Of a DNA stretch of 64,000 bases, positions 1-64,000 are shown piece by piece (the stretch's first letter is position 1; each line of letters starts with the position of its first letter). The stretch is from the IMG/VR virus record IMGVR_UViG_3300045961_000160; one strand, given 5' to 3'. Both the position numbers and the translations under genes were made by a program. This DNA comes from an uncultured virus (IMG/VR IMGVR_UViG_3300045961_000160). Taxonomy: Duplodnaviria > Heunggongvirae > Uroviricota > Caudoviricetes. The notes beneath the pieces are model-generated. The model had not been told where the DNA came from, made no database searches, and worked only from the letters and a program-made list of their open reading frames with translations.

Positions 1-26
1 ATCATCATATCATCAACCTAACACTA

Positions 27-1823
27 ATGGAAACAGAAATATGGCAAGTAATTCCCGGTTATGAAAAATATGAAGCTTCTACATTAGGTAATATTAGATC
101 CAATTGGTTTAATAAAGTCACAGTTTTCAAACCTAGCATGCATAAAACTGGATATTACAAAGTAAATATAACAGTTAACAAAAAGAAAAAAACAATCAAA
201 GTGCATCAACTGGTAGCCATGGCTTTTTTAAACCATCAACCAGATAAGTTTGACATTGTAGTAGATCATATAAACAATATCAAAACAGATAATCGTTTAT
301 GTAATCTACAACTATTAACCAATAGGGAAAATACCACAAAAGAAACATGGGGTAGTTCTAAACACATTGGTGTATCATATAGAAAAAATCAAAATAAATG
401 GGAGGCTAAAATTAAAATTAATGGTCTCAACAGATATTTAGGACTATATGAAAAAGAAGAAGATGCCGCGCAAGCATACCAAGATGCATTAAAAAACTTA
501 AAATCAATGAATTTATCAGATATATTCCAAGCAAGAAAAACCCCAATAGAATTCACCCAAGGACAATTAGAAGCATTGACAAAAGTTAATGACTTTCTAA
601 AATCAAAAGACAACTTTTTCTTATTAGCAGGTTACTCCGGTTGTGGTAAAACAACAATAGCTGAAAACATAGCAAATTACAAAGGAGCAACATTACTGGC
701 CCCAACCAACGCAGCAGTAAACAGACTTAAAGAAAAAATCAACAACACCAAGTTGCAATATAAAACCATTCACTCTTTACTGTTCTCTACTAAAGATGAC
801 AACGGAAACTTTGTTAAAGACAAATCATTCTTACAAGGCCGTACATACATAATTGATGAATGCTCTATGGTTGACAAGTACATCCTAGATACCATCATTA
901 AAGATGCAATTAAGAAAAGCTGTAAGATTATCTTCATGGGTGACAGTTTTCAATTAGAACCTGTAGGAGAAGACCCACACATCTTTAACTGGGAAAATAG
1001 CTTCCCTGAAGTGTTTAAACCAGAGTGGAGGTATGAACTTACAGAAGTAAAGAGATATGACGGCTCATTGCTTAAAATAGCCACAGAAATGCGGATTAAT
1101 AAGAAACCTCTGTTTAGTCAACCAGATAATTCAGATTTATCTTTTGTTCCTAAGTTTTCTAGCAAGCTGGCTAAAGACATCAAAGCTCAGAGCAACTATG
1201 TTGTTTTAACTTCTACCAATCAAAGAAGAGTATTGTACAACAAAAAGATTAGATCTTTCCTGTTTAACAATCCAAATATTGATGGTAGAGCACAAGAAGG
1301 AGATATGTTAGTTTCTGTATCCAATAATGAGCATTACTCAAATGGAGAAATCTACAAAATTGAAGGTGGAATATTAATTGAAAGTTTTGAAATTACAGTT
1401 GCTGTTAAAAATGACAAATACAAAACTTACAATGCGCTATTGTACAAACACAAAAAGCAATACACTCTTTTGATTCCAGATTTAGAAGAACCTTCACTGC
1501 ACGGTCAGACAATCTACAATTCAATTAAAGATGGTGATACCAAAGTTCCATTTAACATTAGAAAATTACTCATCTCTAAAGTTGAGTTTTACAAAAATGG
1601 AAAGTATCAATATTTTGAAATGTTTAATAAAAACATAATCATTTCAACATTTGGTTATGCTATCTCATGTCACAAAGCCCAAGGCCAAGAATGGGACAAT
1701 GTTTACATTGATGCTTACTGGTTAATGCCGGTATGGGATGCAGCAAAATGGTTTTACACAGCAATAACAAGAGCAAAATGCAAAGTGGAAGTAACGCAAA
1801 ACAAATACCTAAAGACCCGTTAG
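27..1823 (+). CDS. NUMOD4-HNH-AP2 homing-endonuclease-like module fused in frame to a Dda/RecD-like SF1 DNA helicase
   Basis: N-terminal EIWQVIPGYEKYEASTLGNIRS (NUMOD4), VHQLVAMAF...VVDHINNIKTDNRLCNLQ (HNH) and GVSYRKNQNKWEAKI...YLGLY (AP2). After an in-frame ATG at 507 come Walker A GYSGCGKTT, IIDECSMV, GDSFQLEPV, YAISCHKAQGQEW and YTAITRAK. Confidence 0.9.
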   Translation: METEIWQVIPGYEKYEASTLGNIRSNWFNKVTVFKPSMHKTGYYKVNITVNKKKKTIKVHQLVAMAFLNHQPDKFDIVVDHINNIKTDNRLCNLQLLTNRENTTKETWGSSKHIGVSYRKNQNKWEAKIKINGLNRYLGLYEKEEDAAQAYQDALKNLKSMNLSDIFQARKTPIEFTQGQLEALTKVNDFLKSKDNFFLLAGYSGCGKTTIAENIANYKGATLLAPTNAAVNRLKEKINNTKLQYKTIHSLLFSTKDDNGNFVKDKSFLQGRTYIIDECSMVDKYILDTIIKDAIKKSCKIIFMGDSFQLEPVGEDPHIFNWENSFPEVFKPEWRYELTEVKRYDGSLLKIATEMRINKKPLFSQPDNSDLSFVPKFSSKLAKDIKAQSNYVVLTSTNQRRVLYNKKIRSFLFNNPNIDGRAQEGDMLVSVSNNEHYSNGEIYKIEGGILIESFEITVAVKNDKYKTYNALLYKHKKQYTLLIPDLEEPSLHGQTIYNSIKDGDTKVPFNIRKLLISKVEFYKNGKYQYFEMFNKNIIISTFGYAISCHKAQGQEWDNVYIDAYWLMPVWDAAKWFYTAITRAKCKVEVTQNKYLKTR

Positions 1824-2155
1824 TTGAAAAACTTATGGGTCTTCTTGCAAATAAAGTCAGTATGTATAATAGTACACTTTATGTTGACTTTTTAAAAAAA
1901 AGGTTAACACATTCTATTTACAGTAACATCCTTAAAAAAGGACATATTGTTGGAATTAATAAAAGGTATGAAAGAATTACCGTTCATATTGACTTGCAAA
2001 TACTAAAAACTTTTAAATCTAAAATTGCAAAACAACTTGCAGTTTATGGATTATTAAAAGATTCAGAAAAACTTGAAGTAGAATTTATAATCTTCCATGA
2101 TAATACTGTAAGTACTCACAGAAGATTATTAGGACCAACAAACGAATCAATTTAA
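1733..2155 (+). CDS. hypothetical protein (true start probably ATG 1778 or 1835)
   Basis: ORF fills the gap in a tightly packed + strand cluster; no recognisable motif. Confidence 0.6.
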   Translation: MGCSKMVLHSNNKSKMQSGSNAKQIPKDPLVEKLMGLLANKVSMYNSTLYVDFLKKRLTHSIYSNILKKGHIVGINKRYERITVHIDLQILKTFKSKIAKQLAVYGLLKDSEKLEVEFIIFHDNTVSTHRRLLGPTNESI

Positions 2156-2157
2156 TT

Positions 2158-2427
2158 ATGGCACATTTAGATTTTAAAATTACCATGTGGAAAAGAATTC
2201 ATATTCCAGATGATAAAGTACAAGAAGTTATTGAAGAACTTAAAAATGGTAGCTGTGATGCACCATATGATTTATTAGAAAAAGAAGGTTTTTATTTTGA
2301 TCAAGCTGGTTCAGATGAAGAATGTGAAGAACCAATGCTTGTAGAAGAAAATGAAGGTTCATCAACGCAAGAACTTTGGGATTCAACTGGCAATATAATT
2401 TATCAAAATGGCGCAGAACCCAATTAG
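2158..2427 (+). CDS. hypothetical acidic protein
   Basis: 89-aa ORF with A/T-rich start context, packed against its neighbours. Confidence 0.7.
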   Translation: MAHLDFKITMWKRIHIPDDKVQEVIEELKNGSCDAPYDLLEKEGFYFDQAGSDEECEEPMLVEENEGSSTQELWDSTGNIIYQNGAEPN

Positions 2428-2686
2428 CAGTTTAACTTTGGTTGTAAAAAAAGTTGAAATTACACCAAGAAATAAAGATGAGATGGAAGTTGAATGTGAA
2501 ATTCAAAACTATGAAATATCTCAAGTCATAGATGAACTAGATTCAAAACTTCTAATTGATTCATTAACAGCAAGAGGTGCATTAACTATGGAACTCTTCC
2601 TAAAGGAGTTTACTTTAGAAGATGTGTTTGGAGAGTTCACCGGATCAGAACTAAAAGAAAGATTAGCAAAATTTTTAATTAACTAA
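2408..2686 (+). CDS. hypothetical protein
   Basis: 92-aa ORF overlapping the previous gene. Confidence 0.7.
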   Translation: MAQNPISSLTLVVKKVEITPRNKDEMEVECEIQNYEISQVIDELDSKLLIDSLTARGALTMELFLKEFTLEDVFGEFTGSELKERLAKFLIN

Positions 2687-2696
2687 CAAAAACAAA

Positions 2697-2957
2697 ATGA
2701 AAAATACAATTTTAATAATTGCAGTAGTGCTTATAACAATAGCAGGATTAACCAGTATGACTTATACTGAAGCACGGGAAAAAAGTGCCGGTGATGCAGT
2801 TCCGCGAATAGTGTTTGCAGTACCTGTAAAACCAAAATCAACAGTCATTACTGATGATGCGCATGTCTACAAATACCTTAAAAAAGGGTATCAAATTCAA
2901 TGTGCCTGGAACAATCATTCCTATTATGAGAACAAATTTGTTGTTGTAAAATATTAA
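2697..2957 (+). CDS. small exported or membrane-anchored protein
   Basis: N-terminal MKNTILIIAVVLITIAGLTS resembles a signal peptide or TM helix; A-rich leader. Confidence 0.7.
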   Translation: MKNTILIIAVVLITIAGLTSMTYTEAREKSAGDAVPRIVFAVPVKPKSTVITDDAHVYKYLKKGYQIQCAWNNHSYYENKFVVVKY

Positions 2958-2961
2958 GGTA

Positions 2962-3246
2962 ATGAAACCTTACAAAATGAAACATGTGCCAACTGGATTA
3001 TATTTCCAGCCACATAAACACAGAGGTAGTCATTTATCAAAAAATGGTAAAATCTATCAGACCAAAAGCAATGGTGTTGAGACTGGCAATTATGGTTACA
3101 AAACTTTCCGGATAGCTTGTCAAAAAGATAGCCAGATCCATAAACTCACTAAAGATATTCTTAATTGGGATGAAGGACACCGTTATTCATATGGGCAACT
3201 TTATGTTGAAACTGCATTTACAGATTGGGTAAAAGAAGAAATATAA
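2962..3246 (+). CDS. hypothetical phage protein
   Basis: 94-aa ORF in the packed cluster. Confidence 0.7.
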   Translation: MKPYKMKHVPTGLYFQPHKHRGSHLSKNGKIYQTKSNGVETGNYGYKTFRIACQKDSQIHKLTKDILNWDEGHRYSYGQLYVETAFTDWVKEEI

Positions 3247-3402
3247 ACAAGAACAATGAGTGAAGAACAAAAAAGTTGGGAACAATTTAATAAAGTAGAT
3301 GAGTCTACTTTAGCAATGTCAGCAATGTATGCTGCAGTTGAGTCTAAGTTAAAACCAAGAGGTACAAACCTAAAACCTCCAAAAAAGAAACGTAAAAAGT
3401 AA
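3244..3402 (+). repeat. ~160-bp direct repeat, copy 1 (copy 2 at 4031-4192)
   Basis: TAAACAAGAACAATGAGT...CAAAAAAGTTGGGAACAATTTAATAAAGTAGATGAGTCTACTTTAGCAATGTCAGCAATGTA...AAACCAAGAGGTAC...CCTCCAAAAAAGAAA is present at both loci. Confidence 0.95.
3256..3402 (+). CDS. 48-aa protein with basic C-terminal tail, copy A (not in ORF track)
   Basis: Translates to MSEEQKSWEQFNKVDESTLAMSAMYAAVESKLKPRGTNLKPPKKKRKK; a paralog lies at 4043-4192. Confidence 0.85.
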   Translation: MSEEQKSWEQFNKVDESTLAMSAMYAAVESKLKPRGTNLKPPKKKRKK

Positions 3403-3421
3403 AAACTAAACAACAAGAACA

Positions 3422-3652
3422 ATGAAAACAGCAGTAGAATGGTTAGCAGATGAAATAATTATGCTTGAAGAAAGATTAAGACAAGAAGAAATTAATCTAA
3501 ATGACTTTATGGATTTGAAAGATGATTTGGTAACAAAAGCTTTAGAAATGGAGAAAAAGCAGATTATTGCTGCAGTATATTATAATACAAGTGCAACTAG
3601 ACACGATGACCTACCTAAAGGAGAGAAATATTATAAAGATACATTTAAATAA
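3422..3652 (+). CDS. small 'MKTAVEWL...MEKKQII...YY..TF'-type phage protein
   Basis: N- and C-terminal signatures resemble a small-protein family I recall from aquatic Bacteroidota phages; function unknown. Confidence 0.75.
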   Translation: MKTAVEWLADEIIMLEERLRQEEINLNDFMDLKDDLVTKALEMEKKQIIAAVYYNTSATRHDDLPKGEKYYKDTFK

Positions 3653-3659
3653 AAATATA

Positions 3660-3803
3660 ATGGACTTAAAAAAAGAACTATTAGAATTCCTTGAGGCTAA
3701 TAATAATTTTGGTTTAGAAGAACCTGAAAAATTAGTTGACATTTATATTAAAGTGTATAAAGAAGGACTAGGAATTAATTATTTTAAACAACAAGAACAA
3801 TGA
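3660..3803 (+). CDS. 47-aa hypothetical protein ending in KQQEQ (start revised from 3567 to ATG 3660)
   Basis: ATG at 3660 follows the stop of the previous gene; the 3' end encodes the AACAAGAACAATGA junction motif. Confidence 0.7.
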   Translation: MDLKKELLEFLEANNNFGLEEPEKLVDIYIKVYKEGLGINYFKQQEQ

Positions 3804-4033
3804 AAGCAGAAGAGTTTATAAAGAAACAAGAAGAAAAACACGGCAGTTTTTTAATATTCTACCCCCCATCAACGGATAAAGAAGCTTTAGCTGCCTTAAG
3901 AGAACATTTTTTAGGAAAGGATTGGTATACTGCTAACCCTGTTAGTCAAGATCAAGTTAATACAGAAATTGTAGCTCTTATACTTGATAAGACTCAACCA
4001 AAGAAATGGTATCAAAGATTATTTAACCTTTAA
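3800..4033 (+). CDS. hypothetical protein
   Basis: 77-aa ORF with an ATGA overlap on the previous stop. Confidence 0.75.
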   Translation: MKAEEFIKKQEEKHGSFLIFYPPSTDKEALAALREHFLGKDWYTANPVSQDQVNTEIVALILDKTQPKKWYQRLFNL

Positions 4034-4192
4034 ACAAGAACAATGAGTAAAGACCAAAAAAGTTGGGAACAATTTAATAAAGTAGATGAGTCTACTTTAG
4101 CAATGTCAGCAATGTACACAGCAGTTGAATCTAAATTAAAACCAAGAGGTACCAATTTAACTCCTCCAAAAAAGAAAAGAAAAAAGAAATAA
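4031..4192 (+). repeat. ~160-bp direct repeat, copy 2
   Basis: Matches 3244-3402 with scattered substitutions, many at third codon positions. Confidence 0.95.
4043..4192 (+). CDS. 49-aa protein with basic C-terminal tail, copy B (not in ORF track)
   Basis: Translates to MSKDQKSWEQFNKVDESTLAMSAMYTAVESKLKPRGTNLTPPKKKRKKK; TAATG coupling to the next gene. Confidence 0.85.
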   Translation: MSKDQKSWEQFNKVDESTLAMSAMYTAVESKLKPRGTNLTPPKKKRKKK

Positions 4193-5061
4193 TGCTAGTA
4201 GAAAAAATTACTAGAAAATCCATGCAAATTAGACCATCAGGGCGGTCAACTGATTTTATCAGTCCGTCCTTTGGTCATGGGTGCTTATATGATTGCACAT
4301 ATTGTTACTTAAAAAGACATAAAGCCGCAGGGTTAGATATTGCAACTAACACTAGTCAAATACTAACAGAGATTAATAGTCACTGTGCATTTGCTGAAGT
4401 AGAAAAGCCTAATCAAACTCATCCAGAGTTTATTACTTATGACATTTCATGTAATGAAGACTTTGCATTGCATGCCAAGTATCATCAATGGGAAGAGATA
4501 TTTGATTTCTTTAGGAAGCACCCTGTGGCAATGGGATCACTTGCTACAAAGTATGTTAACAAAAAACTGCTTTCTTTTAATCCTGAAGGCAAGGTAAGAA
4601 TTAGATTTAGTTTGATGCCTCAAGTTTATTCTGATCAATTGGAACCAAACACTAGTAGCATAAAAGAAAGATTAGAAGCTGTTCATTTGTTTAAGCAAGC
4701 CGGATATGATGTTCATCTTAATTTTAGTCCAGTAATTGTAAATAAAAACTGGCTATCTCACTATAATGATTTGTTCCTACAGGTAGCATATTATGCAAAA
4801 CTTAACGGGTGGGATAATAACTCAGTTAAAGCAGAAGTGATATTTCTAACTCACAATGCACGCAAGCATTTAGATAACATTCAAAATGAACTACCAGGTG
4901 AAGATTTAATTTGGGTCCCTCAAGTACAAGAATCTAAAAATTCTCAGTATGGAGGAGTAAATATAAGATACAAACATAAATTAAAAGCAAAATGGATCAG
5001 AGAGTTTACTGAACTTCATGATTTAATTTTGCCTTGGAATGAAATTCGGTACAGCTTTTAA
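4192..5061 (+). CDS. splB: spore photoproduct lyase-like radical SAM protein
   Basis: CxxxCxYC motif (GCLYDCTYCYL), downstream ISCNED with a Cys resembling the SplB H-donor Cys, and SplB-like segments ATKYVN, RIRFSLMPQ, EPNTSSI.ERL.A, GYDVHLNFSPVI. Confidence 0.8.
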   Translation: MLVEKITRKSMQIRPSGRSTDFISPSFGHGCLYDCTYCYLKRHKAAGLDIATNTSQILTEINSHCAFAEVEKPNQTHPEFITYDISCNEDFALHAKYHQWEEIFDFFRKHPVAMGSLATKYVNKKLLSFNPEGKVRIRFSLMPQVYSDQLEPNTSSIKERLEAVHLFKQAGYDVHLNFSPVIVNKNWLSHYNDLFLQVAYYAKLNGWDNNSVKAEVIFLTHNARKHLDNIQNELPGEDLIWVPQVQESKNSQYGGVNIRYKHKLKAKWIREFTELHDLILPWNEIRYSF

Positions 5062-6083
5062 ACAATAGTACCGTTTTCAATCTTATAATTACTTACAGCT
5101 ACAGTACCTTTAGTTCTTTTTAGAATAGCAAACCCATGGTTCCATTCATTGATTTCTAAATACTCCGGGGTAAGTTCACACAAGCATCCCAAACTGTATC
5201 CGCGAATAGTTGTTGACTCTTCCGGACCATAAACTCTTTGAGAACTAGAACTAGTTTTATGAAAGTGATTGATAATACAGTTTGTCTTTAATCTCATTAA
5301 AGCGGTGCGGGCTGGTACTACACCACCTGCACCGGGGATTTTGTCACCATGCTCTATAAGAAAATCACCAAACACAACTTTAGATCTAAATGGAATATAC
5401 TGTACACCGTATTCAGCTACATGTAAAAGTACATCCAATCTAAATTCATCCATGTCTAATAGTTCTGATGCCTTAATTCTAAGGTATCTTTCAAATCTAT
5501 TTTCATGGTTGCCTGGAATAAAGTAAATAGGAATGTTTGGAAACCTTGTTCTGCAGTAATCTAAGAACTGTCTACCTGCTTCAATCTCTTCTTTGAAGTG
5601 AACCATCCTTGGATCTTTTTCATGGAAAGAGAGCTGATAAAAATCAAGCATATCTCCATTAAGAAACAACGCTTCAATTTTTTGTTTTTCCATTTCTTCA
5701 AATGCTGCTTCTATAGCTTCATTATCTTGATATGGAATATGAAGATCACCAAGAACACCAACAGAATTACACCCTGAAGGAAATACAAATGTGCCACGTT
5801 TGTTAGCATATGATTCTGGTAAAAATTTTTCTTTCATATTAAATTCTACTTTAAGTTCTTTTTGAAATCTTCTGTTGCTTAGTTCTTTACGATGTTCATT
5901 ACCAAGCTGTCCACGGTAGTATCTTACTCTTCCATATACTCTTTCAAAAGAATAAAATGAAGGATTTTCAGAATAAATTTTTCTGGCAAGAGTTTTAGAA
6001 GGAGCCTCTGGAAATTTTTCTAAGTATTCTAAAATAATTGCTGTATCAGCCTTTCGGCCATGTGTATTTTGAACAGTGGACAT
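5058..6083 (-). CDS. calcineurin-like metallophosphoesterase with an N-terminal helical, possibly HTH-like extension
   Basis: Motifs GDLHIP, LNGDMLD, PGNHE, EHGD and NHFH. Confidence 0.88.
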   Translation of the reverse strand: MSTVQNTHGRKADTAIILEYLEKFPEAPSKTLARKIYSENPSFYSFERVYGRVRYYRGQLGNEHRKELSNRRFQKELKVEFNMKEKFLPESYANKRGTFVFPSGCNSVGVLGDLHIPYQDNEAIEAAFEEMEKQKIEALFLNGDMLDFYQLSFHEKDPRMVHFKEEIEAGRQFLDYCRTRFPNIPIYFIPGNHENRFERYLRIKASELLDMDEFRLDVLLHVAEYGVQYIPFRSKVVFGDFLIEHGDKIPGAGGVVPARTALMRLKTNCIINHFHKTSSSSQRVYGPEESTTIRGYSLGCLCELTPEYLEINEWNHGFAILKRTKGTVAVSNYKIENGTIV

Positions 6084-6086
6084 AGA

Positions 6087-6095
6087 ATAATATAC
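6087..6095 (-). promoter_or_regulatory. putative late-promoter motif GTATATTAT
   Basis: The same motif precedes several - strand structural genes; here it lies 3 nt before the ATG. Confidence 0.55.
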
Positions 6096-6124
6096 AAAAA
6101 ATAAAGCAGATTAAAAAATTATAC

Positions 6125-6307
6125 ATGGTATCAAATAAAAAAAGAACCATTATGCATCAACTGAAAAATTCTAAAATTAATTTCAGTATGTATATGCTTA
6201 TAACAGTCAAACAACACATTCAAGAAAAATACAATTGCTCACCTTATTTAGCAAAACAATGTGCTAAAGAAATAATAGACATCAATGAAAGTCAAAAAAG
6301 ATCTTGA
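6125..6307 (+). CDS. hypothetical protein
   Basis: 60-aa ORF at the start of a chain of overlapping + strand ORFs. Confidence 0.55.
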   Translation: MVSNKKRTIMHQLKNSKINFSMYMLITVKQHIQEKYNCSPYLAKQCAKEIIDINESQKRS

Positions 6308-6494
6308 GTTAATTAAAGAATTGGAACCAGAATTAGAAAGGTTTCAAAAAAAATTTACGGAATACAAAAACAGGATTGCCAAAGTTGTAATCAATGAAGG
6401 TGAGCCATATAGAGTAAAAGAAAGAGCTGCAATTAAAAGAGCAGCTGAAGATTTAAAACAAATCCTTTATAAAGTAAACAGATTAACAGAATGA
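6285..6494 (+). CDS. hypothetical coiled-coil protein
   Basis: 69-aa charged, helical-looking ORF. Confidence 0.7.
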   Translation: MKVKKDLELIKELEPELERFQKKFTEYKNRIAKVVINEGEPYRVKERAAIKRAAEDLKQILYKVNRLTE

Positions 6495-6733
6495 TAATGA
6501 ATCTAATAAACTTAACAATTGGCAGTAAAATATTTGTTGTACACAACAGTTATGTCAACAAGAAAAGAGAAGGCGGTATTGTTAATCAAGCCCGCATAGT
6601 TTGCTTTGTAAACAGAAAAGGTTTTATTGAACCAGAATTTAGAATGATTGGTCAAAAAGGACCAAATTTATCTTTGTCAAATTATGCTGCATTTGACAAT
6701 ATTCAAGATGCCATAAACGCAATTCGGTCATGA
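6491..6733 (+). CDS. hypothetical protein
   Basis: 80-aa ORF with ATGA coupling at both ends. Confidence 0.7.
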   Translation: MIMNLINLTIGSKIFVVHNSYVNKKREGGIVNQARIVCFVNRKGFIEPEFRMIGQKGPNLSLSNYAAFDNIQDAINAIRS

Positions 6734-7002
6734 GAATTCAACTTCAAAAAACTAAAACAATCAAGGGTAATCTTTACCGGCTATCCTTGATTACTGAAGA
6801 CTTTTACTTCTACAGCAACTATCAAGAAGGAGACGAGAATGGAAACACTCTCATGTACAGAAGATCTAATGATGAATTAGTATCTGACAACTATTTTGCC
6901 TATGGAGCTTTAGAAGAAGTCCTTGAAAAAAATGAATATTTGTGGATAAGCCAGTACTTAAAAAAATGTTATAAAAATTACAAATTATCTAAAAATGAGT
7001 GA
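6730..7002 (+). CDS. hypothetical protein
   Basis: 90-aa ORF with ATGA coupling. Confidence 0.7.
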   Translation: MRIQLQKTKTIKGNLYRLSLITEDFYFYSNYQEGDENGNTLMYRRSNDELVSDNYFAYGALEEVLEKNEYLWISQYLKKCYKNYKLSKNE

Positions 7003-7264
7003 TGATATAATGACATTAAATGAGTATCTTAGTCAAACAGATCCGGTAAGAATGCCTCATGTCAAACTGGATCCATCTGAATACTTTGTTAAAACTACAT
7101 TAACTGCTTACACAAAAAGATCAGGTAGAGACAAAATAACAATAAAACAAGTTTTCATACATGCTTTTCCAGGAGTTGAATACGTGCAAGAAGGCACGTG
7201 GCCTCAATTGTACACAACTGATGAGCATGGAAATCCAAAAGCACCTAGTTGCTTTAGAATATAA
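6995..7264 (+). CDS. hypothetical protein
   Basis: 89-aa ORF overlapping the previous stop. Confidence 0.65.
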   Translation: MSDDIMTLNEYLSQTDPVRMPHVKLDPSEYFVKTTLTAYTKRSGRDKITIKQVFIHAFPGVEYVQEGTWPQLYTTDEHGNPKAPSCFRI

Positions 7265-7282
7265 ATCAATAAACAAACATAC

Positions 7283-7669
7283 ATGGAAAAACAAATCAAA
7301 ATGGTGGAAGAGTTCCACACAAAATTCAAACAAGAACAAGGCACCGCTCCAAAGTTTTTAAGCAGTAAAGAAACTGTTTTAAGACATTCATTAGGTCTTG
7401 AAGAACTGAATGAATATTTAGATGCGGCTGCCAATGAAGATATGATTGAAGTGCTAGATGCCCTAGCTGATCAATTGTATATTTTGTTTGGAACCATTTG
7501 CAAACACGGTTTACAAAAGCATATTACCGCTGCATTTGAATTAGTACACCAAAACAACATGGCCAAACTAGGACCAGATGGTGAACCAATTCTTAGAGCT
7601 GATGGCAAAATTATCAAACCAGAAGGCTTTCAAAAAGTTGAGTTAAAAAATGTCTTAAAACTTGACTAA
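7283..7669 (+). CDS. MazG-like (PRA-PH/DR2231-type) NTP pyrophosphohydrolase
   Basis: V.EFH.KF, EELNEY, EVLDALADQLYILFG, VHQNNMAKLGPDGEPILRADGKIIKP signature. Confidence 0.85.
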   Translation: MEKQIKMVEEFHTKFKQEQGTAPKFLSSKETVLRHSLGLEELNEYLDAAANEDMIEVLDALADQLYILFGTICKHGLQKHITAAFELVHQNNMAKLGPDGEPILRADGKIIKPEGFQKVELKNVLKLD

Positions 7670-7674
7670 GCCTT

Positions 7675-8229
7675 ATGCAAAATATTACACTAGAAGACAT
7701 TAAACAATCTGTTCAAATCAGTAAAGTGTTTATATTGCCTCTTATAAATCTCTCTCAAAAAGTAAAACCTATAGAAACTTACTTAGCTATAGAAGGGCTT
7801 GAGATTTATGATGGCTATACCTTAATTTTGCTTTTTCACAATGAAGATCCAACTTATCCAGAACAGTTAAAAGAAATACAAGCAAACAAGCATTATGATT
7901 TTCATATTTCAGATGCAGAATTTGATATTGTAATTTTTGACATGAGTGAGTTAGATGTGGATTATGATCTAATTATCAATGGTCATTACTCATCATTGTC
8001 ACAAACAGCAAAAGTGCTTATTAACTACCATGGTATTACCAACAAGAAAGCACTAATAGGAATACATCCTGAATATTATTATGAACAGTACGCGAATTTA
8101 CTTGATGTAAATGTCAATACAATTAAAGGTCATGAGTTAATGCCTCCTCCAAATGCAACGGATGAGACATTAACTGTAAGTAAAAAGACCTTATTCTTCC
8201 TAAAAGAAGAATACATGATTGCAGATTAA
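7675..8229 (+). CDS. hypothetical protein
   Basis: 184-aa ORF, the last + strand gene; it converges on the virion module. Confidence 0.75.
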   Translation: MQNITLEDIKQSVQISKVFILPLINLSQKVKPIETYLAIEGLEIYDGYTLILLFHNEDPTYPEQLKEIQANKHYDFHISDAEFDIVIFDMSELDVDYDLIINGHYSSLSQTAKVLINYHGITNKKALIGIHPEYYYEQYANLLDVNVNTIKGHELMPPPNATDETLTVSKKTLFFLKEEYMIAD

Positions 8230-11200
8230 TATCTACCAGAGTTTTCACGTTCAATTGCAAGAGCAGGATCAGCCATTTTACCAGTAAGCCCATAAAATTT
8301 CATAATACTATTCAAGTATTTATTGTCATTTTTTTGCTGACCGTAATATGGTCCTGCTGCTCTTGTATAAACTTCTTCTTGACCTGTAGCTGTATTATAC
8401 AACTGTGTAGTTAAATCAACCATTGTAGTCAAGTTTCCTTCTCCTAAAGGAGATTTCAAAGTAACAATGTTTCTTATTGTTTTAAATGCATCAGTAGGTT
8501 CAAAAGTTTCAACTTCTCGTTGAACACGCAAAGCCAATCTTAAATTTTGCAAATCCCAATAATCTTCAGAATCAAATCTTCTACCTGCTCTTTCTGTGTA
8601 ACGAGAATGAATCCAAGGTAAGTTAGGAAGACCTGTGCTGTTATCTAATTTATTAAATCGGTGTTTGTCATCTGGATCATAACTTGTTGTAAAATCATCA
8701 TCGTCATCATCATTAAACATAATACCACCAACAATTGCCATTAAAAGAATTTTAGCAGCTATTCCAGCAGTAGTATGTAACAAACCAATTTTTGCATTGT
8801 AATCCAATGTATTAAACTTACCAGTAAAAATTTGTTTTAATGCTTCAATGGCACCAATTACAGATCCAGTTTCAGCTCTTCCTAAATAAAGATTTACGCG
8901 CTTATCTGCTTTACCAGTTAATGCATTTTTAAATGAACGCAATGCACCTTTTCTTTTAGTACTAAATGCATATCTGTCTTGGAACATTGACGGAAAGAAC
9001 TTCAATAAAGCAAATGCATAACGGCCAAGTATGTGTCTATAAACATCCGGTTCAGAAAATTCATTTGCCTGACCAACTGTTTTTAACAGGACACCTTGAT
9101 GCATATTCATAAGCTTTTTAATTTGCTCTCCAAATATTACATTTCCATCTGAGTCATATGAAATAGAATATTCAGCAGGAACCCCAGCTTTTGTTTCAAT
9201 TCTTCCATTTACTAACTCAACTGCATTATACAATGGTGTTTTTTTACCATTAAGCTTAAAACTATGATTGTGTAAGAGTGCGTAAAAAGCATGAACTGCT
9301 ACAGATTCTTGCAACATTTTTCTGTCAAAAAATAAATGCTCTCCTTTAAATACAGATTGAGCAACTGTCTTGCTACCATAATCCCCAACATCTTTCTTTT
9401 CACGGTCTGGAATACCATCCATAATGTCAAGAAGTTGCAACTGGAGATTCTTTTGTTTGTTTGTAAATGAATCAGTAACAAGCTTGGCAACTGTAGAAGA
9501 AGCTATCGCCTGTGATGCAGCCAAACTTACTGGAGTGAATAAACGTTTGTCAACTGATTTTAAAGTCAACATAATTTTACCACCAAAGTAGTTGGTTAAT
9601 GATGCTTGCGGGTTTAAAGCAAACGCAGCTCTAGATAACAAACCTTGCATTTTTCTCAAAACTAAGTCTGCTGTTTTAACAGTAGAGCTTCTGTTTGTTT
9701 CAATTTGCTTTCCTTTAAATTGCTTATCAATAATTGAGATAATTTTATTTAAACGGTTAGTTCTTTCAACATCAGTTTTTTTAGTAAACCTGAGTGTATT
9801 TTTTAATCTGTTTTTTAATGACAAAACCGTAGATGGAATTGTTAAATCCTCCACTGTTGATTTGAGCATGTTTGCAAAACTATTTCTTTTTCTTAAAGCT
9901 TTATAATACTCAATTGAATACAACTGAATACCCATTGACTTAATAATATTTCTACTAACTTCATTTTTAGGAAGTCTGTAGTTACCTGAAATTGGTCTTG
10001 ATTGTGTATTGTACAAATCTGTTTCCGGATCACCGGCTGCAATCCCTAATTCAAAATCATCTGGTTGATTTCTCCAAACATTTAAAAAAGATTGAACCCT
10101 TCTTCTTAAATAACCTCTACTTGTTTTATCTTCTAAACTACTTTTTCTTAATGCAGGATAAAGCAAATATCTTTTTTGAGCATTATCTAATCCTTTTTGA
10201 TTATCCAGGAATTGATTTTTTACATACAACATGAGGTTAAATAAATCTCTGTTTTTAGAAAACATCAATTTGTAATCACCATTAATGTAAGTGGCATCTT
10301 TTCCATTTTCTCTTGGTAAAAATTGACCACGGTTATCAATATTGGCTAACACCAGTTTGCCATTTTGATCAATATAATCTCTTTCAACAAGTACTGTTTG
10401 ATACTGTGGTTTAACAGTACGCTTCATATAAGTAATGTTTGGTACTCTTGGTACCCCATCAACTTCTATGTATCCTATAAGTGCGCCAGTTGCTTTAGAA
10501 TAAACATTCTTTTTCTTATAGTACTTTTTATCAGTTGGCTTAGTGTATTGCCAAGCTGCAGATTTTCTAAATACATCAATCTCACCAATGATATTGTTTT
10601 GTGAATCACGCTCAACACCCATATCAGCATAATGGTTATTATAAAACCATTTTCCAAATGCCGGGTTAACAGCAATCAATTTATTTACAAAACTAACATC
10701 ATCAAGTACTTTTGAAAAATGACTCTGGTCAATAACATCTCCTCCATCAATATCCAAACCTTCAAAATTATCATAAATAAATTTTGATAAAAGATCATGT
10801 GAATCTTGAACTTGGTCAATCAATGACATGAAAGTATTCACATAAACATTAGTTGCTTCTGTGCTTGTAATACTTCTTAATTCAACATCAATTGCTTTAA
10901 CCCTTTCAACTTGCATAGGAGTAATACCAAAAGCCATTAAACCGCGCTTATAGCGGTCCATATAGTCATTATACTCATCTTGATCAGCTTGTGTCCTAAA
11001 GGCATTGTAGTAAGCGTAGTAATCAATTAAATCATTGAGTCTTGAACTCTCTTCTTTGGTTAATCCAGAAAGAGTAAATAACTGGCGTTGTGCCTCAACA
11101 ATTTGTTCATGTAATTCAGTAATGCGGATTTGTTCATTTTCACTTAACAAAGTACCGTCATACTGACCAGTAGTATCTTTGTTAGCTTTCAAAATGGTGT

Positions 11201-14200
11201 AAATCTCATCATATAATGGTGTTACATCTACAATAGAGTTATTAACTGCAGTAAGTGGTTCCAGTATTTGTTTTTTTTCATCAAGCAAACCACTACGATA
11301 CTCAAAGTAACTTTCATCAAGTTGAACTGTAGTGTTATTAACAATCCACTTGTCAACTTCAGCTTTAAAAGCAGGGCTATTTCTAACTAAGTTTTTTACA
11401 TTAATTAGGTAATCTTCATATGCTTCTTGTGCTCTTTCAAACTCACCTTCAACTTCTTCATATGTATGAAAGTCTTTGGTAAGTTTAGCATATTCAGTTA
11501 GAACTTTAGCTACAGCTAAATCCATTCCTGTTTTTAATTTACCATCTCTATCATATATGTTTTGCAATTGCTGGTAGTCATACCAAATTTTTTGCATTGC
11601 ATCACTTAATGCATAGTTACCCGGATCCGCATTTAAATTATCTTTGAGTAAACGCATTTCCTCAAAAAGAGCATCTCTTCTTAAACGCGCTTCAACACCT
11701 TCTGGAGTTCTGAACATTTTATCATGCTCATAGTATTCAGGAATGTTATCACGGGTCATGTAATCATTTAAAAAATCCTCCAGTGCAAACTCTGCTAACT
11801 GTAAAGCTTTTAAATGTTCTTCTTTACCATAAGCTTGGTATTGTTTTCTAGCTTTATCTACAGCCAAAGTAAGTTTAGCCATAGCCAATTCATGCCCATT
11901 AAAGTTGCTGATAAAAGCATATTCTTCAAATTCTTGAACCTCATTGTTTACAATTTCAAAAGAGCGGTTAGTTTGCTGAATGGCTTCTCCTAAAGCTTGC
12001 TCTCCGAATATATGTGTATCAAACCCTGCTTTCTTTAGAAGAGGTTGAAGGTTTTGCAAGAACTTGGTTTCTTTGGCATTAGTATTTGCATTTACCTCTT
12101 GTAAAACTTCATTAACATAACTAGAAAATCCTTGAACAATAATGTCTTGGTTCATTAAGTGAGACTCAATCATTCCATTCATCCAACTAGAATCACCTAA
12201 ACGATTCTGCATTGTATATTTAATTTGTTCTTTGGAAATATCTTTTCCAGACAATGATTTTAATTCCAAAAATTCCATTCTTGGAACCTCTGTATTTACA
12301 TCAGGAAATTGTTTTGCTTTAAGAGTTTTTAACTCATTGAGTTCTTCAACAGTTAATCCATAATACTCTTCATGTAACCTATTGTATTCAACCATCTGGT
12401 TAGCTTTTTTCAAAGCATCCATCTGATCTAAAAAATCCTGTTTAATTGGATTGTAAATTTTAATAAGGTTGTCATAAAGCACATCAATAACCGCATTAAT
12501 TTTTAACTCATCAAGTTTAGCAGTCATTGAGTTTAACTTTTGCTGCATGTCAGCCAATCTTTTACCCAAAGGATTATTGATTGAAGTATATGACTCTGGA
12601 GCAGTCATTGCAGTAAAATAATCAATTCTAGATCCATTAGTCAACTTATTGATATAATCTCTCCAGTGACTAACATATGTATCCAAAGCATGCAATGCAT
12701 CCAAATCAGTATTATCAGTAACACCATTTGCTACCAAGTCATCAATTTTGACTTCAAATTTATCAAACACTAATGCCGCCTGAACAAAACCATTGACAAA
12801 TGAATTCAAACGGTTGTTGAATTCAGTTAAATCATTTTGTGTAATCCCTGTTTGCTGAATTAGTGTTAATGGTAAGTTTGGTTTCTTGCTATTAGTTGAA
12901 AGGACATCTAAAATCTTTACCAGTTTTTGTAATTCCCCATTAAAGTTTTCATCACCTAAGTCATCTTTTAACAATTTAAAAATATCATTTTCTCTTGTGA
13001 AGTTGCTTAGTTGTTTTTTAGCAATGTCATAAAACTCATTAATAATCTTTTGAGTGACTTCTGCTGAATCTTTTGCTAACTGCTTGACCTCTGCATCATA
13101 TTCTCTTGAAAACATGATGACATCGTCTTCATTTAAAAAATCAGTATCTAAAATAAATTCACCACCTTCATTGATCATATTAAAAAACTCCGAGATACTT
13201 GTAGTTTCTCGCAGTTTTGAGATGTTGATTTTTTTACCAAATGCTTTTCTTAAAAACTGTTTGATCTCAAACAATAATTTTTGCATCCAGGATTTAGGTA
13301 CCGCAAATTTATTTTCTAATGCACGCACAATTACCTCTTCCATAAACTCAGTAGAGTTTGGAACATAGTCAGAAGACTCACCAGAAATAGTATTAAAAAT
13401 TAATTCACCTTCTTTTGTGGCCATTAATTCAGAATACAAATTAGCAAAAAGCTGCGGATTAGATTTTGCTAAAGCTTTAACAATTGGGTGTGCAAACTCA
13501 TGAAATACTACATTGGCATCAAAAGCCCCATTCACTAAGTAAACAGTTCCGCTTTTGTAAAAGCTTCTTACTTTACCAGTATTTTCACTAATTCCAAAAC
13601 GCGGACCCAAATCAGATTTAGAGATTATCTCTACAGGAATGCCCAATTGAGTTGAAAGTTTTACAATTTGATTAATTGCTCTTTCAGAGTTTTCCGCTTT
13701 GACAAGTTCTTGAATGTCTCTCAACACATCTTCTTCACTCATTAACTCCGGAGACTCTAATGTATTAGGAGCTAATTCATCTTCTACTGAATATCGGTCA
13801 ACTAATTTTTCCAAAACCACTTTGGCAGGACGCACTGTTTCATTTTGCTCAAAGTAATCTCTGTAAGCTTCTTGTTTACCCACAACTAAACTCAAAGCAT
13901 CTAACTTGCGTTTGTTTTCAGCAGAGATTTTTAATTTAGGATTAAACATCATTGTTCTCAACAATGCATCTTCAATAACCGCTACTTGATCTCTATCTGT
14001 TGTATGATCCCAACTTGCTTTTGTTGTATCAAAGATGTTATCTATTAAGCTTTCATCTTGGGCTGTAGGAGAAATGTATTCCTCAACACCCACGGTATCA
14101 TCAGCAAATTCCTGAAACGGTTGATCAGTTTTTTCACTTGGTTTAATGCCACTTAATGTCAACTCGGTAAGAGTTGGAAACATGTCTGTATTATTGTTGC

Positions 14201-14300
14201 TCATCCACAAACTGATTTTAGCTTTTAAAACGTCTGGATGAAGACCTGTTTGATTTAACAAGTCTTTGTACTGTGGATGTGATGTGTTTATGCAGTGCAT
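8226..14300 (-). CDS. giant virion cargo/ejection protein with zincin-like domain
   Basis: 2024 aa; HEFAH at 13488-13502 with a downstream EE; hydrophobic segment near the C-terminus; follows the virion RNAP as in crAss-like phages. Confidence 0.75.
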   Translation of the reverse strand: MHCINTSHPQYKDLLNQTGLHPDVLKAKISLWMSNNNTDMFPTLTELTLSGIKPSEKTDQPFQEFADDTVGVEEYISPTAQDESLIDNIFDTTKASWDHTTDRDQVAVIEDALLRTMMFNPKLKISAENKRKLDALSLVVGKQEAYRDYFEQNETVRPAKVVLEKLVDRYSVEDELAPNTLESPELMSEEDVLRDIQELVKAENSERAINQIVKLSTQLGIPVEIISKSDLGPRFGISENTGKVRSFYKSGTVYLVNGAFDANVVFHEFAHPIVKALAKSNPQLFANLYSELMATKEGELIFNTISGESSDYVPNSTEFMEEVIVRALENKFAVPKSWMQKLLFEIKQFLRKAFGKKINISKLRETTSISEFFNMINEGGEFILDTDFLNEDDVIMFSREYDAEVKQLAKDSAEVTQKIINEFYDIAKKQLSNFTRENDIFKLLKDDLGDENFNGELQKLVKILDVLSTNSKKPNLPLTLIQQTGITQNDLTEFNNRLNSFVNGFVQAALVFDKFEVKIDDLVANGVTDNTDLDALHALDTYVSHWRDYINKLTNGSRIDYFTAMTAPESYTSINNPLGKRLADMQQKLNSMTAKLDELKINAVIDVLYDNLIKIYNPIKQDFLDQMDALKKANQMVEYNRLHEEYYGLTVEELNELKTLKAKQFPDVNTEVPRMEFLELKSLSGKDISKEQIKYTMQNRLGDSSWMNGMIESHLMNQDIIVQGFSSYVNEVLQEVNANTNAKETKFLQNLQPLLKKAGFDTHIFGEQALGEAIQQTNRSFEIVNNEVQEFEEYAFISNFNGHELAMAKLTLAVDKARKQYQAYGKEEHLKALQLAEFALEDFLNDYMTRDNIPEYYEHDKMFRTPEGVEARLRRDALFEEMRLLKDNLNADPGNYALSDAMQKIWYDYQQLQNIYDRDGKLKTGMDLAVAKVLTEYAKLTKDFHTYEEVEGEFERAQEAYEDYLINVKNLVRNSPAFKAEVDKWIVNNTTVQLDESYFEYRSGLLDEKKQILEPLTAVNNSIVDVTPLYDEIYTILKANKDTTGQYDGTLLSENEQIRITELHEQIVEAQRQLFTLSGLTKEESSRLNDLIDYYAYYNAFRTQADQDEYNDYMDRYKRGLMAFGITPMQVERVKAIDVELRSITSTEATNVYVNTFMSLIDQVQDSHDLLSKFIYDNFEGLDIDGGDVIDQSHFSKVLDDVSFVNKLIAVNPAFGKWFYNNHYADMGVERDSQNNIIGEIDVFRKSAAWQYTKPTDKKYYKKKNVYSKATGALIGYIEVDGVPRVPNITYMKRTVKPQYQTVLVERDYIDQNGKLVLANIDNRGQFLPRENGKDATYINGDYKLMFSKNRDLFNLMLYVKNQFLDNQKGLDNAQKRYLLYPALRKSSLEDKTSRGYLRRRVQSFLNVWRNQPDDFELGIAAGDPETDLYNTQSRPISGNYRLPKNEVSRNIIKSMGIQLYSIEYYKALRKRNSFANMLKSTVEDLTIPSTVLSLKNRLKNTLRFTKKTDVERTNRLNKIISIIDKQFKGKQIETNRSSTVKTADLVLRKMQGLLSRAAFALNPQASLTNYFGGKIMLTLKSVDKRLFTPVSLAASQAIASSTVAKLVTDSFTNKQKNLQLQLLDIMDGIPDREKKDVGDYGSKTVAQSVFKGEHLFFDRKMLQESVAVHAFYALLHNHSFKLNGKKTPLYNAVELVNGRIETKAGVPAEYSISYDSDGNVIFGEQIKKLMNMHQGVLLKTVGQANEFSEPDVYRHILGRYAFALLKFFPSMFQDRYAFSTKRKGALRSFKNALTGKADKRVNLYLGRAETGSVIGAIEALKQIFTGKFNTLDYNAKIGLLHTTAGIAAKILLMAIVGGIMFNDDDDDDFTTSYDPDDKHRFNKLDNSTGLPNLPWIHSRYTERAGRRFDSEDYWDLQNLRLALRVQREVETFEPTDAFKTIRNIVTLKSPLGEGNLTTMVDLTTQLYNTATGQEEVYTRAAGPYYGQQKNDNKYLNSIMKFYGLTGKMADPALAIERENSGRY

Positions 14301-14304
14301 CTTA

Positions 14305-17300
14305 TTAACAATTATTTTGTTGTTCTATAATTTCTTCTTGCTCAACCAAAGATAGAGATAAAAATTCCGCTTTTGAAAGTGTTCCAGTGTAACTAGAAAA
14401 AAGTTCTTCACTTCTTTTCTGTTCAGTTTCACCAATTGATTCTACTATAATCGGAGCCTTAACTTTGTTTGCTCTAAATTTAATGATGTCATCTTTCATT
14501 TTGTACAATGCCTGCTCTATGTAACTTGCCAGTAATGAATTACCAATAGTAATTTTACCTTTAGAAGCAGTTAACGCATTAGCAAACTGAATTTTGTACT
14601 TCTGGTTTCTATTAAGTTCTTTGACAATTTTGTCATAAACAATAGCCACGCCTGATTCAAAAAGTTCAACTTCAGTCAATTTATTAAACCAGTTATCAGA
14701 TTTGTTTGAGTCAAATAAGTAACTGATCAATTCTTTACCTTTTAACTCTTCAGATGTAGTAACTGTAGAGACTTCAGACTCTGCATCTTTTCTACGCATT
14801 TCATAGTACTTACCAACTGCTGTATACACAGGAACTTTTACAAAACCGCTGTTTTCTAAATATTCAATTGCCATTTGATCAATACCAGAAGCCGTACCTA
14901 CATTGAATACTTTAACACCGGCATCAATTGCTTTTTGAATTAATGGTTTGTGGTAAGATTCAAATGTTTCATTGAGGGCTTTTTGGAACTCTTCTAATGT
15001 AGTATTACGGTAAGCATTTGCAAATACACCGCTACCAAAAATCCATACAGAATCAGCAGATTTAAATTTAGTCTTACTGGTTGCTAATTTATTTGGTTCA
15101 GTTCTATTAATTTCATTAATGTACATTTCAGTAGATGATTTGTACTTAGGATTAAGAACTGTCGCTTTTCCTATAGCAACTGTAGATGCATTGGCCATAG
15201 CCTCATCTTTAACAGAGTGAATAGGTTTTAACTCGGTACCTAATCCAGCAATAGACAAGAACCCTTCTTTTTTAAATTTAGACTTGTACTCCAACTTAGG
15301 ATAAGTTCCAGTGTTGTCAATTCCAAATTTATCTAAAAGCAAAGCATCAAATTTCTTTTGATCTTCTCCTGCAGGAACTATCATCCGCTCATTAAGAATG
15401 GCTATTTTTTTGCCCTCTAATTCATTTGCAAATTCTTCTGGGGTGTATTCACCATCTTCATCAAAAAATAAATCTACAGTCACCGGAGATACTCCTTTCG
15501 GCAATGAATTAAAGTTAGTTCTAATGTCTACATTATTAAATGCCAAAACTGTTTCAGATTTTTCTTTTGATTGACCCCATGTAAGTTTTTGAACTTCATA
15601 GTTATAACCTTTAGCTCTTACTTTATACTTAGTAGCCAACATGTTTTCAAACAATGTTTTAAATTGACCAAGCAATTGTAAGTCTGGTTCAACTGGTGCA
15701 TTATTTGGATTTCTGTTGTTCAACTCCGCAGCTTTTATGTTGTCAAAAACTTGAGCTAATTCATTTTCTACACGGGCAACACCAATACCATTTTCAATTA
15801 CATCTTGTAAATGGTTAGCATCAATGATTTTACCTAAGTCATATTTTGATCTTCGGTTTAATCCTGTTTGCATTATAGCAATGTGATTAAACAAATTAAA
15901 GAACTCTCTCACTTCCGGAGCAGAATGATTTTGCAAGTTTGCTAAGTTTTCTTTGTACTTAGCGCGCATTTGTGGATCATTAATTTCCGGTAAGAACATG
16001 TTGCTCTTCATGTTTGGAACATCATAATTAAAGCGCATGTCATTAATTAATGAAAATTCTTTGGCCAGTTCAGGATATTTTAATCTGAAATTCTTAAATA
16101 TGTTTGCAACACTTGTTGGCCCACTGAAATATGCAATGTGATTTCTTGATTTGTACAATGCAATTTTTTGTTTCAAGTATAAATCAGAAACAGGCTTTCT
16201 AGGGTTATCTAAGAAATAGTATTGAGATCTTAATTCAGAAACATCAATATCTTTTAACTTTTCAAATTCAATATAGTATCTCAAAAATTGATTTGGTGTA
16301 GCAAAATTTGATACAACATTAGTTAAGCCCGCTGCCGGATTTTGCAATTCATTTGAATAAAGATTGGAACCAAATGTTATGGTTTTTGTATCTTCATCAA
16401 TACTTAACGGTGCATTTGCATCAGTGCTTGTAACCAAATCATAACCATTGTATTTGTTATCTTGATACAATGAGTTTTGATACAAGAAGAATAAAAAGTC
16501 ATTCTTAAAGTCATTACGCATAACTTCAGGAATAATCCCTTTAACTGTGTCCAGACTAACAGAAACTTTTACTACTGCAGGATTATTTCTAAAACTAAAG
16601 TATCTTTCAAAAAGATCTACAATAAATTGGTCATTGTTAAATTGACCAACTGGTGTGTTTTTTATTCCTTTGTCTGTAAACCAATCATTTGGTACATACT
16701 TCTTTTTACTTTGATATGCTTCAATATCATCTATTCTTTTTTGAGCTTCAGAAATTGAAGATACTTTATTGGTATCAAATCTTGAAAGCTGTTGGAATTT
16801 AGATACATCATTTGCAATCTTTTCAATCTGAATGTATTCTGCTAAAGCTTCAATCTCTCTGAATTTAGGTTTACCACCAATCATATTAAACAGCTCCTCT
16901 TCAGAAAACGGAGTTTGATTTTTATTAAAGATAGCATTGAATGCCGCAGCTTCATAACCGTTTTCAGCAAATAGGTCTTTGTATTTCTCAAATACCATTG
17001 CTTGCGCTTTAGAATTAATCTTAGATGCTGGTACAACCGGATTAACATCAGGATCAGTTGATAATGCAGAATAAACACCATTCAATTCTTTTTTGAATTG
17101 ATTGTATTCCATTACCAACGGTGAAGATGCCAAATAAGCAGCAGATTCTAAATCAACACCTGCCATAACCATGAACAACAAAGTTGGTGTATTTTCTTTG
17201 TTACCTTGCATATTGAAGACCCATGCATCTTTGGCAACATCTACATAACCATTAATCAACTGAGAAAGTAAATCTGAAATAGATTGGTTCTTTGTGTTGT

Positions 17301-20300
17301 TAATAAACCCTAATGCAATTTGTTTACCAAATTCACCTTCAACTGAATTGTGATTTAAGTTGAATGTATGGCTTCTGAATTTGTTTATTATATCAGTTGC
17401 TGTCTCTTTAGCTTTAGGAGAAGCTGACGCATCATTAAGTGTAGCTAGTGCTTTGTCAAAAGCTTCTTGTTCTTTTGGAGATACCGCATTTAATTTGGCA
17501 CCAAAAGTAGTAAACACCGCATAGAACGTTGCAGTTACTGCAGCAATACCTAATGAGTCTAAACCTACAGAGTTTTCTTGATGTTTAAGCAAGTTGTATC
17601 TGTAATCAAAGATTGTAGACTTAGAAATCTTTTTTCCTGCTTTACCGTTGGCTCTGTCATATTTTGAATACTTAGATCCAGACTTAGACGCATTTAATTT
17701 ATCAGCAATCTTTTTAGAAATTGGTAATGCTGTTTTTGTAGAGTTGGCTGTAACCAAATCTTTAATGTTACCTGGAAGCAAAATTCTTTCAGCAAATAAA
17801 CCTAGAAGTTCATTTTCTAAACCTTTTATAGACTTGCCATAAATTTTTCTTTGAACTAATTCCAGTTCTTCATTTTTAACATCTAGTTGTTTTTGCAACT
17901 CATCAATTTTAGATTTGTTGTAATTAAAGAAGTCAACAGCAAGTTCCGCTCCTAACTCTTTATACATTCTATCTTTAATTGCTTGCTCTTGAATTTCAAT
18001 TAAACTGTTTACTGTATTAATTTGATCAGTGTATTGTTCAATAAACGGTACTCTATTTTTAGCTGAAATGTCAGCAAATTTCCAAATTCCTTTTTGAGCA
18101 GCATTCAAATAACCATATAGTTCTTTTCTGGTTTCAAAAAGATTTTTTTCTAAACCTTGCTCTTTTTGAATTTGCGCTTTAATCTCTGCTGAAATGGCAT
18201 TACTTTCTTCCCAGAATTTATTTCTATCTTCATACAATTCAGAAATAGAATCTTGCAATCTAGAAATAACATCCGCAATGCTTTCCTTAGATTCATACAA
18301 TTCTTCTATAGGTGTTGTAACATCACCCATGTATTTTTGTAATTCAACTTTCTTACCAATCTTAACAATGTTTGGAAACTGAGCAAACAATTTATCAATG
18401 TCATAATCGGATCCGGCTTTAGCAACAATCTCTGCTGGTAAAATAACAATTGGTCCCGCCCATTCTGGTAAGAATTCAGCAACAGTAATTGACTCTAATG
18501 CATTTGGTCCCTGTGATGGAATACGATCACCTGCAATTTGTAAAAACTGCTCATGATCTTTATTCCATTGAGGATTTCTAATTGCTTCATTTAATCTCAA
18601 GCGGGATGCCTCAAGGTCTAATTCTTTTTTACCATCTTTTGTTTCAGTGTAAACCGCAATTGGATTACCATCAAAATGATTTAAATAAAGTAACTTTTTA
18701 AAGTCACCTTGCAATGAAATTTTAACTTCCATTGCTTTAACAATCCAACTTTTGTTTTCATTAAGGACCGGATCACCATTTTCATCAACTACATGATAAA
18801 ACTTCAAACCGTTTGAACCATAATTGTAAATATCAGCCGCTGTAGGATTTTGCAAGTTAGCAAAAGCAGAAGCCTTAGTAGAATCCTCAAACATCGTTCC
18901 TGGCACCTGTACTAAAGCTTCACCAGTAACTTTTAAAGCTCTTAATTTCTTGTCTGCAAGTGTGGTTAAAATAGATTCTATTTTTTCACTGTACATTGAC
19001 AAAGACAAATCAGATTTTAATTTACCATCAGGAGTAGTAATAAACTCAATATCTTCTGGTAAAAGATCATTGTTTTTCATTTGAGCTTGTAAGTAACTAA
19101 CAAGTTTAGATGAATCTCCAACATACTTGCCGTTCTCTAATTTCAAACCAATGTCTTCTAGTAATTCATTTTTTAAATGCGCTTGGATTTTAGAAATGAC
19201 AATTTCATAACGCTTGTACCAATCATAATTCTTAGAAGCCTGTCTTCTTTTTGACTCAGATTTAAGAGCTTCCCACTTTTGCAATCTTTCAGCATCAGAT
19301 AAATTTGGCATAAAATCAGTTGGGCCAAAGTTGTCCATTAATCCAAGAACAATCATTTTACGCTTTTGAGTAGGAAGAGTAATCTTCTTTTTATATCCAG
19401 CAGCAATAAAAATTTGATTCTTTAAGTATTTAGAACTGATTCTGTTTACAGTAAATGCAACTGAATTTAAATTTCTTTTTTCATCATATACATTGTCAAA
19501 CTCAGCTTTAAATCCTGATTCTGTATCCGCTTTTACAACCTTAGAAATAGATGACACTTTTGATCCAGACTGCATGGTAACATAATCAATACCTTGCTCC
19601 ATCATTTGATCATGAAGTTTCTTTAATGGTGTGTTTTCAATTAAAGCTGGAATAAGCGGCATAAGTGAATACTTATGGAATGCCATCATTTGTAAACCAA
19701 ATTGTTTACTGTTATTGTTATTTACAGACCCATAATACTGAAACTTTCTTACCGGAAATGTAGATTTAATATCAGACTGTGCAATAGTTTCACCAGCAAG
19801 CATTTTTTGATAAAGTGCTTCTTGTGCATCAGACCACTCATTACATGAAAGGTTCATTAAACGGTAAGCATCAAATGAAATCCAACCGGCACCATCCGCT
19901 TCTTTCATCATGTCTCCATCACCATAACTTTCAGCATCAATTCCAATGATGTCTTTGAGTTGTTGTAAGTATGCAGAAGAAGTTTCTTTTTCTTTAATTA
20001 CAGCTGTATTTAAATAGCCAGTGTAATCTCTTTTGTAACTTTCACCATTATGTTTTTTGGCAAATCCAAAATTGTTAAATGCGGGATCATTTACAAAGTT
20101 TAAGAAAGATGAGTCAGATGCAAAAATATTACCAGTTGAAATCAAACCGGCAATACGCTTATGATAATCTTCACCTTCTACTTTGTATAAAGAAGCATCT
20201 CCAATAAACAATGTGGAGTAATTAGCATTCTCAATAAAGTTGTTTAAAACAAATGTCTTAAACATTTTCTTTCTTGTTTGCTTTACAGTTTGATTTTCAT

Positions 20301-23300
20301 TAGCATACTGAGCAAATACATTATCAGCAATTGTAAGCTGATCATTTTTTTCATTAAATAAAGACTCAGATTTTTTTTCAAAATATGTCTTCAAAGCCAA
20401 ATCAATTTTCTTTTTTGTTTTGGCATCTAATATGCTATTTAATGTAAATGAATCTTCTACACCTAATTTTAACAATTTGTCCTTTAGGGAAGGATCAGAT
20501 TCCAAAATGTCATCAAACATATAAAGTGATCTTCCGCGCTCTAAATAAGCAGCATCAAATTCAACTTCTTCACCATTATTAATGGCATCAACAATTGCAT
20601 TTAATCTAGTTATTCTTACTAGCTCTGCTTCAAGGTGACGGTAAAATTGATCATACAGAATAGTTGATTTTTCATTTTTATCATACGCCTCTGTAAATAT
20701 CTTTTCTACATCTGCTTTTGTAAATACTAATTCATTTTTAAGGATTACTCCATTTCTTTTAACTGGCGCATGTACAGTTAATGAAGTTGACTTAGCTTCA
20801 GAACGTAAGATCTCCTGCTTTCCTTCTAAAGTTAAATGGAAATCAGAAATGAACTTTGTTTTTTCATCAGATGAGATAGCGGAAATACCTTTGTCTTCTG
20901 TTTCAAAAATAATTTTAGAACCAGATAGGTTTTCTGCAGTAATCTTGAAATTTTTATTTCTTGTTCCATATACACCCGGATCTTTTGATTCAAGGTTAAA
21001 CATGTTGATTAGCCAAGGAGAAGCTGCAGCAAATGGATTGTTATCCACATCAAACATTTCTAAACCTGGAACCTTAATTAACTCATCATAGCTTGACGCA
21101 TTATTTAATGCATTGATCATGATTGTCAAAGAAGAGTTCAAAGATTTTTCACTTTGCTTGTCTCCTGACGCATTTACACCCATGAAGCCAGCATTCTCAT
21201 CAGAGAACATAAATTGAAGCTCCTGTAGTTGTTTAAACCAACCATTCAGTCCAATTTGTTTCTTAGTTTCAGTAGAACCTTCTTCACGGTAGGAAAAATC
21301 AGTAAACAAATCTTTTAATGAGTAAACAACTCTATCAGATTCCTTAACAGCATTTTCTCTGTTAAGCATTGATTCCAGTATGTTATTTATAATCCCTGGC
21401 TCAATACCTAATGATGCATTACCGTTAATTAAAATATCAGCAACAACTTCATCTTCCACAAGATCAATACCTAAGTTTCTAAGGAACTCAAATGGTTTTG
21501 CAACAGCTTTGTAAGTTAAGCGGGTATATTTTGTTCCTGCCGGTGCCTCATCTTTATTGGTAATAAATGCAGGACCGTTCCCAGAAATCAAACCAAATCC
21601 TTTTTCTGCATATTCTAACGCAAGATCAGTAGGCAATAAAAAATGCACACCACGATCAGCATTATATCCATAGTTGTCATTTGTTTGAGAAACAAAAACA
21701 AAATTATCTCCCCAATCACTAGCAATTCTTTGAGTTTGTGATTTAGATCTTCCAGACCTTGCTTCATAAGTAACTTGTTTTTGGTCATTAACTTTTTTCT
21801 CCAAAATGAATTCTCTAAGAATCAAATCAGATTTATTCATTACTTGCCAAAAAGCTAACCATTGTTTTTGCTCTTCAGTTGAAATCTTAGGATTAGTCAA
21901 ATCACCAAGCTTCAATAAAATCTGTTTGATTTCATAATCAGTTTCAGCTGCTTTAACAAGCTTGTGGTACATTTCTACACGGTCAGTTGTATTGCGCAAA
22001 ATCTTACTTGTTTTAGCAAGCATCTGTGCAAATGGTTGTAGTTTTTTAATACCTAGTGAATTGACAAGTAAGGTTCCTTTACCGTTATTTGAGTATGCAT
22101 GAATAGAACTAAGCAACTGTTTAGTTTGAGCATCAGTTAATTCAGCTAATGATTTTTCTGTTCCAGTGCGATCAAAAAGAAATTGAAATCTTTCTTCATC
22201 ATTCATTTCATCAGTCAAATCAAATTCCGGATTGGTTACATTGATTGTGCTGTAGTTATTTAAATACAAACCAATCATGTTTGTATTTGTATCAGTTCCT
22301 AAATAGTCTAATGCATTTTCAATAGATCCAAAATTGTCTAAGACTTTTGATAAAGTATTGTATGCAAAACTAGGTGTTTCACCTTTTTTAGGTTTCAATA
22401 AGTCTCTTTGTTGTGTAAGTCTATTTTTGACATAAGTAAGTGCATATGTTAAAACAGCAGGGTTATTAGCAACAGCAAATACACCGTACCCATTTATGGT
22501 GCCGGCAGTTTTATTTAACTTGTCAATTTCAGACATGATTTGTGCATGCTTCTTAGAATCAAGTTTAACAGTAGATGATTCAATCAACAACTTTACAACT
22601 TTTAAATTAGTTGCGCGGTTAGTGTTTGCATTAATACCATAGTTAATAAATTCACTTATAAGTGAATTAAATGACTCCATACTTACTTGAACCTCTTCTA
22701 AAGAAAAATTTGTGTCAGGTGTAGAAATCTCAGATGACTTAAATAATAATTCTGAAGAAGCCTGTGGATTAAACTTGCTTATATCAATGTTACCTTCATA
22801 GAGTGCATTAAACATAGCATTAACAACACCGTTAGCTTGATTTAATGCTACTGCTTCATTATATGTCATGCTGGCACCAAACATACCTTTTAGTAAGTTC
22901 CATACCTTTTCAAAAAATTGACCAACACGGGTAGAATACTTTGATGACAGTTTACCTTTAGAAGCAGCAAAATCTTGAAATCTTTCAGCTAAGTATTCTT
23001 CAATTTCTAAGTCACTAGCATCAGAAAACGCAATTGTCTTTTTGACACCTTTTACAATAACTGAAAACTTGCCTGGTGTTTTTTTAACTTCAGCATACAG
23101 TGCTTCGCGCTCTTCTTTGGTAAGAACCGCCTGTGTAAAAGCATGAAATACCTCATGGTAAACATCTGCCTTGTTTGATCCAAGGTACATGTTTATGGCA
23201 CCTTTGATGTATTCTCCTAAAAAGCTAGGTCCTTTTTCATGAATTTCATCAAAATAGTTAATAGCCAATTCTTTGGCAAGCGGGTTTGATTTAATCCACT

Positions 23301-25143
23301 CTTCAACTTTTTGTTCTTGAGCTGCTGTTGGTTTGTTTTCTAAATTTTGTTCAGCAACTGTTTTAAATAAAACTTCTTCATCTGGTGTTTCTACATCAGC
23401 AATATAATCTAACTCAGGAGTTAATGCTAAATAAGATCCAAAACCTCTAATCTCCATGTTTAAATTAGGAACAAATGAAGTCTTGGTGTTTTCAATAATA
23501 TGTTGCTTGTGAGTTTTCTTACCCAAAGTAATTACACCATCTTTAACAGAAACAGGAAAATCAAATTCAGCACTTAAATCAGTAGTGCGTTCAATGTTCA
23601 TGTTTCTTTTAGGAGCCGTTGTAACCGCATAAGTTCCATCAGCTTTAACAAATACTTGATCAGTATCTGTAGTTGCCTCTAATGAAGCAAATGGTGATAT
23701 ATTGGTAAACTTACTAGAATACAAATATGGTTTGCTTGTTCTAGTTGTAAAGTAATCTTTAAGTGTTTGTTTAATCAGTTCTTTGTTTTCTGAATTGATT
23801 TCAATTACACTGTTACCAATTTTCATAAAGTACTCTTTTGAGAACTTACCAGTTTTGTCATCTCTGACTGTTTTAATCTGGTACTCAAAGTTTGCACTTT
23901 GCTGGTGGAAGTAATAAATTAAAGCTCTTCTTTTTTCTGACTTGATTGTTCCTTTCCATCCTTCAATTTTAAGTTTAGGATCAGTAATCAATTCAGTTAA
24001 AATATTTAACTCTTCATCAGAAATGTCTTCTAATGATTTTTCAAAAAGAATGTTTTTAGCTGCGGTACCAAGTGCATTTCCAGAAACTGGTGCATAAATT
24101 ACAGGATACCAGTTTTTCTCTGTTTGCTCAATTGATAAATTAAGATCATTGACATTAGAGATTTCAGATAATGCAGTTTTGTTGTGAATGTTAGATTCTA
24201 CAAATCCCATAGAACTTGCATTCAAATCAATGTTAACTTTTGCAGTTTCACCTGCTTTATGTTTTTGAATTAAATCATTGACTATATCTAAATAACCATT
24301 AATTTCTTGTTCAACTTTTAAACTAGCCGCTTCTGCAGTCATTCCTTGAGAAATGTAAACACCAGTTTTAGTTTTAGCTAAGTAATCAAACTCAGCACGG
24401 TTTTGTTTAAATGCATAAACCGGAGTTTTACCTTCAGTCGCTAAGTTACCAGTTTCATCAAATTTTGCAATTTCACCAGAACTTGTAATTGGAACCAACA
24501 CAAGTAATTCAGGATTTGCATTATTCAATGTGTTATTAATTCCACTCAAAGAATTTAACTCAGATTGGCTAACAACTTTAAACTGTAAATTATTCTTGTT
24601 GCCATTTTGTATAATAGCCCTTTGAACAGCAAATTCAAACTCTTTAGTCGGATCAGTGATGTTATTTGAATAACCTACACCTTCCTCATAAATCATTTCC
24701 TGGTTTACAGTTTTGAACAACTCAAATGAAACAGCTTCAAAGCGCATGTCTCTTTCTACAGGAGCCACAACTTTAGTAGTACCTAATACTCTTCCAAGTT
24801 CTGCAATAACATCTTGGAAAGCTTTAGGAGAATCTGCTTGTGATGCTTCATAGATTTTTTGACTCCATTCATTCATTCCTGCTAACAACTCTGGGTTGTT
24901 TGCCGATGGCGTTTCACCCATATATTGTTTTACAACTTGGGGAAGAATACTTAAATGCTGTAGAATCAATTCTTTGTTTCTTACATCATTCAAACCTGTA
25001 TTCTTAAAATTAGACAAAGCCTCGTCAAACATTTTGTTTAACAAGGCTGTTGCTGTAATTTTATTTGTAAATTGGCTCGGTAATTGCTTTTTGAAGTAGC
25101 TTGCAAAAAGCTTTACAGACTCCGGGGTAATACAAATATTCAT
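14305..25143 (-). CDS. virion-packaged DNA-dependent RNA polymerase (crAss-like, phi14:2 gp66-type) with N-terminal zincin-like domain
   Basis: 3612 aa; catalytic region GDRIPSQG...IVAKAGSDYDIDKLF (DxDxD at 18394-18408); EADGAGWIS, HKYSLMPL and PTQKRK motifs; HEVFH...EEYLAE zincin at 23143-23157. Confidence 0.9.
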   Translation of the reverse strand: MNICITPESVKLFASYFKKQLPSQFTNKITATALLNKMFDEALSNFKNTGLNDVRNKELILQHLSILPQVVKQYMGETPSANNPELLAGMNEWSQKIYEASQADSPKAFQDVIAELGRVLGTTKVVAPVERDMRFEAVSFELFKTVNQEMIYEEGVGYSNNITDPTKEFEFAVQRAIIQNGNKNNLQFKVVSQSELNSLSGINNTLNNANPELLVLVPITSSGEIAKFDETGNLATEGKTPVYAFKQNRAEFDYLAKTKTGVYISQGMTAEAASLKVEQEINGYLDIVNDLIQKHKAGETAKVNIDLNASSMGFVESNIHNKTALSEISNVNDLNLSIEQTEKNWYPVIYAPVSGNALGTAAKNILFEKSLEDISDEELNILTELITDPKLKIEGWKGTIKSEKRRALIYYFHQQSANFEYQIKTVRDDKTGKFSKEYFMKIGNSVIEINSENKELIKQTLKDYFTTRTSKPYLYSSKFTNISPFASLEATTDTDQVFVKADGTYAVTTAPKRNMNIERTTDLSAEFDFPVSVKDGVITLGKKTHKQHIIENTKTSFVPNLNMEIRGFGSYLALTPELDYIADVETPDEEVLFKTVAEQNLENKPTAAQEQKVEEWIKSNPLAKELAINYFDEIHEKGPSFLGEYIKGAINMYLGSNKADVYHEVFHAFTQAVLTKEEREALYAEVKKTPGKFSVIVKGVKKTIAFSDASDLEIEEYLAERFQDFAASKGKLSSKYSTRVGQFFEKVWNLLKGMFGASMTYNEAVALNQANGVVNAMFNALYEGNIDISKFNPQASSELLFKSSEISTPDTNFSLEEVQVSMESFNSLISEFINYGINANTNRATNLKVVKLLIESSTVKLDSKKHAQIMSEIDKLNKTAGTINGYGVFAVANNPAVLTYALTYVKNRLTQQRDLLKPKKGETPSFAYNTLSKVLDNFGSIENALDYLGTDTNTNMIGLYLNNYSTINVTNPEFDLTDEMNDEERFQFLFDRTGTEKSLAELTDAQTKQLLSSIHAYSNNGKGTLLVNSLGIKKLQPFAQMLAKTSKILRNTTDRVEMYHKLVKAAETDYEIKQILLKLGDLTNPKISTEEQKQWLAFWQVMNKSDLILREFILEKKVNDQKQVTYEARSGRSKSQTQRIASDWGDNFVFVSQTNDNYGYNADRGVHFLLPTDLALEYAEKGFGLISGNGPAFITNKDEAPAGTKYTRLTYKAVAKPFEFLRNLGIDLVEDEVVADILINGNASLGIEPGIINNILESMLNRENAVKESDRVVYSLKDLFTDFSYREEGSTETKKQIGLNGWFKQLQELQFMFSDENAGFMGVNASGDKQSEKSLNSSLTIMINALNNASSYDELIKVPGLEMFDVDNNPFAAASPWLINMFNLESKDPGVYGTRNKNFKITAENLSGSKIIFETEDKGISAISSDEKTKFISDFHLTLEGKQEILRSEAKSTSLTVHAPVKRNGVILKNELVFTKADVEKIFTEAYDKNEKSTILYDQFYRHLEAELVRITRLNAIVDAINNGEEVEFDAAYLERGRSLYMFDDILESDPSLKDKLLKLGVEDSFTLNSILDAKTKKKIDLALKTYFEKKSESLFNEKNDQLTIADNVFAQYANENQTVKQTRKKMFKTFVLNNFIENANYSTLFIGDASLYKVEGEDYHKRIAGLISTGNIFASDSSFLNFVNDPAFNNFGFAKKHNGESYKRDYTGYLNTAVIKEKETSSAYLQQLKDIIGIDAESYGDGDMMKEADGAGWISFDAYRLMNLSCNEWSDAQEALYQKMLAGETIAQSDIKSTFPVRKFQYYGSVNNNNSKQFGLQMMAFHKYSLMPLIPALIENTPLKKLHDQMMEQGIDYVTMQSGSKVSSISKVVKADTESGFKAEFDNVYDEKRNLNSVAFTVNRISSKYLKNQIFIAAGYKKKITLPTQKRKMIVLGLMDNFGPTDFMPNLSDAERLQKWEALKSESKRRQASKNYDWYKRYEIVISKIQAHLKNELLEDIGLKLENGKYVGDSSKLVSYLQAQMKNNDLLPEDIEFITTPDGKLKSDLSLSMYSEKIESILTTLADKKLRALKVTGEALVQVPGTMFEDSTKASAFANLQNPTAADIYNYGSNGLKFYHVVDENGDPVLNENKSWIVKAMEVKISLQGDFKKLLYLNHFDGNPIAVYTETKDGKKELDLEASRLRLNEAIRNPQWNKDHEQFLQIAGDRIPSQGPNALESITVAEFLPEWAGPIVILPAEIVAKAGSDYDIDKLFAQFPNIVKIGKKVELQKYMGDVTTPIEELYESKESIADVISRLQDSISELYEDRNKFWEESNAISAEIKAQIQKEQGLEKNLFETRKELYGYLNAAQKGIWKFADISAKNRVPFIEQYTDQINTVNSLIEIQEQAIKDRMYKELGAELAVDFFNYNKSKIDELQKQLDVKNEELELVQRKIYGKSIKGLENELLGLFAERILLPGNIKDLVTANSTKTALPISKKIADKLNASKSGSKYSKYDRANGKAGKKISKSTIFDYRYNLLKHQENSVGLDSLGIAAVTATFYAVFTTFGAKLNAVSPKEQEAFDKALATLNDASASPKAKETATDIINKFRSHTFNLNHNSVEGEFGKQIALGFINNTKNQSISDLLSQLINGYVDVAKDAWVFNMQGNKENTPTLLFMVMAGVDLESAAYLASSPLVMEYNQFKKELNGVYSALSTDPDVNPVVPASKINSKAQAMVFEKYKDLFAENGYEAAAFNAIFNKNQTPFSEEELFNMIGGKPKFREIEALAEYIQIEKIANDVSKFQQLSRFDTNKVSSISEAQKRIDDIEAYQSKKKYVPNDWFTDKGIKNTPVGQFNNDQFIVDLFERYFSFRNNPAVVKVSVSLDTVKGIIPEVMRNDFKNDFLFFLYQNSLYQDNKYNGYDLVTSTDANAPLSIDEDTKTITFGSNLYSNELQNPAAGLTNVVSNFATPNQFLRYYIEFEKLKDIDVSELRSQYYFLDNPRKPVSDLYLKQKIALYKSRNHIAYFSGPTSVANIFKNFRLKYPELAKEFSLINDMRFNYDVPNMKSNMFLPEINDPQMRAKYKENLANLQNHSAPEVREFFNLFNHIAIMQTGLNRRSKYDLGKIIDANHLQDVIENGIGVARVENELAQVFDNIKAAELNNRNPNNAPVEPDLQLLGQFKTLFENMLATKYKVRAKGYNYEVQKLTWGQSKEKSETVLAFNNVDIRTNFNSLPKGVSPVTVDLFFDEDGEYTPEEFANELEGKKIAILNERMIVPAGEDQKKFDALLLDKFGIDNTGTYPKLEYKSKFKKEGFLSIAGLGTELKPIHSVKDEAMANASTVAIGKATVLNPKYKSSTEMYINEINRTEPNKLATSKTKFKSADSVWIFGSGVFANAYRNTTLEEFQKALNETFESYHKPLIQKAIDAGVKVFNVGTASGIDQMAIEYLENSGFVKVPVYTAVGKYYEMRRKDAESEVSTVTTSEELKGKELISYLFDSNKSDNWFNKLTEVELFESGVAIVYDKIVKELNRNQKYKIQFANALTASKGKITIGNSLLASYIEQALYKMKDDIIKFRANKVKAPIIVESIGETEQKRSEELFSSYTGTLSKAEFLSLSLVEQEEIIEQQNNC

Positions 25144-25144
25144 G

Positions 25145-28100
25145 TTATTTACATTTTGTTAACTGCTCAAGAATTCTATTATCAATCTCTGCATTATCAA
25201 GTTTGTCAAACTCTAAAGTGCTAACTGTAAAGTTATTGAAAATATCTTGATATGTAGTTTTAATATAGTCAATTTCTTGGTCATTAACAACTGTATCTAC
25301 ATTTAATTTTGTAAATTCTTGGCCCGGAAGAAGTACATCTTGAGCATTTAAAAATTCTGAATAAGGGACTGTAAACAACTCTCCAGTACTCAAATCAACC
25401 AAATCCACAGTTTTATCTGTTTTGTTGTATCCTTCAATCTGTAATGCCATGTCATTTAGCACTACTGATTTTCCAACATACATACCTTGATTTAGTTTTC
25501 TTTCCATCAAGTCATTTAATAACGCTTTTTGCTTTTCAGTAAAAATGGAGTATCTGTTTACATAGTCATACATTCCTAAGAATAAAGCAAGGTCATCAAA
25601 ATTCTTTGAATCATTCAAAAGACTTTTTAATCTAGCAACCATTTCAAAAGAATCCATGCTGTTAAATAAACCTAAATCAATAACTTCATTAAATCTTTTT
25701 GTGGTATTAGCTTCAGCGCGTTTGTTTTGCTCTAAAGTTTCTTCAAATGCTTCAAAACCATCTTCATAATCATCATTAGCTTGATCATTAGCAAATTCTG
25801 GATCATTAGTATCATAAAGACCATCCTCAACAGCTTTATCAAATATTTTTTGTTGAGTATCTGTAAGAGTCATGTTGTATAAATCTTTCAGACTAATAAG
25901 GCCATTTTCAATTTTGTATTCAAGTGAATTGTAATATTCAGCCATTGACTCAAAGTAGTCCGCGCTGTATCCTGAATTAATAAAATTAGCCCAGTCTAAA
26001 GCACTTTCTTCTTGTTCTTTTTTTGCTTGTTCAGCTTCATACTTTTCACGCTCTTCATACTCATCATAATTTTCATCAGTTTGATTAGTTGCTTGTTTAA
26101 TTTCAGAAGCAATACCAGCCATCATTTCTTTTAAACTGCTATACTGATTAATCACATCATTAATTACTTCAACCCAGTTAAAATCTTCACCGAGAAGTTC
26201 TTTGTAATCCTGATTAATTAAATCAGCAAAACCATCTGATGTTCTAATTTTAGATTTGTTAGAAAGCAAGTTTTTCTTGATGTTAATTTCACCTTGGCCT
26301 CTAACTAAGTTGCGCGTAATAAAATCTGGATTTAATCTATTATTCTTAGAAGCAGCAAACCATTTAGCAATAAGTGCTTTTGCAAACAATTCTCCTGGTT
26401 GTTCTTCACCAAAGTAATTGTTGATGACTTCTAAATCAGACTTGTATTTTGTAACCGGTTGTGCATTTAATTTACGGTCCCTTGCTTCTAAGGTGTAAAT
26501 GCCATTGATTCCACTTTTAGATTTCACAATGGTTAATTTACTACCAGCTTTGATGAAATTATTATTTAATGCCTTTACCGTAGAAGGAAACAGCATGCCC
26601 ATCTTTTGAACCTTTAGGAAGAGATCAATGATGCTATTCTCTAATGCTTCTGGCGATTCAGTATTCAACGGGCTTGTCCTATAGCCTTTAGCAGATGAAT
26701 CAATAATCTTCTTCTGTAAGTATAGGGCACTATAAAGAGACTTGTTATCTTCTGCTCTAAATAGATTAGGGTGATGAACAAGTAAAAGGTCAAGCTCAGT
26801 CTTAGAAAGTTTAAGTAAGACTTCTTTTCCTTTGTACTCAGCAATCATGCGTTTACCATTGGCAACATTATCTAACATAGTCTCAATGTTACCGTAGTAC
26901 ATTGAATCAAATATGTCTAGTTGCTCATAAGCATTGTCAGAAATTTCATTTGCAAGTTGACTGTTTGCTATCTTAACTCCTTTGAGTTTCTTTTCATTGA
27001 CATAAGCAATGACATCAGGAATCTTGAAAGGGGAAAGTTTACTATCACTCATCAGCATTCCAACAAGCTTCTTAACCTCGGCATCAGATAAAACCGCATA
27101 GTCATCCTTCAAAACCTTTTTAAGCAACTCTACAACACTTTCTCGCTCCATTTGACTCAATGGTACAATAGATGCTCTACGTGCTCTTCTACGGGCTCTA
27201 GCTTCTTCTTTCTGTTGTTGAATTCTATCTTGAGCTAAAGCCTTTGCGCGCTCTATCTCTGTAGCATTCATTTGTCTTATGGTTTCCTCATCAAGTTCTA
27301 CTACTGGCTCCACATAAACATCTACATCTTCTTTCTCTCTATTGTATCTAATAATGAGATCTGTGTATTCAGAATTAGTAGCCATTTCTTTTTGGATAGC
27401 TTCTATTTCTTCAGCTGTAGGATCACCTGTTCGAACTGCTGATTCAATTACAATCTTTCCACTAAGAACTTTAGCTTTGAAGTTTCTACCTAAGTCTTCA
27501 TTCAACTTAACAAAATCAGCATCCCATTTTTCCTTAACTGGGAGGTTAACTTTACCATTTACATCTGGTTGAGCTGCCATAAAGTTGGCTTCAAGTTGTG
27601 CTATTTGCTTTTTGAAATAACCTTTTAGCTCTTCTAACTCATTAATAGATGCAGATTGTCTGAAGTATTTAATTAGAATTTCTTGTAAATCAAATGGTAA
27701 TAACTCAAATGGAGTCTTATCAGTGACTACAACTTTATTCTCATCATCTCTTACTACTTCAGTTTCTACAACATCAACAACAGCCTGTGCTTCTTCCGGA
27801 TCCGCACCCAGTGTATCGTCAAATGAATACTGAGTATCATATTCTTCCTGGAGACGGTTAATGTCATCCATTAAAGCCAGACGCTTATTGTTTAGCTTGA
27901 TTCTTTTTCTGAAATTTAATTTGCCTAATGTAGATAACTGTGCATCAATTGCATTTAGCAAATTTGTTTTCTCTAGAATTTCATTTTGTAACTTGCTGGC
28001 TTTATCAACCTCATCTTCATCAACTTCAACATCTTCCTGCTCAAGAACCGGCTCAAGCTCTTCTAAAGGACCCACTTCTTGACTAAGTGGAACATCTTCA

Positions 28101-31100
28101 GTTTCAACTGCAGGTTCTGCAATGTTATCAATTGTTTCTTGATCCAATGTAATCTTAGCAAGATCTACTGCGCGTTGTAATAATGTTTGGTCAAATGATT
28201 TTTTAAATAGCATTGTTAATTTGCTAATTAAGCTTGACCAGACGCTTTTCTTTGTTGGTGAAGTAGTATCAGTTACTCCCATCAAGAAAGTCTGCACAGC
28301 GGTATTATTTAAAGCCTCAGTTAAAAATACTGCAGGATCCAAAAACATTTGCATTGCCTCTGCTCCTTTGTAGCTTTGAGCAAATGCTTCTTTGGCTTGT
28401 TGCATTAATGTTTCAACTTCCGCGCGCACTTTTGCATTATCTTTAAGGCTTTCACTTGCTTTGTGCTGAGTCAATGCAGAAAGCACTAATGTTTCAAAAC
28501 TTACAGCTGCATTTTTATAATCGGCACCAGCATAACGGATGTCAATTACATAAACACCATCTTCATTAACTGATATTGGTAATTCCCCAGATTCAGTAAA
28601 CATAATTTTTGGTGCAGAGTCAGAAACAATATTTAAGATTTCTCTTTCAATAAAAGTTAATTTGTCACTTGACTCTAGCAAGCGCATGAATTTATCAAAG
28701 ACAACCGGATCAGATAAATCAATTACTTGATCCATTTTAGATTTTAAGTTGTATTGACGGATTAATCCTTTTGTAGTTCTTTTGTCATCTTTGGCTCTTG
28801 CGCTTTGCTTATCTGTTTTAGCCGCTTTGCTTCCAACAATTGTTTTTCCAGTCAAGCGGGAATAAAAACTACCAATGATTTGTTGTGCTAATTTTAATTC
28901 TTCACCTGATACCGGTTTTCCTGTTTCTACATTGTAAATAACAGAAGGCATAATTCCTTTATCAACTAAGTCATCTAACTCATTTAAATCAAAGAATAAA
29001 TTGTTCTTCTGTAATTCAGTAAGCATAATACTTGACTCAGCTTTTTGCGTATATGCAATCAACTGGTTGGCTATGTGCTCCTCTTTGTTTTTATCTAACT
29101 TAGTTAGCATCTCTTGGTTTTTAACCAACCATTGTGCTGCTGAATTAGGATCCAATAATGTATTTACTACATCTTGTAGTTTCTCATGCTCTTTACCCAG
29201 TGTTAAGTAATCTGCAAGTACATCAAATGATTCTTTAGATTTGCTGCGTGCAACATCTTCAGATACACCTGCACTGTATTCTTTAGAAGAGACCTTGCGG
29301 TAATTATGATATGCCTCAAATAAATCATTGTGAGCATCTTCTAACTCAACACCTGTAGCATTTTCATCATTTTGAACTTTTTCCAGGTTGTCAAATGCTT
29401 CTTTATATGCTGTTAATGCTTCTAATTTAGCTTCAGTTTCTTTGGCACCTTCTGCATTTTCACCAGTAAGATTTAAATTCTTATTAGCTTCAACTGCAAT
29501 TTTTAATAATTTCATCTCAGATTCTAATCCAGATGCACTTATTAATGATTGAACCTCTGTAGTTGTTAAAGCTGAATCTTTATTAAGAACTTTTACAAGT
29601 TCCTCCATGCGTTGAGCCTTATTTAAAATCTTACCTTTTGAAAATAAAAGTTCATTTTTTAAATTGTTAAAAGAGGCTTGCTTAATAAGAAGTTCTAGTT
29701 TTCTTTTTCTTTGTTCAGGATCAGTAATATTCAATTGATCAAGTTCACTTTTCTTAACTGGATTAACTAACTTGTCTTCAATTTCATCATAAAGTTTTCT
29801 GTAACTTCTAATGTCTTTTGCTTTGTTAGCCAATGTAGTCTGATGTTCACTAAGGTTTTCAACTGTAATGTCAGTTCTTCCTAAAGCTTGATTCAATTGC
29901 TCTGGGGTATACTTAGTAGACATTTCATCAAGCATGTCTGCAAATTCACCCTCTACATTGTTTTTAAGCATGGTACGAATACCATTTTGCAGTGACTCAT
30001 GCTTAGCATCTTCAAACTTCTTTTTGTCACCATTTTGAGCAGCTGTAAGAATTTCTTCCTGTAATTCAGCCTGTGTAAACATAGGTTGACTTGCATGCTC
30101 AGTATAATTAAGATTTGCATCAAATACTTCAGATAATATTTTTGCTTTAGCAAGAGCTTCTTTGTACTTAGTTTTTTGGTTCTGAGCCCATTTTTCTCTT
30201 TGAAATAAATACTCAGCTTTGTTGCGCGCACCGCCACCTAAAAGTTCATTTTGTGCAATGCTAATTACGCCACCAACTGGTGAAGCAAAACCGCCCATTA
30301 AGAAACCAGATAAGAATGTTGAAACACCTTCTCCGTTAGCAACTCCTTTGATTGCATTTCCTACATCATTATAAAGATAATCTAAGTAACCACCGCGCAC
30401 TTGTTGACCAGTGTGGTTGCGGCCATAGTAACTTTTAACTGAATTAGAAATAACATCCTGGCCAAGTTCTTGAATACCTTCCATAGAAGAAGATAAACTG
30501 GCTTTAATTGCACTTCCTACTGTTACTTCATTTAGTTTCTTTTTAGCAAATACAATTGGAGTTTTTGCAATTTGTTTTAATGAAGTTTTAAAAAAATCTT
30601 TGTTAACTGATGCGGTAACTTTACCTGCATCTGATAATCCAATTTTAAAAACGTTTTTTGGTAAATCAAACATCTTTGCATTGAAACGCATGCTTTTAAA
30701 CATGTTATCAAATGTGACAGCATTAGTTGCATAAATCAAACCTAAGTTTCCGTTATAGGTTGATTTAAAAACATTGTCACCATCTTTTTGAATTCTAGCA
30801 ACATCAAAGTCACTTAATGCTTGTCCACCATTTGCTTTGTATGCCTCTTCAATTTTTTTGTCCACAAACTCATTTCTAGCCATTTCAGCTTCTAAGTTTG
30901 ATTCACTGTGAGTCATATACATCTTTCGCGCATCCCTTGCAACGGCACCGGCTCCTGTAGCTAATTTTTGCCAGGAGTTTAAGTTATCCATCTTATTGAG
31001 ATTAGAAAGAAAGTCCATGCTTTCTCCTACAGGATTTAGACCCTTAATTGCAGTCTTACCTAAATTTTTTAATGAATACCATTTAGCAGCATCATCAATA

Positions 31101-31699
31101 TGACCAAGTTCAGAAACTCTTTCTAACAATCTAGAAGAGGAACCTACACTCTCCAATTTGTTAAATGCTTTTCCTAATTGTGTAGCAAGCAAACCAGATG
31201 AACCAACATTACCTAAACCTGCAGTAGTTACTGCCAATGCAAGTTCTTCAGCAGCAATGGCTCCAATTATACCCATAGTATAACCAGAAGACAACATTGT
31301 GTTAGACCAAAATTGAGTATAACCACCTCTTGTTGAAGAGTAATTTTGCATCACCTCTTCAAAGTTTTTCCAGTTATCTTTTCCGGCCATTAAGCCAAAA
31401 CCAAATGTATCTTGAAAACCTACACCTGCAAGTTTGGCCATACCATGCCAAGCTCTTTCAACATCTTCACTCCAATGAGTTTTATTGTTGTATAACTTGT
31501 CATTATCTTTAAACGGGTCAAATCCTAACTTACCATATGTTTTTGAATTATAGGTAAGAAATTTATCTGCATTAAGTTGTTTAGCAGATATAACTTCACT
31601 CCCTTTATTAAAAGGGTCATCAAGTATTTTTTGATTTTTAATTGCCGTGTTTGATGCAGCTTGATCAAATAGAGCTTTAGGATCTAACTCATTTGCCAT
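25145..31699 (-). CDS. giant virion cargo/ejection protein with N-terminal hydrophobic segments
   Basis: 2184 aa; G/A-rich hydrophobic stretches (GYTMGIIGAIAAEELALAVTTAGLG; FLSGFLMGGFASPVGGVISI), an EGIQELGQ motif and long coiled coils; immediately upstream of the RNAP. Confidence 0.72.
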   Translation of the reverse strand: MANELDPKALFDQAASNTAIKNQKILDDPFNKGSEVISAKQLNADKFLTYNSKTYGKLGFDPFKDNDKLYNNKTHWSEDVERAWHGMAKLAGVGFQDTFGFGLMAGKDNWKNFEEVMQNYSSTRGGYTQFWSNTMLSSGYTMGIIGAIAAEELALAVTTAGLGNVGSSGLLATQLGKAFNKLESVGSSSRLLERVSELGHIDDAAKWYSLKNLGKTAIKGLNPVGESMDFLSNLNKMDNLNSWQKLATGAGAVARDARKMYMTHSESNLEAEMARNEFVDKKIEEAYKANGGQALSDFDVARIQKDGDNVFKSTYNGNLGLIYATNAVTFDNMFKSMRFNAKMFDLPKNVFKIGLSDAGKVTASVNKDFFKTSLKQIAKTPIVFAKKKLNEVTVGSAIKASLSSSMEGIQELGQDVISNSVKSYYGRNHTGQQVRGGYLDYLYNDVGNAIKGVANGEGVSTFLSGFLMGGFASPVGGVISIAQNELLGGGARNKAEYLFQREKWAQNQKTKYKEALAKAKILSEVFDANLNYTEHASQPMFTQAELQEEILTAAQNGDKKKFEDAKHESLQNGIRTMLKNNVEGEFADMLDEMSTKYTPEQLNQALGRTDITVENLSEHQTTLANKAKDIRSYRKLYDEIEDKLVNPVKKSELDQLNITDPEQRKRKLELLIKQASFNNLKNELLFSKGKILNKAQRMEELVKVLNKDSALTTTEVQSLISASGLESEMKLLKIAVEANKNLNLTGENAEGAKETEAKLEALTAYKEAFDNLEKVQNDENATGVELEDAHNDLFEAYHNYRKVSSKEYSAGVSEDVARSKSKESFDVLADYLTLGKEHEKLQDVVNTLLDPNSAAQWLVKNQEMLTKLDKNKEEHIANQLIAYTQKAESSIMLTELQKNNLFFDLNELDDLVDKGIMPSVIYNVETGKPVSGEELKLAQQIIGSFYSRLTGKTIVGSKAAKTDKQSARAKDDKRTTKGLIRQYNLKSKMDQVIDLSDPVVFDKFMRLLESSDKLTFIEREILNIVSDSAPKIMFTESGELPISVNEDGVYVIDIRYAGADYKNAAVSFETLVLSALTQHKASESLKDNAKVRAEVETLMQQAKEAFAQSYKGAEAMQMFLDPAVFLTEALNNTAVQTFLMGVTDTTSPTKKSVWSSLISKLTMLFKKSFDQTLLQRAVDLAKITLDQETIDNIAEPAVETEDVPLSQEVGPLEELEPVLEQEDVEVDEDEVDKASKLQNEILEKTNLLNAIDAQLSTLGKLNFRKRIKLNNKRLALMDDINRLQEEYDTQYSFDDTLGADPEEAQAVVDVVETEVVRDDENKVVVTDKTPFELLPFDLQEILIKYFRQSASINELEELKGYFKKQIAQLEANFMAAQPDVNGKVNLPVKEKWDADFVKLNEDLGRNFKAKVLSGKIVIESAVRTGDPTAEEIEAIQKEMATNSEYTDLIIRYNREKEDVDVYVEPVVELDEETIRQMNATEIERAKALAQDRIQQQKEEARARRRARRASIVPLSQMERESVVELLKKVLKDDYAVLSDAEVKKLVGMLMSDSKLSPFKIPDVIAYVNEKKLKGVKIANSQLANEISDNAYEQLDIFDSMYYGNIETMLDNVANGKRMIAEYKGKEVLLKLSKTELDLLLVHHPNLFRAEDNKSLYSALYLQKKIIDSSAKGYRTSPLNTESPEALENSIIDLFLKVQKMGMLFPSTVKALNNNFIKAGSKLTIVKSKSGINGIYTLEARDRKLNAQPVTKYKSDLEVINNYFGEEQPGELFAKALIAKWFAASKNNRLNPDFITRNLVRGQGEINIKKNLLSNKSKIRTSDGFADLINQDYKELLGEDFNWVEVINDVINQYSSLKEMMAGIASEIKQATNQTDENYDEYEEREKYEAEQAKKEQEESALDWANFINSGYSADYFESMAEYYNSLEYKIENGLISLKDLYNMTLTDTQQKIFDKAVEDGLYDTNDPEFANDQANDDYEDGFEAFEETLEQNKRAEANTTKRFNEVIDLGLFNSMDSFEMVARLKSLLNDSKNFDDLALFLGMYDYVNRYSIFTEKQKALLNDLMERKLNQGMYVGKSVVLNDMALQIEGYNKTDKTVDLVDLSTGELFTVPYSEFLNAQDVLLPGQEFTKLNVDTVVNDQEIDYIKTTYQDIFNNFTVSTLEFDKLDNAEIDNRILEQLTKCK

Positions 31700-33893
31700 T
31701 GTTCATGTTTTTTAATCTTGTAAAATCTTGCATTAAATCATTGAATTGCTTTGTAGCTACATTAATATCTACGTCACCTATAGGAAGAGTGTATTCCTCC
31801 AACTCACCATTTCTGTTTTTAAATTTCCAAGATGCTGTTTTAATACCATTAACATCATAAATAATAGCATTTGAGTAAACACCATCTAAATCCGGAAGCT
31901 TTCTTTTTCCAAGTTGCTGGAAACGATATTCAGATGTACTCATGAATGTATTTACAAACATTGGTTCTTTGGCTTTTTGTAACAAAGAGTTTGGAGCAAT
32001 CATTGTCATTGATTTACCAGTTTCATTGTTTTTAAAAATGTAAGCTCCATGGTAATCCAATGATGCATTTTTTACATATGTAATTTGAATGTCATCATTT
32101 TTGGCACCTTTAAAGAAATCTTTAAACACTTCTGGGTTGTTTTCCTGCATACCTCTTAAATCATCACGGGTAGCATTTCTATACTTTCCTTGCTTAGTGT
32201 TAAAATCATTCAGCAATGTAATGTTTTCTGTATCAATAGTACCATCAGATTGACGCATGATATTAAACAGAATGTTAGCATTTTCAGCTTTTTTACCTTC
32301 AGTGTTTTTGAGGTATCCATTTTTATCTAATGACATATCAACAGACCTATAACTAAGATTGTGATCTGCAGTGTTACCAAATTGAACAACTTTAGCATGT
32401 CCTTTAATTTGTTTGTCAAATCTAAGATCGCTAAATTTTGCTTTAAACTCTTTTACTGCATCATTGTAAACACCTCTCATTAATTTATTAAAAGCACCTC
32501 TGTCACCAATTTTATATATTGATTCATATGCGGTGTAAGGAACATTTTCAATGCGTTTTCCAGGAGCAGTTACAATTGCTCTATTACTAACCCCAGAATA
32601 AAAACTATTATTTTTTTCAAAAATTTTAGCAAGAGTTGGAAGTGATCCGTCAGAATTTAATGCACCTAGTGTATTATTTCTTTCATCATATCCTGCCTTT
32701 TTTAAAAATGAATCAAAATCTAAAATGTTTCCATTTTGATCTAATAAATTATTAAATACATCAGACTTACTTGCAATTTTTGATTTAATTGTAGCTTGTT
32801 TTAACGCCTCAACTCTCCAATCTTTTTCTGCAGTTTTGTATTCTTTAAACTCATTTAATAAACCATCCACATCATCTAATTTATCCGCCATTTTTTCAAT
32901 ACCTGAAAAGTATTTTTTGTTGGAACCTAAACTTTCTTTGTGTCTAGTGTAAATATAATTAGATCCATAAAAACCTAAATTTTTGGCCATGTTTGCAATT
33001 ACATTTTCATCACCATTAGTAAATGATTTAATCACATCCATTTTACTTGGAAAGCCTTTTGTTTTCCAAAGTTGTTTAAGAATTTTATCAGCATCTTTTT
33101 TATTTTGAGCATCTACACTGGCATTACCAGTAGTTGTGCCATATTTTTGAACATGCGTCAAAATGTCTACAGTTAATGCATAAGTTTTTGTACGGTTGTC
33201 TGGATCAAATTTTCCTGCAGATCTATCATCCGCATTAAGCAATCTTGTTGCATTAGTGGTCCAAGTAGAAACAATAGGGTTAATTTTATTTCTTAACTCT
33301 TTTGTCATTAAATCACCATACCCTTTTAATTGAGTATAACCTGCCATTCTATTTACACCACCAGAACCTGCTCCAGTTTGTGTAGTTCCTTGTTGTTCAA
33401 TAATTGGAACTTGAGATTTTTTTTCAAATGTCTTGCGGTCATAAATATTTTTAGTTTCAGGATCATAAACAAATCCTTTTTTCTTTTGATATGCTAATGC
33501 ATTAGCCAATTCATTATCTGCTTTTGCTGCATTCAAAAAATACCTTGATGCTAAATCATTATCAAAACCTCCAGTTTTAAGTTTACCAACTTCATTCATA
33601 GCTGCCCATGAACTATTTTTTAATGCTTTAACTAGCTGTTTAATTTGAGGATCCGCATCAGATGAAAGAAGTTTATCATATCTTCCATTGATGGCTTTCA
33701 TCATGTGCAATGAGTTACTATAATTGATGTCCTTATCCAATTTCAATTCATCAATTAACGGTTGAAATTGTTTATTCCAAGTTGTTTCGGTTCCTTTAGA
33801 AGGAGTCATGCTTGGTGTGCCTTTATCTACTTTAGATGGTGTAGTACTAACGCCTGCTCTTTGCTGAGCTGCGGCTACTAAATCAAAACCCAT
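31689..33893 (-). CDS. putative virion cargo protein
   Basis: 734 aa, no Cys seen, in the cargo block between muzzle and RNAP. Confidence 0.6.
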   Translation of the reverse strand: MGFDLVAAAQQRAGVSTTPSKVDKGTPSMTPSKGTETTWNKQFQPLIDELKLDKDINYSNSLHMMKAINGRYDKLLSSDADPQIKQLVKALKNSSWAAMNEVGKLKTGGFDNDLASRYFLNAAKADNELANALAYQKKKGFVYDPETKNIYDRKTFEKKSQVPIIEQQGTTQTGAGSGGVNRMAGYTQLKGYGDLMTKELRNKINPIVSTWTTNATRLLNADDRSAGKFDPDNRTKTYALTVDILTHVQKYGTTTGNASVDAQNKKDADKILKQLWKTKGFPSKMDVIKSFTNGDENVIANMAKNLGFYGSNYIYTRHKESLGSNKKYFSGIEKMADKLDDVDGLLNEFKEYKTAEKDWRVEALKQATIKSKIASKSDVFNNLLDQNGNILDFDSFLKKAGYDERNNTLGALNSDGSLPTLAKIFEKNNSFYSGVSNRAIVTAPGKRIENVPYTAYESIYKIGDRGAFNKLMRGVYNDAVKEFKAKFSDLRFDKQIKGHAKVVQFGNTADHNLSYRSVDMSLDKNGYLKNTEGKKAENANILFNIMRQSDGTIDTENITLLNDFNTKQGKYRNATRDDLRGMQENNPEVFKDFFKGAKNDDIQITYVKNASLDYHGAYIFKNNETGKSMTMIAPNSLLQKAKEPMFVNTFMSTSEYRFQQLGKRKLPDLDGVYSNAIIYDVNGIKTASWKFKNRNGELEEYTLPIGDVDINVATKQFNDLMQDFTRLKNMNNGK

Positions 33894-33905
33894 GATTTTT
33901 TATTT

Positions 33906-35654
33906 TTAATTAATTAAATTTAATTCCTGCAATTGATAATAAATAGGTTTGTCTTTTTTAATTTGAGATAAACCATTAGCCCACATTACTTCAGTAACAC
34001 CTTTCTTGCGTTTTTCCCAGAATCTATCAGAAACAGCTTGACCAACACTAGCTGGTACATCATCTGAATTAAGATCATTTAATGATAAAACATCAGTGTA
34101 TTTTGGAGATAAACCTGCTTTAATTGCTAATTTATTAGATTCATTTTTAGCAGAAATTTTAGCATCAATTTCTTTTTGTAAAATTGCTTGGTATTTTGAT
34201 TTTAATTTAGGATCAGCATTATCTGCCCATGTAATTTCACCATTTTTAATAGTTACATCATCTGGATACTGTTGTTTAAATTTAAGAGCAGCTGAAACTT
34301 TTGGATTCATATTTTCTACTTCCAAATTTTTATTTTCAAAAGCTACTTGATCTTTAATTTTGGTACCTCCAGCATTAATCTTATCATTGTAAAGACCATT
34401 GTCAAGTTTCCATTTTTCTTTAGCCATGTCGTTGTTAAACTTCATTTGCTCTAGAGAAACATCATAAGCATGTTGCTGAGCCATCTTAGCAAAGTCATCA
34501 GCCTCCATTGTAACTTCGGCATCTTTAAAAGCAAGAGTTCTTGCAGCTTTATCAATATCATTAGTAAAGTATTCAAATGCAGCCCTTGAATCATTGATGT
34601 CTCCTAAAGTTCTAAGTGCTGCAGCATTAGTTGCATTTTCATTTGCTTTAGTGAGCATGTCGGTATATTGCTTAGCACTTTCAGCTCCTTGGATTAATTC
34701 AGGTAAACCCATAAGTTGCTCATACTCTTGAGAACCTTTTTTTACACGCCCTGCTTCATATTCACCTTTAAGGTATTCATACTTTTCAGTCAATTGTCCG
34801 TAATCAACATCAAGATCATCTGCGGCTTTTTCTAACTTAGCTTGAACTATATCATTCTTAGCTTTAAAATACCCAACAGAAGCTGCATTTTCATCAGCAA
34901 ATTCACCTAAACTAATTTTATTGTAGACCCAATCTTTACGGTCTACATAAGCTTTAGCTTGATACATTTGAGCAAACTGTGGATTTTGACCAATAGTTTG
35001 ATTAAATAATTGTGTTAATGGAGAAATTAATTGCTGTCCGTTTTTTGTAGTAAAAATGTAATTGCCTTTAAGCTCATCATACTTCATACTAAGACCTGCA
35101 TCCTTTGCAATCTTAATAGCTTTATCCATTACATTATTGTAAGGAATGTATGTTGGGCTAGACATTCCCATAGCTTCAGAAGCACTGGCATTTTTAAATT
35201 CTTGGCGTTTGTATGCCATGTACTTATCACCTTCTTCCCACCATTGGCCTCCGCATTTTTCCGGATCAATGCAATTTTTAAAACCTTCGCCTCTTGCAAG
35301 TTGACTGTTAAAATCACGAGTCCAAACCATATCTTTTACAATATTCTTATTGTCATAAATAGATTGGAAAACACTAGCAGCCGCATCAACATTTTGATCT
35401 AATGAGAAATCTAAACTTCCCATTCTTTTAATATCATCATTGATTATCTTAAAAAATTCATCTCTAGCCTGAATGTTATCAGTTCTAGTCATAGCTGAAT
35501 TTAAAAGTGAACCATATAGCTCACTTACCTTCTTATGGTTAGCATCATACTTTGCTTGTTTAGTTTGCAAAATTTGAGCATCAAAGGCCAGATTAGGAGC
35601 TGAAGGTTGCACCTGGGATACATAATCATTTGCGCCTTGAAGATATGTTGCCAT
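33906..35654 (-). CDS. putative virion cargo protein (helical)
   Basis: 582 aa, helical-looking; position in the cargo block. Confidence 0.6.
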   Translation of the reverse strand: MATYLQGANDYVSQVQPSAPNLAFDAQILQTKQAKYDANHKKVSELYGSLLNSAMTRTDNIQARDEFFKIINDDIKRMGSLDFSLDQNVDAAASVFQSIYDNKNIVKDMVWTRDFNSQLARGEGFKNCIDPEKCGGQWWEEGDKYMAYKRQEFKNASASEAMGMSSPTYIPYNNVMDKAIKIAKDAGLSMKYDELKGNYIFTTKNGQQLISPLTQLFNQTIGQNPQFAQMYQAKAYVDRKDWVYNKISLGEFADENAASVGYFKAKNDIVQAKLEKAADDLDVDYGQLTEKYEYLKGEYEAGRVKKGSQEYEQLMGLPELIQGAESAKQYTDMLTKANENATNAAALRTLGDINDSRAAFEYFTNDIDKAARTLAFKDAEVTMEADDFAKMAQQHAYDVSLEQMKFNNDMAKEKWKLDNGLYNDKINAGGTKIKDQVAFENKNLEVENMNPKVSAALKFKQQYPDDVTIKNGEITWADNADPKLKSKYQAILQKEIDAKISAKNESNKLAIKAGLSPKYTDVLSLNDLNSDDVPASVGQAVSDRFWEKRKKGVTEVMWANGLSQIKKDKPIYYQLQELNLIN

Positions 35655-35675
35655 ATTAAATTTTTATTGTAAATG

Positions 35676-35683
35676 TAAATATA
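35676..35683 (-). promoter_or_regulatory. possible variant late-promoter motif TATATTTA
   Basis: Lies in a 49-bp intergenic gap upstream of 35654 and resembles the TATATT motif family. Confidence 0.35.
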
Positions 35684-35703
35684 AAATGCTAAACAAAAAT
35701 TAG

Positions 35704-38076
35704 TTATGCCTGTGTACTAGATGCAGTCAACTCACTAGGTGGAGTAGTTCCATTATCCGGTTCAATTTGATATTTTCCAGACTTATATGCTAAGAAAAGT
35801 TTAGCTTGCAAATCAGGATTTACATTTGGCAGTTTAGTAGCAAAATCTTGAAACTCTTGGGCCACATCTGTATCAGTTGCTTTCTTAGGTGTGATTGCTC
35901 TATCATTTGCTTTGTAAACAATACCAGTTAATGGATCCTTTTTAAAGTTCTCAGAGTTAAGATTTAAGTTGTAAATATCAGAAGCATTAGTTAATGCTTG
36001 ATTTGTAAGGTTTACAATTTTATCTTTTGCAGCTGAAATAGCATTATGGAAGTTTTGTTTTAACAATGTATTTTTATCCCACATATTGGTTGCATTCTGA
36101 GCTTCTTGTTGTGCTCTTAGATTTGCAATCTGAGTGTTATATTGTTCTCCTGAATTAAACACACCTACGTTCTTATCAGCATAGTCACTAATAGCATTGG
36201 CAACATTAGCATATGCTTGACCTGTAAGAGCAAGTGCATCAGCTCCTGCAGCTTGTGCATTGCCAAACGCTCTTACTCCTTGCATTCCTTGATTCAATTG
36301 CTCATTTGCTGCTGCAATTGTTCTTTCTGGAGAAAAATATGCTCTGTCCGGCATAACAGCAGCAGCTGTTTTTGACCATGCTTCTAATCTAGGAATTTCA
36401 AAACGCGCTGCAGTAGCTCTATTTAGTGCATTTAAATCTTGTTGTCTGTAACCAAATGGTTGATTCAATGGAGTTGTTGGACCCAATTCTTTTGCAGGAG
36501 GAGTAACTACCGGTTTTTCTTCTGGTGGTAATTTGCCTTCTTGTTCAAATTCTGGGTTAGCTGTAAATCCAAATGCATCAAAGTGTTCAAATCCGGATAA
36601 TTGTTCATTACCAATTGCAGGACGGTATCCACTTTCTGCTAATTTAGATTCTACTCCTTTAGTAACTGCAGCATAATTTTTTTTGTAAAAATCAGCAGCC
36701 ATTAACTCATCATCTGTTTTAGGTAGCGGAACACCTAAGAAAGTAACATACTCTTTTCTAAGTTCTTTTACTTTGTTTGGATCCGCATATGTATCATCTA
36801 CAAGTTTAAAAGCTTCATCATCTGTCATGCCAGCACCTCTAGACTTTTCAAACAAGTATCGTTTTTCATAGTCTTCAGGTGTAAAACCTGCAACAAATGA
36901 TCCACTACCTTGCCATTTGCCATCTTTAGCACCACTATAATCAGTTGTACCACGCTGCAATACAATTTTGTATTTATCAGTACCAAATTCTTTACCGGAT
37001 TGATTAATTACACGGCTAAGAATAATGCGCTCTTTAAATCCAGGATTAAAACTTCCTTGGATTCTAATCTTGTTTGTATTTTTATCAAGAATAATTGTAC
37101 CATCTTTAATTCCTTTATCAATAATAGCATTAGCTGCATCGGCATCAGCTTTATTTTTAGGATCTTGTGCAATCCAATTACCAATTGGTCCTGTACTTGT
37201 TTTAGTATCTGCTGTAAGATTAGGATTTACATTTACCTTAGTAACCTTTCTATAGGTACCATCTTCTTGTTTAACAAACTCGCCAACTTTAAAAGTTTTA
37301 CCAGATGAGATAACAGCATCTTTAGGAAGATCTTCAGGCTTATAAACTTTACCTCCTCCATCATAACGTGGTAGTTCACCACCAAATGCCATAGAAGGAA
37401 ACTCCATAGGAGCTACATAGTTTTTAACTAATCCACCAAAAGCAGCAGCAACTGCTGTATTTGCTTTGTCAGCTTCTTGCTGATTCATTGCAAACATTTC
37501 TTCCGGTTTAACTCCTAATTTATCAAAGAACGCCTCTGTACCATTTGGTAAACCATCTTTAAATCCTTTTTTAGATTCTTGTAATAGTTTTAAAGCTGCA
37601 ATTTTAAATGCAGTGTTATCCATTGTCATTTCTGCTGAACGCTTTGCAACATCATCTGAATCTGGGTTAATTAAAATTGCTTTAGAATCATTTACTCTCT
37701 TCATGAAAGTTTTTGATATGTCAGCAAATGTCATTGGTTTGCTAGACTTAATACCAAAGTAATCCAAAAGAGCTGGATCCTTGACAGTCATTCTTTTATT
37801 ATCAGAAAAAATAAAAGAACTACCATCGGAATCTTTTTCCTCTGTAGGAAGAGCCAATGGTGTTCCTCCCTCGCTGTGTTTTTTACCACTGATTCCATAC
37901 ATCTCAAAGATGTTATTTAATCCGCGGCTCATATTAGTTACAACTGTTTCACCTTTTTCAGCTTCTACATTTGCAATTTTTCTCTTTACAGGGCCAAGTG
38001 TTCTTGTAACAGCAGGTGTCTTAACAACATTCATGCTTGAAGGAAAACCAGTAATTATATATTTAGAATTACCCAT
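35704..38076 (-). CDS. putative virion cargo protein (crAss-like 'E.EKGE...G..H..GG' family)
   Basis: ANVEAEKGETVV...GKKHSEGGTPL...FIFSD resembles crAss-like internal proteins; AFGG motifs; A/N/Q-rich C-terminal half. Confidence 0.65.
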   Translation of the reverse strand: MGNSKYIITGFPSSMNVVKTPAVTRTLGPVKRKIANVEAEKGETVVTNMSRGLNNIFEMYGISGKKHSEGGTPLALPTEEKDSDGSSFIFSDNKRMTVKDPALLDYFGIKSSKPMTFADISKTFMKRVNDSKAILINPDSDDVAKRSAEMTMDNTAFKIAALKLLQESKKGFKDGLPNGTEAFFDKLGVKPEEMFAMNQQEADKANTAVAAAFGGLVKNYVAPMEFPSMAFGGELPRYDGGGKVYKPEDLPKDAVISSGKTFKVGEFVKQEDGTYRKVTKVNVNPNLTADTKTSTGPIGNWIAQDPKNKADADAANAIIDKGIKDGTIILDKNTNKIRIQGSFNPGFKERIILSRVINQSGKEFGTDKYKIVLQRGTTDYSGAKDGKWQGSGSFVAGFTPEDYEKRYLFEKSRGAGMTDDEAFKLVDDTYADPNKVKELRKEYVTFLGVPLPKTDDELMAADFYKKNYAAVTKGVESKLAESGYRPAIGNEQLSGFEHFDAFGFTANPEFEQEGKLPPEEKPVVTPPAKELGPTTPLNQPFGYRQQDLNALNRATAARFEIPRLEAWSKTAAAVMPDRAYFSPERTIAAANEQLNQGMQGVRAFGNAQAAGADALALTGQAYANVANAISDYADKNVGVFNSGEQYNTQIANLRAQQEAQNATNMWDKNTLLKQNFHNAISAAKDKIVNLTNQALTNASDIYNLNLNSENFKKDPLTGIVYKANDRAITPKKATDTDVAQEFQDFATKLPNVNPDLQAKLFLAYKSGKYQIEPDNGTTPPSELTASSTQA

Positions 38077-38078
38077 AC

Positions 38079-40904
38079 TTAAATTTTTGAAACTTTAAAC
38101 CCAGCCTGTTGTAGTTGAGCTAATTCATTATCATCTAATTCAACATCGCCACCAAGTTCGTAAACTTTTCCACCATAAGCAAATACCTGGCGTTCTTGTG
38201 ATGCATAAATATCAGTTGGATTTAAAACTTGATTTCCAATATCATTAGGAATAAAATTACCCGCTTGATCATAAATACCTTGTTTCATTTGAGAAAACTC
38301 AATAGGTTGTGTATTTAATGCAGACATGCGGGCAATATCTCTTTCTGGATTAATTGCATTAACACCATCCATAAAATTCACTAAACGGTTTCCTGCACCC
38401 ATGTACATATCTCCTACAGCATTCCAATCTGGATTAAATTTATTTTTTGTAGTTACATCTAAAGAAGATTGCATTTGCATACCGTTGGTAGCCATTGGAA
38501 TAGATCCTCCAAATGCTTTATTAATTAAAGCTACTGCATTATTTAATGCTTGGGCATCTACACCTCCACCAAATGCTCTGTATTGTGGTAAATTAGCATT
38601 GTTAATAGGATTTCCATCTGCACCCATAACTTGAACACGTGGATTTCCATTTGCATCAAATGAAGAATTAATATCTTCAGAGTCCCAAAAATTAGCATCC
38701 GCATTGTTTACTCTGCCATTTAAAGGTTCAAAACCTTGATCTAGTCTAGCTCTAGCTGGGACATAATCTTGACCAATAGTTTGTTTTAAAGCATTTACTT
38801 TATCTCTATCTCTAAACCATCTTCGCGGTGTATCATTAAACTGCGGTGTTGGATTATTTACAATGTTCATTAGATCTTGCTGTGTAGCAAATGCTGGACC
38901 TTCAACACCCATTGATGATCCTGATTGAGTTGCTGGAGCATTCATTTGAGCAGATATGTCTAATGCTTCTTTAGAAACCCAACTGTTTGTTGGTGCATTC
39001 CAAACTAAACCTTTTGCAGCTTGACCTTGTTGAAACTTAGAAATTTCTTGTCTTTGATTAAATTCTGGAATACCAGTTAAACCTGCAGGTAAATTTGTAT
39101 CTACACGATTTGGAGTATTCATTGGCATTAACTCCATTGGTGATTCCTTTGGAGCAGCATTCATTGGATTTTGCAATGAAGGCATATTACCTGAATCCCA
39201 CATTAAGTTGTTACTTGGTGTAATCCCTGTAACAGGAGTTCCTTGATTACTGGTTACATCTACTGGACCGGCTGGATTATTTTGAGGACCTGCTGGTAAA
39301 TTTGCACCGTTCATTGTAGTTGTTGATGCACCTAAGTAATCAGGAATATTGTCTCCATTTGCATCAGCATTAAAACCAGATAAACCAGGACCGGCTGGTG
39401 TTCCTTGTTGAGCTGCAGCTACACTTGCAGGATTACCCCAATCAATGTTGTAACGTACACCAACTTTTTTTCTACCAAATAAACCACCTTTAATATCTTC
39501 TACTCCGGTAATTCTATAGTCTTGACCGTTTGCTTTACCAGACATTCCAGGTGCTAAATTTTGACCGGCTGTTTGCATCATAAATGCAGTAGCATCCATT
39601 CCGCCCGGTAAATTAGTACCTTTTACTTTTGGTACCCCATACATGGTAGAGTTAGCCATAAATCTAGCCATTGGAGATGTTCCGTAGTAAAGATTATTGT
39701 AAAGACCACCTCCAAAAGGATTAGGATAACCCACACCATTTACAACTTGACCTGTATTAGCCGGAGTGTCTACAGCTTTAAAACCTTTAGTAGCTGGATC
39801 ATATTGATAGTTCTTACCAGCTTCATAAGTTGGAGCTGGAGGTTGAATTATGTTAAATTTTTTAGTAGCTGGATCATATTGATAACTTTTGCCAGCCTCA
39901 TATGTTGGTTCCGGTTCTTTCCAACCTTTAAGTGTTTCATCAATATTAAACTTGGCTTGTTCATCCGCGCTTAATCCTTGTCTGTAACGGTACGCTGCAA
40001 GTTCTGCTTCATCTTTGGTTTTGTATTTACCAATATCAAAGCCATTATCGGCTTTAGGAAGATCTCCACCATACGCCATCTGATTACCCATTAAACTTGG
40101 AAAATCAGAATCAAGTGTTGATTTAAATGTATTGTTTTTAATAGCATTAGTAATCAAAGCAGCACGGTCTTGTGCATATGTTTTAGAGTCAATTGATGGA
40201 ACAGTTAAGTCTCCACCAAATGCTTTTGACATAAGCTTTTTAAGATTACCGCCAAAAGCCATCATCTGTGAATCTGGAGATGCCATGTTTGGATCTACAG
40301 TTTGTGGATTAGCTCCCGGTTGTTCTAACTGAGGATCTACTGCTTCCATTTGTCCACTTAACTGTTGCATAACAGCTTGTGCAACTTCTGGTGAAATTTG
40401 ACCTTGTTGAACAGCAGCTTGTATTTGTTCCATGACTTGACGTGCATCAGCACCGCCTTGCATCATTTCTTGAACTTGACCCATAACAGCTTGCATTTCT
40501 TGCTCTGGATTTCCACCACCATTTTTTCTTTTAACAAGGCGTTTTGGCATACCGCCAAATTTCATTTGTTGACCTTCGGCAGGAATTTCAGCAGATTCTT
40601 CAGCTGGATTACTTGCAGCACCTTCTATTTGTTCTTCGCCTGCACCTTGTTGTTGTGCTTGAGCTCCTTGCATTGCTTCTTGAATAGTTGCTTGAGCTTC
40701 TTGTTCAGGAATTCCCATTTGTACAAATACTTGCATAATGGCTTCGGGAGGAAGTTGTTGTAATAATTGTGCAGCAATTTCTACTGGTTGCATGCCTTGT
40801 TGCACCATTTGTTGAACAGCCTGCATTACTTGTTGCATTTGCTGATCTTGTCCTTGCTGTTGAGGTTGACCTTGACCTTGCATTTGTGCTTGTGGGTTTT
40901 CCAT
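38079..40904 (-). CDS. low-complexity Q/G/N/P-rich virion cargo protein with repeated xxGG motifs
   Basis: 941 aa directly after the muzzle gene; Q/M-rich N-terminal repeats and many (A/K)(F/Y)GG motifs. Confidence 0.65.
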   Translation of the reverse strand: MENPQAQMQGQGQPQQQGQDQQMQQVMQAVQQMVQQGMQPVEIAAQLLQQLPPEAIMQVFVQMGIPEQEAQATIQEAMQGAQAQQQGAGEEQIEGAASNPAEESAEIPAEGQQMKFGGMPKRLVKRKNGGGNPEQEMQAVMGQVQEMMQGGADARQVMEQIQAAVQQGQISPEVAQAVMQQLSGQMEAVDPQLEQPGANPQTVDPNMASPDSQMMAFGGNLKKLMSKAFGGDLTVPSIDSKTYAQDRAALITNAIKNNTFKSTLDSDFPSLMGNQMAYGGDLPKADNGFDIGKYKTKDEAELAAYRYRQGLSADEQAKFNIDETLKGWKEPEPTYEAGKSYQYDPATKKFNIIQPPAPTYEAGKNYQYDPATKGFKAVDTPANTGQVVNGVGYPNPFGGGLYNNLYYGTSPMARFMANSTMYGVPKVKGTNLPGGMDATAFMMQTAGQNLAPGMSGKANGQDYRITGVEDIKGGLFGRKKVGVRYNIDWGNPASVAAAQQGTPAGPGLSGFNADANGDNIPDYLGASTTTMNGANLPAGPQNNPAGPVDVTSNQGTPVTGITPSNNLMWDSGNMPSLQNPMNAAPKESPMELMPMNTPNRVDTNLPAGLTGIPEFNQRQEISKFQQGQAAKGLVWNAPTNSWVSKEALDISAQMNAPATQSGSSMGVEGPAFATQQDLMNIVNNPTPQFNDTPRRWFRDRDKVNALKQTIGQDYVPARARLDQGFEPLNGRVNNADANFWDSEDINSSFDANGNPRVQVMGADGNPINNANLPQYRAFGGGVDAQALNNAVALINKAFGGSIPMATNGMQMQSSLDVTTKNKFNPDWNAVGDMYMGAGNRLVNFMDGVNAINPERDIARMSALNTQPIEFSQMKQGIYDQAGNFIPNDIGNQVLNPTDIYASQERQVFAYGGKVYELGGDVELDDNELAQLQQAGFKVSKI
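39786..39908 (-). repeat. intragenic tandem duplication, 75-nt period (PTYEAGKxYQYDPATK x2)
   Basis: TTTAGTAGCTGGATCATATTGATA at 39786 and 39861. Confidence 0.9.
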
Positions 40905-40922
40905 TTTTATAATCTTATGTTT

Positions 40923-40930
40923 TAATATAC
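40923..40930 (-). promoter_or_regulatory. putative late-promoter motif GTATATTA preceded by a T-tract
   Basis: Intergenic, upstream of the first cargo gene; matches the shared motif. Confidence 0.55.
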
Positions 40931-40964
40931 AAAAAAAATTTTACTATTCTTAACTATTAAATAG

Positions 40965-43900
40965 TTACCTGTGAGAAACTTGCATGTTACTAGCAGCTAA
41001 GCTAACAAGAATTTCTACATTAGAATTCTTAGTTCTTTTAAGAACTACTTTGTTGTTATAATGTCTAAACTTTTTACGTTGAAATTCAGCTTTATCATAG
41101 TTCAAATTGACTGGATTTAAGTTGCGTATATAACCATTGTCTTCAGTGTTCCAAATAAAGTTTTCAGCACCTGTAAATTCACCTCTGTCTTTTGTAATAT
41201 CCCAGAACTGATTAAATCTATACTGTTGTTCTTCTTTAGAAAAATGAATGTTGATGTAATTCATTTTTATTTCTGGATAACGAAGTAATGCAGGTAAATC
41301 ATTTTTAGGTGCAATATGCAACTTTAACAATCCAGACACTTGTTCTGAGTTATAAACAATTGCTTGATCAAATCCATAATCAAGTATATGGAAACGATCA
41401 TAGCAGTTATCTGGATTATACACAAAGCTTTCAATGTAGTATTCTACATTGCGCATTGTAGCCACTGCAAACTTGTTATCTAATTGAAACTCTACTTCAA
41501 ATGGATAATCTTTACCATAGAAGTTACAATAAGATTGACAAGAATCTAAATGTCTCCAGAAACCATTTTGTTTAGTAGTCAAGAAATTATTCTTTGCTCC
41601 TAAAGCCAGGTCCGGATGCCAATCATGAAAAGATACAAACTCATCAATTTTTGGATCATAACTTAAAGTCCAAGAACAATCATCAAAATATGCAGGATCT
41701 CCAAGTTTTGCTACAAAAATTCCATTAATTAAAAACTTGGTACCTCCAATATAAGTAACAGTTACTGGAAGATTCTTTTTAAGTCGGTAATCTTTTTTGC
41801 AAAAATATACCAAACCATATCCGTTGTCATAAATAGTTTGGCAACCAATACCGGCTACTGGATTATCTGTTACTTGGAAGTTAGGAAAATCTTTTACCAG
41901 CATGTATGGAAGATACTGGTTTAACCAAAATCTATTACTCTTTAGGGAAATCTCTTTTAAACCTCCTGCATATTGGAAAATCTTACCTTGCTCTTCGCTC
42001 ATCCAAAATACACCGGCAGGACAATTTATTACTGACAATCTATTTTGACATGATGCATATTCAAATGATGATTCTGAATTAGATAACTGCTGCAACTTTC
42101 TTGCAAACAATGTTCCATCACCAATTGTAATTTTAGCATTTGTTTGTGACCTTAACTCATCTACTCCCGGCAACATTCCCGGTGCCTGATTTTCAAATAG
42201 AATTAATGCTGCTGTTTTATCAACTGGTTTAATTGCAGTAACCTTACTTGTGTAATCTACAAAGTTGTTTGGAAGAAATGTAAGCCATTGATCTTTTTTA
42301 CCCAATGAAGGATTTGTGGTACCGCCTATTTGTGGCAATGAATACATTAACCTTCTTGGATATTTAGTATAACAAGAAGCAGATAATTGTGGATCATAAT
42401 CACGGTCTTGCATAACTCCCCATGGAATTTTTTGACTAGCCATGAATGAATGTGACATGCTTCTATCAAACTGATAATAGTTATCTGCCTTTATTAAGTT
42501 TGTAGAAAACATTGCTTTGAGATCTGACAAAATAGGATAATGCTTTTTAGCATCTTCATCCTGCCAATCGCGCATATCAACATTGAATTCAGACTCAACA
42601 AAGAAATCTCTTACACCTGAATTAAATAAGTATATGAAAGCTTTCTTAACTAAAAAAAGACCATTAGATCCACCCAATCTATCAAAACAATGTTTATCAG
42701 ATGGAAACATTAATGTTTGAAAAAATGTAGAAATGGATCCGGCTTGTACTGCAGCTTCTAATGCAGGAACAACACTTGATGTAAACTCAGCTAAATCAAA
42801 TGGATCTGTATCCATCCAAAAAGCTGTATGCTCAAACATTTTTTGCAATCTGTAATTAAATACAGCACCATCGGGCTCTCCGTTTAACCATTGTTGAAAA
42901 TAATAAAGTGTGTTTTTTTCTGAATATTTTCCAATGTAAGTGTCTCCACCAAATAATAAACCTGTACTTGTATTAGTAATATTTACCGGACAAGATGAAA
43001 CAAGCAATTGTCTTATGTCATATACCTGTCCATACTGATTACGCAATCTTACTTTTAGTGCTGCGTAATGAGATGAAGCACGTCTTGCATATGTTTTGTA
43101 CATATCAGGTAAAGCAGAAGCTCTAGGAGGCCTTGAGACATCTGCAATGGCACCTGTGATGTTTTCAATATTAACTGCAGTATCAAACATTACAGTTTCA
43201 TTTCTGTAAATATGATTTACAACATAGTTTGTTTGATAGTTTTGAACACCAGGATTTAAGTATCTAGCATCATTGATTTTGCGTCTGCGGTTATTAGCAT
43301 AAGGTGCAGCAAAGTTTTCATACTTACATAAACTTTGATATTGCACAGCATGCTGTTCCCAAGAACCAAGCGATTGAATAATTTTAATAAACAAATCAGT
43401 TCCATCTGCCATGTATCCAGTAAACATTGGATTACCTAAAGCAACTAATGCCCAACGCAATGCATTTGGGTTTGAATCTTGATCTTTGTAATATACTTCA
43501 TAAGTTCCAGAATTTACTCCAGAACCAGGTATAGCTGCATTTGTTTGAGAAGTAGTAATAACACCTTGTAAAGATGAGTTTAATGTAGATGCATTACTCA
43601 ATCCATTGGAACCAGTTAACGCATCAGTCATTCCTAAAGTCCCTAAGACGTTATTAGCAAGTGCTTCAGCGGCAGTCATTGTGGCAATACTGGCACTTGT
43701 CAAAAAGTTACCACCTGATGTAGACGACCCTGCAAAAATTGGATCACTATCAATTGAGTAGCTTGTATACTTAACATCACGGGTACCAACCATTTTTGCA
43801 ATAGCATAACCAAAACCTACAACTGTAGATGCTATTAATGAAAGATCAGTAATAAACTTATGTCTTGGATGTCCTTTAGGAGCAATGTAATATCCTTGAC

Positions 43901-45878
43901 TTTCACCCCAAGCAGCACCATAAATTTTAACTTCATCATCTACCAAGAATGGTCTTGCAAACATGCAATCTGGTGAATGGAAAGTAAAATGTTTTTTACT
44001 GTATTGACTGTTTGGTGTATAATTAATTAATCCACCAGATAATGGTTCATATGATGTAGGAGTTGGATTCATTGAAATAAATGGATCCGGTCTTAAATCA
44101 TTAAATGGATAATTAGCATAAAGAGCAGTACGGTCTGTAACTAAATCTGGAGCATCATAACTAAACATATTGTTGATTAATCCTTTGTAAAGAACTGATT
44201 TGTTTCCAGTTCTATTACCTCTTAGGATTTCATAACCAATAATGTTTGTAATTACATTTCCATTGTTATCAACAGGAGGTTGAATGTTGTCAAAAACAAC
44301 ACCCATAATTCTAATTTTATCACCACCATCTTTATAATGGTTTGTCAATGTATTTGTAGTACCGCCAGACGTTATTACATTTTCTGGAAATTTATGGTGA
44401 CGTATTGGTCTACCACAAAGATTCCATTCAGGATGACCTTGTACATTTGAGTTCCACACAATTGGGTTGTTATCATCATATAACTCTGTAGATTCCCAAT
44501 AACCCATTTGACCTTCAGCAACTATTACTCCACCGTCACCAGTTGGTGTATTTGGAGTTCCTGTTAGTGTTGCTGTATTGTATACTTCAAAAACTCTTGG
44601 TGTGTAATCAGGAGTTTCAATGTCATTAATTGTAGTAGGACAAGGTGCAACTTCACTTATTAATCCAGCATTGCCACCTGCATCATTAGTTAAAAAATAA
44701 TTACCTGCAGCGCGTCCTGGAATATGATAACTTTTTGATTTATCCCCAGTGTTGTAAATAAAGCGTATAAAGAATGAATAAACCTCATCACGCATGTAGC
44801 CAATGTTAGTTCCTCCATTTTTATAGTACTCATTCTTGTATTCAACACATTGCCATTTGGTTTGAATTTGATTGGCCAAAGGCTGATAGTTAAAATCAAA
44901 TTTAGTTGTCGGTGCAGTCCTTAATAAGTAATCTCCTACAGTAAACACAGCTTCAGATTTATCTGGAACCGGGGTACTTAAAGGTAAATCCGCTAAAGGG
45001 ATTGTTGTCAATGTAATATCTATATAGTCATAAACAATTTTAGTTTGTCTAGTGCTATAGGACCCCATTAATCTTGCTACTGTTTTTTCATTAATTGTAT
45101 AGACAAGAACTAATTGGAAATTTTCAAAACTCAAATCCAAATTAGATAATTCAATTTCAATTGAACTATTGACATTTGAATGATCAAACAGTGTCAATGC
45201 ATTTGATGGAATTGAATAATCAGTTACCTTTTGACCATCAATTTCATATGCAATTTGAGCTTGGTAAGTTCCATTTAAAAGTGAACCTGCAGCTGAACCT
45301 TTTTTCATTTTAACACATGGCATATGAACAAAAGATTCAAGTCTTATTTTATCACAATCTAAATCTGTAGTATCAACACATGTAGTGCATCCATTTGGAT
45401 CTGTAGTACAAATTTGTTTCCATGGAACATTTGCAATATCAAGTACTCTGGTAGGATTTATTCCATCATCCCAATACAATTTAAAAGAACAATTAAAAGT
45501 GGGTCTTGAAACACCTTTAATTAAATTATCAGCATTGAACTGTAAACATTTATCATTTACAATAGTAGTATAAGAACAAGTTCCTTCAACAAACTCTCCA
45601 ATTTCAGAATCAGTATTATTTGTAGAAAAGATTGCCCAGCGGTCTTCTTCAATATGTATGGCACCAATAATTACATAAGGTGCATATGTACACAATGTAT
45701 TTGAAGGTTCATTACTTAGTTTACCTAAGTCACCTCTACGTGTATTGTTAATTGCATTTCTGGCATATGTCCATGAGTTTTCCGGCAAGTGGAAATCCCC
45801 AATATCACTAACCATTGCTTTATCAAACGTACTTTGCGGTTTAAAGTTAGATCCCGCACCCGTGCTTTTCTTTGCCAT
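40965..45878 (-). CDS. tail muzzle/stabilisation protein (crAss 'Tstab'-like)
   Basis: 1637 aa; beta-rich N-terminus (YARNA...LSNEPSN; LYWDDGINPTRV), GYMRDEVYSF, FGGDTYI, WTLSY...FVSFHDWHP; follows two ring-protein genes. Confidence 0.8.
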   Translation of the reverse strand: MAKKSTGAGSNFKPQSTFDKAMVSDIGDFHLPENSWTYARNAINNTRRGDLGKLSNEPSNTLCTYAPYVIIGAIHIEEDRWAIFSTNNTDSEIGEFVEGTCSYTTIVNDKCLQFNADNLIKGVSRPTFNCSFKLYWDDGINPTRVLDIANVPWKQICTTDPNGCTTCVDTTDLDCDKIRLESFVHMPCVKMKKGSAAGSLLNGTYQAQIAYEIDGQKVTDYSIPSNALTLFDHSNVNSSIEIELSNLDLSFENFQLVLVYTINEKTVARLMGSYSTRQTKIVYDYIDITLTTIPLADLPLSTPVPDKSEAVFTVGDYLLRTAPTTKFDFNYQPLANQIQTKWQCVEYKNEYYKNGGTNIGYMRDEVYSFFIRFIYNTGDKSKSYHIPGRAAGNYFLTNDAGGNAGLISEVAPCPTTINDIETPDYTPRVFEVYNTATLTGTPNTPTGDGGVIVAEGQMGYWESTELYDDNNPIVWNSNVQGHPEWNLCGRPIRHHKFPENVITSGGTTNTLTNHYKDGGDKIRIMGVVFDNIQPPVDNNGNVITNIIGYEILRGNRTGNKSVLYKGLINNMFSYDAPDLVTDRTALYANYPFNDLRPDPFISMNPTPTSYEPLSGGLINYTPNSQYSKKHFTFHSPDCMFARPFLVDDEVKIYGAAWGESQGYYIAPKGHPRHKFITDLSLIASTVVGFGYAIAKMVGTRDVKYTSYSIDSDPIFAGSSTSGGNFLTSASIATMTAAEALANNVLGTLGMTDALTGSNGLSNASTLNSSLQGVITTSQTNAAIPGSGVNSGTYEVYYKDQDSNPNALRWALVALGNPMFTGYMADGTDLFIKIIQSLGSWEQHAVQYQSLCKYENFAAPYANNRRRKINDARYLNPGVQNYQTNYVVNHIYRNETVMFDTAVNIENITGAIADVSRPPRASALPDMYKTYARRASSHYAALKVRLRNQYGQVYDIRQLLVSSCPVNITNTSTGLLFGGDTYIGKYSEKNTLYYFQQWLNGEPDGAVFNYRLQKMFEHTAFWMDTDPFDLAEFTSSVVPALEAAVQAGSISTFFQTLMFPSDKHCFDRLGGSNGLFLVKKAFIYLFNSGVRDFFVESEFNVDMRDWQDEDAKKHYPILSDLKAMFSTNLIKADNYYQFDRSMSHSFMASQKIPWGVMQDRDYDPQLSASCYTKYPRRLMYSLPQIGGTTNPSLGKKDQWLTFLPNNFVDYTSKVTAIKPVDKTAALILFENQAPGMLPGVDELRSQTNAKITIGDGTLFARKLQQLSNSESSFEYASCQNRLSVINCPAGVFWMSEEQGKIFQYAGGLKEISLKSNRFWLNQYLPYMLVKDFPNFQVTDNPVAGIGCQTIYDNGYGLVYFCKKDYRLKKNLPVTVTYIGGTKFLINGIFVAKLGDPAYFDDCSWTLSYDPKIDEFVSFHDWHPDLALGAKNNFLTTKQNGFWRHLDSCQSYCNFYGKDYPFEVEFQLDNKFAVATMRNVEYYIESFVYNPDNCYDRFHILDYGFDQAIVYNSEQVSGLLKLHIAPKNDLPALLRYPEIKMNYINIHFSKEEQQYRFNQFWDITKDRGEFTGAENFIWNTEDNGYIRNLNPVNLNYDKAEFQRKKFRHYNNKVVLKRTKNSNVEILVSLAASNMQVSHR

Positions 45879-45880
45879 GA

Positions 45881-46828
45881 TTAGTAGGATTTAAACATAT
45901 TGTAAAAATTATGGTACTGGGCCTTGCGGTTAACTTCCCAAATTTGTCTCAACTCATTAAAGTTTGGTGTATTAACCAAACTATATGCATTGTTGCGCGC
46001 AGCTCTTAGTCTTTGTTCAATAATTTGAATTTGGTTTCCGTTTACAGTTTCACCATTCATAATCATATTTTCCAACACGCGTTGCTTAATTGCATATTCA
46101 TAAAATTCATTAAGCATGTCATGATCAGGAACCAAAATGTTCCCTTCTTCATCTTCCATGATTCCCTGGTAGTTAACATATAACTGGCCAGTTTTAAATG
46201 AAGTGTAGATAAATCCATTTTTAATGTAAGCTGTGTTACGAGATTGCCATTTTTTATTTGGACAATCTGGATCAATAACATCTCCTCCATCAATGATTCT
46301 GATTGAATGAAACTCAGTCCATCTTCTTGTATGGTATTTAAATGTTTGAACCAATGTCATAAACTCTCCCTTACAGTTTAATGACACATCTCCTACAGGT
46401 TTACATGAACAAGATGTAAAAGTGTGTCCACAGTCATTACAGCAAGTTAAAGCTGGAGCTGTAGGAGGAATTGGATTTGAACAAGTATCCGGTGTATCCC
46501 ATTCTCCAGGATTATAGGTCTTGCCTATCTTAACATCTTCAACATGAGTTCCTGAAATTAATGGTTCTGTAATTGAATGGTTAGACATTATAAATGCAAA
46601 ATTCAACACATTAAAGTTGTTTGGAAGTTTAGCTCTTCCATTTTCAACTTCTAGCATTACTTCTCTAGTTTTGAATACTCTCAATCCTAATTCATAATTG
46701 CAGCGTTTAGCTACTTTAATAAACTCTTGAGGATTGATAAAATCTTCCAAGTAATGACGTTTAAAATCAGTTTGGATCTCAGCCAGCAACTGATCATAAG
46801 TTCTATATTTTAATGTGTAATTTGACAT
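45881..46828 (-). CDS. tail ring/tubular protein (crAss 'Ttub'-like) with Cys-rich insertion
   Basis: VENGRAKLPNNF and YIKNGFIYTSFKTGQLYVNYQG...DEEGNILVPD; position upstream of the muzzle. Confidence 0.75.
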   Translation of the reverse strand: MSNYTLKYRTYDQLLAEIQTDFKRHYLEDFINPQEFIKVAKRCNYELGLRVFKTREVMLEVENGRAKLPNNFNVLNFAFIMSNHSITEPLISGTHVEDVKIGKTYNPGEWDTPDTCSNPIPPTAPALTCCNDCGHTFTSCSCKPVGDVSLNCKGEFMTLVQTFKYHTRRWTEFHSIRIIDGGDVIDPDCPNKKWQSRNTAYIKNGFIYTSFKTGQLYVNYQGIMEDEEGNILVPDHDMLNEFYEYAIKQRVLENMIMNGETVNGNQIQIIEQRLRAARNNAYSLVNTPNFNELRQIWEVNRKAQYHNFYNMFKSY

Positions 46829-46829
46829 C

Positions 46830-47501
46830 TTATCTTAAAATATTTTGTGAGTTGTCTGCAGTATCAGACGGAATTTTTCCAAGAGTCATAAGTTCTTGTT
46901 GAACCATGCCTTCAATTTCTGTAAACAAGTAATCAGGAATAGAAAAATCTTGGTCCTGCATTACTGTACAAGACTTGTTATTTTCATTACAGAAACCATC
47001 TGTAGGTTCTTCAAACATTGCTTCAACAGTAATTGCATCCCATACAATATCCGGAAAATACAAATACCCATTCTTGTACCAAAAATAATGACACTTGTTG
47101 TATTTGAAATTTGTAGAGTTGGTCATTGCTATGTAAATAGCTTGATTGATTTGTTGAAATGTATCACTGTAATCAATTGGTCCTACATTACGGATTAATG
47201 GGCCATAACTACCTGTCATAATTTTAGGTAGTTTCTTTTTAGTTCGCATGATTTTACAACCGGTTTTTAACCCAGCGCAATCAGCTTCAATTTTATCTAC
47301 TTCAATCAAATCAACAAAAGGAAGAGTTTCAAAGAGACTATCAAATCTCATTAATTTATCTTCATTATCTTGTCTGCGAATTAATGCCTTAGCATGTTTC
47401 ATCAGCAAACTGTGAATGAATCTATCAGTCATGAATGCATCTTCATTCACAACTTTAAAAACATTTCTAATGCGTGATAATGATTCCTTAATTGTTGCCA
47501 T
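46830..47501 (-). CDS. tail ring protein
   Basis: RTKKKLPK, YFWYKNGYLYF...VEAMFEEP, DFSIPDYL and a C-terminal D..DN signature resemble crAss ring proteins; gene order. Confidence 0.7.
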   Translation of the reverse strand: MATIKESLSRIRNVFKVVNEDAFMTDRFIHSLLMKHAKALIRRQDNEDKLMRFDSLFETLPFVDLIEVDKIEADCAGLKTGCKIMRTKKKLPKIMTGSYGPLIRNVGPIDYSDTFQQINQAIYIAMTNSTNFKYNKCHYFWYKNGYLYFPDIVWDAITVEAMFEEPTDGFCNENNKSCTVMQDQDFSIPDYLFTEIEGMVQQELMTLGKIPSDTADNSQNILR

Positions 47502-47503
47502 TT

Positions 47504-47995
47504 TTATGGGTTTATGTCAAGCCTTGAATTGTAAGTTACAGAAAGGCAACGGCTCCAATTCTTTACAAAATACTTTGACGCTCTCCTTTTAAATTGCTGT
47601 AACGGATTAAATCCAAACAACTTTGTATGTTTTACTACTGTTCTTAGTGTTTTATTCATAAATACAATACGCATCAAGTTGTTATCCGTATCCCAATTTT
47701 TGTGATATGTTCTAACACCTGTTGCTTTTGATTTAGCATAATCCACCGGTCTATTTCTAGGTTTACCTGCATTGTTGATTAAGATAACACCAATGTTTTC
47801 TGGAAGAACTACACCATAAATATTATTCATAGTTTCATCTGCCATGTTGCTATTGAATGTTCTCATAATCTTAATAAGATCACTTTGCTTGAGGTTATGT
47901 TCTGGATGTTGTTTATTGAAGTCTCTAACTTCTTTATACGCAATCACTTTTCCCTTATTCTCCGTGACCCTAGGTTTATGCAAATCTACCTTCAT
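47504..47995 (-). CDS. IHF/HU-like DNA-binding protein
   Basis: Basic 163-aa protein; helical N-terminus, then GVVLPENIGVILI...F.P...FKR; occupies the IHF position of crAss-like tail modules. Confidence 0.55.
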   Translation of the reverse strand: MKVDLHKPRVTENKGKVIAYKEVRDFNKQHPEHNLKQSDLIKIMRTFNSNMADETMNNIYGVVLPENIGVILINNAGKPRNRPVDYAKSKATGVRTYHKNWDTDNNLMRIVFMNKTLRTVVKHTKLFGFNPLQQFKRRASKYFVKNWSRCLSVTYNSRLDINP

Positions 47996-48027
47996 ATAAT
48001 ATACTAATTTCTAGCCAAAAATACAAA
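47996..48027 (-). promoter_or_regulatory. putative promoter TTTG-N20-TATATTAT abutting the ATG
   Basis: - strand TTTGTATTTTTGGCTAGAAATTAGTATATTATATG; the 16 bp at 47995-48010 are identical to 52868-52883. Confidence 0.6.
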
Positions 48028-48033
48028 TTATAA

Positions 48034-48064
48034 ATAAAAACAAACCCCAGATTGCTCCGGGGTT
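48034..48064 (-). terminator. intrinsic terminator after the collagen-fibre genes
   Basis: - strand AACCCCGGA-GCAA-TCTGGGGTT (GNRA loop, one G-U pair) followed by TGTTTTTAT. Confidence 0.8.
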
Positions 48065-48070
48065 CGCTCT

Positions 48071-48100
48071 AGTCAGCCACAATAAACCAACCTTTGTGAC
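48071..48100 (-). ncRNA. candidate 3'-UTR stem-loop/antisense element with loop AGGUUGGUUUA
   Basis: GTCACAA/TTGTGGC stem; the loop and 3' flank are complementary to the leaders at 58767-58788 and 62126-62143. Confidence 0.4.
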
Positions 48101-48115
48101 ATTTTTTACAACTGG

Positions 48116-49201
48116 TTATGCCTCTAGGAAAGCCATCAAGCCATCTAAACGTACTTGAAAGCCTCCAACTTCTTCTTCATTTCCTGCATTACAGGAAAAT
48201 TTAAATTTCTCTGATGTTGAATAAAATTGTTGTAAGTTTTGCAAATTTACAATTGGTGCCGATAATAACCTACTGTGAATTTTTGCATTAGGTGCATCGG
48301 TTGCATAATTTGTAAAAACTGGTGTTGATTGATTTGCTACCACATTTGAAATCAAAAAGTTTAAAGGTGAAGTATGATAAGCATTATCACCACCTTGCTC
48401 TACAGATTCTTCACTATCTTTTACTAAACCAAATGTCAAAAGACCTTGCTCATTGATTGTTACACTAAACATTGTAGTAAGCAATGTGCTATTTGATCCA
48501 GTTGATATTGAACGCTGTCCAATTTTCCATCCCGCTGGATTTACATAAACATCATCAATGTTGCCATCAACTGGTTGATTCCATACTGCAGTTGGAATTA
48601 CATTTTGAGGATTGATGCCGTCACTATTAAATCTTAAACTACCATTATTTCCAGGTTGTAACCATACTCCACCCGGTCCAGTAAAAGGAGCCTTTTGTAA
48701 AACAGGATTATTGGTACCATCATAAAAATAATATGTATCAATATTAGATCCATATTTCCATTCAAGTGCACCTCCTTTTGATAGATCTTCTAAAGGAATC
48801 ATTGCCACCCCTTTAAAGTAAATGATTTTACCAATACGTCTTGCTTTTGGTTTTGGCAAATAACCAGACCCAACAGCGTAGTGATCAAACCCTAATAAAT
48901 CATGCCAGCCTGTATCTACTAAACTTCCAGATGGTCCTTGTGGTCCTTGAATACCCTGGGTACCTAAAGCACCTGATGTTCCAGGATTACCTTGAATACC
49001 TTGCGTACCTTTTGTTCCTTGTATAGATGGACCTTGGATACCTTGTATACCTTGTATGCCCTGAACACCTTGGATACCTTGCGGACCATTGATGCCTTGC
49101 TTACCTTGTAAACCATCATAGCCACGCGGACCTCTTAATCCGATTGGTAATGCTTTACAGTGTGAACCATTACAAGTATTATCCTTACACTTTGTACACA
49201 T
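48116..49201 (-). CDS. collagen-like fibre protein with N-terminal Cys/His motif and C-terminal globular domain
   Basis: MCTKCKDNTCNGSHC, then G-X-Y repeats (QGIQGVQGIQG), then a beta-rich domain. Confidence 0.8.
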   Translation of the reverse strand: MCTKCKDNTCNGSHCKALPIGLRGPRGYDGLQGKQGINGPQGIQGVQGIQGIQGIQGPSIQGTKGTQGIQGNPGTSGALGTQGIQGPQGPSGSLVDTGWHDLLGFDHYAVGSGYLPKPKARRIGKIIYFKGVAMIPLEDLSKGGALEWKYGSNIDTYYFYDGTNNPVLQKAPFTGPGGVWLQPGNNGSLRFNSDGINPQNVIPTAVWNQPVDGNIDDVYVNPAGWKIGQRSISTGSNSTLLTTMFSVTINEQGLLTFGLVKDSEESVEQGGDNAYHTSPLNFLISNVVANQSTPVFTNYATDAPNAKIHSRLLSAPIVNLQNLQQFYSTSEKFKFSCNAGNEEEVGGFQVRLDGLMAFLEA

Positions 49202-49211
49202 AATTAATTTT

Positions 49212-49895
49212 TTATCCTAAAATTACCACTCTTACTCTACATGTAACACCGCCTCCGGTTAAACCAATTGTTATTGTACCAGTTGATTCATTTACAGTTA
49301 TGTTTGATATGTATGCAGGTTTAACTAATTCCCAAATACCAGTAGGTGTTGGGTCAGAAGGCATAGCCCAAAGTTGAATATGCCAATCAACCATTGAACT
49401 TAATGTATCAGCGGCTAAACATCCTGCAGGAATATCTGAACAAAGAATAAGTTCTTCTCTTGTAATTGTAATTGTTGTATCATCAAAATTTGTTAAATAC
49501 TCATTAACAAACTTAAATGCATTCACACCAGGGATTCCTTGTTCTCCACGTTCACCTTGAGGTCCAGCATCACCAGCAGGTCCTGTAGGTCCTGTAAGAC
49601 CCATGGCACCGTCAATTCCATTAGTCCCATTAATTCCATTAGCTCCAGGTAATCCAGGATTTCCGGTAGGACCTTGTGGTCCCATTGGTCCTGTTGCACC
49701 CTGAATACCAAAACCACCAGCAACTCCAGGAATTCCTTGAGCCCCTTGTGGTCCTTGAGGTCCTGTAAGTCCAGTATCACCTTTGTCACCCTTATCCCCT
49801 TTATCACCTTGATAACCGCGAGGTCCTCTTAGTCCTTTAGGAAGAGCATTGCAATGTGGATTGTTACATGTATTATCACCGCATTTAACACACAT
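49212..49895 (-). CDS. collagen-like fibre protein with N-terminal Cys/His motif
   Basis: MCVKCGDNTCNNPHC, then roughly 100 aa of G-X-Y repeats. Confidence 0.85.
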   Translation of the reverse strand: MCVKCGDNTCNNPHCNALPKGLRGPRGYQGDKGDKGDKGDTGLTGPQGPQGAQGIPGVAGGFGIQGATGPMGPQGPTGNPGLPGANGINGTNGIDGAMGLTGPTGPAGDAGPQGERGEQGIPGVNAFKFVNEYLTNFDDTTITITREELILCSDIPAGCLAADTLSSMVDWHIQLWAMPSDPTPTGIWELVKPAYISNITVNESTGTITIGLTGGGVTCRVRVVILG

Positions 49896-49897
49896 AA

Positions 49898-50980
49898 TTA
49901 ATAAGTTTTAAATAGTGTAAACATTGAACTCATGATTGCATTAGCTGCATCTACACTTTGCCATTCAGCTTTAACTTCTAAAGTATTTAACACAGTTGTA
50001 TCAAATAAAGTTGATTCAATTGTAGTAAAATTAAACCCTTCAAAAGCATTATTTGAATCTTTATTGTAAATAAATTTACCACTTGTAGCAATTGATGCTG
50101 TTGCTGCAGCTCCAATTGCACGTACCGTAAAATCAATATCTAATGAAAAATCTTTACCTGTAATTTGAGGTAAAACCATAGATGGCGTAGAAGCTAATTG
50201 ATTACCATTTGCTAAAACAGTAATTCTTAAAGTTTGATTGTTTGCGCAAGACACTCTTCCATGCAATGTTCCTTTAAAAGAATCACCTCTTTGAAAAATA
50301 TTTGCAGGTACTGACAAAGTTCCTTCACCTGCACCTAAAAGATCATTTGGTGAATTAGCATTTGTTATTGTAACTGAATCATTTGTTTGCGCAAATAACC
50401 CTGCAGAAGATGGTTCTGCACTACCTGCAGGTCCTTGTACACCTTGTGTACCAATTCCTACAAGACCTTGTGTACCTTGTAGGCCAATAAGACCCTGTGT
50501 GCCTTGCAAACCAGTAAGCCCTTGAATACCATCTGCACCAGTTCGGCCTTGTATTCCTTGTACACCCTGTGTACCTTGAATTCCTGTTATTCCTTGCACA
50601 CCTTGTGCACCAGTTGTTCCTTGAGGACCAGGGGTTAATTGAATATTGCAAATAAAATCCACAGTTAATGCCAATGCTTCTTGCATTGAAGAACCTGCAG
50701 GGATAATTACTTCAGTTCCACATAAGATGTCTTCTATAGTAACCAATCCTTGTTTTCTGCAGAAATAGTCTGTAATCTTAGCAATTGCTACTGCCAAATT
50801 ATCATTTTGCTCAATAACAACGTCTGTACCGCATTTAATATCTAAACCGGTATAAATTGTACACTGCGCATCTGTAATTTCAGTACATGGTTGCGGAGTA
50901 GGGCATACAGGCGTAGAACAATCTACGCAAGGTGTTGTACTTGAAATTGGGTGTGCTTGTTGACATGTAGGACAACTCAT
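49898..50980 (-). CDS. Cys-rich collagen-like fibre protein
   Basis: Cys-rich N-terminus, duplicated DI.CGT.V.I...AI/L..I/VD..C unit, G-X-Q collagen run and beta-rich C-terminus. Confidence 0.8.
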   Translation of the reverse strand: MSCPTCQQAHPISSTTPCVDCSTPVCPTPQPCTEITDAQCTIYTGLDIKCGTDVVIEQNDNLAVAIAKITDYFCRKQGLVTIEDILCGTEVIIPAGSSMQEALALTVDFICNIQLTPGPQGTTGAQGVQGITGIQGTQGVQGIQGRTGADGIQGLTGLQGTQGLIGLQGTQGLVGIGTQGVQGPAGSAEPSSAGLFAQTNDSVTITNANSPNDLLGAGEGTLSVPANIFQRGDSFKGTLHGRVSCANNQTLRITVLANGNQLASTPSMVLPQITGKDFSLDIDFTVRAIGAAATASIATSGKFIYNKDSNNAFEGFNFTTIESTLFDTTVLNTLEVKAEWQSVDAANAIMSSMFTLFKTY

Positions 50981-50991
50981 ATCTTAAAGTA

Positions 50992-51699
50992 TTATAATTG
51001 TTGTGTAAATAAATTTGCTGAACCAATTGTAATATTGCAATCACCACATTTTACAACTACTCCATATGTAACCATTACTAAATAAAGTCCGTAATAATCA
51101 AGAGGTGTTAATTCTGGGTGAGCAGTTTGCAAATAATTAAACATGATTCCTAAACCACTATAACCATTAAATGCTGAAGCTTCAATAAGCTCTAGGTCAT
51201 TTAAATCATCATAGTTAACAGGTACCGACAATGAACTTAATTCTGATGCTTCTATCCATGCATTGTAGGCACTCATAAAGTCTGTATTACAACATGGAGG
51301 TGTAACACCGCCAATAGCTGTTACAAGGCAATCTAATTGCGCTACAGATAGTTTATATTCAACACAACAAGGATACTTTGCAGTTTGTCCAACTGGTGTA
51401 AAATAATTAACTACTGCCGCTAACTTAGAACAATCTCCAATAAAGTAAAAACCTCTAGGATCGGTGCAATCAGGACAACACAAACGCGTATTATTAGTTG
51501 CAACAACTCCGCTGTTTAATACAGTATACAATGCAGTATAAATTGTATGCACTGTTGTAACCGGTGTGTTTCCAATTTGAGGACCAGAATAATCAGTTCC
51601 TAAAATTGAAAAAGCTTGATTCAAAACATGAATCAATGGATTAGCACACAATGATGCATTGCATGTACAAGAAGTTTTATTGCATTTAGAACAGCTCAT
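50992..51699 (-). CDS. Cys-rich putative structural protein, paralog of 51702-52364
   Basis: Shares C.NP, LN.GV, CCP.C, CC..Y, CC.T.F and GVVVKC..C...IGSA with the neighbour. Confidence 0.7.
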   Translation of the reverse strand: MSCSKCNKTSCTCNASLCANPLIHVLNQAFSILGTDYSGPQIGNTPVTTVHTIYTALYTVLNSGVVATNNTRLCCPDCTDPRGFYFIGDCSKLAAVVNYFTPVGQTAKYPCCVEYKLSVAQLDCLVTAIGGVTPPCCNTDFMSAYNAWIEASELSSLSVPVNYDDLNDLELIEASAFNGYSGLGIMFNYLQTAHPELTPLDYYGLYLVMVTYGVVVKCGDCNITIGSANLFTQQL

Positions 51700-51701
51700 G
51701 G

Positions 51702-52364
51702 TTAATCTAAAAATGTATTAAAATAATCAGCAGCTGAACCAATGTAAACAGTACAACCTGTACATTTAACTACAACACCTGCTGTAAATAAAGTTTCAAG
51801 AATAACACCTAACTCTTCACCGGTTAGATATTTATTAAATGCTTTTAGTTGATTGTAAATTAAACAAATTGCAGACTCGCTATTGATAGAATTATATTCC
51901 ATCAAACCACCTGTAAATGTAAAACTACCATCCATTAAATCCTGATTGATTGCTGTAATACAATCAATAAAATTAGTTGCACAGCAATCTAAATTTTTAA
52001 GTGTTGGATTTGCATTTAAAAATGAAGGATCTCCAATGTAATTCAAACAACAAGTTAGTCCTGGAATAAGACTGCTCAAACTAGTTTGAAAAGTATTTGC
52101 ATAACCCAAGTAATAAATATCATTACATCCAGGACAACAAAATTTACCAGTGTTAGAAATATTTACTCCAGCATTTAATAATGCTGCAATTTCTACATCA
52201 ATAGCTGTGTTGTTTTTCTTTGCTGTAATTAATGCCTCATTGATCAAATAAACAATTGGGTTAATACAACTAGGTGTAGCCAATACTGCAGCTGTAGGAC
52301 AAGTGATCTTGGTCCCAATGGTTAATGCGCTATTACTTGTACAATGCTTTTTCATCTTATCCAA
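51702..52364 (-). CDS. Cys-rich putative structural protein, paralog of 50992-51699
   Basis: Same Cys framework as the neighbouring gene. Confidence 0.7.
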   Translation of the reverse strand: MDKMKKHCTSNSALTIGTKITCPTAAVLATPSCINPIVYLINEALITAKKNNTAIDVEIAALLNAGVNISNTGKFCCPGCNDIYYLGYANTFQTSLSSLIPGLTCCLNYIGDPSFLNANPTLKNLDCCATNFIDCITAINQDLMDGSFTFTGGLMEYNSINSESAICLIYNQLKAFNKYLTGEELGVILETLFTAGVVVKCTGCTVYIGSAADYFNTFLD

Positions 52365-52863
52365 TTAATAAATTCAACTGCGTTTGAATAGCTGCAAGTT
52401 GTTGACCCAATTGTTGGATTGCATTATTCTGAGTTTGAATAGTAATTTGTTGTTCACACAATTTGACACCAATTGCAGTAACATATTCTGTCATTTGCAT
52501 TGTAGTAACATCTTCTCTTTGGAAGCATGTTGCCAATGTCATCTCGCAATCAGGGCAACCTGCAGTTGCTGTAGCATTTGATGTTGTAGTAGTTTGTTTT
52601 GCTGCAGCATCAATAAGCAATTGAATTAATTCTACAAAATTTGCCGGTGGACAATCTTTTCCAATAAGATCTGCTAAGTCATATGACTTAACATCTAACA
52701 GTTCAAAAATTGTACAAAGTTTCTTTGCAATTTCATTAATTACATCACTTACTGTGTCACCATGACAAACATTAATGCAACACAAATCTGGTCCTTGCCA
52801 TACAACACAATTACTTGTTGTTACAGCACATCCAGTACTTCTAGTATTTGTTGGCTTTCCCAT
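52357..52863 (-). CDS. Cys-rich coiled-coil putative fibre/adaptor protein
   Basis: SNCVVWQGPDLCCINVCHGD resembles QCTIYTGLDIKCG of 49898-50980; C-terminal heptad pattern. Confidence 0.65.
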   Translation of the reverse strand: MGKPTNTRSTGCAVTTSNCVVWQGPDLCCINVCHGDTVSDVINEIAKKLCTIFELLDVKSYDLADLIGKDCPPANFVELIQLLIDAAAKQTTTTSNATATAGCPDCEMTLATCFQREDVTTMQMTEYVTAIGVKLCEQQITIQTQNNAIQQLGQQLAAIQTQLNLLIG

Positions 52864-52868
52864 AACTT

Positions 52869-52877
52869 ATAATATAC
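52869..52877 (-). promoter_or_regulatory. putative late-promoter motif GTATATTAT
   Basis: Intergenic; 16-bp identity with the motif at 47995-48010. Confidence 0.6.
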
Positions 52878-52907
52878 TAATTTTAATTTAATTTTCCTAA
52901 TCCATGA

Positions 52908-53684
52908 CTAACAGGAAGTCGCATTTTCTACAAACTGTACTGCAAGGACTTGTGAGTGATTAACCAAGATATAAATGTCTTGTGCTGTTTGTTGTGTAAT
53001 ACCACATATGAACACTGTATATGCTTGTTGCGCACTTACAAACTGAACTGTACGTGGAGTACCATTACAGTCTTTAAAATACAAAATACCTTCAACATTT
53101 GAAGGAATTGTAACACTGTATTGTTTACATATAGCAGATGGGTTTGTAGTAACACAAGCATTCGGATCCTCCGCCATGTTCATTTTTAAAATCTCTAATT
53201 CAATCTTTGCTTGCATTAGATCAATTGGACAGCAAAACTCAATACCAAATCTTAAACCTAAAACTTTTTGGTATTCAGCTTGTGCATATTCACACATTAT
53301 TTCTTCTGCTTCAAATGGATCTGCGTTATTAACTTTAAACTCCGGATAGATTGTTTTATGATTCAATAATGGTTTTGGGTGTTCATGTTTAGGAACACAT
53401 TCTTCACATGTGCTTACACATTCAACAGTAAAGAATACTTCTTCAAATTTAAACTCTTCCCACTCATCATGACAGTCAGCATCAACAAGAGTATAACATC
53501 CATGAATATCATTTCCATGAATGTCAGTTATTCTAGTAAGAACTTTGTTATACATTGAATCTGGAGTATTTTCATTGTTGAAAAGTCCAATGTATTCAAA
53601 CTTAGCTGGAAGTCCGTTGACTTCAAGAATCTTACCAGACTGGCAACATTTAAGTTGATAATATTCTGGAGTTCTGGTTCCCAT
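52908..53684 (-). CDS. Cys-rich structural protein (tail hub-like position)
   Basis: 258 aa; RFGIEFCC motif; gene order after the auxiliary capsid gene. Confidence 0.55.
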   Translation of the reverse strand: MGTRTPEYYQLKCCQSGKILEVNGLPAKFEYIGLFNNENTPDSMYNKVLTRITDIHGNDIHGCYTLVDADCHDEWEEFKFEEVFFTVECVSTCEECVPKHEHPKPLLNHKTIYPEFKVNNADPFEAEEIMCEYAQAEYQKVLGLRFGIEFCCPIDLMQAKIELEILKMNMAEDPNACVTTNPSAICKQYSVTIPSNVEGILYFKDCNGTPRTVQFVSAQQAYTVFICGITQQTAQDIYILVNHSQVLAVQFVENATSC

Positions 53685-53686
53685 TT

Positions 53687-53842
53687 TTATTTGGATTTAG
53701 GATAAATATTTTGACCTTCTGCAATTTGTGCATTTACTGTAGCAACGCATGCAGAACAGCAAGAAACACCATTTGTAGCATTTACGATATATGTACCTGT
53801 ACATGTACAAGTACCACAGTTTTGACATGTTTGTGAAGCCAT
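53687..53842 (-). CDS. 51-aa Cys-rich protein (not in ORF track)
   Basis: MASQTCQNCGTCTCTGTYIVNATNGVSCCSACVATVNAQIAEGQNIYPKSK fills the gap between neighbours almost exactly; 7 Cys. Confidence 0.75.
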   Translation of the reverse strand: MASQTCQNCGTCTCTGTYIVNATNGVSCCSACVATVNAQIAEGQNIYPKSK

Positions 53843-53843
53843 C

Positions 53844-54404
53844 TTAACAAAGTTTACAAGAGAATTTATCTAATAATTTTTTTGCATAGTTGTAAAGCAC
53901 CATAGCTTCTTCTGCTTTTAAACAATATTCAGCTTTGGCTTTTGCTGCATCAATGTAACCTGTAATTTCCATTAATGCATTGAACTTATCCTCAGTTTCA
54001 GGAATTGGTTCACACGCGCTAAGTTTTAATTTACACCACTCTTCTTTTAACTGTTTTCTTAATGCAGTCACACGTAAGTGATTATACTCAACATACATTT
54101 TATCATGTGGAGACAATGCATATTTAATGACATATATTCCATCAGGCAAAGGGTAAAACTCATCACCGCATCTATTTGTTTGAACTTTTAAATTACAAGC
54201 AGACAGATTTAAAATAAAGTTTGCTCCTACAGCTGGAACCGTTGTGTCATTAAATGTAACACAATCCTTATATCCAGGAACTAACACTTGAACTGTAGGA
54301 CAGATGTAAGGCATAAGGGGATCATAAATACTTGTGTCTTCTATTCTTAGAACACAATCAGTCATTATATCCGGGATGTTTAAGCTTAATGAATTTGTTG
54401 CCAT
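53844..54404 (-). CDS. tail hub-like structural protein (start revised to ATG 54404)
   Basis: LPDGIYVIKY motif and helical C-terminus (A..LYNYAKKLL). The ORF-track start at 54455 lies inside a terminator. Confidence 0.6.
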   Translation of the reverse strand: MATNSLSLNIPDIMTDCVLRIEDTSIYDPLMPYICPTVQVLVPGYKDCVTFNDTTVPAVGANFILNLSACNLKVQTNRCGDEFYPLPDGIYVIKYALSPHDKMYVEYNHLRVTALRKQLKEEWCKLKLSACEPIPETEDKFNALMEITGYIDAAKAKAEYCLKAEEAMVLYNYAKKLLDKFSCKLC

Positions 54405-54415
54405 GTTTTGTATTT

Positions 54416-54457
54416 TAAAAAAAATGGAGAATAGAGAAAAACCTCCATTCTCCATTT
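54416..54457 (-). terminator. intrinsic terminator after the auxiliary capsid gene
   Basis: Long inverted repeat AAATGGAGAATGGAG/CTCTATTCTCCATTT followed by a T-run on the - strand. Confidence 0.8.
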
Positions 54458-54481
54458 ATGAAGACACTTAGTAAAATTTAC

Positions 54482-56056
54482 TTAGATTACTTGCGGTGTG
54501 TATGCTGTGTGCGAGAATGAAGTCAACGCAACAGGAACACCTGCAGCAGCTAACCATGTAGACATGAATGTTTCAAACGCTGCAGCAGAAGCCGTAGTAG
54601 GGATGTAAATGTTCAATGCATATTGATCATTGTCATAAACACCAGACGGGTTGTTGTAACGTGGAACACTGTGTTGAAGCACATAGCGTGTATACAAAGC
54701 ATTGCGGTTCACTGAGTTCAAAATATCAGTACCTTGAGTAATCTCACGGATACGAGTATCTGAATGGAAGTGATTTTGTAAATAAGACTCATCAAGAATC
54801 AAATCACGCAATACAGTTTCACCAAAACCTTGACCTTGGAAACCAGCATACTCTTTGCTTGCGCATAATGCTGAAAACTCACATGGATCACCAGTTAAGT
54901 CAGTTAATGACAAGTTCATTTGAACTACTTCTTTCTCATAGAAATCAGAGTTTTGGAATGAACAGTTACCAAACTTAGTTTCAACATAAGCACTGATCAA
55001 ACGGATACCAGCAACGTTACCAGCAATGTGACCTGGGCTTACATAAGTTGACCATACATTACCTGAAGGATAACCAGCAGCAACAGCTTCAGCAGCAGTA
55101 GCAAATAATGGAACACCTTGCTCAGTGTATACAATTGGACGAACAAAGTTAGAAATCCAAAGGTCATTGATGATTTGGTTTGCCCAATTGATCATAACTA
55201 ATGTAGAATCTACAGGAGTTGGAGCAATTGCATCATTAGCGCAACAACCAGTGTAAGCAGCTAAAGTTTTGTACAAATCATGGTTCAAGAAACGCAATAC
55301 TGGTGAACCCCAAAGGTCAATACGTAAGTTGTATGTTTCACCACAAACAAACTCAAAGTTACATTTTGCATGTGAATCATATTTAAGGTCAGAAACAGTA
55401 ACAGTAGAAACTGTACCAGCAACGTAAGGAACTGCAGGACCTACAGTTAATACATCACCTACAACATAACCTTGACCACCTTTGTTTACAGTTACTGCAG
55501 TAACAACACCACCAGCAACAGTAACATCAGCTGTGAAACCTGCACCTGAACCACCTGTAAAGGCAACGTTAGTGTAAGTACCATCAGTATAACCTGTACC
55601 AGCAACTAAAGTACCAACTGTGTTAACACTGTTAGCATTCCAGTTAGTGTTACCTAAATGCCAAATTGATTGCTCAGCATTAGCACCAGCTGCTTTAGAA
55701 AATTTATGAACAAACTTAGGGTTGATCATTTTTGATTTGTTTGACTCTTTGTACCCACCGTGGAAAGGTCCAATTTTGTCATTTTGCATCAAAGAAGATG
55801 CAGCCAATACTAACGGCTTACCAGCAGTAACAGCAGCAGAAGCAGCGTTTACAGAAAGGTAAGTGTTAGGATCAAAGAAACCAAATGTTCCAACACCTAA
55901 TTGGAATGGAGCAGCTGTATTTGACAATTCAGCAGATGGGATACCTGCATCAAGCAAAAAGCCTTTTTCAACTCCTGCACGAACACCAGCAGATGCTGTT
56001 TGTGTCGCTTTTGTACCTAAGAATGACTTGCGGTACGCGTGATTAAAATAACTCAT
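54482..56056 (-). CDS. auxiliary capsid (decoration) protein, crAss001 gp36-like
   Basis: 524 aa; has its own promoter and terminator and MCP-like codon usage (CGT, TTC, AAC, ATC), implying high expression; C-terminal QGFGE...Y..Y.L.H motif; gene order. Confidence 0.65.
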   Translation of the reverse strand: MSYFNHAYRKSFLGTKATQTASAGVRAGVEKGFLLDAGIPSAELSNTAAPFQLGVGTFGFFDPNTYLSVNAASAAVTAGKPLVLAASSLMQNDKIGPFHGGYKESNKSKMINPKFVHKFSKAAGANAEQSIWHLGNTNWNANSVNTVGTLVAGTGYTDGTYTNVAFTGGSGAGFTADVTVAGGVVTAVTVNKGGQGYVVGDVLTVGPAVPYVAGTVSTVTVSDLKYDSHAKCNFEFVCGETYNLRIDLWGSPVLRFLNHDLYKTLAAYTGCCANDAIAPTPVDSTLVMINWANQIINDLWISNFVRPIVYTEQGVPLFATAAEAVAAGYPSGNVWSTYVSPGHIAGNVAGIRLISAYVETKFGNCSFQNSDFYEKEVVQMNLSLTDLTGDPCEFSALCASKEYAGFQGQGFGETVLRDLILDESYLQNHFHSDTRIREITQGTDILNSVNRNALYTRYVLQHSVPRYNNPSGVYDNDQYALNIYIPTTASAAAFETFMSTWLAAAGVPVALTSFSHTAYTPQVI

Positions 56057-56086
56057 TTTTCTTTTTTTTAATTAATAAACAATACT

Positions 56087-56117
56087 ATAATATAAGAAAA
56101 TATTTCTAAATAGTCAA
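56087..56117 (-). promoter_or_regulatory. putative promoter TTGACT-N17-TATATT(AT)
   Basis: - strand TTGACTATTTAGAAATATTTTCTTATATTAT, upstream of 56056. Confidence 0.65.
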
Positions 56118-56146
56118 GACTAACATAGAAATTTTTTAAAGCTTAA

Positions 56147-56602
56147 TTATTTTAAGAACAACAACTTGTACTTAATTGAATTGATTGTGCTTTTAGCAGT
56201 ATCCAAATCATTTACAATTTCTGAATAAGGCATCATTGTTTGAAGACCATTAATCATGTCTTTTAGCTCATTACAGTAAGCCAAGGCTTCTTCTACAGTA
56301 TTCAAAGATCTTGGTGCTGAATCTGTATAAGTTAGTAAACACTCAGCAGCACCTTGGTACCCTTCTGCAAGATCATCTGCATGTCCTGGCATTGCATCAT
56401 ACAATTCATTTAATGCTTTGTGTGCAGCATAAGAACCCATACCATTCACTTTTAAGTGAAGTTTATGAAATGAAGTTGCAGCATTCATAAATTCAGCAAC
56501 AACCATAGCTGTATGTGTTTCACAATTGTGACCTGTTGTAGTAGGTTTTTGCATAGATGTTTGTGTTGGTCTTTTCAAAAGATTTCTTTGTGGAGTTTGC
56601 AT
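56147..56602 (-). CDS. Dps/ferritin-like four-helix-bundle protein (DUF5856-like)
   Basis: HKLHL...SYAAHKALNELYD...DDLAEGYQG...EIVNDLD...KYKLLFLK pattern. Confidence 0.75.
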   Translation of the reverse strand: MQTPQRNLLKRPTQTSMQKPTTTGHNCETHTAMVVAEFMNAATSFHKLHLKVNGMGSYAAHKALNELYDAMPGHADDLAEGYQGAAECLLTYTDSAPRSLNTVEEALAYCNELKDMINGLQTMMPYSEIVNDLDTAKSTINSIKYKLLFLK

Positions 56603-56607
56603 TTTGC

Positions 56608-57312
56608 TTAATTATTTTGTTCTACGGAATTTTCTGCAATCTGATTTGCAGTCATATCTTCTAAATCACCAGCTAAAATTTTAACACATTCATCAATTAA
56701 AATTTCAACAAGGTCATCTTTAAATTCACATTCAACATCAACCAGTGACACTTGACCTGTATACGGATCTGAAATACCTTTGATTTGAATTTTAGTAGGT
56801 TGCTTGTAATAAACTAATACAGCATCAACAATATCAAATTCACCATTAGTGTAAATTTTTAATTTATTACCGGCAAATGTACATACCGTTTCTCCCCATG
56901 GAAAACTTGGTTTTTTATTTACATCCTTCAAAGTCAAATCAATGTTTGCCTCTTCAGTTAAATAAACAGTAAGTGCTCTTTTTTCAGGACAACAGTCAGT
57001 TGTAGCTTTAGAAGAGACTCTTTTAAATTCAAAGTAATCCGCTGGTAATTTTGATGAAATGTAATAGGTTTCTTTTTTAACCATACTGAGTTTTTCTTCA
57101 GTAAGTAATATCTGAAGATCATCAATTCTTCTTTTGCTGGATTCATCACCTTGCTTGCTAAGGTTTGTTCCTTGAAGATTTCTACGACACCAATCAATTT
57201 GAGCTTTATTGAATGCTTCAATAATTTGCCAAGGCATTATATTGTCATAGTCATTACTTGCCAACTTGTTAATGCGCTGCTTAACTTTAAGTTGTATAGT
57301 GTCATTTGTCAT
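56608..57312 (-). CDS. head-tail ring protein (crAss gene-74-like)
   Basis: FNKAQ, DESSKRRIDDLQILL, LPADY, KPSF.WGET, YYKQP and CEF...EILID motifs; position downstream of MCP. Confidence 0.75.
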   Translation of the reverse strand: MTNDTIQLKVKQRINKLASNDYDNIMPWQIIEAFNKAQIDWCRRNLQGTNLSKQGDESSKRRIDDLQILLTEEKLSMVKKETYYISSKLPADYFEFKRVSSKATTDCCPEKRALTVYLTEEANIDLTLKDVNKKPSFPWGETVCTFAGNKLKIYTNGEFDIVDAVLVYYKQPTKIQIKGISDPYTGQVSLVDVECEFKDDLVEILIDECVKILAGDLEDMTANQIAENSVEQNN

Positions 57313-57479
57313 TTCCCTTTAACTTTTTTTAGATTAGGGTTTTTGCGCTTTGCTGCCGGTGAAGCTTTTCTACTTGCAGATGCAAGAATAGCTCCAGCTG
57401 CTTCCATTGATACACCTTGTTTTTTAGCAATTCCTTTTTGAGCTGCTTTAAAACCCATACCTTTTTTAACTTGTGCCAT
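57309..57479 (-). CDS. 56-aa small basic protein (start revised to ATG 57479)
   Basis: MAQVKKGMGFKAAQKGIAKKQGVSMEAAGAILASASRKASPAAKRKNPNLKKVKGK; K/A-rich. Confidence 0.8.
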   Translation of the reverse strand: MAQVKKGMGFKAAQKGIAKKQGVSMEAAGAILASASRKASPAAKRKNPNLKKVKGK

Positions 57480-57480
57480 C

Positions 57481-57630
57481 TTATTTCTTCTTTGCTGTCT
57501 TTGCAGAATTAATAAAATCTTTCTTAGTTGGCGCACCTTTGGTTCCGGGTTTTTTCATTGTTTCCCCGGAACCATTTTTAATGCGTTCTCTTTTAGCATG
57601 AATGTTGGCATATAGCCCTTTCTTAGCCAT
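57481..57630 (-). CDS. 49-aa small basic protein (not in ORF track)
   Basis: MAKKGLYANIHAKRERIKNGSGETMKKPGTKGAPTKKDFINSAKTAKKK; the GLYANIHAKR...GAPT signature is one I recall from aquatic phages. Confidence 0.8.
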   Translation of the reverse strand: MAKKGLYANIHAKRERIKNGSGETMKKPGTKGAPTKKDFINSAKTAKKK

Positions 57631-57755
57631 TAGCAACCTTTTTTAACTTTCCCTCCCATTGCTTTTTTAGGAGTAATTTTTTTTCCAGTTTCTTTTTTTG
57701 CCCATGGTGGAGTCCATTTACCTTTTGCAGGTGCGGCTTTTTTTCCAGTTGCCAT
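57630..57755 (-). CDS. 41-aa small basic protein (not in ORF track)
   Basis: MATGKKAAPAKGKWTPPWAKKETGKKITPKKAMGGKVKKGC; TAATG coupling to the next gene. Confidence 0.75.
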   Translation of the reverse strand: MATGKKAAPAKGKWTPPWAKKETGKKITPKKAMGGKVKKGC

Positions 57756-57770
57756 TGTATTGTAGTTTAA

Positions 57771-58763
57771 TTATTTACTCCACAAATCTTCAACCTTTGC
57801 CATAAGAAGATCTAACATATCTTCATTGGCTGGGTTTTTCAGATATTCCATAACATCTGATACATTACGACCAAGCATTACATTTTGTGATGCTTCATGT
57901 AACATACCATCTGGTTTGGCAATAATGTACTTGTAAAAACTAGCATCTTTGATGATTGCTTTAATTTTCAAGTCTTCTACACTCATCTTAGCATGATCAA
58001 TAAATGTTGTAGCACAACGCTTCAAATTATTGTCATATGCTTTACCATTAATGTATTTATCCATGTTACTATAGATAATACCTGGTAATGTTTTATTAGT
58101 GTATTGTGCACTATTACCATCAATGTTTTTAGCAATATAAAACAGTTTTCTTGGTTCTTCTTCAGACAATTCTTCAAGTAATGCACCTGCTTTGTTTTTC
58201 AGCTTAGTTACACTTACACTTGTAGCAATTGTATCAATTTGTCTATCCAAGTACCATTTTTTACCACTACGTTTGCAATCTTCATAGGTTGGTGCCACTA
58301 ATGAAAAACCACCTGCTTCAATTGCTTTAACAATAATTAAGTGATCCAGATTATTAGCCGGATCTAAAACTTGATCATCATTTCCAAGTTTCAATAATAC
58401 TTTACCCCACACATCACTATTGTCTGGTGTAAACATTTGAACTTTTGACCAAAACTCTTTATCATTTGGATCAAGATAGTTAAATGCGCGTTCTGCTTCA
58501 AGTGTAGCTACTGTTTTGCGGATGTCATCAATAATAGCTTTTTTCTTTTCAGTGTCTTTGATTTGCTTAATTTCTGGAGCAAATTCATTTAATCCTGACA
58601 AGTATCTAGCTTTACCGTTTTGCTCAACTGCTGCTAATGTTTCTACTTGAAATGTGTTTGGGAATACTACATAACCGTAGTTTTCTAATCCCATGTTTTC
58701 CTGTGTAGGATCGCAATAAGCTTTAATACTTACCTTTCCTACTGTTTCTAATTTTGTACTCAT
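57771..58763 (-). CDS. conserved crAss-like head-module protein (gene-75-like)
   Basis: 330 aa between the MCP and ring-protein genes; YLSGL...FW...LDP and C-terminal LG.NV....EYLKNP.N signature. Confidence 0.65.
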   Translation of the reverse strand: MSTKLETVGKVSIKAYCDPTQENMGLENYGYVVFPNTFQVETLAAVEQNGKARYLSGLNEFAPEIKQIKDTEKKKAIIDDIRKTVATLEAERAFNYLDPNDKEFWSKVQMFTPDNSDVWGKVLLKLGNDDQVLDPANNLDHLIIVKAIEAGGFSLVAPTYEDCKRSGKKWYLDRQIDTIATSVSVTKLKNKAGALLEELSEEEPRKLFYIAKNIDGNSAQYTNKTLPGIIYSNMDKYINGKAYDNNLKRCATTFIDHAKMSVEDLKIKAIIKDASFYKYIIAKPDGMLHEASQNVMLGRNVSDVMEYLKNPANEDMLDLLMAKVEDLWSK

Positions 58764-58787
58764 TTTGTTGGTTTATGTGAATGCTGA

Positions 58788-58795
58788 CAAATATA
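58788..58795 (-). promoter_or_regulatory. Bacteroidota-type -7 promoter element TATATTTG
   Basis: Exact TAnnTTTG consensus, 24 nt upstream of ATG 58763 and just after a terminator. Confidence 0.6.
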
Positions 58796-58825
58796 ATAAA
58801 AACAGCTCCATTTCTGAAGCTGTTT
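58795..58825 (-). terminator. intrinsic terminator
   Basis: - strand AAACAGCTTCA-GAAA-TGGAGCTGTTT followed by TTATT. Confidence 0.75.
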
Positions 58826-58832
58826 AAGACTT

Positions 58833-59090
58833 TTAACCTAGTGCAGTAATTAATGCATCTAATTTGGTTTCAATTGCTTGAAGGCGAGCTTCAGTTTGTG
58901 TACGCAATGTTGTAACAGTTGTTCCTGTTAAATCTGCAGTATCTCCTAAAGTACCAACTGTAGAAGAGACTTCATTGATTTGACGGACAATCTCATTAAC
59001 ATGTGCTACACGGGCCAAAGCTGCTTCACTTTGATCTGCGCGTTTGATAATTAAATCTGGACTAGCAACTTTAATTTTTTCTATTGACAT
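58833..59090 (-). CDS. 85-aa coiled-coil protein, possible head fibre/decoration (start revised to ATG 59090)
   Basis: ARVAHVNEIV...EARLQAIETKLDALITAL heptads. The ORF-track start overlaps the MCP terminator. Confidence 0.6.
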   Translation of the reverse strand: MSIEKIKVASPDLIIKRADQSEAALARVAHVNEIVRQINEVSSTVGTLGDTADLTGTTVTTLRTQTEARLQAIETKLDALITALG

Positions 59091-59102
59091 GACTTTGAGT
59101 TT

Positions 59103-59145
59103 AAAAAAAAGGGGAGGAAGTTGCTTGGCATCCACCTCCCCTTTT
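59103..59145 (-). terminator. intrinsic terminator after MCP
   Basis: AAAAGGGGAGG...CCTCCCCTTTT stem ending in a T8 run on the - strand. Confidence 0.8.
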
Positions 59146-59161
59146 AATATTAATAATCAGA

Positions 59162-60778
59162 TTATAGAGATCCGCCAGTGATTGGGTTTCTCATAACGAT
59201 TTTCAACACTTTAGTAGGGTCTTCTACTTTGATTGCTGGCATCGCCTGTGTCATGTAGATTTGGTATCCATTAAAGTTACCAGATGAAGCGAACCCTTGA
59301 GTACGTCCCATATAGTCCATAGAACCATTTACATAACGCCAAACTAGATCTTTGTTCCAAGCACATTTCAATAGTTTGATGTTGTCTTGACCGTTCTCAG
59401 TAATATCAAAGATGATAAATGAGTAAGAAGACAAACGGAAACCATCAATGATTGGGTTTTCAATCTCGTTGTTTTGAAGGTTGTCAAATGCAGGGTTCAA
59501 TACAAACTTCACATTTGCCAAGAATGGAATAGTGTAGCTTGTAAAAGAGAAACCGTAAGACAAGTCCATTCCTGAACCTTTAACAGCATCTAATTCTTTT
59601 GCATTCAATACAAGACCAGAACCAACTGCTTCACGTTTGATAGCCTCATTGATCATGCGCATACCACCCATACCAGTTTGAACAATCAACTCACGTTTTG
59701 GATCTGGACCTTGGAAGTCAACTTTACCATTGTAGAAGTTGAAGATCTCAGAACGGAAGATGTCAAGACGGAAGTCTGATTTGTTGTAAACATGCTTGTA
59801 AGCCAAGTCTAACTGTTTCCAAAGACCAACAGACAAACGAAGATCATCTGGACCATCTTGCTTGATACGTCCACCTTTACCCCACATAAGGTAAGTTTCA
59901 ATATCATAAGCAATTTTAGAAAGGTGAGCAGCTTCCAATTTAGTGATGAAAGAACGAACAAGGTTTCCATTGTCCATAGCTTTTTTCACATAACCTTGAC
60001 CTTTAGCAGCAACCATTCCCTCTAAAGAGTTGATTGATGGATCTAAAGATGTGTCAAAGTTTTTCCACAACTCAACAACTGGAATAGAACCGTCAGCATT
60101 CATACCACCTTTTTCCATCAACTTCACTTTAGAAGAGATAGTGTAGTGTACGTGTGCATCAGCATTACCTACATAGTTGTAGAATTCACGACTTGTGTGA
60201 GTCATAGAAAGATCTGAGTAACGCTCACCATATTCTCCACGGGCAGAACCTACACGGAAGTAATAAGTGTTACTAGTCAAGAAACGGTTGTCAAATGAAG
60301 CCAAGTTATCATTGTTTGGCATTTGAACTGTATAGATGAAACCATCACCCATGTCAAGGATGTCCTCATCAGTTACATAAAGTTCCTTACCATTGAATTT
60401 GTCGTAAGTGATGATGTCACCATGACCAAACACGCGCTTATTCAACTTGATACGGAATGGAGTTCCATCAATACCTTTTGCAGTATTAGAAGGATCAAGA
60501 TCTTCCATGATGTAAGGAAGCTCTTCAGATACAGGTGTTGACCACTTGTATTCACCGCGTGGGTGGTTAACCTCAATTACATTTTTACCATTGAATGATG
60601 ACATTTGATACAAAGGCATCTCAACTTTTTTAACTTGTGCCCAAAGTTCAATTGGACCTAAGTCATCCGGTTGCGCGTCTTTCATCAAGTTCATCAAGTG
60701 GTAAGAATCCACATGAGATGAAGTTTGGTAGTTGTTGTCCCGAAGGAACATACCATTGTTTAGAACTGGTGTACTCAT
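59162..60778 (-). CDS. major capsid protein (crAss-like, HK97 fold)
   Basis: 538 aa, two genes downstream of the portal; strong codon bias and downstream terminator; LMWGKGG...GLWKQL, TGMGG, F.SY......VKFVLNPAFD and EDPTK motifs resembling crAss MCPs. Confidence 0.85.
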   Translation of the reverse strand: MSTPVLNNGMFLRDNNYQTSSHVDSYHLMNLMKDAQPDDLGPIELWAQVKKVEMPLYQMSSFNGKNVIEVNHPRGEYKWSTPVSEELPYIMEDLDPSNTAKGIDGTPFRIKLNKRVFGHGDIITYDKFNGKELYVTDEDILDMGDGFIYTVQMPNNDNLASFDNRFLTSNTYYFRVGSARGEYGERYSDLSMTHTSREFYNYVGNADAHVHYTISSKVKLMEKGGMNADGSIPVVELWKNFDTSLDPSINSLEGMVAAKGQGYVKKAMDNGNLVRSFITKLEAAHLSKIAYDIETYLMWGKGGRIKQDGPDDLRLSVGLWKQLDLAYKHVYNKSDFRLDIFRSEIFNFYNGKVDFQGPDPKRELIVQTGMGGMRMINEAIKREAVGSGLVLNAKELDAVKGSGMDLSYGFSFTSYTIPFLANVKFVLNPAFDNLQNNEIENPIIDGFRLSSYSFIIFDITENGQDNIKLLKCAWNKDLVWRYVNGSMDYMGRTQGFASSGNFNGYQIYMTQAMPAIKVEDPTKVLKIVMRNPITGGSL

Positions 60779-60807
60779 TTTTATTTGTTATTTAATTGTT
60801 TACTCTG

Positions 60808-62121
60808 TTACTGTCTAGAGAACAAAGATCTACCGCTGCGCTTAATAGGTTCGCGTTTCCCTGGTGTTCTTCCAGCATTGCTATTTTGATCTCCTATACC
60901 TGTAGAAGATGCATTTCTTGACGCTTCTTCTGTTCTTAGTTGTCGCGCTGTACTAGCATTAGCTGTATTGGCACCAAGTTGTTTGATAGAGTTACGGTAT
61001 TGAACCGGATCTGCTAACAACCAAAGTGCTTCAGCAACCAATGAAGGATTTGCTTTTTCGCCAAACTGATGCTGCTCAAGTAAGTATCCTAATGCATTTG
61101 TAGGATTACCTTTTGAATCTTGATACTTGCTATTATCAGTCAAACCATAATAAAGCATTGTTTGTACTTTATTATTCAATGGAATACCATTCAAGTTGTT
61201 ACTGTTTAATGTATTGTAAACAACATCATGGTATTTTTTTTCCATTTGTGCTTTGCGAGTTTGAGCTGCTTGTTGGTCTTGCAATCTTTTCTCAATTACT
61301 TGAGCTTGTTGCGCATCCAATTTCGGCTTGTATCTTTCAGCATATTTGGCCAAATCTCCGCGATCTTTGAGAACATTGATTTCATCTTCAATCTCTTCAG
61401 CTGTACCAAAACCAGAAAGATTTAAATACTGTCTAGCAATAACCTCTTGGTCATCTTCTTTAGACACATCTAAATCAAAAGTTTCTTGTGCACGCGCTAA
61501 TTGACTAAAGACTGCTTTTATGTCTTGTCCGCCATTTAATGCATAATGCACAACGGCTTGAACTTCTTGAGGCAACTGTTGAAACAACTGAACTGGTGCA
61601 TTAGCAGCAACTTCATTTGTTTGTGAATCAATGTTAGCCTGAATTAGTTCTTCAAAGTCATCCACTGTATAGTCTTCAATTGGCTTTTCCAAAGTACCAT
61701 CTTCTTTTGCAAATGGTTGTAAAATGCCTTTGTCAACTAATCTTTTAGTTGCTTCTACCATTGCATCTTTAACAAGTCTTGGGCGACCTCCAGGATTTTT
61801 TCCTGCTTGCGCTGCTGGATCATCATTGTCTTCTTCCTCTTCTTCATTGTTCAAAGGTTCATCAACAATGGCAGCTACAACTTGTTTTGCTACATCTGGG
61901 TTTTGCAAACTTTCAGTGTCATCATCATCAATTTCATCAAGAAATTTCATGTCAACTTTATCTGATTTGAAAACATTAGGTTTTGGTTCGGAACCTCCGC
62001 TAATCACTGAACTAGCTGAAGGGATTCCTAACAAATCATCCAAGTTTTCAAATTCAACCTCTTCTGCCGCTGCAGGAGAGCCATTTGCAGCTTCTAAGGC
62101 TGCTTTTTCTGCTTCTGTCAT
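60808..62121 (-). CDS. acidic scaffold-like head protein (crAss gene-77-like; start revised to ATG 62121)
   Basis: D/E-rich disordered N-terminus, helical core, basic C-terminal tail; lies between portal and MCP. Confidence 0.7.
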   Translation of the reverse strand: MTEAEKAALEAANGSPAAAEEVEFENLDDLLGIPSASSVISGGSEPKPNVFKSDKVDMKFLDEIDDDDTESLQNPDVAKQVVAAIVDEPLNNEEEEEDNDDPAAQAGKNPGGRPRLVKDAMVEATKRLVDKGILQPFAKEDGTLEKPIEDYTVDDFEELIQANIDSQTNEVAANAPVQLFQQLPQEVQAVVHYALNGGQDIKAVFSQLARAQETFDLDVSKEDDQEVIARQYLNLSGFGTAEEIEDEINVLKDRGDLAKYAERYKPKLDAQQAQVIEKRLQDQQAAQTRKAQMEKKYHDVVYNTLNSNNLNGIPLNNKVQTMLYYGLTDNSKYQDSKGNPTNALGYLLEQHQFGEKANPSLVAEALWLLADPVQYRNSIKQLGANTANASTARQLRTEEASRNASSTGIGDQNSNAGRTPGKREPIKRSGRSLFSRQ

Positions 62122-62147
62122 AATTGTTGGTTTAATACTGACTATAA

Positions 62148-62177
62148 ATAATATAAGCAAAAATATTTAATTGTAAA
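62148..62177 (-). promoter_or_regulatory. putative promoter TTTACA-N16-TATATT(AT)
   Basis: Intergenic, upstream of 62121; shared motif. Confidence 0.55.
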
Positions 62178-62248
62178 CATATATTGTTTAACTAATTTTA
62201 GGTTGCAAAAAACTTTTAACCATCCTATAGTTATAACAACAAAAATTT

Positions 62249-64000
62249 TTACTTATTAGGTTTTTTCTGATCAAAACGGTTCTTGTTTTCTCTGGCAATT
62301 GCAAACTCAGTTTGTTTGTTTGCAGCTTCCATAGTCATCTTTTCTCTCTCAAGATCAAGCTTTTGCTGTTGTAAATCATTTCTAGAACTTTCTTTTGCTC
62401 TATTAAAGTTCATTGTATCATTATACTGCTGAGATTGTTTTACATCATTTAAAACATCTTGGAAGTCAGATTGCTGGTTTTGATTAACATCCTGCATGGC
62501 ACCATAACCGGCAGCTTTAATTTCAGCTTCAAGTAATCTAGCTCTGCGGTCTTTTTCTTTTTCGCGGGATTCATGATCAAGCTCCATTTGTTTTTCTGCT
62601 TTCTTAGCTGCAATTTCTGCTTCTTGTGCTTGTTGTTCTGCAGCCATTTGTTCTTGGCGTTGAGCTTCAGCTTTTTCTTCAATTGCTTTAAGAGCCACAT
62701 TAATTGTTCCTAAAGAATCCGTTTGCATTAGTTTACCTAAGTCATACACAGATGCACCAGTAGTATTGTTAGTCATGAACAATTGTTTAAGCTGTTCAAG
62801 CATTGTACGGTTGTTTGCATTTGTATTACAGAATACATTTAAGTCAACTAGCAATAAGTCGGTACCATTGATTTCAAAGTTTGTTCTCTCATCTGGAGAA
62901 ATCATTCCTTGCAATCTAACAGATGATTTATTTGAATGGTAGTATTGTGCTAAGTCAGTGCGCATTTGATGCACACGCGGCATTAAATGATCACTGTGTT
63001 GAATAAAATAAGTTTCAGTTTGTGCATATGATCCACTAACTGCTTGTTCTACTCCGGTAGCTGTATTTGTTTGTCCAAGTTGTTGACCCATGCGTTGTGG
63101 ATTCAATCCAACTACTTCCATGCATTGTTGTTTGAAGTAATTAGCCAACTGGATTCTTGACATCAAACGTGCAGACTGTTCCATGTTTAACACTTGGTAG
63201 TGTTGGAAGTTTGTTGCACTTTCTGTATTGGCAATACTTGGATCCAATGGTAACATTGAAAAATCTTTCATTGCTACATAGGCTTTGGCCAAATTGTTTT
63301 TACCCCAGTCTTCACCCATAGAGTGTTTAGGAATTGCATTTTGATCTAATACAACTACAGTTCCAATTTCATCAACAAGAATGTCAGCAATCTGGTTATT
63401 GCAAATATTGTAACCAATTTGTGCAGGCTTCATCATATCTACTAATGAAGAAGACTTTGTATTTCTATCAGAGAATACACGTCCTTCAATTGGTAACTTG
63501 GCACCATACATTGTTTTGTCTCCACGGAACTGGAATTTCAATGGTCCGGGTTTTTGTCTATCAATACCAATGTAAATAGGATCAAAATCTGTATCAGTGT
63601 CAGTGTTAAAAATGGTACGGTTGTTTCCAATTTTTACACCACCCCATGTTTGATTAATCCAATACCAATCAACATGGTCTCCAAATACTAAGTTATCTGC
63701 AGTTTCTTTTTTCTCAAATACTTTGTTGTAAAGAGGTTTATTATTGATAATGTAATTCTCATCCACTATCTCTGTAATAACCGCTCCATCCTCATCTATT
63801 GAGGTTAGATGACCAACTTTACGCTGAGTCTTCCAGTAAACTGTAGATACTCTTAATAGTTCTACTGTATGTAAGTAACCAGCATGCTCGCTTTCTCCAA
63901 TGATATAAGACACAACATCATGCGCTGTATAAGCATTCTCTAGGAAAGACATGTGTCGCTTCATGTCCACACCTGAGTCAAGTACATTACTCTTATAGCT
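62249..64000 (-). CDS. portal protein (5'-partial; the frame stays open to the window edge)
   Basis: WYWINQTWGGVKIG, AKLPIEG, SLVDMMKPAQIGYN and GLNPQRMGQ....TATGVEQAV..S...TE.YF motifs with a C-terminal charged coiled coil, as in crAss portals. Confidence 0.85.
   Translation of the reverse strand, partial: SYKSNVLDSGVDMKRHMSFLENAYTAHDVVSYIIGESEHAGYLHTVELLRVSTVYWKTQRKVGHLTSIDEDGAVITEIVDENYIINNKPLYNKVFEKKETADNLVFGDHVDWYWINQTWGGVKIGNNRTIFNTDTDTDFDPIYIGIDRQKPGPLKFQFRGDKTMYGAKLPIEGRVFSDRNTKSSSLVDMMKPAQIGYNICNNQIADILVDEIGTVVVLDQNAIPKHSMGEDWGKNNLAKAYVAMKDFSMLPLDPSIANTESATNFQHYQVLNMEQSARLMSRIQLANYFKQQCMEVVGLNPQRMGQQLGQTNTATGVEQAVSGSYAQTETYFIQHSDHLMPRVHQMRTDLAQYYHSNKSSVRLQGMISPDERTNFEINGTDLLLVDLNVFCNTNANNRTMLEQLKQLFMTNNTTGASVYDLGKLMQTDSLGTINVALKAIEEKAEAQRQEQMAAEQQAQEAEIAAKKAEKQMELDHESREKEKDRRARLLEAEIKAAGYGAMQDVNQNQQSDFQDVLNDVKQSQQYNDTMNFNRAKESSRNDLQQQKLDLEREKMTMEAANKQTEFAIARENKNRFDQKKPNK

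Follow-up and report, generated by a model that had tools for sequence, protein, structure and literature searches.

Paired cysteines at the facing tips of giant crAss-like phage proteins suggest a head-to-tail disulfide chain

Three giant genes and their five cysteines

The window analysed here, a 64,000-nucleotide stretch from an uncultured virus (IMG/VR record IMGVR_UViG_3300045961_000160), covers the structural half of the genome of a distant crAss-like phage, with genes for the portal, the major head protein and tail proteins followed by three giant genes, in the same order as in phi14:2. The three giants lie on the minus strand, as do all features located below. gpA (25145..31699; 2184 aa) is the first in the chain, gpB (14305..25143; 3612 aa) is a virion-type RNA polymerase (RNAP) protein and gpC (8226..14300; 2024 aa) is the last, with spacers of only 1 nt from the gpA stop to the gpB start and 4 nt from the gpB stop to the gpC start.

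Sequence searches with gpA, gpB and gpC gave zero matches in PHROG, Pfam and PDB. Judging from the comparisons that follow, the three genes are best explained as a version of the virion-packaged RNA-polymerase block of phi14:2 (gp67/gp66/gp65) and crAss001 (gp47/gp50/gp49). The catalytic motif DYDID of gpB (18394..18408; residues 2246-2250, with D2246, D2248 and D2250 invariant) is unchanged in 27 homologues, and tblastn around it found annotated Crassvirales RNAP genes. An HMM of the RNAP core matched phi14:2 gp66 (E 2.7e-33), a Kehishuvirus gp50-like protein (E 2.1e-23) and IAS gp056 (E 1.9e-20). gpB also carries the zincin motif HEVFH of domain Z1 (23143..23157; residues 663-667, with H663, E664 and H667 invariant), a domain that maps into the A-type protein in Kehishuvirus, whereas in the window it belongs to gpB. 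A second zincin motif, HEFAH of domain Z2, is found in gpC (13488..13502; residues 267-271, with H267, E268 and H271 invariant), and the Z2 HMM matched a Kehishuvirus gp49-like protein (E 1e-7), cr118_1 gp15 (E 9e-23) and cr108_1 gp052; phi14:2 gp65 fell below the threshold of this search, yet has HEIMH at residue 245. The initial annotation had described the block as cargo-RNAP-cargo. The polymerase is in the middle, but this label simplifies matters: HExxH domains of the zincin type are present in gpB as well as gpC, and in the literature all three block proteins are termed RNAP-associated. Mass spectrometry has detected the block proteins in virions of phi14:2 (phi14:2 record notes) and, according to the accessible text of the structural paper, of crAss001 (PMC10172136). 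From homology and gene order, gpA, gpB and gpC are probably also present in the virion and ejected.

Together, the three proteins contain 5 Cys in 7,820 residues (0.064 %; 1 in gpA, 3 in gpB and 1 in gpC), against 0.92 % over all 34 window ORFs of at least 100 aa together. The sole Cys of gpA is residue 2183 (TGT, 25151..25153), next to last in a protein that ends ...LTKCK, and it faces Cys4 of gpB (TGT, 25132..25134; MNICITP...). At the other end of gpB, Cys3612 (TGT, 14308..14310) is the very last residue (...EQQNNC) and faces the sole Cys of gpC, residue 3 (TGC, 14292..14294; MHCINT...). Thus 4 of the 5 Cys lie at the two facing junctions, while the outer ends, the N-terminus of gpA (MANELD...) and the C-terminus of gpC (...ENSGRY), have none. 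The only non-terminal Cys of the three proteins, gpB Cys1767 (19843..19845), is not kept family-wide. If Cys were placed uniformly, at least 4 of 5 would fall in the 16 junction positions with p = 8.7e-11, or at any of the six termini (24 positions) with p = 4.4e-10. The computed count agrees with the manual count of the initial annotation, whose four codon coordinates were exact. Its proposal of a similar acidic helix at the end of both C-termini was only weakly borne out: compared profile against profile, the C-terminal 46 residues of both families aligned in 18 columns (P 7e-4, probability 27 %), and the pair of N-terminal modules in 6 (P 9e-3).

Conservation of the terminal cysteines and their relation to gene breaks

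Homologues were scored for Cys in the first 8 (N-terminal) and last 8 (C-terminal) residues. In the gpA family a C-terminal Cys is found in 111 of 120 proteins and an N-terminal one in 0 of 120; over its 278,899 residues the family holds 113 Cys, of which 111 are terminal, and the 9 of 120 homologues without any Cys are presumably truncated. The gpC family is the mirror image, with an N-terminal Cys in 93/97 and a C-terminal one in 0/97, and the gpB family has Cys at both ends (N-terminal in 29/37, C-terminal in 35/37). Among the best 150 of 1,635 RNAP-core representatives, 135 have the N-terminal and 145 the C-terminal Cys, and exactly two Cys are found in 98; for the 135 of these 150 that are at least 3,000 aa long, the counts are 131 and 135, with both present in 131. 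gpA C2183 is an invariant column among 69 picked sequences (A1) and, in 29 C-terminal stretches of 300 aa (A5), the single invariant one; gpB Cys3612 is invariant in 27 sequences (A2).

The same picture emerges at the level of genomes. In 13 genomes from three Crassvirales families, Cys occurs within 8 residues of 31 of the 34 inner termini and of none of the 26 outer termini. This set includes phi14:2, p-crAssphage and a crAss001 relative. In phi14:2, gp67, gp66 and gp65 have 1, 2 and 1 Cys, all four of them terminal. In IMG/VR, 72 distinct loci gave 128 junctions where one large ORF follows another, and 125 of these are flanked on each side by a Cys no more than 10 residues away. The pattern spans hundreds of proteins at 22-60 % identity, and the conservation across Crassvirales that was proposed as a check on the idea is found down to ~22 % identity. 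Usually the Cys sits 0-2 residues from the C-terminus or 2-3 residues past the start Met, so close to the tips that a link between them would be nearly without branch. Exceptions are cr273_1 gp35, which has no Cys nearer than 50 residues to the end; crAss002 gp33, which fits only with its start re-called 32 codons downstream; the Kehishuvirus gp50-like protein, with its Cys 9th from the end; and the B protein of locus L046, which lacks the N-terminal Cys as called. Over the 13 genomes the terminal Cys are encoded by TGT (27) and TGC (5), their flanking residues vary, and in Kehishuvirus and IAS virus the Cys is still present with the A-type gene on the strand opposite B and C. Taken together, these observations show that the pattern is not an effect of nucleotide signals at stops and starts.

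The position of the Cys moves with the gene break. The break between A and B falls ~590 aa upstream of Z1 in the window and ~85 aa downstream of Z1 in Kehishuvirus, and in either lineage Cys is confined to that lineage's own A|B break. Six loci encode an additional protein, X (242-261 aa or 655 aa), between B and C, and it has exactly two Cys, at residue 3 and at the last residue. Where X is fused to B (L061, L062, L065), only Cys5 and a last-residue Cys are present. The expectation that split genes would gain Cys pairs at their new termini is thus supported, with differently placed or extra breaks carrying pairs at exactly those breaks. The fused A+B protein cr55_1 gp070 (4,551 aa) has no Cys at the joint, its only Cys being residues 4026 and 4548, and the joint of the fused A+B protein P0038 is also free of Cys. 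The fused cr3_1 gp24 retains Cys near its presumed joint (...FVCNMCE... and ...MQCCNPDKF...), as does cr118_1 gp14 (C2041), which shows that loss of Cys upon fusion is not universal. The Cys pairs mostly track the chain breaks and are absent from the joint in the best-resolved fused forms.

A putative disulfide chain and its alternatives

We consider it probable (about 0.65) that gpA, gpB and gpC form a head-to-tail disulfide chain in crAss-like phages. Inside the particle, the lone C-terminal Cys of one protein would form a disulfide with its lone N-terminal counterpart in the next, giving a single covalent chain A-S-S-B-S-S-C in which each disulfide would stand in for the peptide bond of relatives with fused genes. 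A Cys-free remainder would avoid mispairing in proteins that need to unfold for ejection, and the links would be expected to open in the reducing cytoplasm after injection, releasing the subunits. The interpretation of the initial annotation, a link between the proteins, is partly supported, and its suggestion that they pass through the tail as one chain may hold. From sequence we infer the crassvirus disulfide, its timing and its purpose, which could be equal co-packaging, ordered ejection or both. Points against a disulfide are that virions assemble in a reducing cytoplasm and that gut crassviruses live without oxygen. In favour of one, inter-subunit disulfides have been reported in the crAss001 tail; the accessible text of that study names disulfides in tail and portal-vertex proteins and describes a structure in which the RNAP-associated proteins were not resolved (PMC10172136).

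A further-reaching version, which we offer only tentatively, is that of a redox-cleavable polyprotein, in which two to four giants would be stitched tip to tip by disulfides into a thread of ~6,500-8,000 residues. The thread would exit the capsid via the tail in fixed order, each protein pulling the next, and reduction in the host cytoplasm would cut it into working parts, including the RNA polymerase that starts the infection. Fusion and fission of the genes would then be interchangeable, because disulfide and peptide bond would serve the same job.

The sequences carry no direct information on pairing, and they are also compatible with bonds to other partners, such as homodimers (A-A, C-C), a self-closed B together with an A-C link, or attachment to the portal or other particle proteins. 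The weak profile similarity between the C-terminal modules and between the N-terminal modules is in line with this, as it leaves cognate specificity not evident. We nevertheless consider such pairings unlikely, since Cys-bearing termini always number twice the breaks (2, 4 or 6 for 2, 3 or 4 proteins), with one C-terminal and one N-terminal Cys per break and never one at the outer ends. Furthermore, the pairs are missing in several fused forms, while dimerising or portal-binding Cys need not vanish upon fusion, and adjoining cargo-like proteins hold only 0-2 Cys.

The facing termini could instead pair without a disulfide, bridged by a metal such as zinc (coordinated by two thiolates and other ligands) or docked non-covalently with Cys as one contact. 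Such a bridge would suit the reducing cytoplasm at assembly and the anoxic habitats of the many carriers that are gut phages, zincin HExxH motifs occur near several junctions (residue 663 of gpB and 267 of gpC in the window; residue 2157 of 2310 in the Kehishuvirus gp47-like protein), and the presumed B+C joint of cr3_1 reads C-N-M-C, which is CxxC-like. It is quite unlikely all the same, as each terminus offers a single Cys with no conserved His, Asp or Cys beside it, the Cys being the sole invariant column in A5, and phi14:2 gp67 and gp66 share a Cys pair with zero HExxH anywhere in either protein. Moreover, the only solved case of this signature, that of cyanophage A4 in the accessible text of its report (PMC12002296), is a disulfide.

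The Cys could also serve processing or regulation, as a cysteine switch of the matrix-metalloprotease type, with a pro-segment Cys capping the zinc of an adjacent zincin, or as recognition residues that remain from ancestral polyprotein cleavage. The available text of Drobysheva et al. (bioRxiv 10.1101/2020.03.07.982082) describes fused versions of the trio in some phages as 'likely cleaved' and assigns gp65 a zincin-like protease domain; zincin domains also lie 85-660 residues from some Cys termini. These distances vary widely though, and the phi14:2 gp67/gp66 pair has no zincin nearby. Separate genes need no cleavage, yet the Cys are retained under strong selection, several fused proteins lack Cys at the joint, and the link protein X bears both Cys, all of which makes this role highly improbable. 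That the pattern arose by chance, or as a side effect of nucleotide signals where genes lie as close as in the window, has a negligible probability and is refuted by the homologue, core-representative, opposite-strand and IMG/VR locus data, given p ~9e-11 for the window alone, conservation in hundreds of proteins, Cys kept with genes on opposite strands and the use of both Cys codons.

Split inteins and protein trans-splicing were considered separately and rejected. Intein halves take tens of residues and have a nucleophilic Cys at the splice junctions, and such halves would not fit beyond Cys that are only 0-2 residues short of the C-terminus or as early as residues 3-5; there was also no Pfam hit.

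Significance and comparison with known systems

Crassviruses rank with the most abundant gut phages of humans, and the several megadaltons of protein that they inject include the polymerase with which infection begins. An order-wide sequence rule that tells which ends of the giant proteins meet would say that covalent continuity matters, and it makes the question of how crassviruses pack and inject these proteins directly approachable in the cultivable and harmless marine system of phi14:2 and Cellulophaga baltica. The rule is also an aid to annotation: Cys pairs show where genes really start and end, reveal small link genes that were overlooked, and distinguish genuine fission from frameshift artefacts (as at L058, L046 and the start of crAss002 gp33).

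Among the closest systems are phi14:2 gp65/gp66/gp67 and crAss001 gp47/gp49/gp50, in which a giant DxDxD protein likewise stands between two giant partners, with zincin domains, a position downstream of the structural genes and the same terminal Cys pattern. The window proteins differ in being very distant from these and in that the 3,612-aa gpB includes Z1, which is A-type in Kehishuvirus. The word 'cysteine' occurs 0 times in the available text of Drobysheva et al. (bioRxiv 10.1101/2020.03.07.982082) and of Bayfield et al. 2023 (PMC10172136).

Coliphage N4 also packs a giant RNA polymerase, gp50, in its capsid and ejects it together with gp51 and gp52, and it shares the extreme avoidance of Cys (0 Cys in the 3,500, 644 and 150 aa of gp50, gp51 and gp52). 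Unlike those of the window, the N4 proteins have no terminal cysteines and thus no such covalent coupling, and the fold of the N4 polymerase is unrelated, being T7-like and not two-barrel. Docking domains of modular polyketide synthases, where a C-terminal tail and the N-terminus of the next subunit set the order of a split assembly line, and AB toxins, where an interchain disulfide keeps two chains together while they cross the membrane and is then reduced in the cytosol, are analogies of principle with no homology; the polyketide docking is non-covalent and the disulfides of the toxins lie away from the chain ends.

The closest precedent for the bond itself is cyanophage A4 (Anabaena phage A-4L), in whose virion pre-ejectosome cryo-EM found a disulfide between gp27 Cys1715 and gp26 Cys5 (PNAS 2025, PMC12002296). 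By our count Cys1715 is the sole Cys of gp27 (1,717 aa) and Cys5 the sole Cys of gp26 (1,114 aa), so that in A4, as in the window, the sole or near-sole Cys lie at the C-terminus of one protein and the N-terminus of the product of the next gene. According to the accessible text of that report, gp27 and gp26, the products of consecutive genes, are large all-alpha ejection proteins located inside the capsid; a C-terminal helix docks onto the following protein and is locked there by the disulfide, and the bond is presented as a stabiliser of a pentameric ring and not as a general rule of gene fission and fusion (PMC12002296). A4 has one pair and not a chain of two or three, its block has no RNA polymerase, and it belongs to the Saffermanviridae, unlike Crassvirales. 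When A4 gp25-gp29 were searched with family HMMs and BLAST, these 5 sequences yielded no match below E 0.002, and with no detectable homology of gpA, gpB or gpC to the A4 proteins the precedent is an analogy: the window proteins may work like the A4 pair without shown membership of its protein families. The initial annotation had regarded such linkage as not previously described. In the literature searched this stands for the terminal-Cys rule of crassviruses, but not for the principle of a disulfide from C-terminal Cys to N-terminal Cys, published for A4 in 2025. Taking A4 into account as well, our results suggest that tip-to-tip disulfides may be a recurring device of the ejection proteins of short-tailed phages.

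The virion RNA polymerase block and its cysteines

The three giant ORFs, gpA (25145..31699, 2184 aa), gpB (14305..25143, 3612 aa) and gpC (8226..14300, 2024 aa), abut on the minus strand of the window, with spacers of 1 nt and 4 nt. The minus strand also carries, upstream of them, the genes for the portal (62249-63970), the major head protein (59162-60778), collagen-like tail fibres, a virion structural protein of 1637 aa and four further proteins (582-941 aa, each with 0-2 Cys), and the gene order is that of Cellulophaga phage phi14:2. A DYDID motif is invariant at gpB 2246-2250, as are HExxH motifs at gpB 663-667 and gpC 267-271, and an HMM built on the gpB core picks out phi14:2 gp66, the catalytic RNA polymerase (RNAP) subunit (E 2.7e-33), as well as the Kehishuvirus and IAS virus RNAP proteins. 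Searches of PHROGs, Pfam and PDB sequences with the three giants and three neighbours gave no match except one sub-threshold DUF6921, and tblastn with gpA and gpC found no usable match in the phage collection. Since tblastn aligned only short stretches near the catalytic motif, from 15 Crassvirales-type records, and the libraries are empty for the giants, the window phage is, judging from its sequence, a distant, environmental crAss-like phage with gpA, gpB and gpC as its virion-RNAP block. From phi14:2 (gp67/gp66/gp65) and crAss001 (gp47/gp50/gp49) we infer that these proteins would be packed and ejected. The gpA HMM found no match among the A-type proteins (gpA counterparts) of gut Crassvirales and matched P0038, a gpB homologue, alone, so that the correspondence of gpA with gp47/gp67 rests on position, size and Cys pattern.

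Eight gpB homologues (P0009, P0012, P0014, P0016, P0019, P0021, P0022 and P0031) carry precomputed Pfam matches to AlkB-like dioxygenase (PF13532), AAA/kinase (PF13671) and PF25176, unlike the window's own gpB, which has no Pfam match. A 598-aa protein (27-1823, plus strand) combines matches to an HNH endonuclease and a Dda-like helicase.

The initial annotation had described the giants as having very few Cys, placed at facing termini with the outer ends (those without a neighbour) free, and a computed count confirmed this, its codon coordinates being exact. The 7,820 residues hold 5 Cys in total: C2183 of 2184 is the only one in gpA, C3 the only one in gpC, gpB has C4, C1767 and C3612 of 3612, and the two outer ends have none. 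Under uniform placement, the probability that at least 4 of 5 Cys fall within the 16 junction positions is 8.7e-11. Cys accounts for 0.064 % of residues in the giants versus 0.92 % in all 34 window ORFs of at least 100 aa pooled. The collagen-like tail-fibre paralogues (48116-53684, minus strand; PHROG tail fibre matches) are Cys-rich (1.4-6.8 %), in contrast with the Cys-free internal proteins, and four of them begin with M(x)CxxC (MCTKCK, MCVKCG, MSCPTC and MSCSKC).

Conservation of the terminal cysteines

Three families were gathered by word-indexed searches and Cys was tallied in the first 8 and last 8 residues. Among the 120 gpA-family members listed of 141 found, Cys occurs in the last 8 residues of 111 and the first 8 of none; the corresponding counts are 35 and 29 for 37 gpB homologues, and 0 and 93 for 97 gpC homologues. 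The listed gpA family holds 113 Cys in 278,899 residues, 111 of which are terminal. Its 9 exceptions have zero Cys, and several look truncated, since their N-termini are shared with longer relatives; the 4 gpC exceptions also have zero Cys, and in two of them the first residue is not Met. The gpB homologues without an N-terminal Cys are mostly of 4,000-5,000 aa, and one of these, P0038, has a gpA-like N-terminal part and is therefore an A+B fusion. Across 29 A-type proteins aligned over their C-terminal 300 residues (9-16 % identity to the window), the Cys is the sole invariant column.

When the RNAP core (gpB 1600-2750) was used as query without an index, 1,635 proteins matched at E <= 0.001. 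In the best 150 of these, each representing one 50 %-identity cluster, 135 have the N-terminal Cys and 145 the C-terminal one, and 98 contain exactly two Cys. Nineteen are without at least one of the two terminal Cys; most of these fall below 3,000 aa and look like fragments, and among the 135 representatives of at least 3,000 aa the counts are 131 and 135. The initial annotation had made conservation in homologues a check on its claim, and the terminal Cys were kept.

The same is observed in genomic context. One B-type protein (gpB counterpart) was scanned against IMG/VR and matched 104 stretches, from which 80 loci were kept, 72 of them distinct, with ORFs called mechanically from the first Met after a stop. 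In these loci the block has 128 junctions at which one large ORF follows another, and at 125 of them each of the two facing ends has a Cys among its 10 outermost residues. The single one-sided junction (L046) has a 197-nt gap, which suggests a mis-called start. Two junctions are Cys-free: that of L027 separates an upstream 610-aa protein from A and so marks the chain's outer boundary, and that of L058 divides an A protein that close relatives have whole, in what looks like a frameshift. Complete N-termini of first ORFs have Cys in 3 of 15 cases, all B-type with the A partner cut by the contig end, and complete C-termini of last ORFs in 2 of 68, both B-type with the C partner beyond the locus.

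The RNAP block was also read in 12 reference genomes of Crassvirales; the IAS virus gp055/gp056 break was set aside for ambiguous bases at the junction. With the window included, a Cys lies within 8 residues of 31 of the 34 inner termini and of 0 of the 26 outer termini. The pattern is found in pure form in phi14:2, where the single Cys of gp67 (1797 aa) is its final residue, gp66 (2180 aa) carries only C3 and C2179, and gp65 (1421 aa) has C3 alone. In Kehishuvirus 'tikkala', of the same genus as crAss001, the gp47-like protein (2310 aa) has C2309 only, the gp50-like protein (2412 aa) C5, C1334 and C2404, and the gp49-like protein (1349 aa) C5 only. The Cys 9th from the end of this gp50-like protein is one of the three misses. 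Another, cr273_1 gp35, has its closest Cys 50th from the end and is the one clear exception to the C-terminal rule. The third is crAss002 gp33, for which the annotated start is probably wrong (L007, 10433-10531); 32 codons further downstream there is an in-frame MSCTPSNP, which matches the N-terminal Cys module of relatives.

As separate observations, in-frame stop codons occur inside the giant ORFs of cr273_1 (L012, 6738-30272) and the corresponding region of Dulem virus 42 (L013) is annotated as many small CDS, and both point to stop-codon recoding.

Cysteine pairs at gene breaks and fusions

The Cys might be a by-product of stop and start signals where genes meet, but in Kehishuvirus and IAS virus the pattern holds with the A-type gene on the strand opposite to B and C, and this reading was therefore rejected. 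The Cys codons of the window and the 12 reference genomes are TGT in 27 cases and TGC in 5. Split inteins and frameshift fusion were likewise considered and rejected. In cr108_1 (L005, 20163-20452) the RNAP is annotated as two CDS about 290 nt apart, split inside the DxDxD motif (...AKAGSD / LYDIDK...); the interruption has no Cys, looks like an insert of intron type, and was rejected as a protein break and excluded from the counts.

Position of the breaks could be followed with Z1, the zincin HExxH domain of gpB (591-798), which maps to residues 2117-2225 of the 2310-aa Kehishuvirus gp47-like protein (E 5e-12) and internally in the fused proteins of cr118_1, cr55_1 and cr108_1. Z1 is in gpB in the window and near the end of the gp47-like protein in Kehishuvirus, and the A/B breaks are therefore placed differently: in the window lineage Z1 follows the break by about 590 residues, and in Kehishuvirus it precedes the break by about 85. 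In both, Cys are found where that lineage's own genes are split and not at the position of the other's split.

Fusions and insertions extend this. C4026 and C4548 are the only Cys in the A+B fusion cr55_1 gp070 (4,551 aa), whose partner gp071 begins MSIIC; P0038 has only C3326 and C4296. In five Intestiviridae with B+C fusions, p-crAssphage among them, the A-type protein has its Cys at the C-terminal end, the fusion begins M-x-C and has a Cys-free C-terminus, and only one Cys pair is present. A small ORF between B and C in six IMG/VR loci codes for a link protein, X, with exactly two Cys in every case, at residue 3 and the last residue. X belongs to a 242-261 aa class in L046 (17952-18737), L052 (15390-16148), L053 (8686-9444), L060 (15048-15776) and L071 (3005-3754), and has 655 aa in L056 (17343-19310). 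Its C-terminal 120 residues are 27-37 % identical to those of B in L061, L062 and L065 (E down to 6e-18). In these three loci X is fused to B, the joint is Cys-free, and the fused protein contains no Cys besides C5 and the final residue. In all break and fusion cases the Cys-bearing termini number twice the breaks (2, 4 or 6).

The expectation of the initial annotation that new breaks would bring Cys pairs was thus borne out at the moved A/B breaks and both ends of X. Cys are absent from the joints of cr55_1 gp070, P0038 and L061/L062/L065, but present near those of cr3_1 and cr118_1, and retention at B+C joints, whose presumed positions are not to the residue, is inconsistent. The fused Rudgehvirus protein has 4 Cys in 4,098 aa, cr118_1 gp14 has C2041 and C2317 in the presumed joint region, and cr3_1 shows ...FVCNMCE... 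and ...MQCCNPDKF... by its presumed joint, where C2096/C2099 or C1972/C1973 may be relics of a former break.

A proposed head-to-tail chain and its precedents

Tip consensuses, derived by anchoring sequences on the Cys (bracketed), are ...ELTK[C]K and ...IIEQQxx[C] for the C-termini of gpA and gpB, and MNI[C]ITPESIKLF and Mx[C]xNxNSPEFKxLL for the N-termini of gpB and gpC. Most sequences have 0-2 residues after the C-terminal Cys and 2-3 before the N-terminal one, and these consensuses show no second conserved metal ligand beside it. The two C-terminal modules had been noted as similar; profile comparison did find a match, as it did for the two N-terminal modules, but in both cases a weak one, and no common origin is claimed. 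An AlphaFold2 model of gpB 1-560 (30 sequences) was of middling quality (mean pLDDT 62, pTM 0.40), with residues 1-10, including Cys4, below 50, and Foldseek gave it no PDB match at E <= 0.001 and no chain of phage A4 among the 41 matches listed. Complex prediction of gpC 1-400 with zinc and gpB 3530-3612, on window sequences only with no family alignment, scored 0.36 versus 0.24 for the control, which counts neither for nor against contact.

A disulfide is proposed because it is the simplest chemistry for a thiol facing a thiol without other ligand. One such pair per break would join A to B and B to C, the extreme tip position would make the linkage almost without branch, and a Cys pair would stand in for a peptide bond, and vice versa. 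Both features fit a need for covalent continuity, which would serve either to co-package the proteins in equal numbers from one packaging signal or to pass them through the tail in order. The pattern, its conservation and its coupling to breaks thus partly support the head-to-tail linkage proposed in the initial annotation; threading as one chain, like the choice between co-packaging and ordered passage, is a tentative and rather doubtful extension.

"Cysteine", "Cys" and "disulfide" have no occurrence in the phi14:2 RNAP preprint, and the crAss001 atlas (PMC10172136) does not use "cysteine" and names disulfides in tail and portal-vertex proteins only. Full-text searches, which covered few subscription journals, gave no further description of terminal Cys or disulfides of crAss-like RNAP. 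The initial annotation knew of no description of such a linkage, and for crassviruses this stands within the literature searched, but the principle is published: a full-text search of the same scope for ejection proteins, disulfide bond and pre-ejectosome matched the A4 paper alone (PMC12002296). The chain is directly testable in phi14:2 and hence of interest to phage structural biology.

According to that paper, a disulfide between a C-terminal and an N-terminal Cys of ejection proteins was seen in A4 (PMC12002296). In the record of this cyanopodophage, A-4L, gp27 (1,717 aa) has one Cys, at 1715, and gp26 (1,114 aa) one Cys, at 5, a signature identical in kind to that of the window's giants. 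Family HMMs of gpA, gpB and gpC found no homology to A4 gp25-gp29, and the parallel is therefore functional and not one of family membership. Inter-subunit disulfides are also described for tail and portal-vertex proteins of crAss virions (PMC10172136). On these grounds we put the probability of a head-to-tail disulfide chain A-B-C at about two in three. In coliphage N4 (L094, 14523-27523), the virion RNAP (3,500 aa) and its adjacent partners gp51 and gp52 are Cys-free throughout, unlike the window's giants with their terminal Cys. This suggests that Cys avoidance is general in ejected proteins, in which case the terminal pairs would be a specific addition.

Follow-up and report, generated by a model that had tools for sequence, protein, structure and literature searches.

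Does the hairpin that stands between the last tail-fibre gene of this phage and the terminator of the fibre operon act, as an RNA, on the leaders of two other operons of the same genome? An earlier note had suggested as much, naming as targets the genes that start at 58763 and 62121. The window (the whole 64,000-nt stretch of DNA analysed) comes from an uncultured freshwater phage whose gene content is crAss-like; the runs that contain the phage are freshwater, sediment or aquatic metagenomes, and all window genes from 8226 to 63970 are encoded on the - strand. The portal gene matches phrog_6547 and the major capsid protein (MCP) gene phrog_11589; the MCP is 22-35% identical to those of crAss-like and Cellulophaga phages and matches crAss001 gp32 weakly (E = 0.007), and giant ORFs of 1637, 2184, 3612 and 2024 aa come after the collagen-like fibre genes. 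By this gene content (MCP, portal and giant virion-protein genes) the phage would belong to the crAss-like phages, which are among the most abundant phages known and whose post-transcriptional control is uncharted.

Table 1. Features of the proposed RNA element, its candidate targets and the signals around them (window coordinates, except in the last row)
Feature	Position	Strand	Remarks
Promoter-like -7 box of next operon (gene 47504-47995)	48016..48023	-	TATTTTTG; just 3' of the terminator
Fibre-operon intrinsic terminator	48027..48070	-	15-pair extended stem (48070-48037), core CCCCGGAG/CUGGGG, then U-run
CUGAC box	48072..48076	-	directly 3' of the hairpin, sharing one C; complementary to near-clade leader GUCAG
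Anti-leader hairpin	48076..48100	-	basis: sequence, fold, conservation in relatives, stem covariation
Last tail-fibre gene	48116..49201	-	361 aa; collagen-like fibre repeats; phrog_819, phrog_5073 (tail fibre)
330-aa gene, candidate target	57771..58763	-	downstream of the major capsid gene
Leader of 330-aa gene	58764..58788	-	GUCAG 58788-58784, UAAACCAAC 58775-58767, AAA-AUG
Promoter-like -7 box, inferred	58788..58795	-	TATATTTG (TAnnTTTG type); directly after terminator 58800-58825
437-aa gene, candidate target	60808..62121	-	between the portal and major capsid genes
Leader of 437-aa gene	62122..62143	-	AGUCAG 62143-62138, UAAACCAAC 62134-62126, AAUU-AUG
Promoter-like -7 box, inferred	62158..62165	-	TATTTTTG; upstream of the 437-aa leader
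Third start-overlapping site, elsewhere	G002 26616; G003 38550; G006 51775(-); G008 83715(-); G010 12228		

The 3' end of the fibre operon is built as the earlier note had described it, with a hairpin after the last fibre gene whose loop and CUGAC box precede the terminator (Table 1). The stop codon of the fibre gene occupies 48116-48118 and the hairpin begins 15 nt later; its 7 bp are made by a 5' stem GUCACAA (48100-48094) and a 3' stem UUGUGGC (48082-48076), which enclose the 11-nt loop AGGUUGGUUUA (48093-48083). As - strand DNA the order is GTCACAA, AGGTTGGTTTA, TTGTGGC, CTGAC (48076-48072) and then the terminator CCCCGGAGCAATCTGGGG with its T-run, and the + strand at 48071-48091 reads AGTCAGCCACAATAAACCAAC. 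When 48025-48118 (-) was folded, exactly the hairpin and the terminator were returned, at -30.8 kcal/mol (z-score -4.06), and one of 200 shuffles was equally stable. The terminator is of the rho-independent type, having a G+C-rich stem-loop and a U-run, and is 98.2% paired over 16 sequences. Lying downstream of a stop codon and sharing the intrinsic terminator of the mRNA, the hairpin is placed as a 3'UTR element; in relatives it follows the last ORF by 10-45 nt, and in the sequences examined these 10-45 nt hold no conserved promoter word that could serve the hairpin itself. A search of 48017-48106 against Rfam 15 gave best scores of 18-23 bits, against gathering thresholds of 47-100.

Conservation is closest among genomes whose 330-aa protein is at least 61% identical to that of the window, which we call the near clade. 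The hairpin was kept in 11 of 11 near relatives examined, behind differing fibre genes; the set comprised seven loci around a 223-aa protein, one of them the window's own near-identical contig, and five records. It always lay between the terminator and the last fibre ORF, an ORF that ranged from 165 to 525 aa across records. Its stem reads GUCACA/UGUGGC or UGUGAC and its loop (G)A(G)AGGUUGGUUU(A/C)A, with CUGAC next in every case (the window and 10/10 other near-clade records). On the target side, both leaders read GTCAG-N(0-13)-(T)AAACCAA(C)-N-ATG in 13 of 14 loci, L006 having one of the two, and five additional near-clade records agree with this pattern. GUCAG and CUGAC form a second complementary block, present on both sides in the near clade only.

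In a distant clade (~45% protein identity) a hairpin with the loop UUUGUUGGUUUU again stands ahead of a G+C-rich terminator, and the loop core GUUGGUU is kept on quite different stems: CACUGG/CCAGUG, AAGUAGG/CCUGCUU, AGAGGG/CCCUCU, GUUCUGUGU/AUACAGAAC and GUCAGG/CCUGAC. A covariance model built from 10 distant-clade sequences scored 61-88 bits in 18 loci (its 10 training sources and 8 close kin), 31.8 bits in L074 and 19.7-23.6 bits in the window, L087 and L082. G012 to G017, with new stems again, were added from searches of whole records and inspection by eye. Over 16 distinct sequences, in an alignment that had itself been fitted to the covariance model, all seven pairs of helix 1 vary on both sides, 88.7% of its cells are paired (67.4% in shuffles) and its covariation score is 0.656 against 0.240 when shuffled (reached in 0/500), slid controls giving 0.07-0.16; GTTGGTT is in the loop of 15 of the 16. 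An alignment of both clades together in MAFFT misaligned the loops and was excluded. Judged by its sequence and that of its relatives, the element is a real, conserved, structured RNA module, whose stem covaries across relatives while the loop and leader motifs are kept.

Conservation also carries the match between loop and leaders. Homologues of both target genes in the distant clade have (A)AACCAAC-type words just before the ATG, sometimes twice. In the subclade of L032, L039 and L072 the A/C box is absent from both leaders; there, the loop of L032 is mutated to UUUGUGAGUUUUU, and in L039 and L072 the terminator comes 25 nt past the stop codon with no hairpin between. Leptolyngbya phage Lbo-JY46, the nearest cultured MCP relative (26% identity), has neither hairpin nor box, and we therefore found no cultured model; tblastn with the 330-aa protein returned no match in the phage collection. 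This joint loss of loop and box probably represents one evolutionary event plus one outgroup. What was observed directly on these genomes is the structure, its conservation, the complementarity, and that loop and box are present or lost together.

Within the window, the 9-mer TAAACCAAC stands 3 nt before one ATG (58775-58767) and 4 nt before the other (62134-62126), the two leaders being as the earlier note had quoted them, and it is found at none of the remaining listed gene starts. It occurs four times in all (21234(+), 48083(+), 58767(-) and 62126(-)) against a shuffle mean of 1.05, and 2 of 100 shuffles reached four, so that its count within the window is, taken alone, only mildly unusual. 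Both leaders are predicted to be essentially unstructured (-0.5 to -4.7 kcal/mol). When the element was paired by duplexfold with 40 start regions of the window, the two leaders ranked 1 and 2; in a sliding scan, however, sites that are not gene starts reached energies as low as those of both leaders. With 14-19 ORFs at each of 14 loci that are phylogenetically non-independent, loop-leader duplexes placed the 330-aa leader best in 11 loci and below third in none, and the 437-aa leader in the top 4 in 13. Among the matches listed by a scan of the collection with the 14-mer loop word, which are mostly chance, 6 of 80 loci scored 20-25 bits with the covariance model and none scored like the true element, and model searches at loose thresholds gave false hits, two of which were the reverse complement of 437-aa-type leaders. 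That the loop-leader match is more than chance rests, then, on its conservation in relatives.

Swapping elements and leaders between clades gave a mixed picture. Near elements pair with near leaders at -23.2 kcal/mol and with distant leaders at -14.8, shuffled elements reaching -10.8 +/- 3.3. Duplex energies in the distant clade are modest (-10 to -19 kcal/mol), and distant elements pair better with near leaders (-17.5) than with those of their own clade (-15.4). Within a clade, own pairs have no real gain over swapped pairs (-18.4 vs -17.9). The loop core and the box are nearly invariant across genomes and, because these core words do not vary, no genome-by-genome compensatory change can be demonstrated. 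The covariation of loop and leaders that the earlier note had proposed to check thus extends to the two being lost together but not to own pairs exceeding swapped ones.

The start regions of the window are A-rich and poor in Shine-Dalgarno sequences. Of 40 starts, one is preceded by an SD-like tetramer and 27 have A at -3, and A makes up 50% of the 20 nt upstream; compared with what PMC7366714 describes, this composition points to a host in the Bacteroidota. This Bacteroidota-like initiation was seen even though the nearest cultured MCP relative infects a cyanobacterium. Both candidate targets are the first genes after promoter-like TAnnTTTG boxes, a -7 consensus taken from PMC7366714. TAnnTTTG is not enriched in the window (90 matches vs 107 expected), so that the promoters are called by their position only. 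GTCAG of the 330-aa leader overlaps with the presumed -7 box; it may lie upstream of the transcription start, in which case it would be absent from the RNA. Another promoter-like word, TATATTA(TAG), lies shortly before several - strand genes of the window (62145-62155, 56085-56095, 52875-52885, 47996-48006, 40925-40935 and 6095-6105) and in distant relatives takes the form TATATTATAGTA; it may be a phage-specific promoter element. At 47995 the word abuts the ATG, and either the start call or the role of the word is doubtful there.

We favor the possibility that the 3' end of the fibre mRNA is a base-pairing RNA which acts in trans on start regions that lack Shine-Dalgarno sequences, and give it a probability of about 0.5. 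In such a scheme the last 75 nt of the fibre-operon transcript would form a conserved two-hairpin module, in which the first hairpin would present the G/U loop (A)GGUUGGUU(U) and be followed by a short spacer and the intrinsic terminator of the operon. The putative seed would be the loop core GUUGGUU, an exact antisense of the A/C box (A)AACCAAC, and the putative target that box, which in two window operons and, in the near clade, in one or two more elsewhere stands no farther than ~25 nt from the start codon of the operon's first gene. The module would act either while still joined to the fibre mRNA or after processing into a separate 3' fragment, its loop nucleating pairing on unstructured leaders without a Shine-Dalgarno sequence; in the near clade the 3' stem could open and pairing continue as far as CUGAC:GUCAG. 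As fibre transcripts accumulate, translation of the tagged genes would be expected to fall, and the stability of their mRNAs might be altered. We infer from the sequence comparisons that the module is an active RNA and that the two RNAs pair; the sign of the effect is likewise conditional, lower translation being likely because the duplex would fall inside the 30S footprint. The earlier proposal of a 3'UTR-derived sRNA seeding on the two leaders can accordingly be kept as far as a conserved 3'UTR hairpin with a loop antisense to both initiation regions is concerned, but its activity as an sRNA is a further, conditional step.

Action in trans is favored because an intrinsic terminator, at 54422-54457 (-), stands between the 330-aa leader and the hairpin. 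This terminator has 16 pairs, overlaps the ATG of gene 53844-54455 and is conserved, being kept in near and distant relatives ~3.3-4.7 kb past the start of the 330-aa gene. It also counts against pairing in cis, in which the 3' hairpin would bind the 5' leader of its own read-through transcript and the resulting mRNA loop would protect the message or tune its translation. The 330-aa leader and the hairpin do lie on one strand, 10.7 kb apart, with GUCAG near the presumed 5' end and CUGAC beside the terminator. Such a transcript would nevertheless have to pass the strong conserved terminator as well as internal promoter-like words; moreover, the 437-aa operon ends at terminator 58800-58825, where there is no anti-leader element, and further sites are found on the other genome arm. 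We consider cis pairing improbable.

Other explanations do without pairing. The two motifs could be independent, the hairpin being bound by a protein or protecting the 3' end and the box being a signal for SD-independent translation or for stability, so that their complementarity would be a by-product or give rise to weak competition only. A-rich start regions of which 1/40 is SD-like, the suitability of an A/C-only box for an unstructured leader, and the fact that neither motif varies enough to prove pairing are all compatible with this. We nevertheless regard it as rather unlikely in view of (i) the exact antisense match over 7-10 nt in every genome examined, which is unlikely by chance; (ii) the second antisense block in the near clade; (iii) the loss of loop and box together; and (iv) the want of any GUUGGUU partner for the box in 16S rRNA. 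The last point bears as well on another candidate, in which the box would be an enhancer pairing with 16S rRNA and the loop an rRNA mimic: the 3' tails of Bacteroidota 16S rRNA read ..GCGGCTGGAACACCTCCTTTCT (80 loci), and GTTGGTT was found once in the 80 loci, at the 3' edge. Because Bacteroidota 16S rRNA lacks GUUGGUU in all but that locus, rRNA mimicry is unlikely, within the scope of 16S and of a host that is itself inferred.

It is also conceivable that a phage regulator binds GTCAG-N-AACCAAC as an operator in double-stranded DNA, since several promoters have the word a short way downstream and its inverted copy is ~60 nt upstream of the promoter that serves the next operon. All sites are near TAnnTTTG-type boxes, and either orientation would suit a DNA-binding protein. 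GTCAG and AACCAAC, however, stand at a variable distance from each other (0 to 13 nt), as do the -7 box and GTCAG (0 to 25 nt); the inverted copy is always in the loop of a covarying stem, which a DNA site would not need; and the strand is fixed, with the box sense at starts and antisense in the 3'UTR. We attach little weight to an operator, and similar facts speak against the earlier alternative of a + strand decoy for a protein that binds the leaders, which we disfavor as the orientation is constant, the neighbouring genes are all on the - strand and the stem covaries as RNA. Finally, an ordinary pre-terminator hairpin might resemble two A/C-rich leaders by chance. The 9-mer count is only mildly above expectation, and duplex scans give comparable energies elsewhere in the window, yet across clades the hairpin, its loop and the box are all kept at orthologous places, with a covarying stem, and coincidence is hardly credible.

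If a base-pairing 3'UTR RNA acts in trans, its targets may be more numerous than the two in the window. Beyond the region of the window, near-clade genomes have one or two extra box-bearing starts, of which one is situated on the other genome arm. In 5/5 records, and in G001, the nearest record to the window, a small ORF (MSExTNQ..) located ~8 kb upstream of the 437-aa leader has at its start the word ATGTCAGAA-N-ACCAACCAA; in G001 this third site (9273-9290) lies ~8 kb past the window's right end and overlaps the start codon. The small ORF comes after a terminator and a TAnnTTTG box. A second ORF with this word is found on the other arm in G003 (4668, -) and G006 (94671, +). In each of two complete genomes, the 7-mer is found between -45 and +30 relative to the start in four genes (~1 expected), an enrichment that is moderate only. 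Two of the four tagged genes of G013, a complete genome of the distant clade, carry the box twice, before and after the ATG (22768-22987(-) and 92088-93105(-), with boxes at -12/+14 and -18/+21).

These further sites lead to a broader model, which we advance tentatively and consider possible but doubtful: the A/C box would be a phage-specific start-site tag on the leading gene of every operon read by the host RNA polymerase, and the single hairpin of the fibre operon a master antisense switch for them. If this were true, all tagged operons would be retuned at once, in translation or stability, when the last late transcript is complete; such a timing circuit, made of RNA only and conserved across a large family of uncultured crAss-like phages, would operate in a host phylum without Shine-Dalgarno pairing or Hfq/ProQ. 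The narrower proposal of the earlier note, that the element couples fibre transcription to head assembly, is speculative, given the extra sites outside the window and two targets for which our searches gave no function. For the 330-aa protein, PHROGs, Pfam, a PDB sequence search, Atlas, Foldseek and VIA-align yielded no function; the sole match was that of ~60 C-terminal residues of its model (residues 263-329), which resemble the RecA C-terminal domain (VIA Z = 9.5, rmsd 2.0, 61 residues aligned). For the 437-aa protein, our searches likewise found no function, and its position and a largely helical model of low confidence (mean pLDDT 61.4) make it at most scaffold-like.

There is precedent for base-pairing RNAs that derive from 3'UTRs, CpxQ, SroC, DapZ and MicL being bacterial examples. 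The phage element resembles these in lying at an mRNA 3' end, in sharing the intrinsic terminator, in its short conserved seed and in having initiation regions as putative targets. It differs from them in that its genome is that of a lytic-type crAss-like phage and its putative targets are leaders of the phage's own operons, and in carrying its seed in a hairpin loop and not in a single-stranded stretch; its presumed host group, besides, has neither Hfq nor ProQ (PMC7366714). By analogy we would class it as most like a 3'UTR-derived base-pairing sRNA with a loop-borne seed. MalH is a further 3'UTR-derived base-pairing sRNA (PMC8081044).

For a setting poor in chaperones and lacking Shine-Dalgarno sequences, the closest known case would be GibS of Bacteroides thetaiotaomicron, as described in PMC7366714. 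According to that work, the presumed host group is without Hfq or ProQ, GibS pairs with initiation regions without either protein, and it binds in vitro without a chaperone (PMC7366714). The likeness lies in the regions around start codons without Shine-Dalgarno sequences and in the presumed host phylum; the difference is that GibS, as depicted there, is intergenic and host-encoded, with a long unstructured 5' seed, whereas the phage seed is 7-11 nt in a loop at an mRNA 3' end. We found no sequence or structural relation between GibS and the phage element, and no match in Rfam.

Recognition from an exposed hairpin loop is familiar from the antisense RNAs CopA/CopT, RNAI/RNAII and Sok/hok, and YUNR-type words are known from antisense RNA loops. 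The phage element would likewise begin recognition at an exposed loop, and this loop holds UUGG, UUUG or UUUA. Most such antisense RNAs lie opposite their target and are fully complementary to it, whereas the phage element is 10-14 kb from its targets, of which there would be several, and matches them over 7-10 nt, to which the near clade adds 5 nt. Phages P1/P7 encode an RNA, c4, that blocks the ant leader of their own genome, and the phage element resembles c4 in being a phage RNA directed at a leader of the genome that encodes it. Control by base pairing is also what the element shares with the phage-encoded sRNAs covered by a 2025 review (PMC12197685), the searched text of which describes lambdoid, Stx and Pseudomonas examples that regulate phage or host genes; in that text the words 'crAss', 'Bacteroid' and 'capsid' have 0 occurrences. 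A literature search judged mostly by title found no description of a small RNA in crAss-like phages. If the pairing is real, the element would offer a compact and testable case of RNA-RNA control of initiation without Shine-Dalgarno sequences, and a regulon of several leaders served by one loop.

Two metatranscriptomic libraries contain the phage (X5 and X20) and were examined as assembled contigs, which are blind to RNA ends and small RNAs. Contigs of X5 differ in depth across the region, from 5.7 to 137, whereas the depth of the DNA runs is flat (7.5 and 18.4). A drop in X5 depth from 83.7 to 5.7 near 62085, inside the 437-aa gene but close to its start, is a weak hint that fits a promoter before the 437-aa leader. 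Among the X5 contigs listed, none covers 47956-48100 and one ends at 48101, where the hairpin has its base; DNA contigs continue past this point. The contig end may reflect a graph branch between the conserved module and the variable fibre gene, a structured 3' end, or size selection.

The hairpin-terminator is constant where the genes before it are not. In a comparison of the fibre genes at 48116-51699 (-) with L082-L087, close relatives vary in the number and size of fibre genes before the conserved hairpin-terminator. The module may be a boundary for the exchange of fibre cassettes and, were the pairing real, it would be a conserved marker for the cassette end behind differing fibre genes. 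Contigs of other samples, DNA and RNA alike, branch within the collagen-like repeats, with joints or loose ends at 48990-50630.
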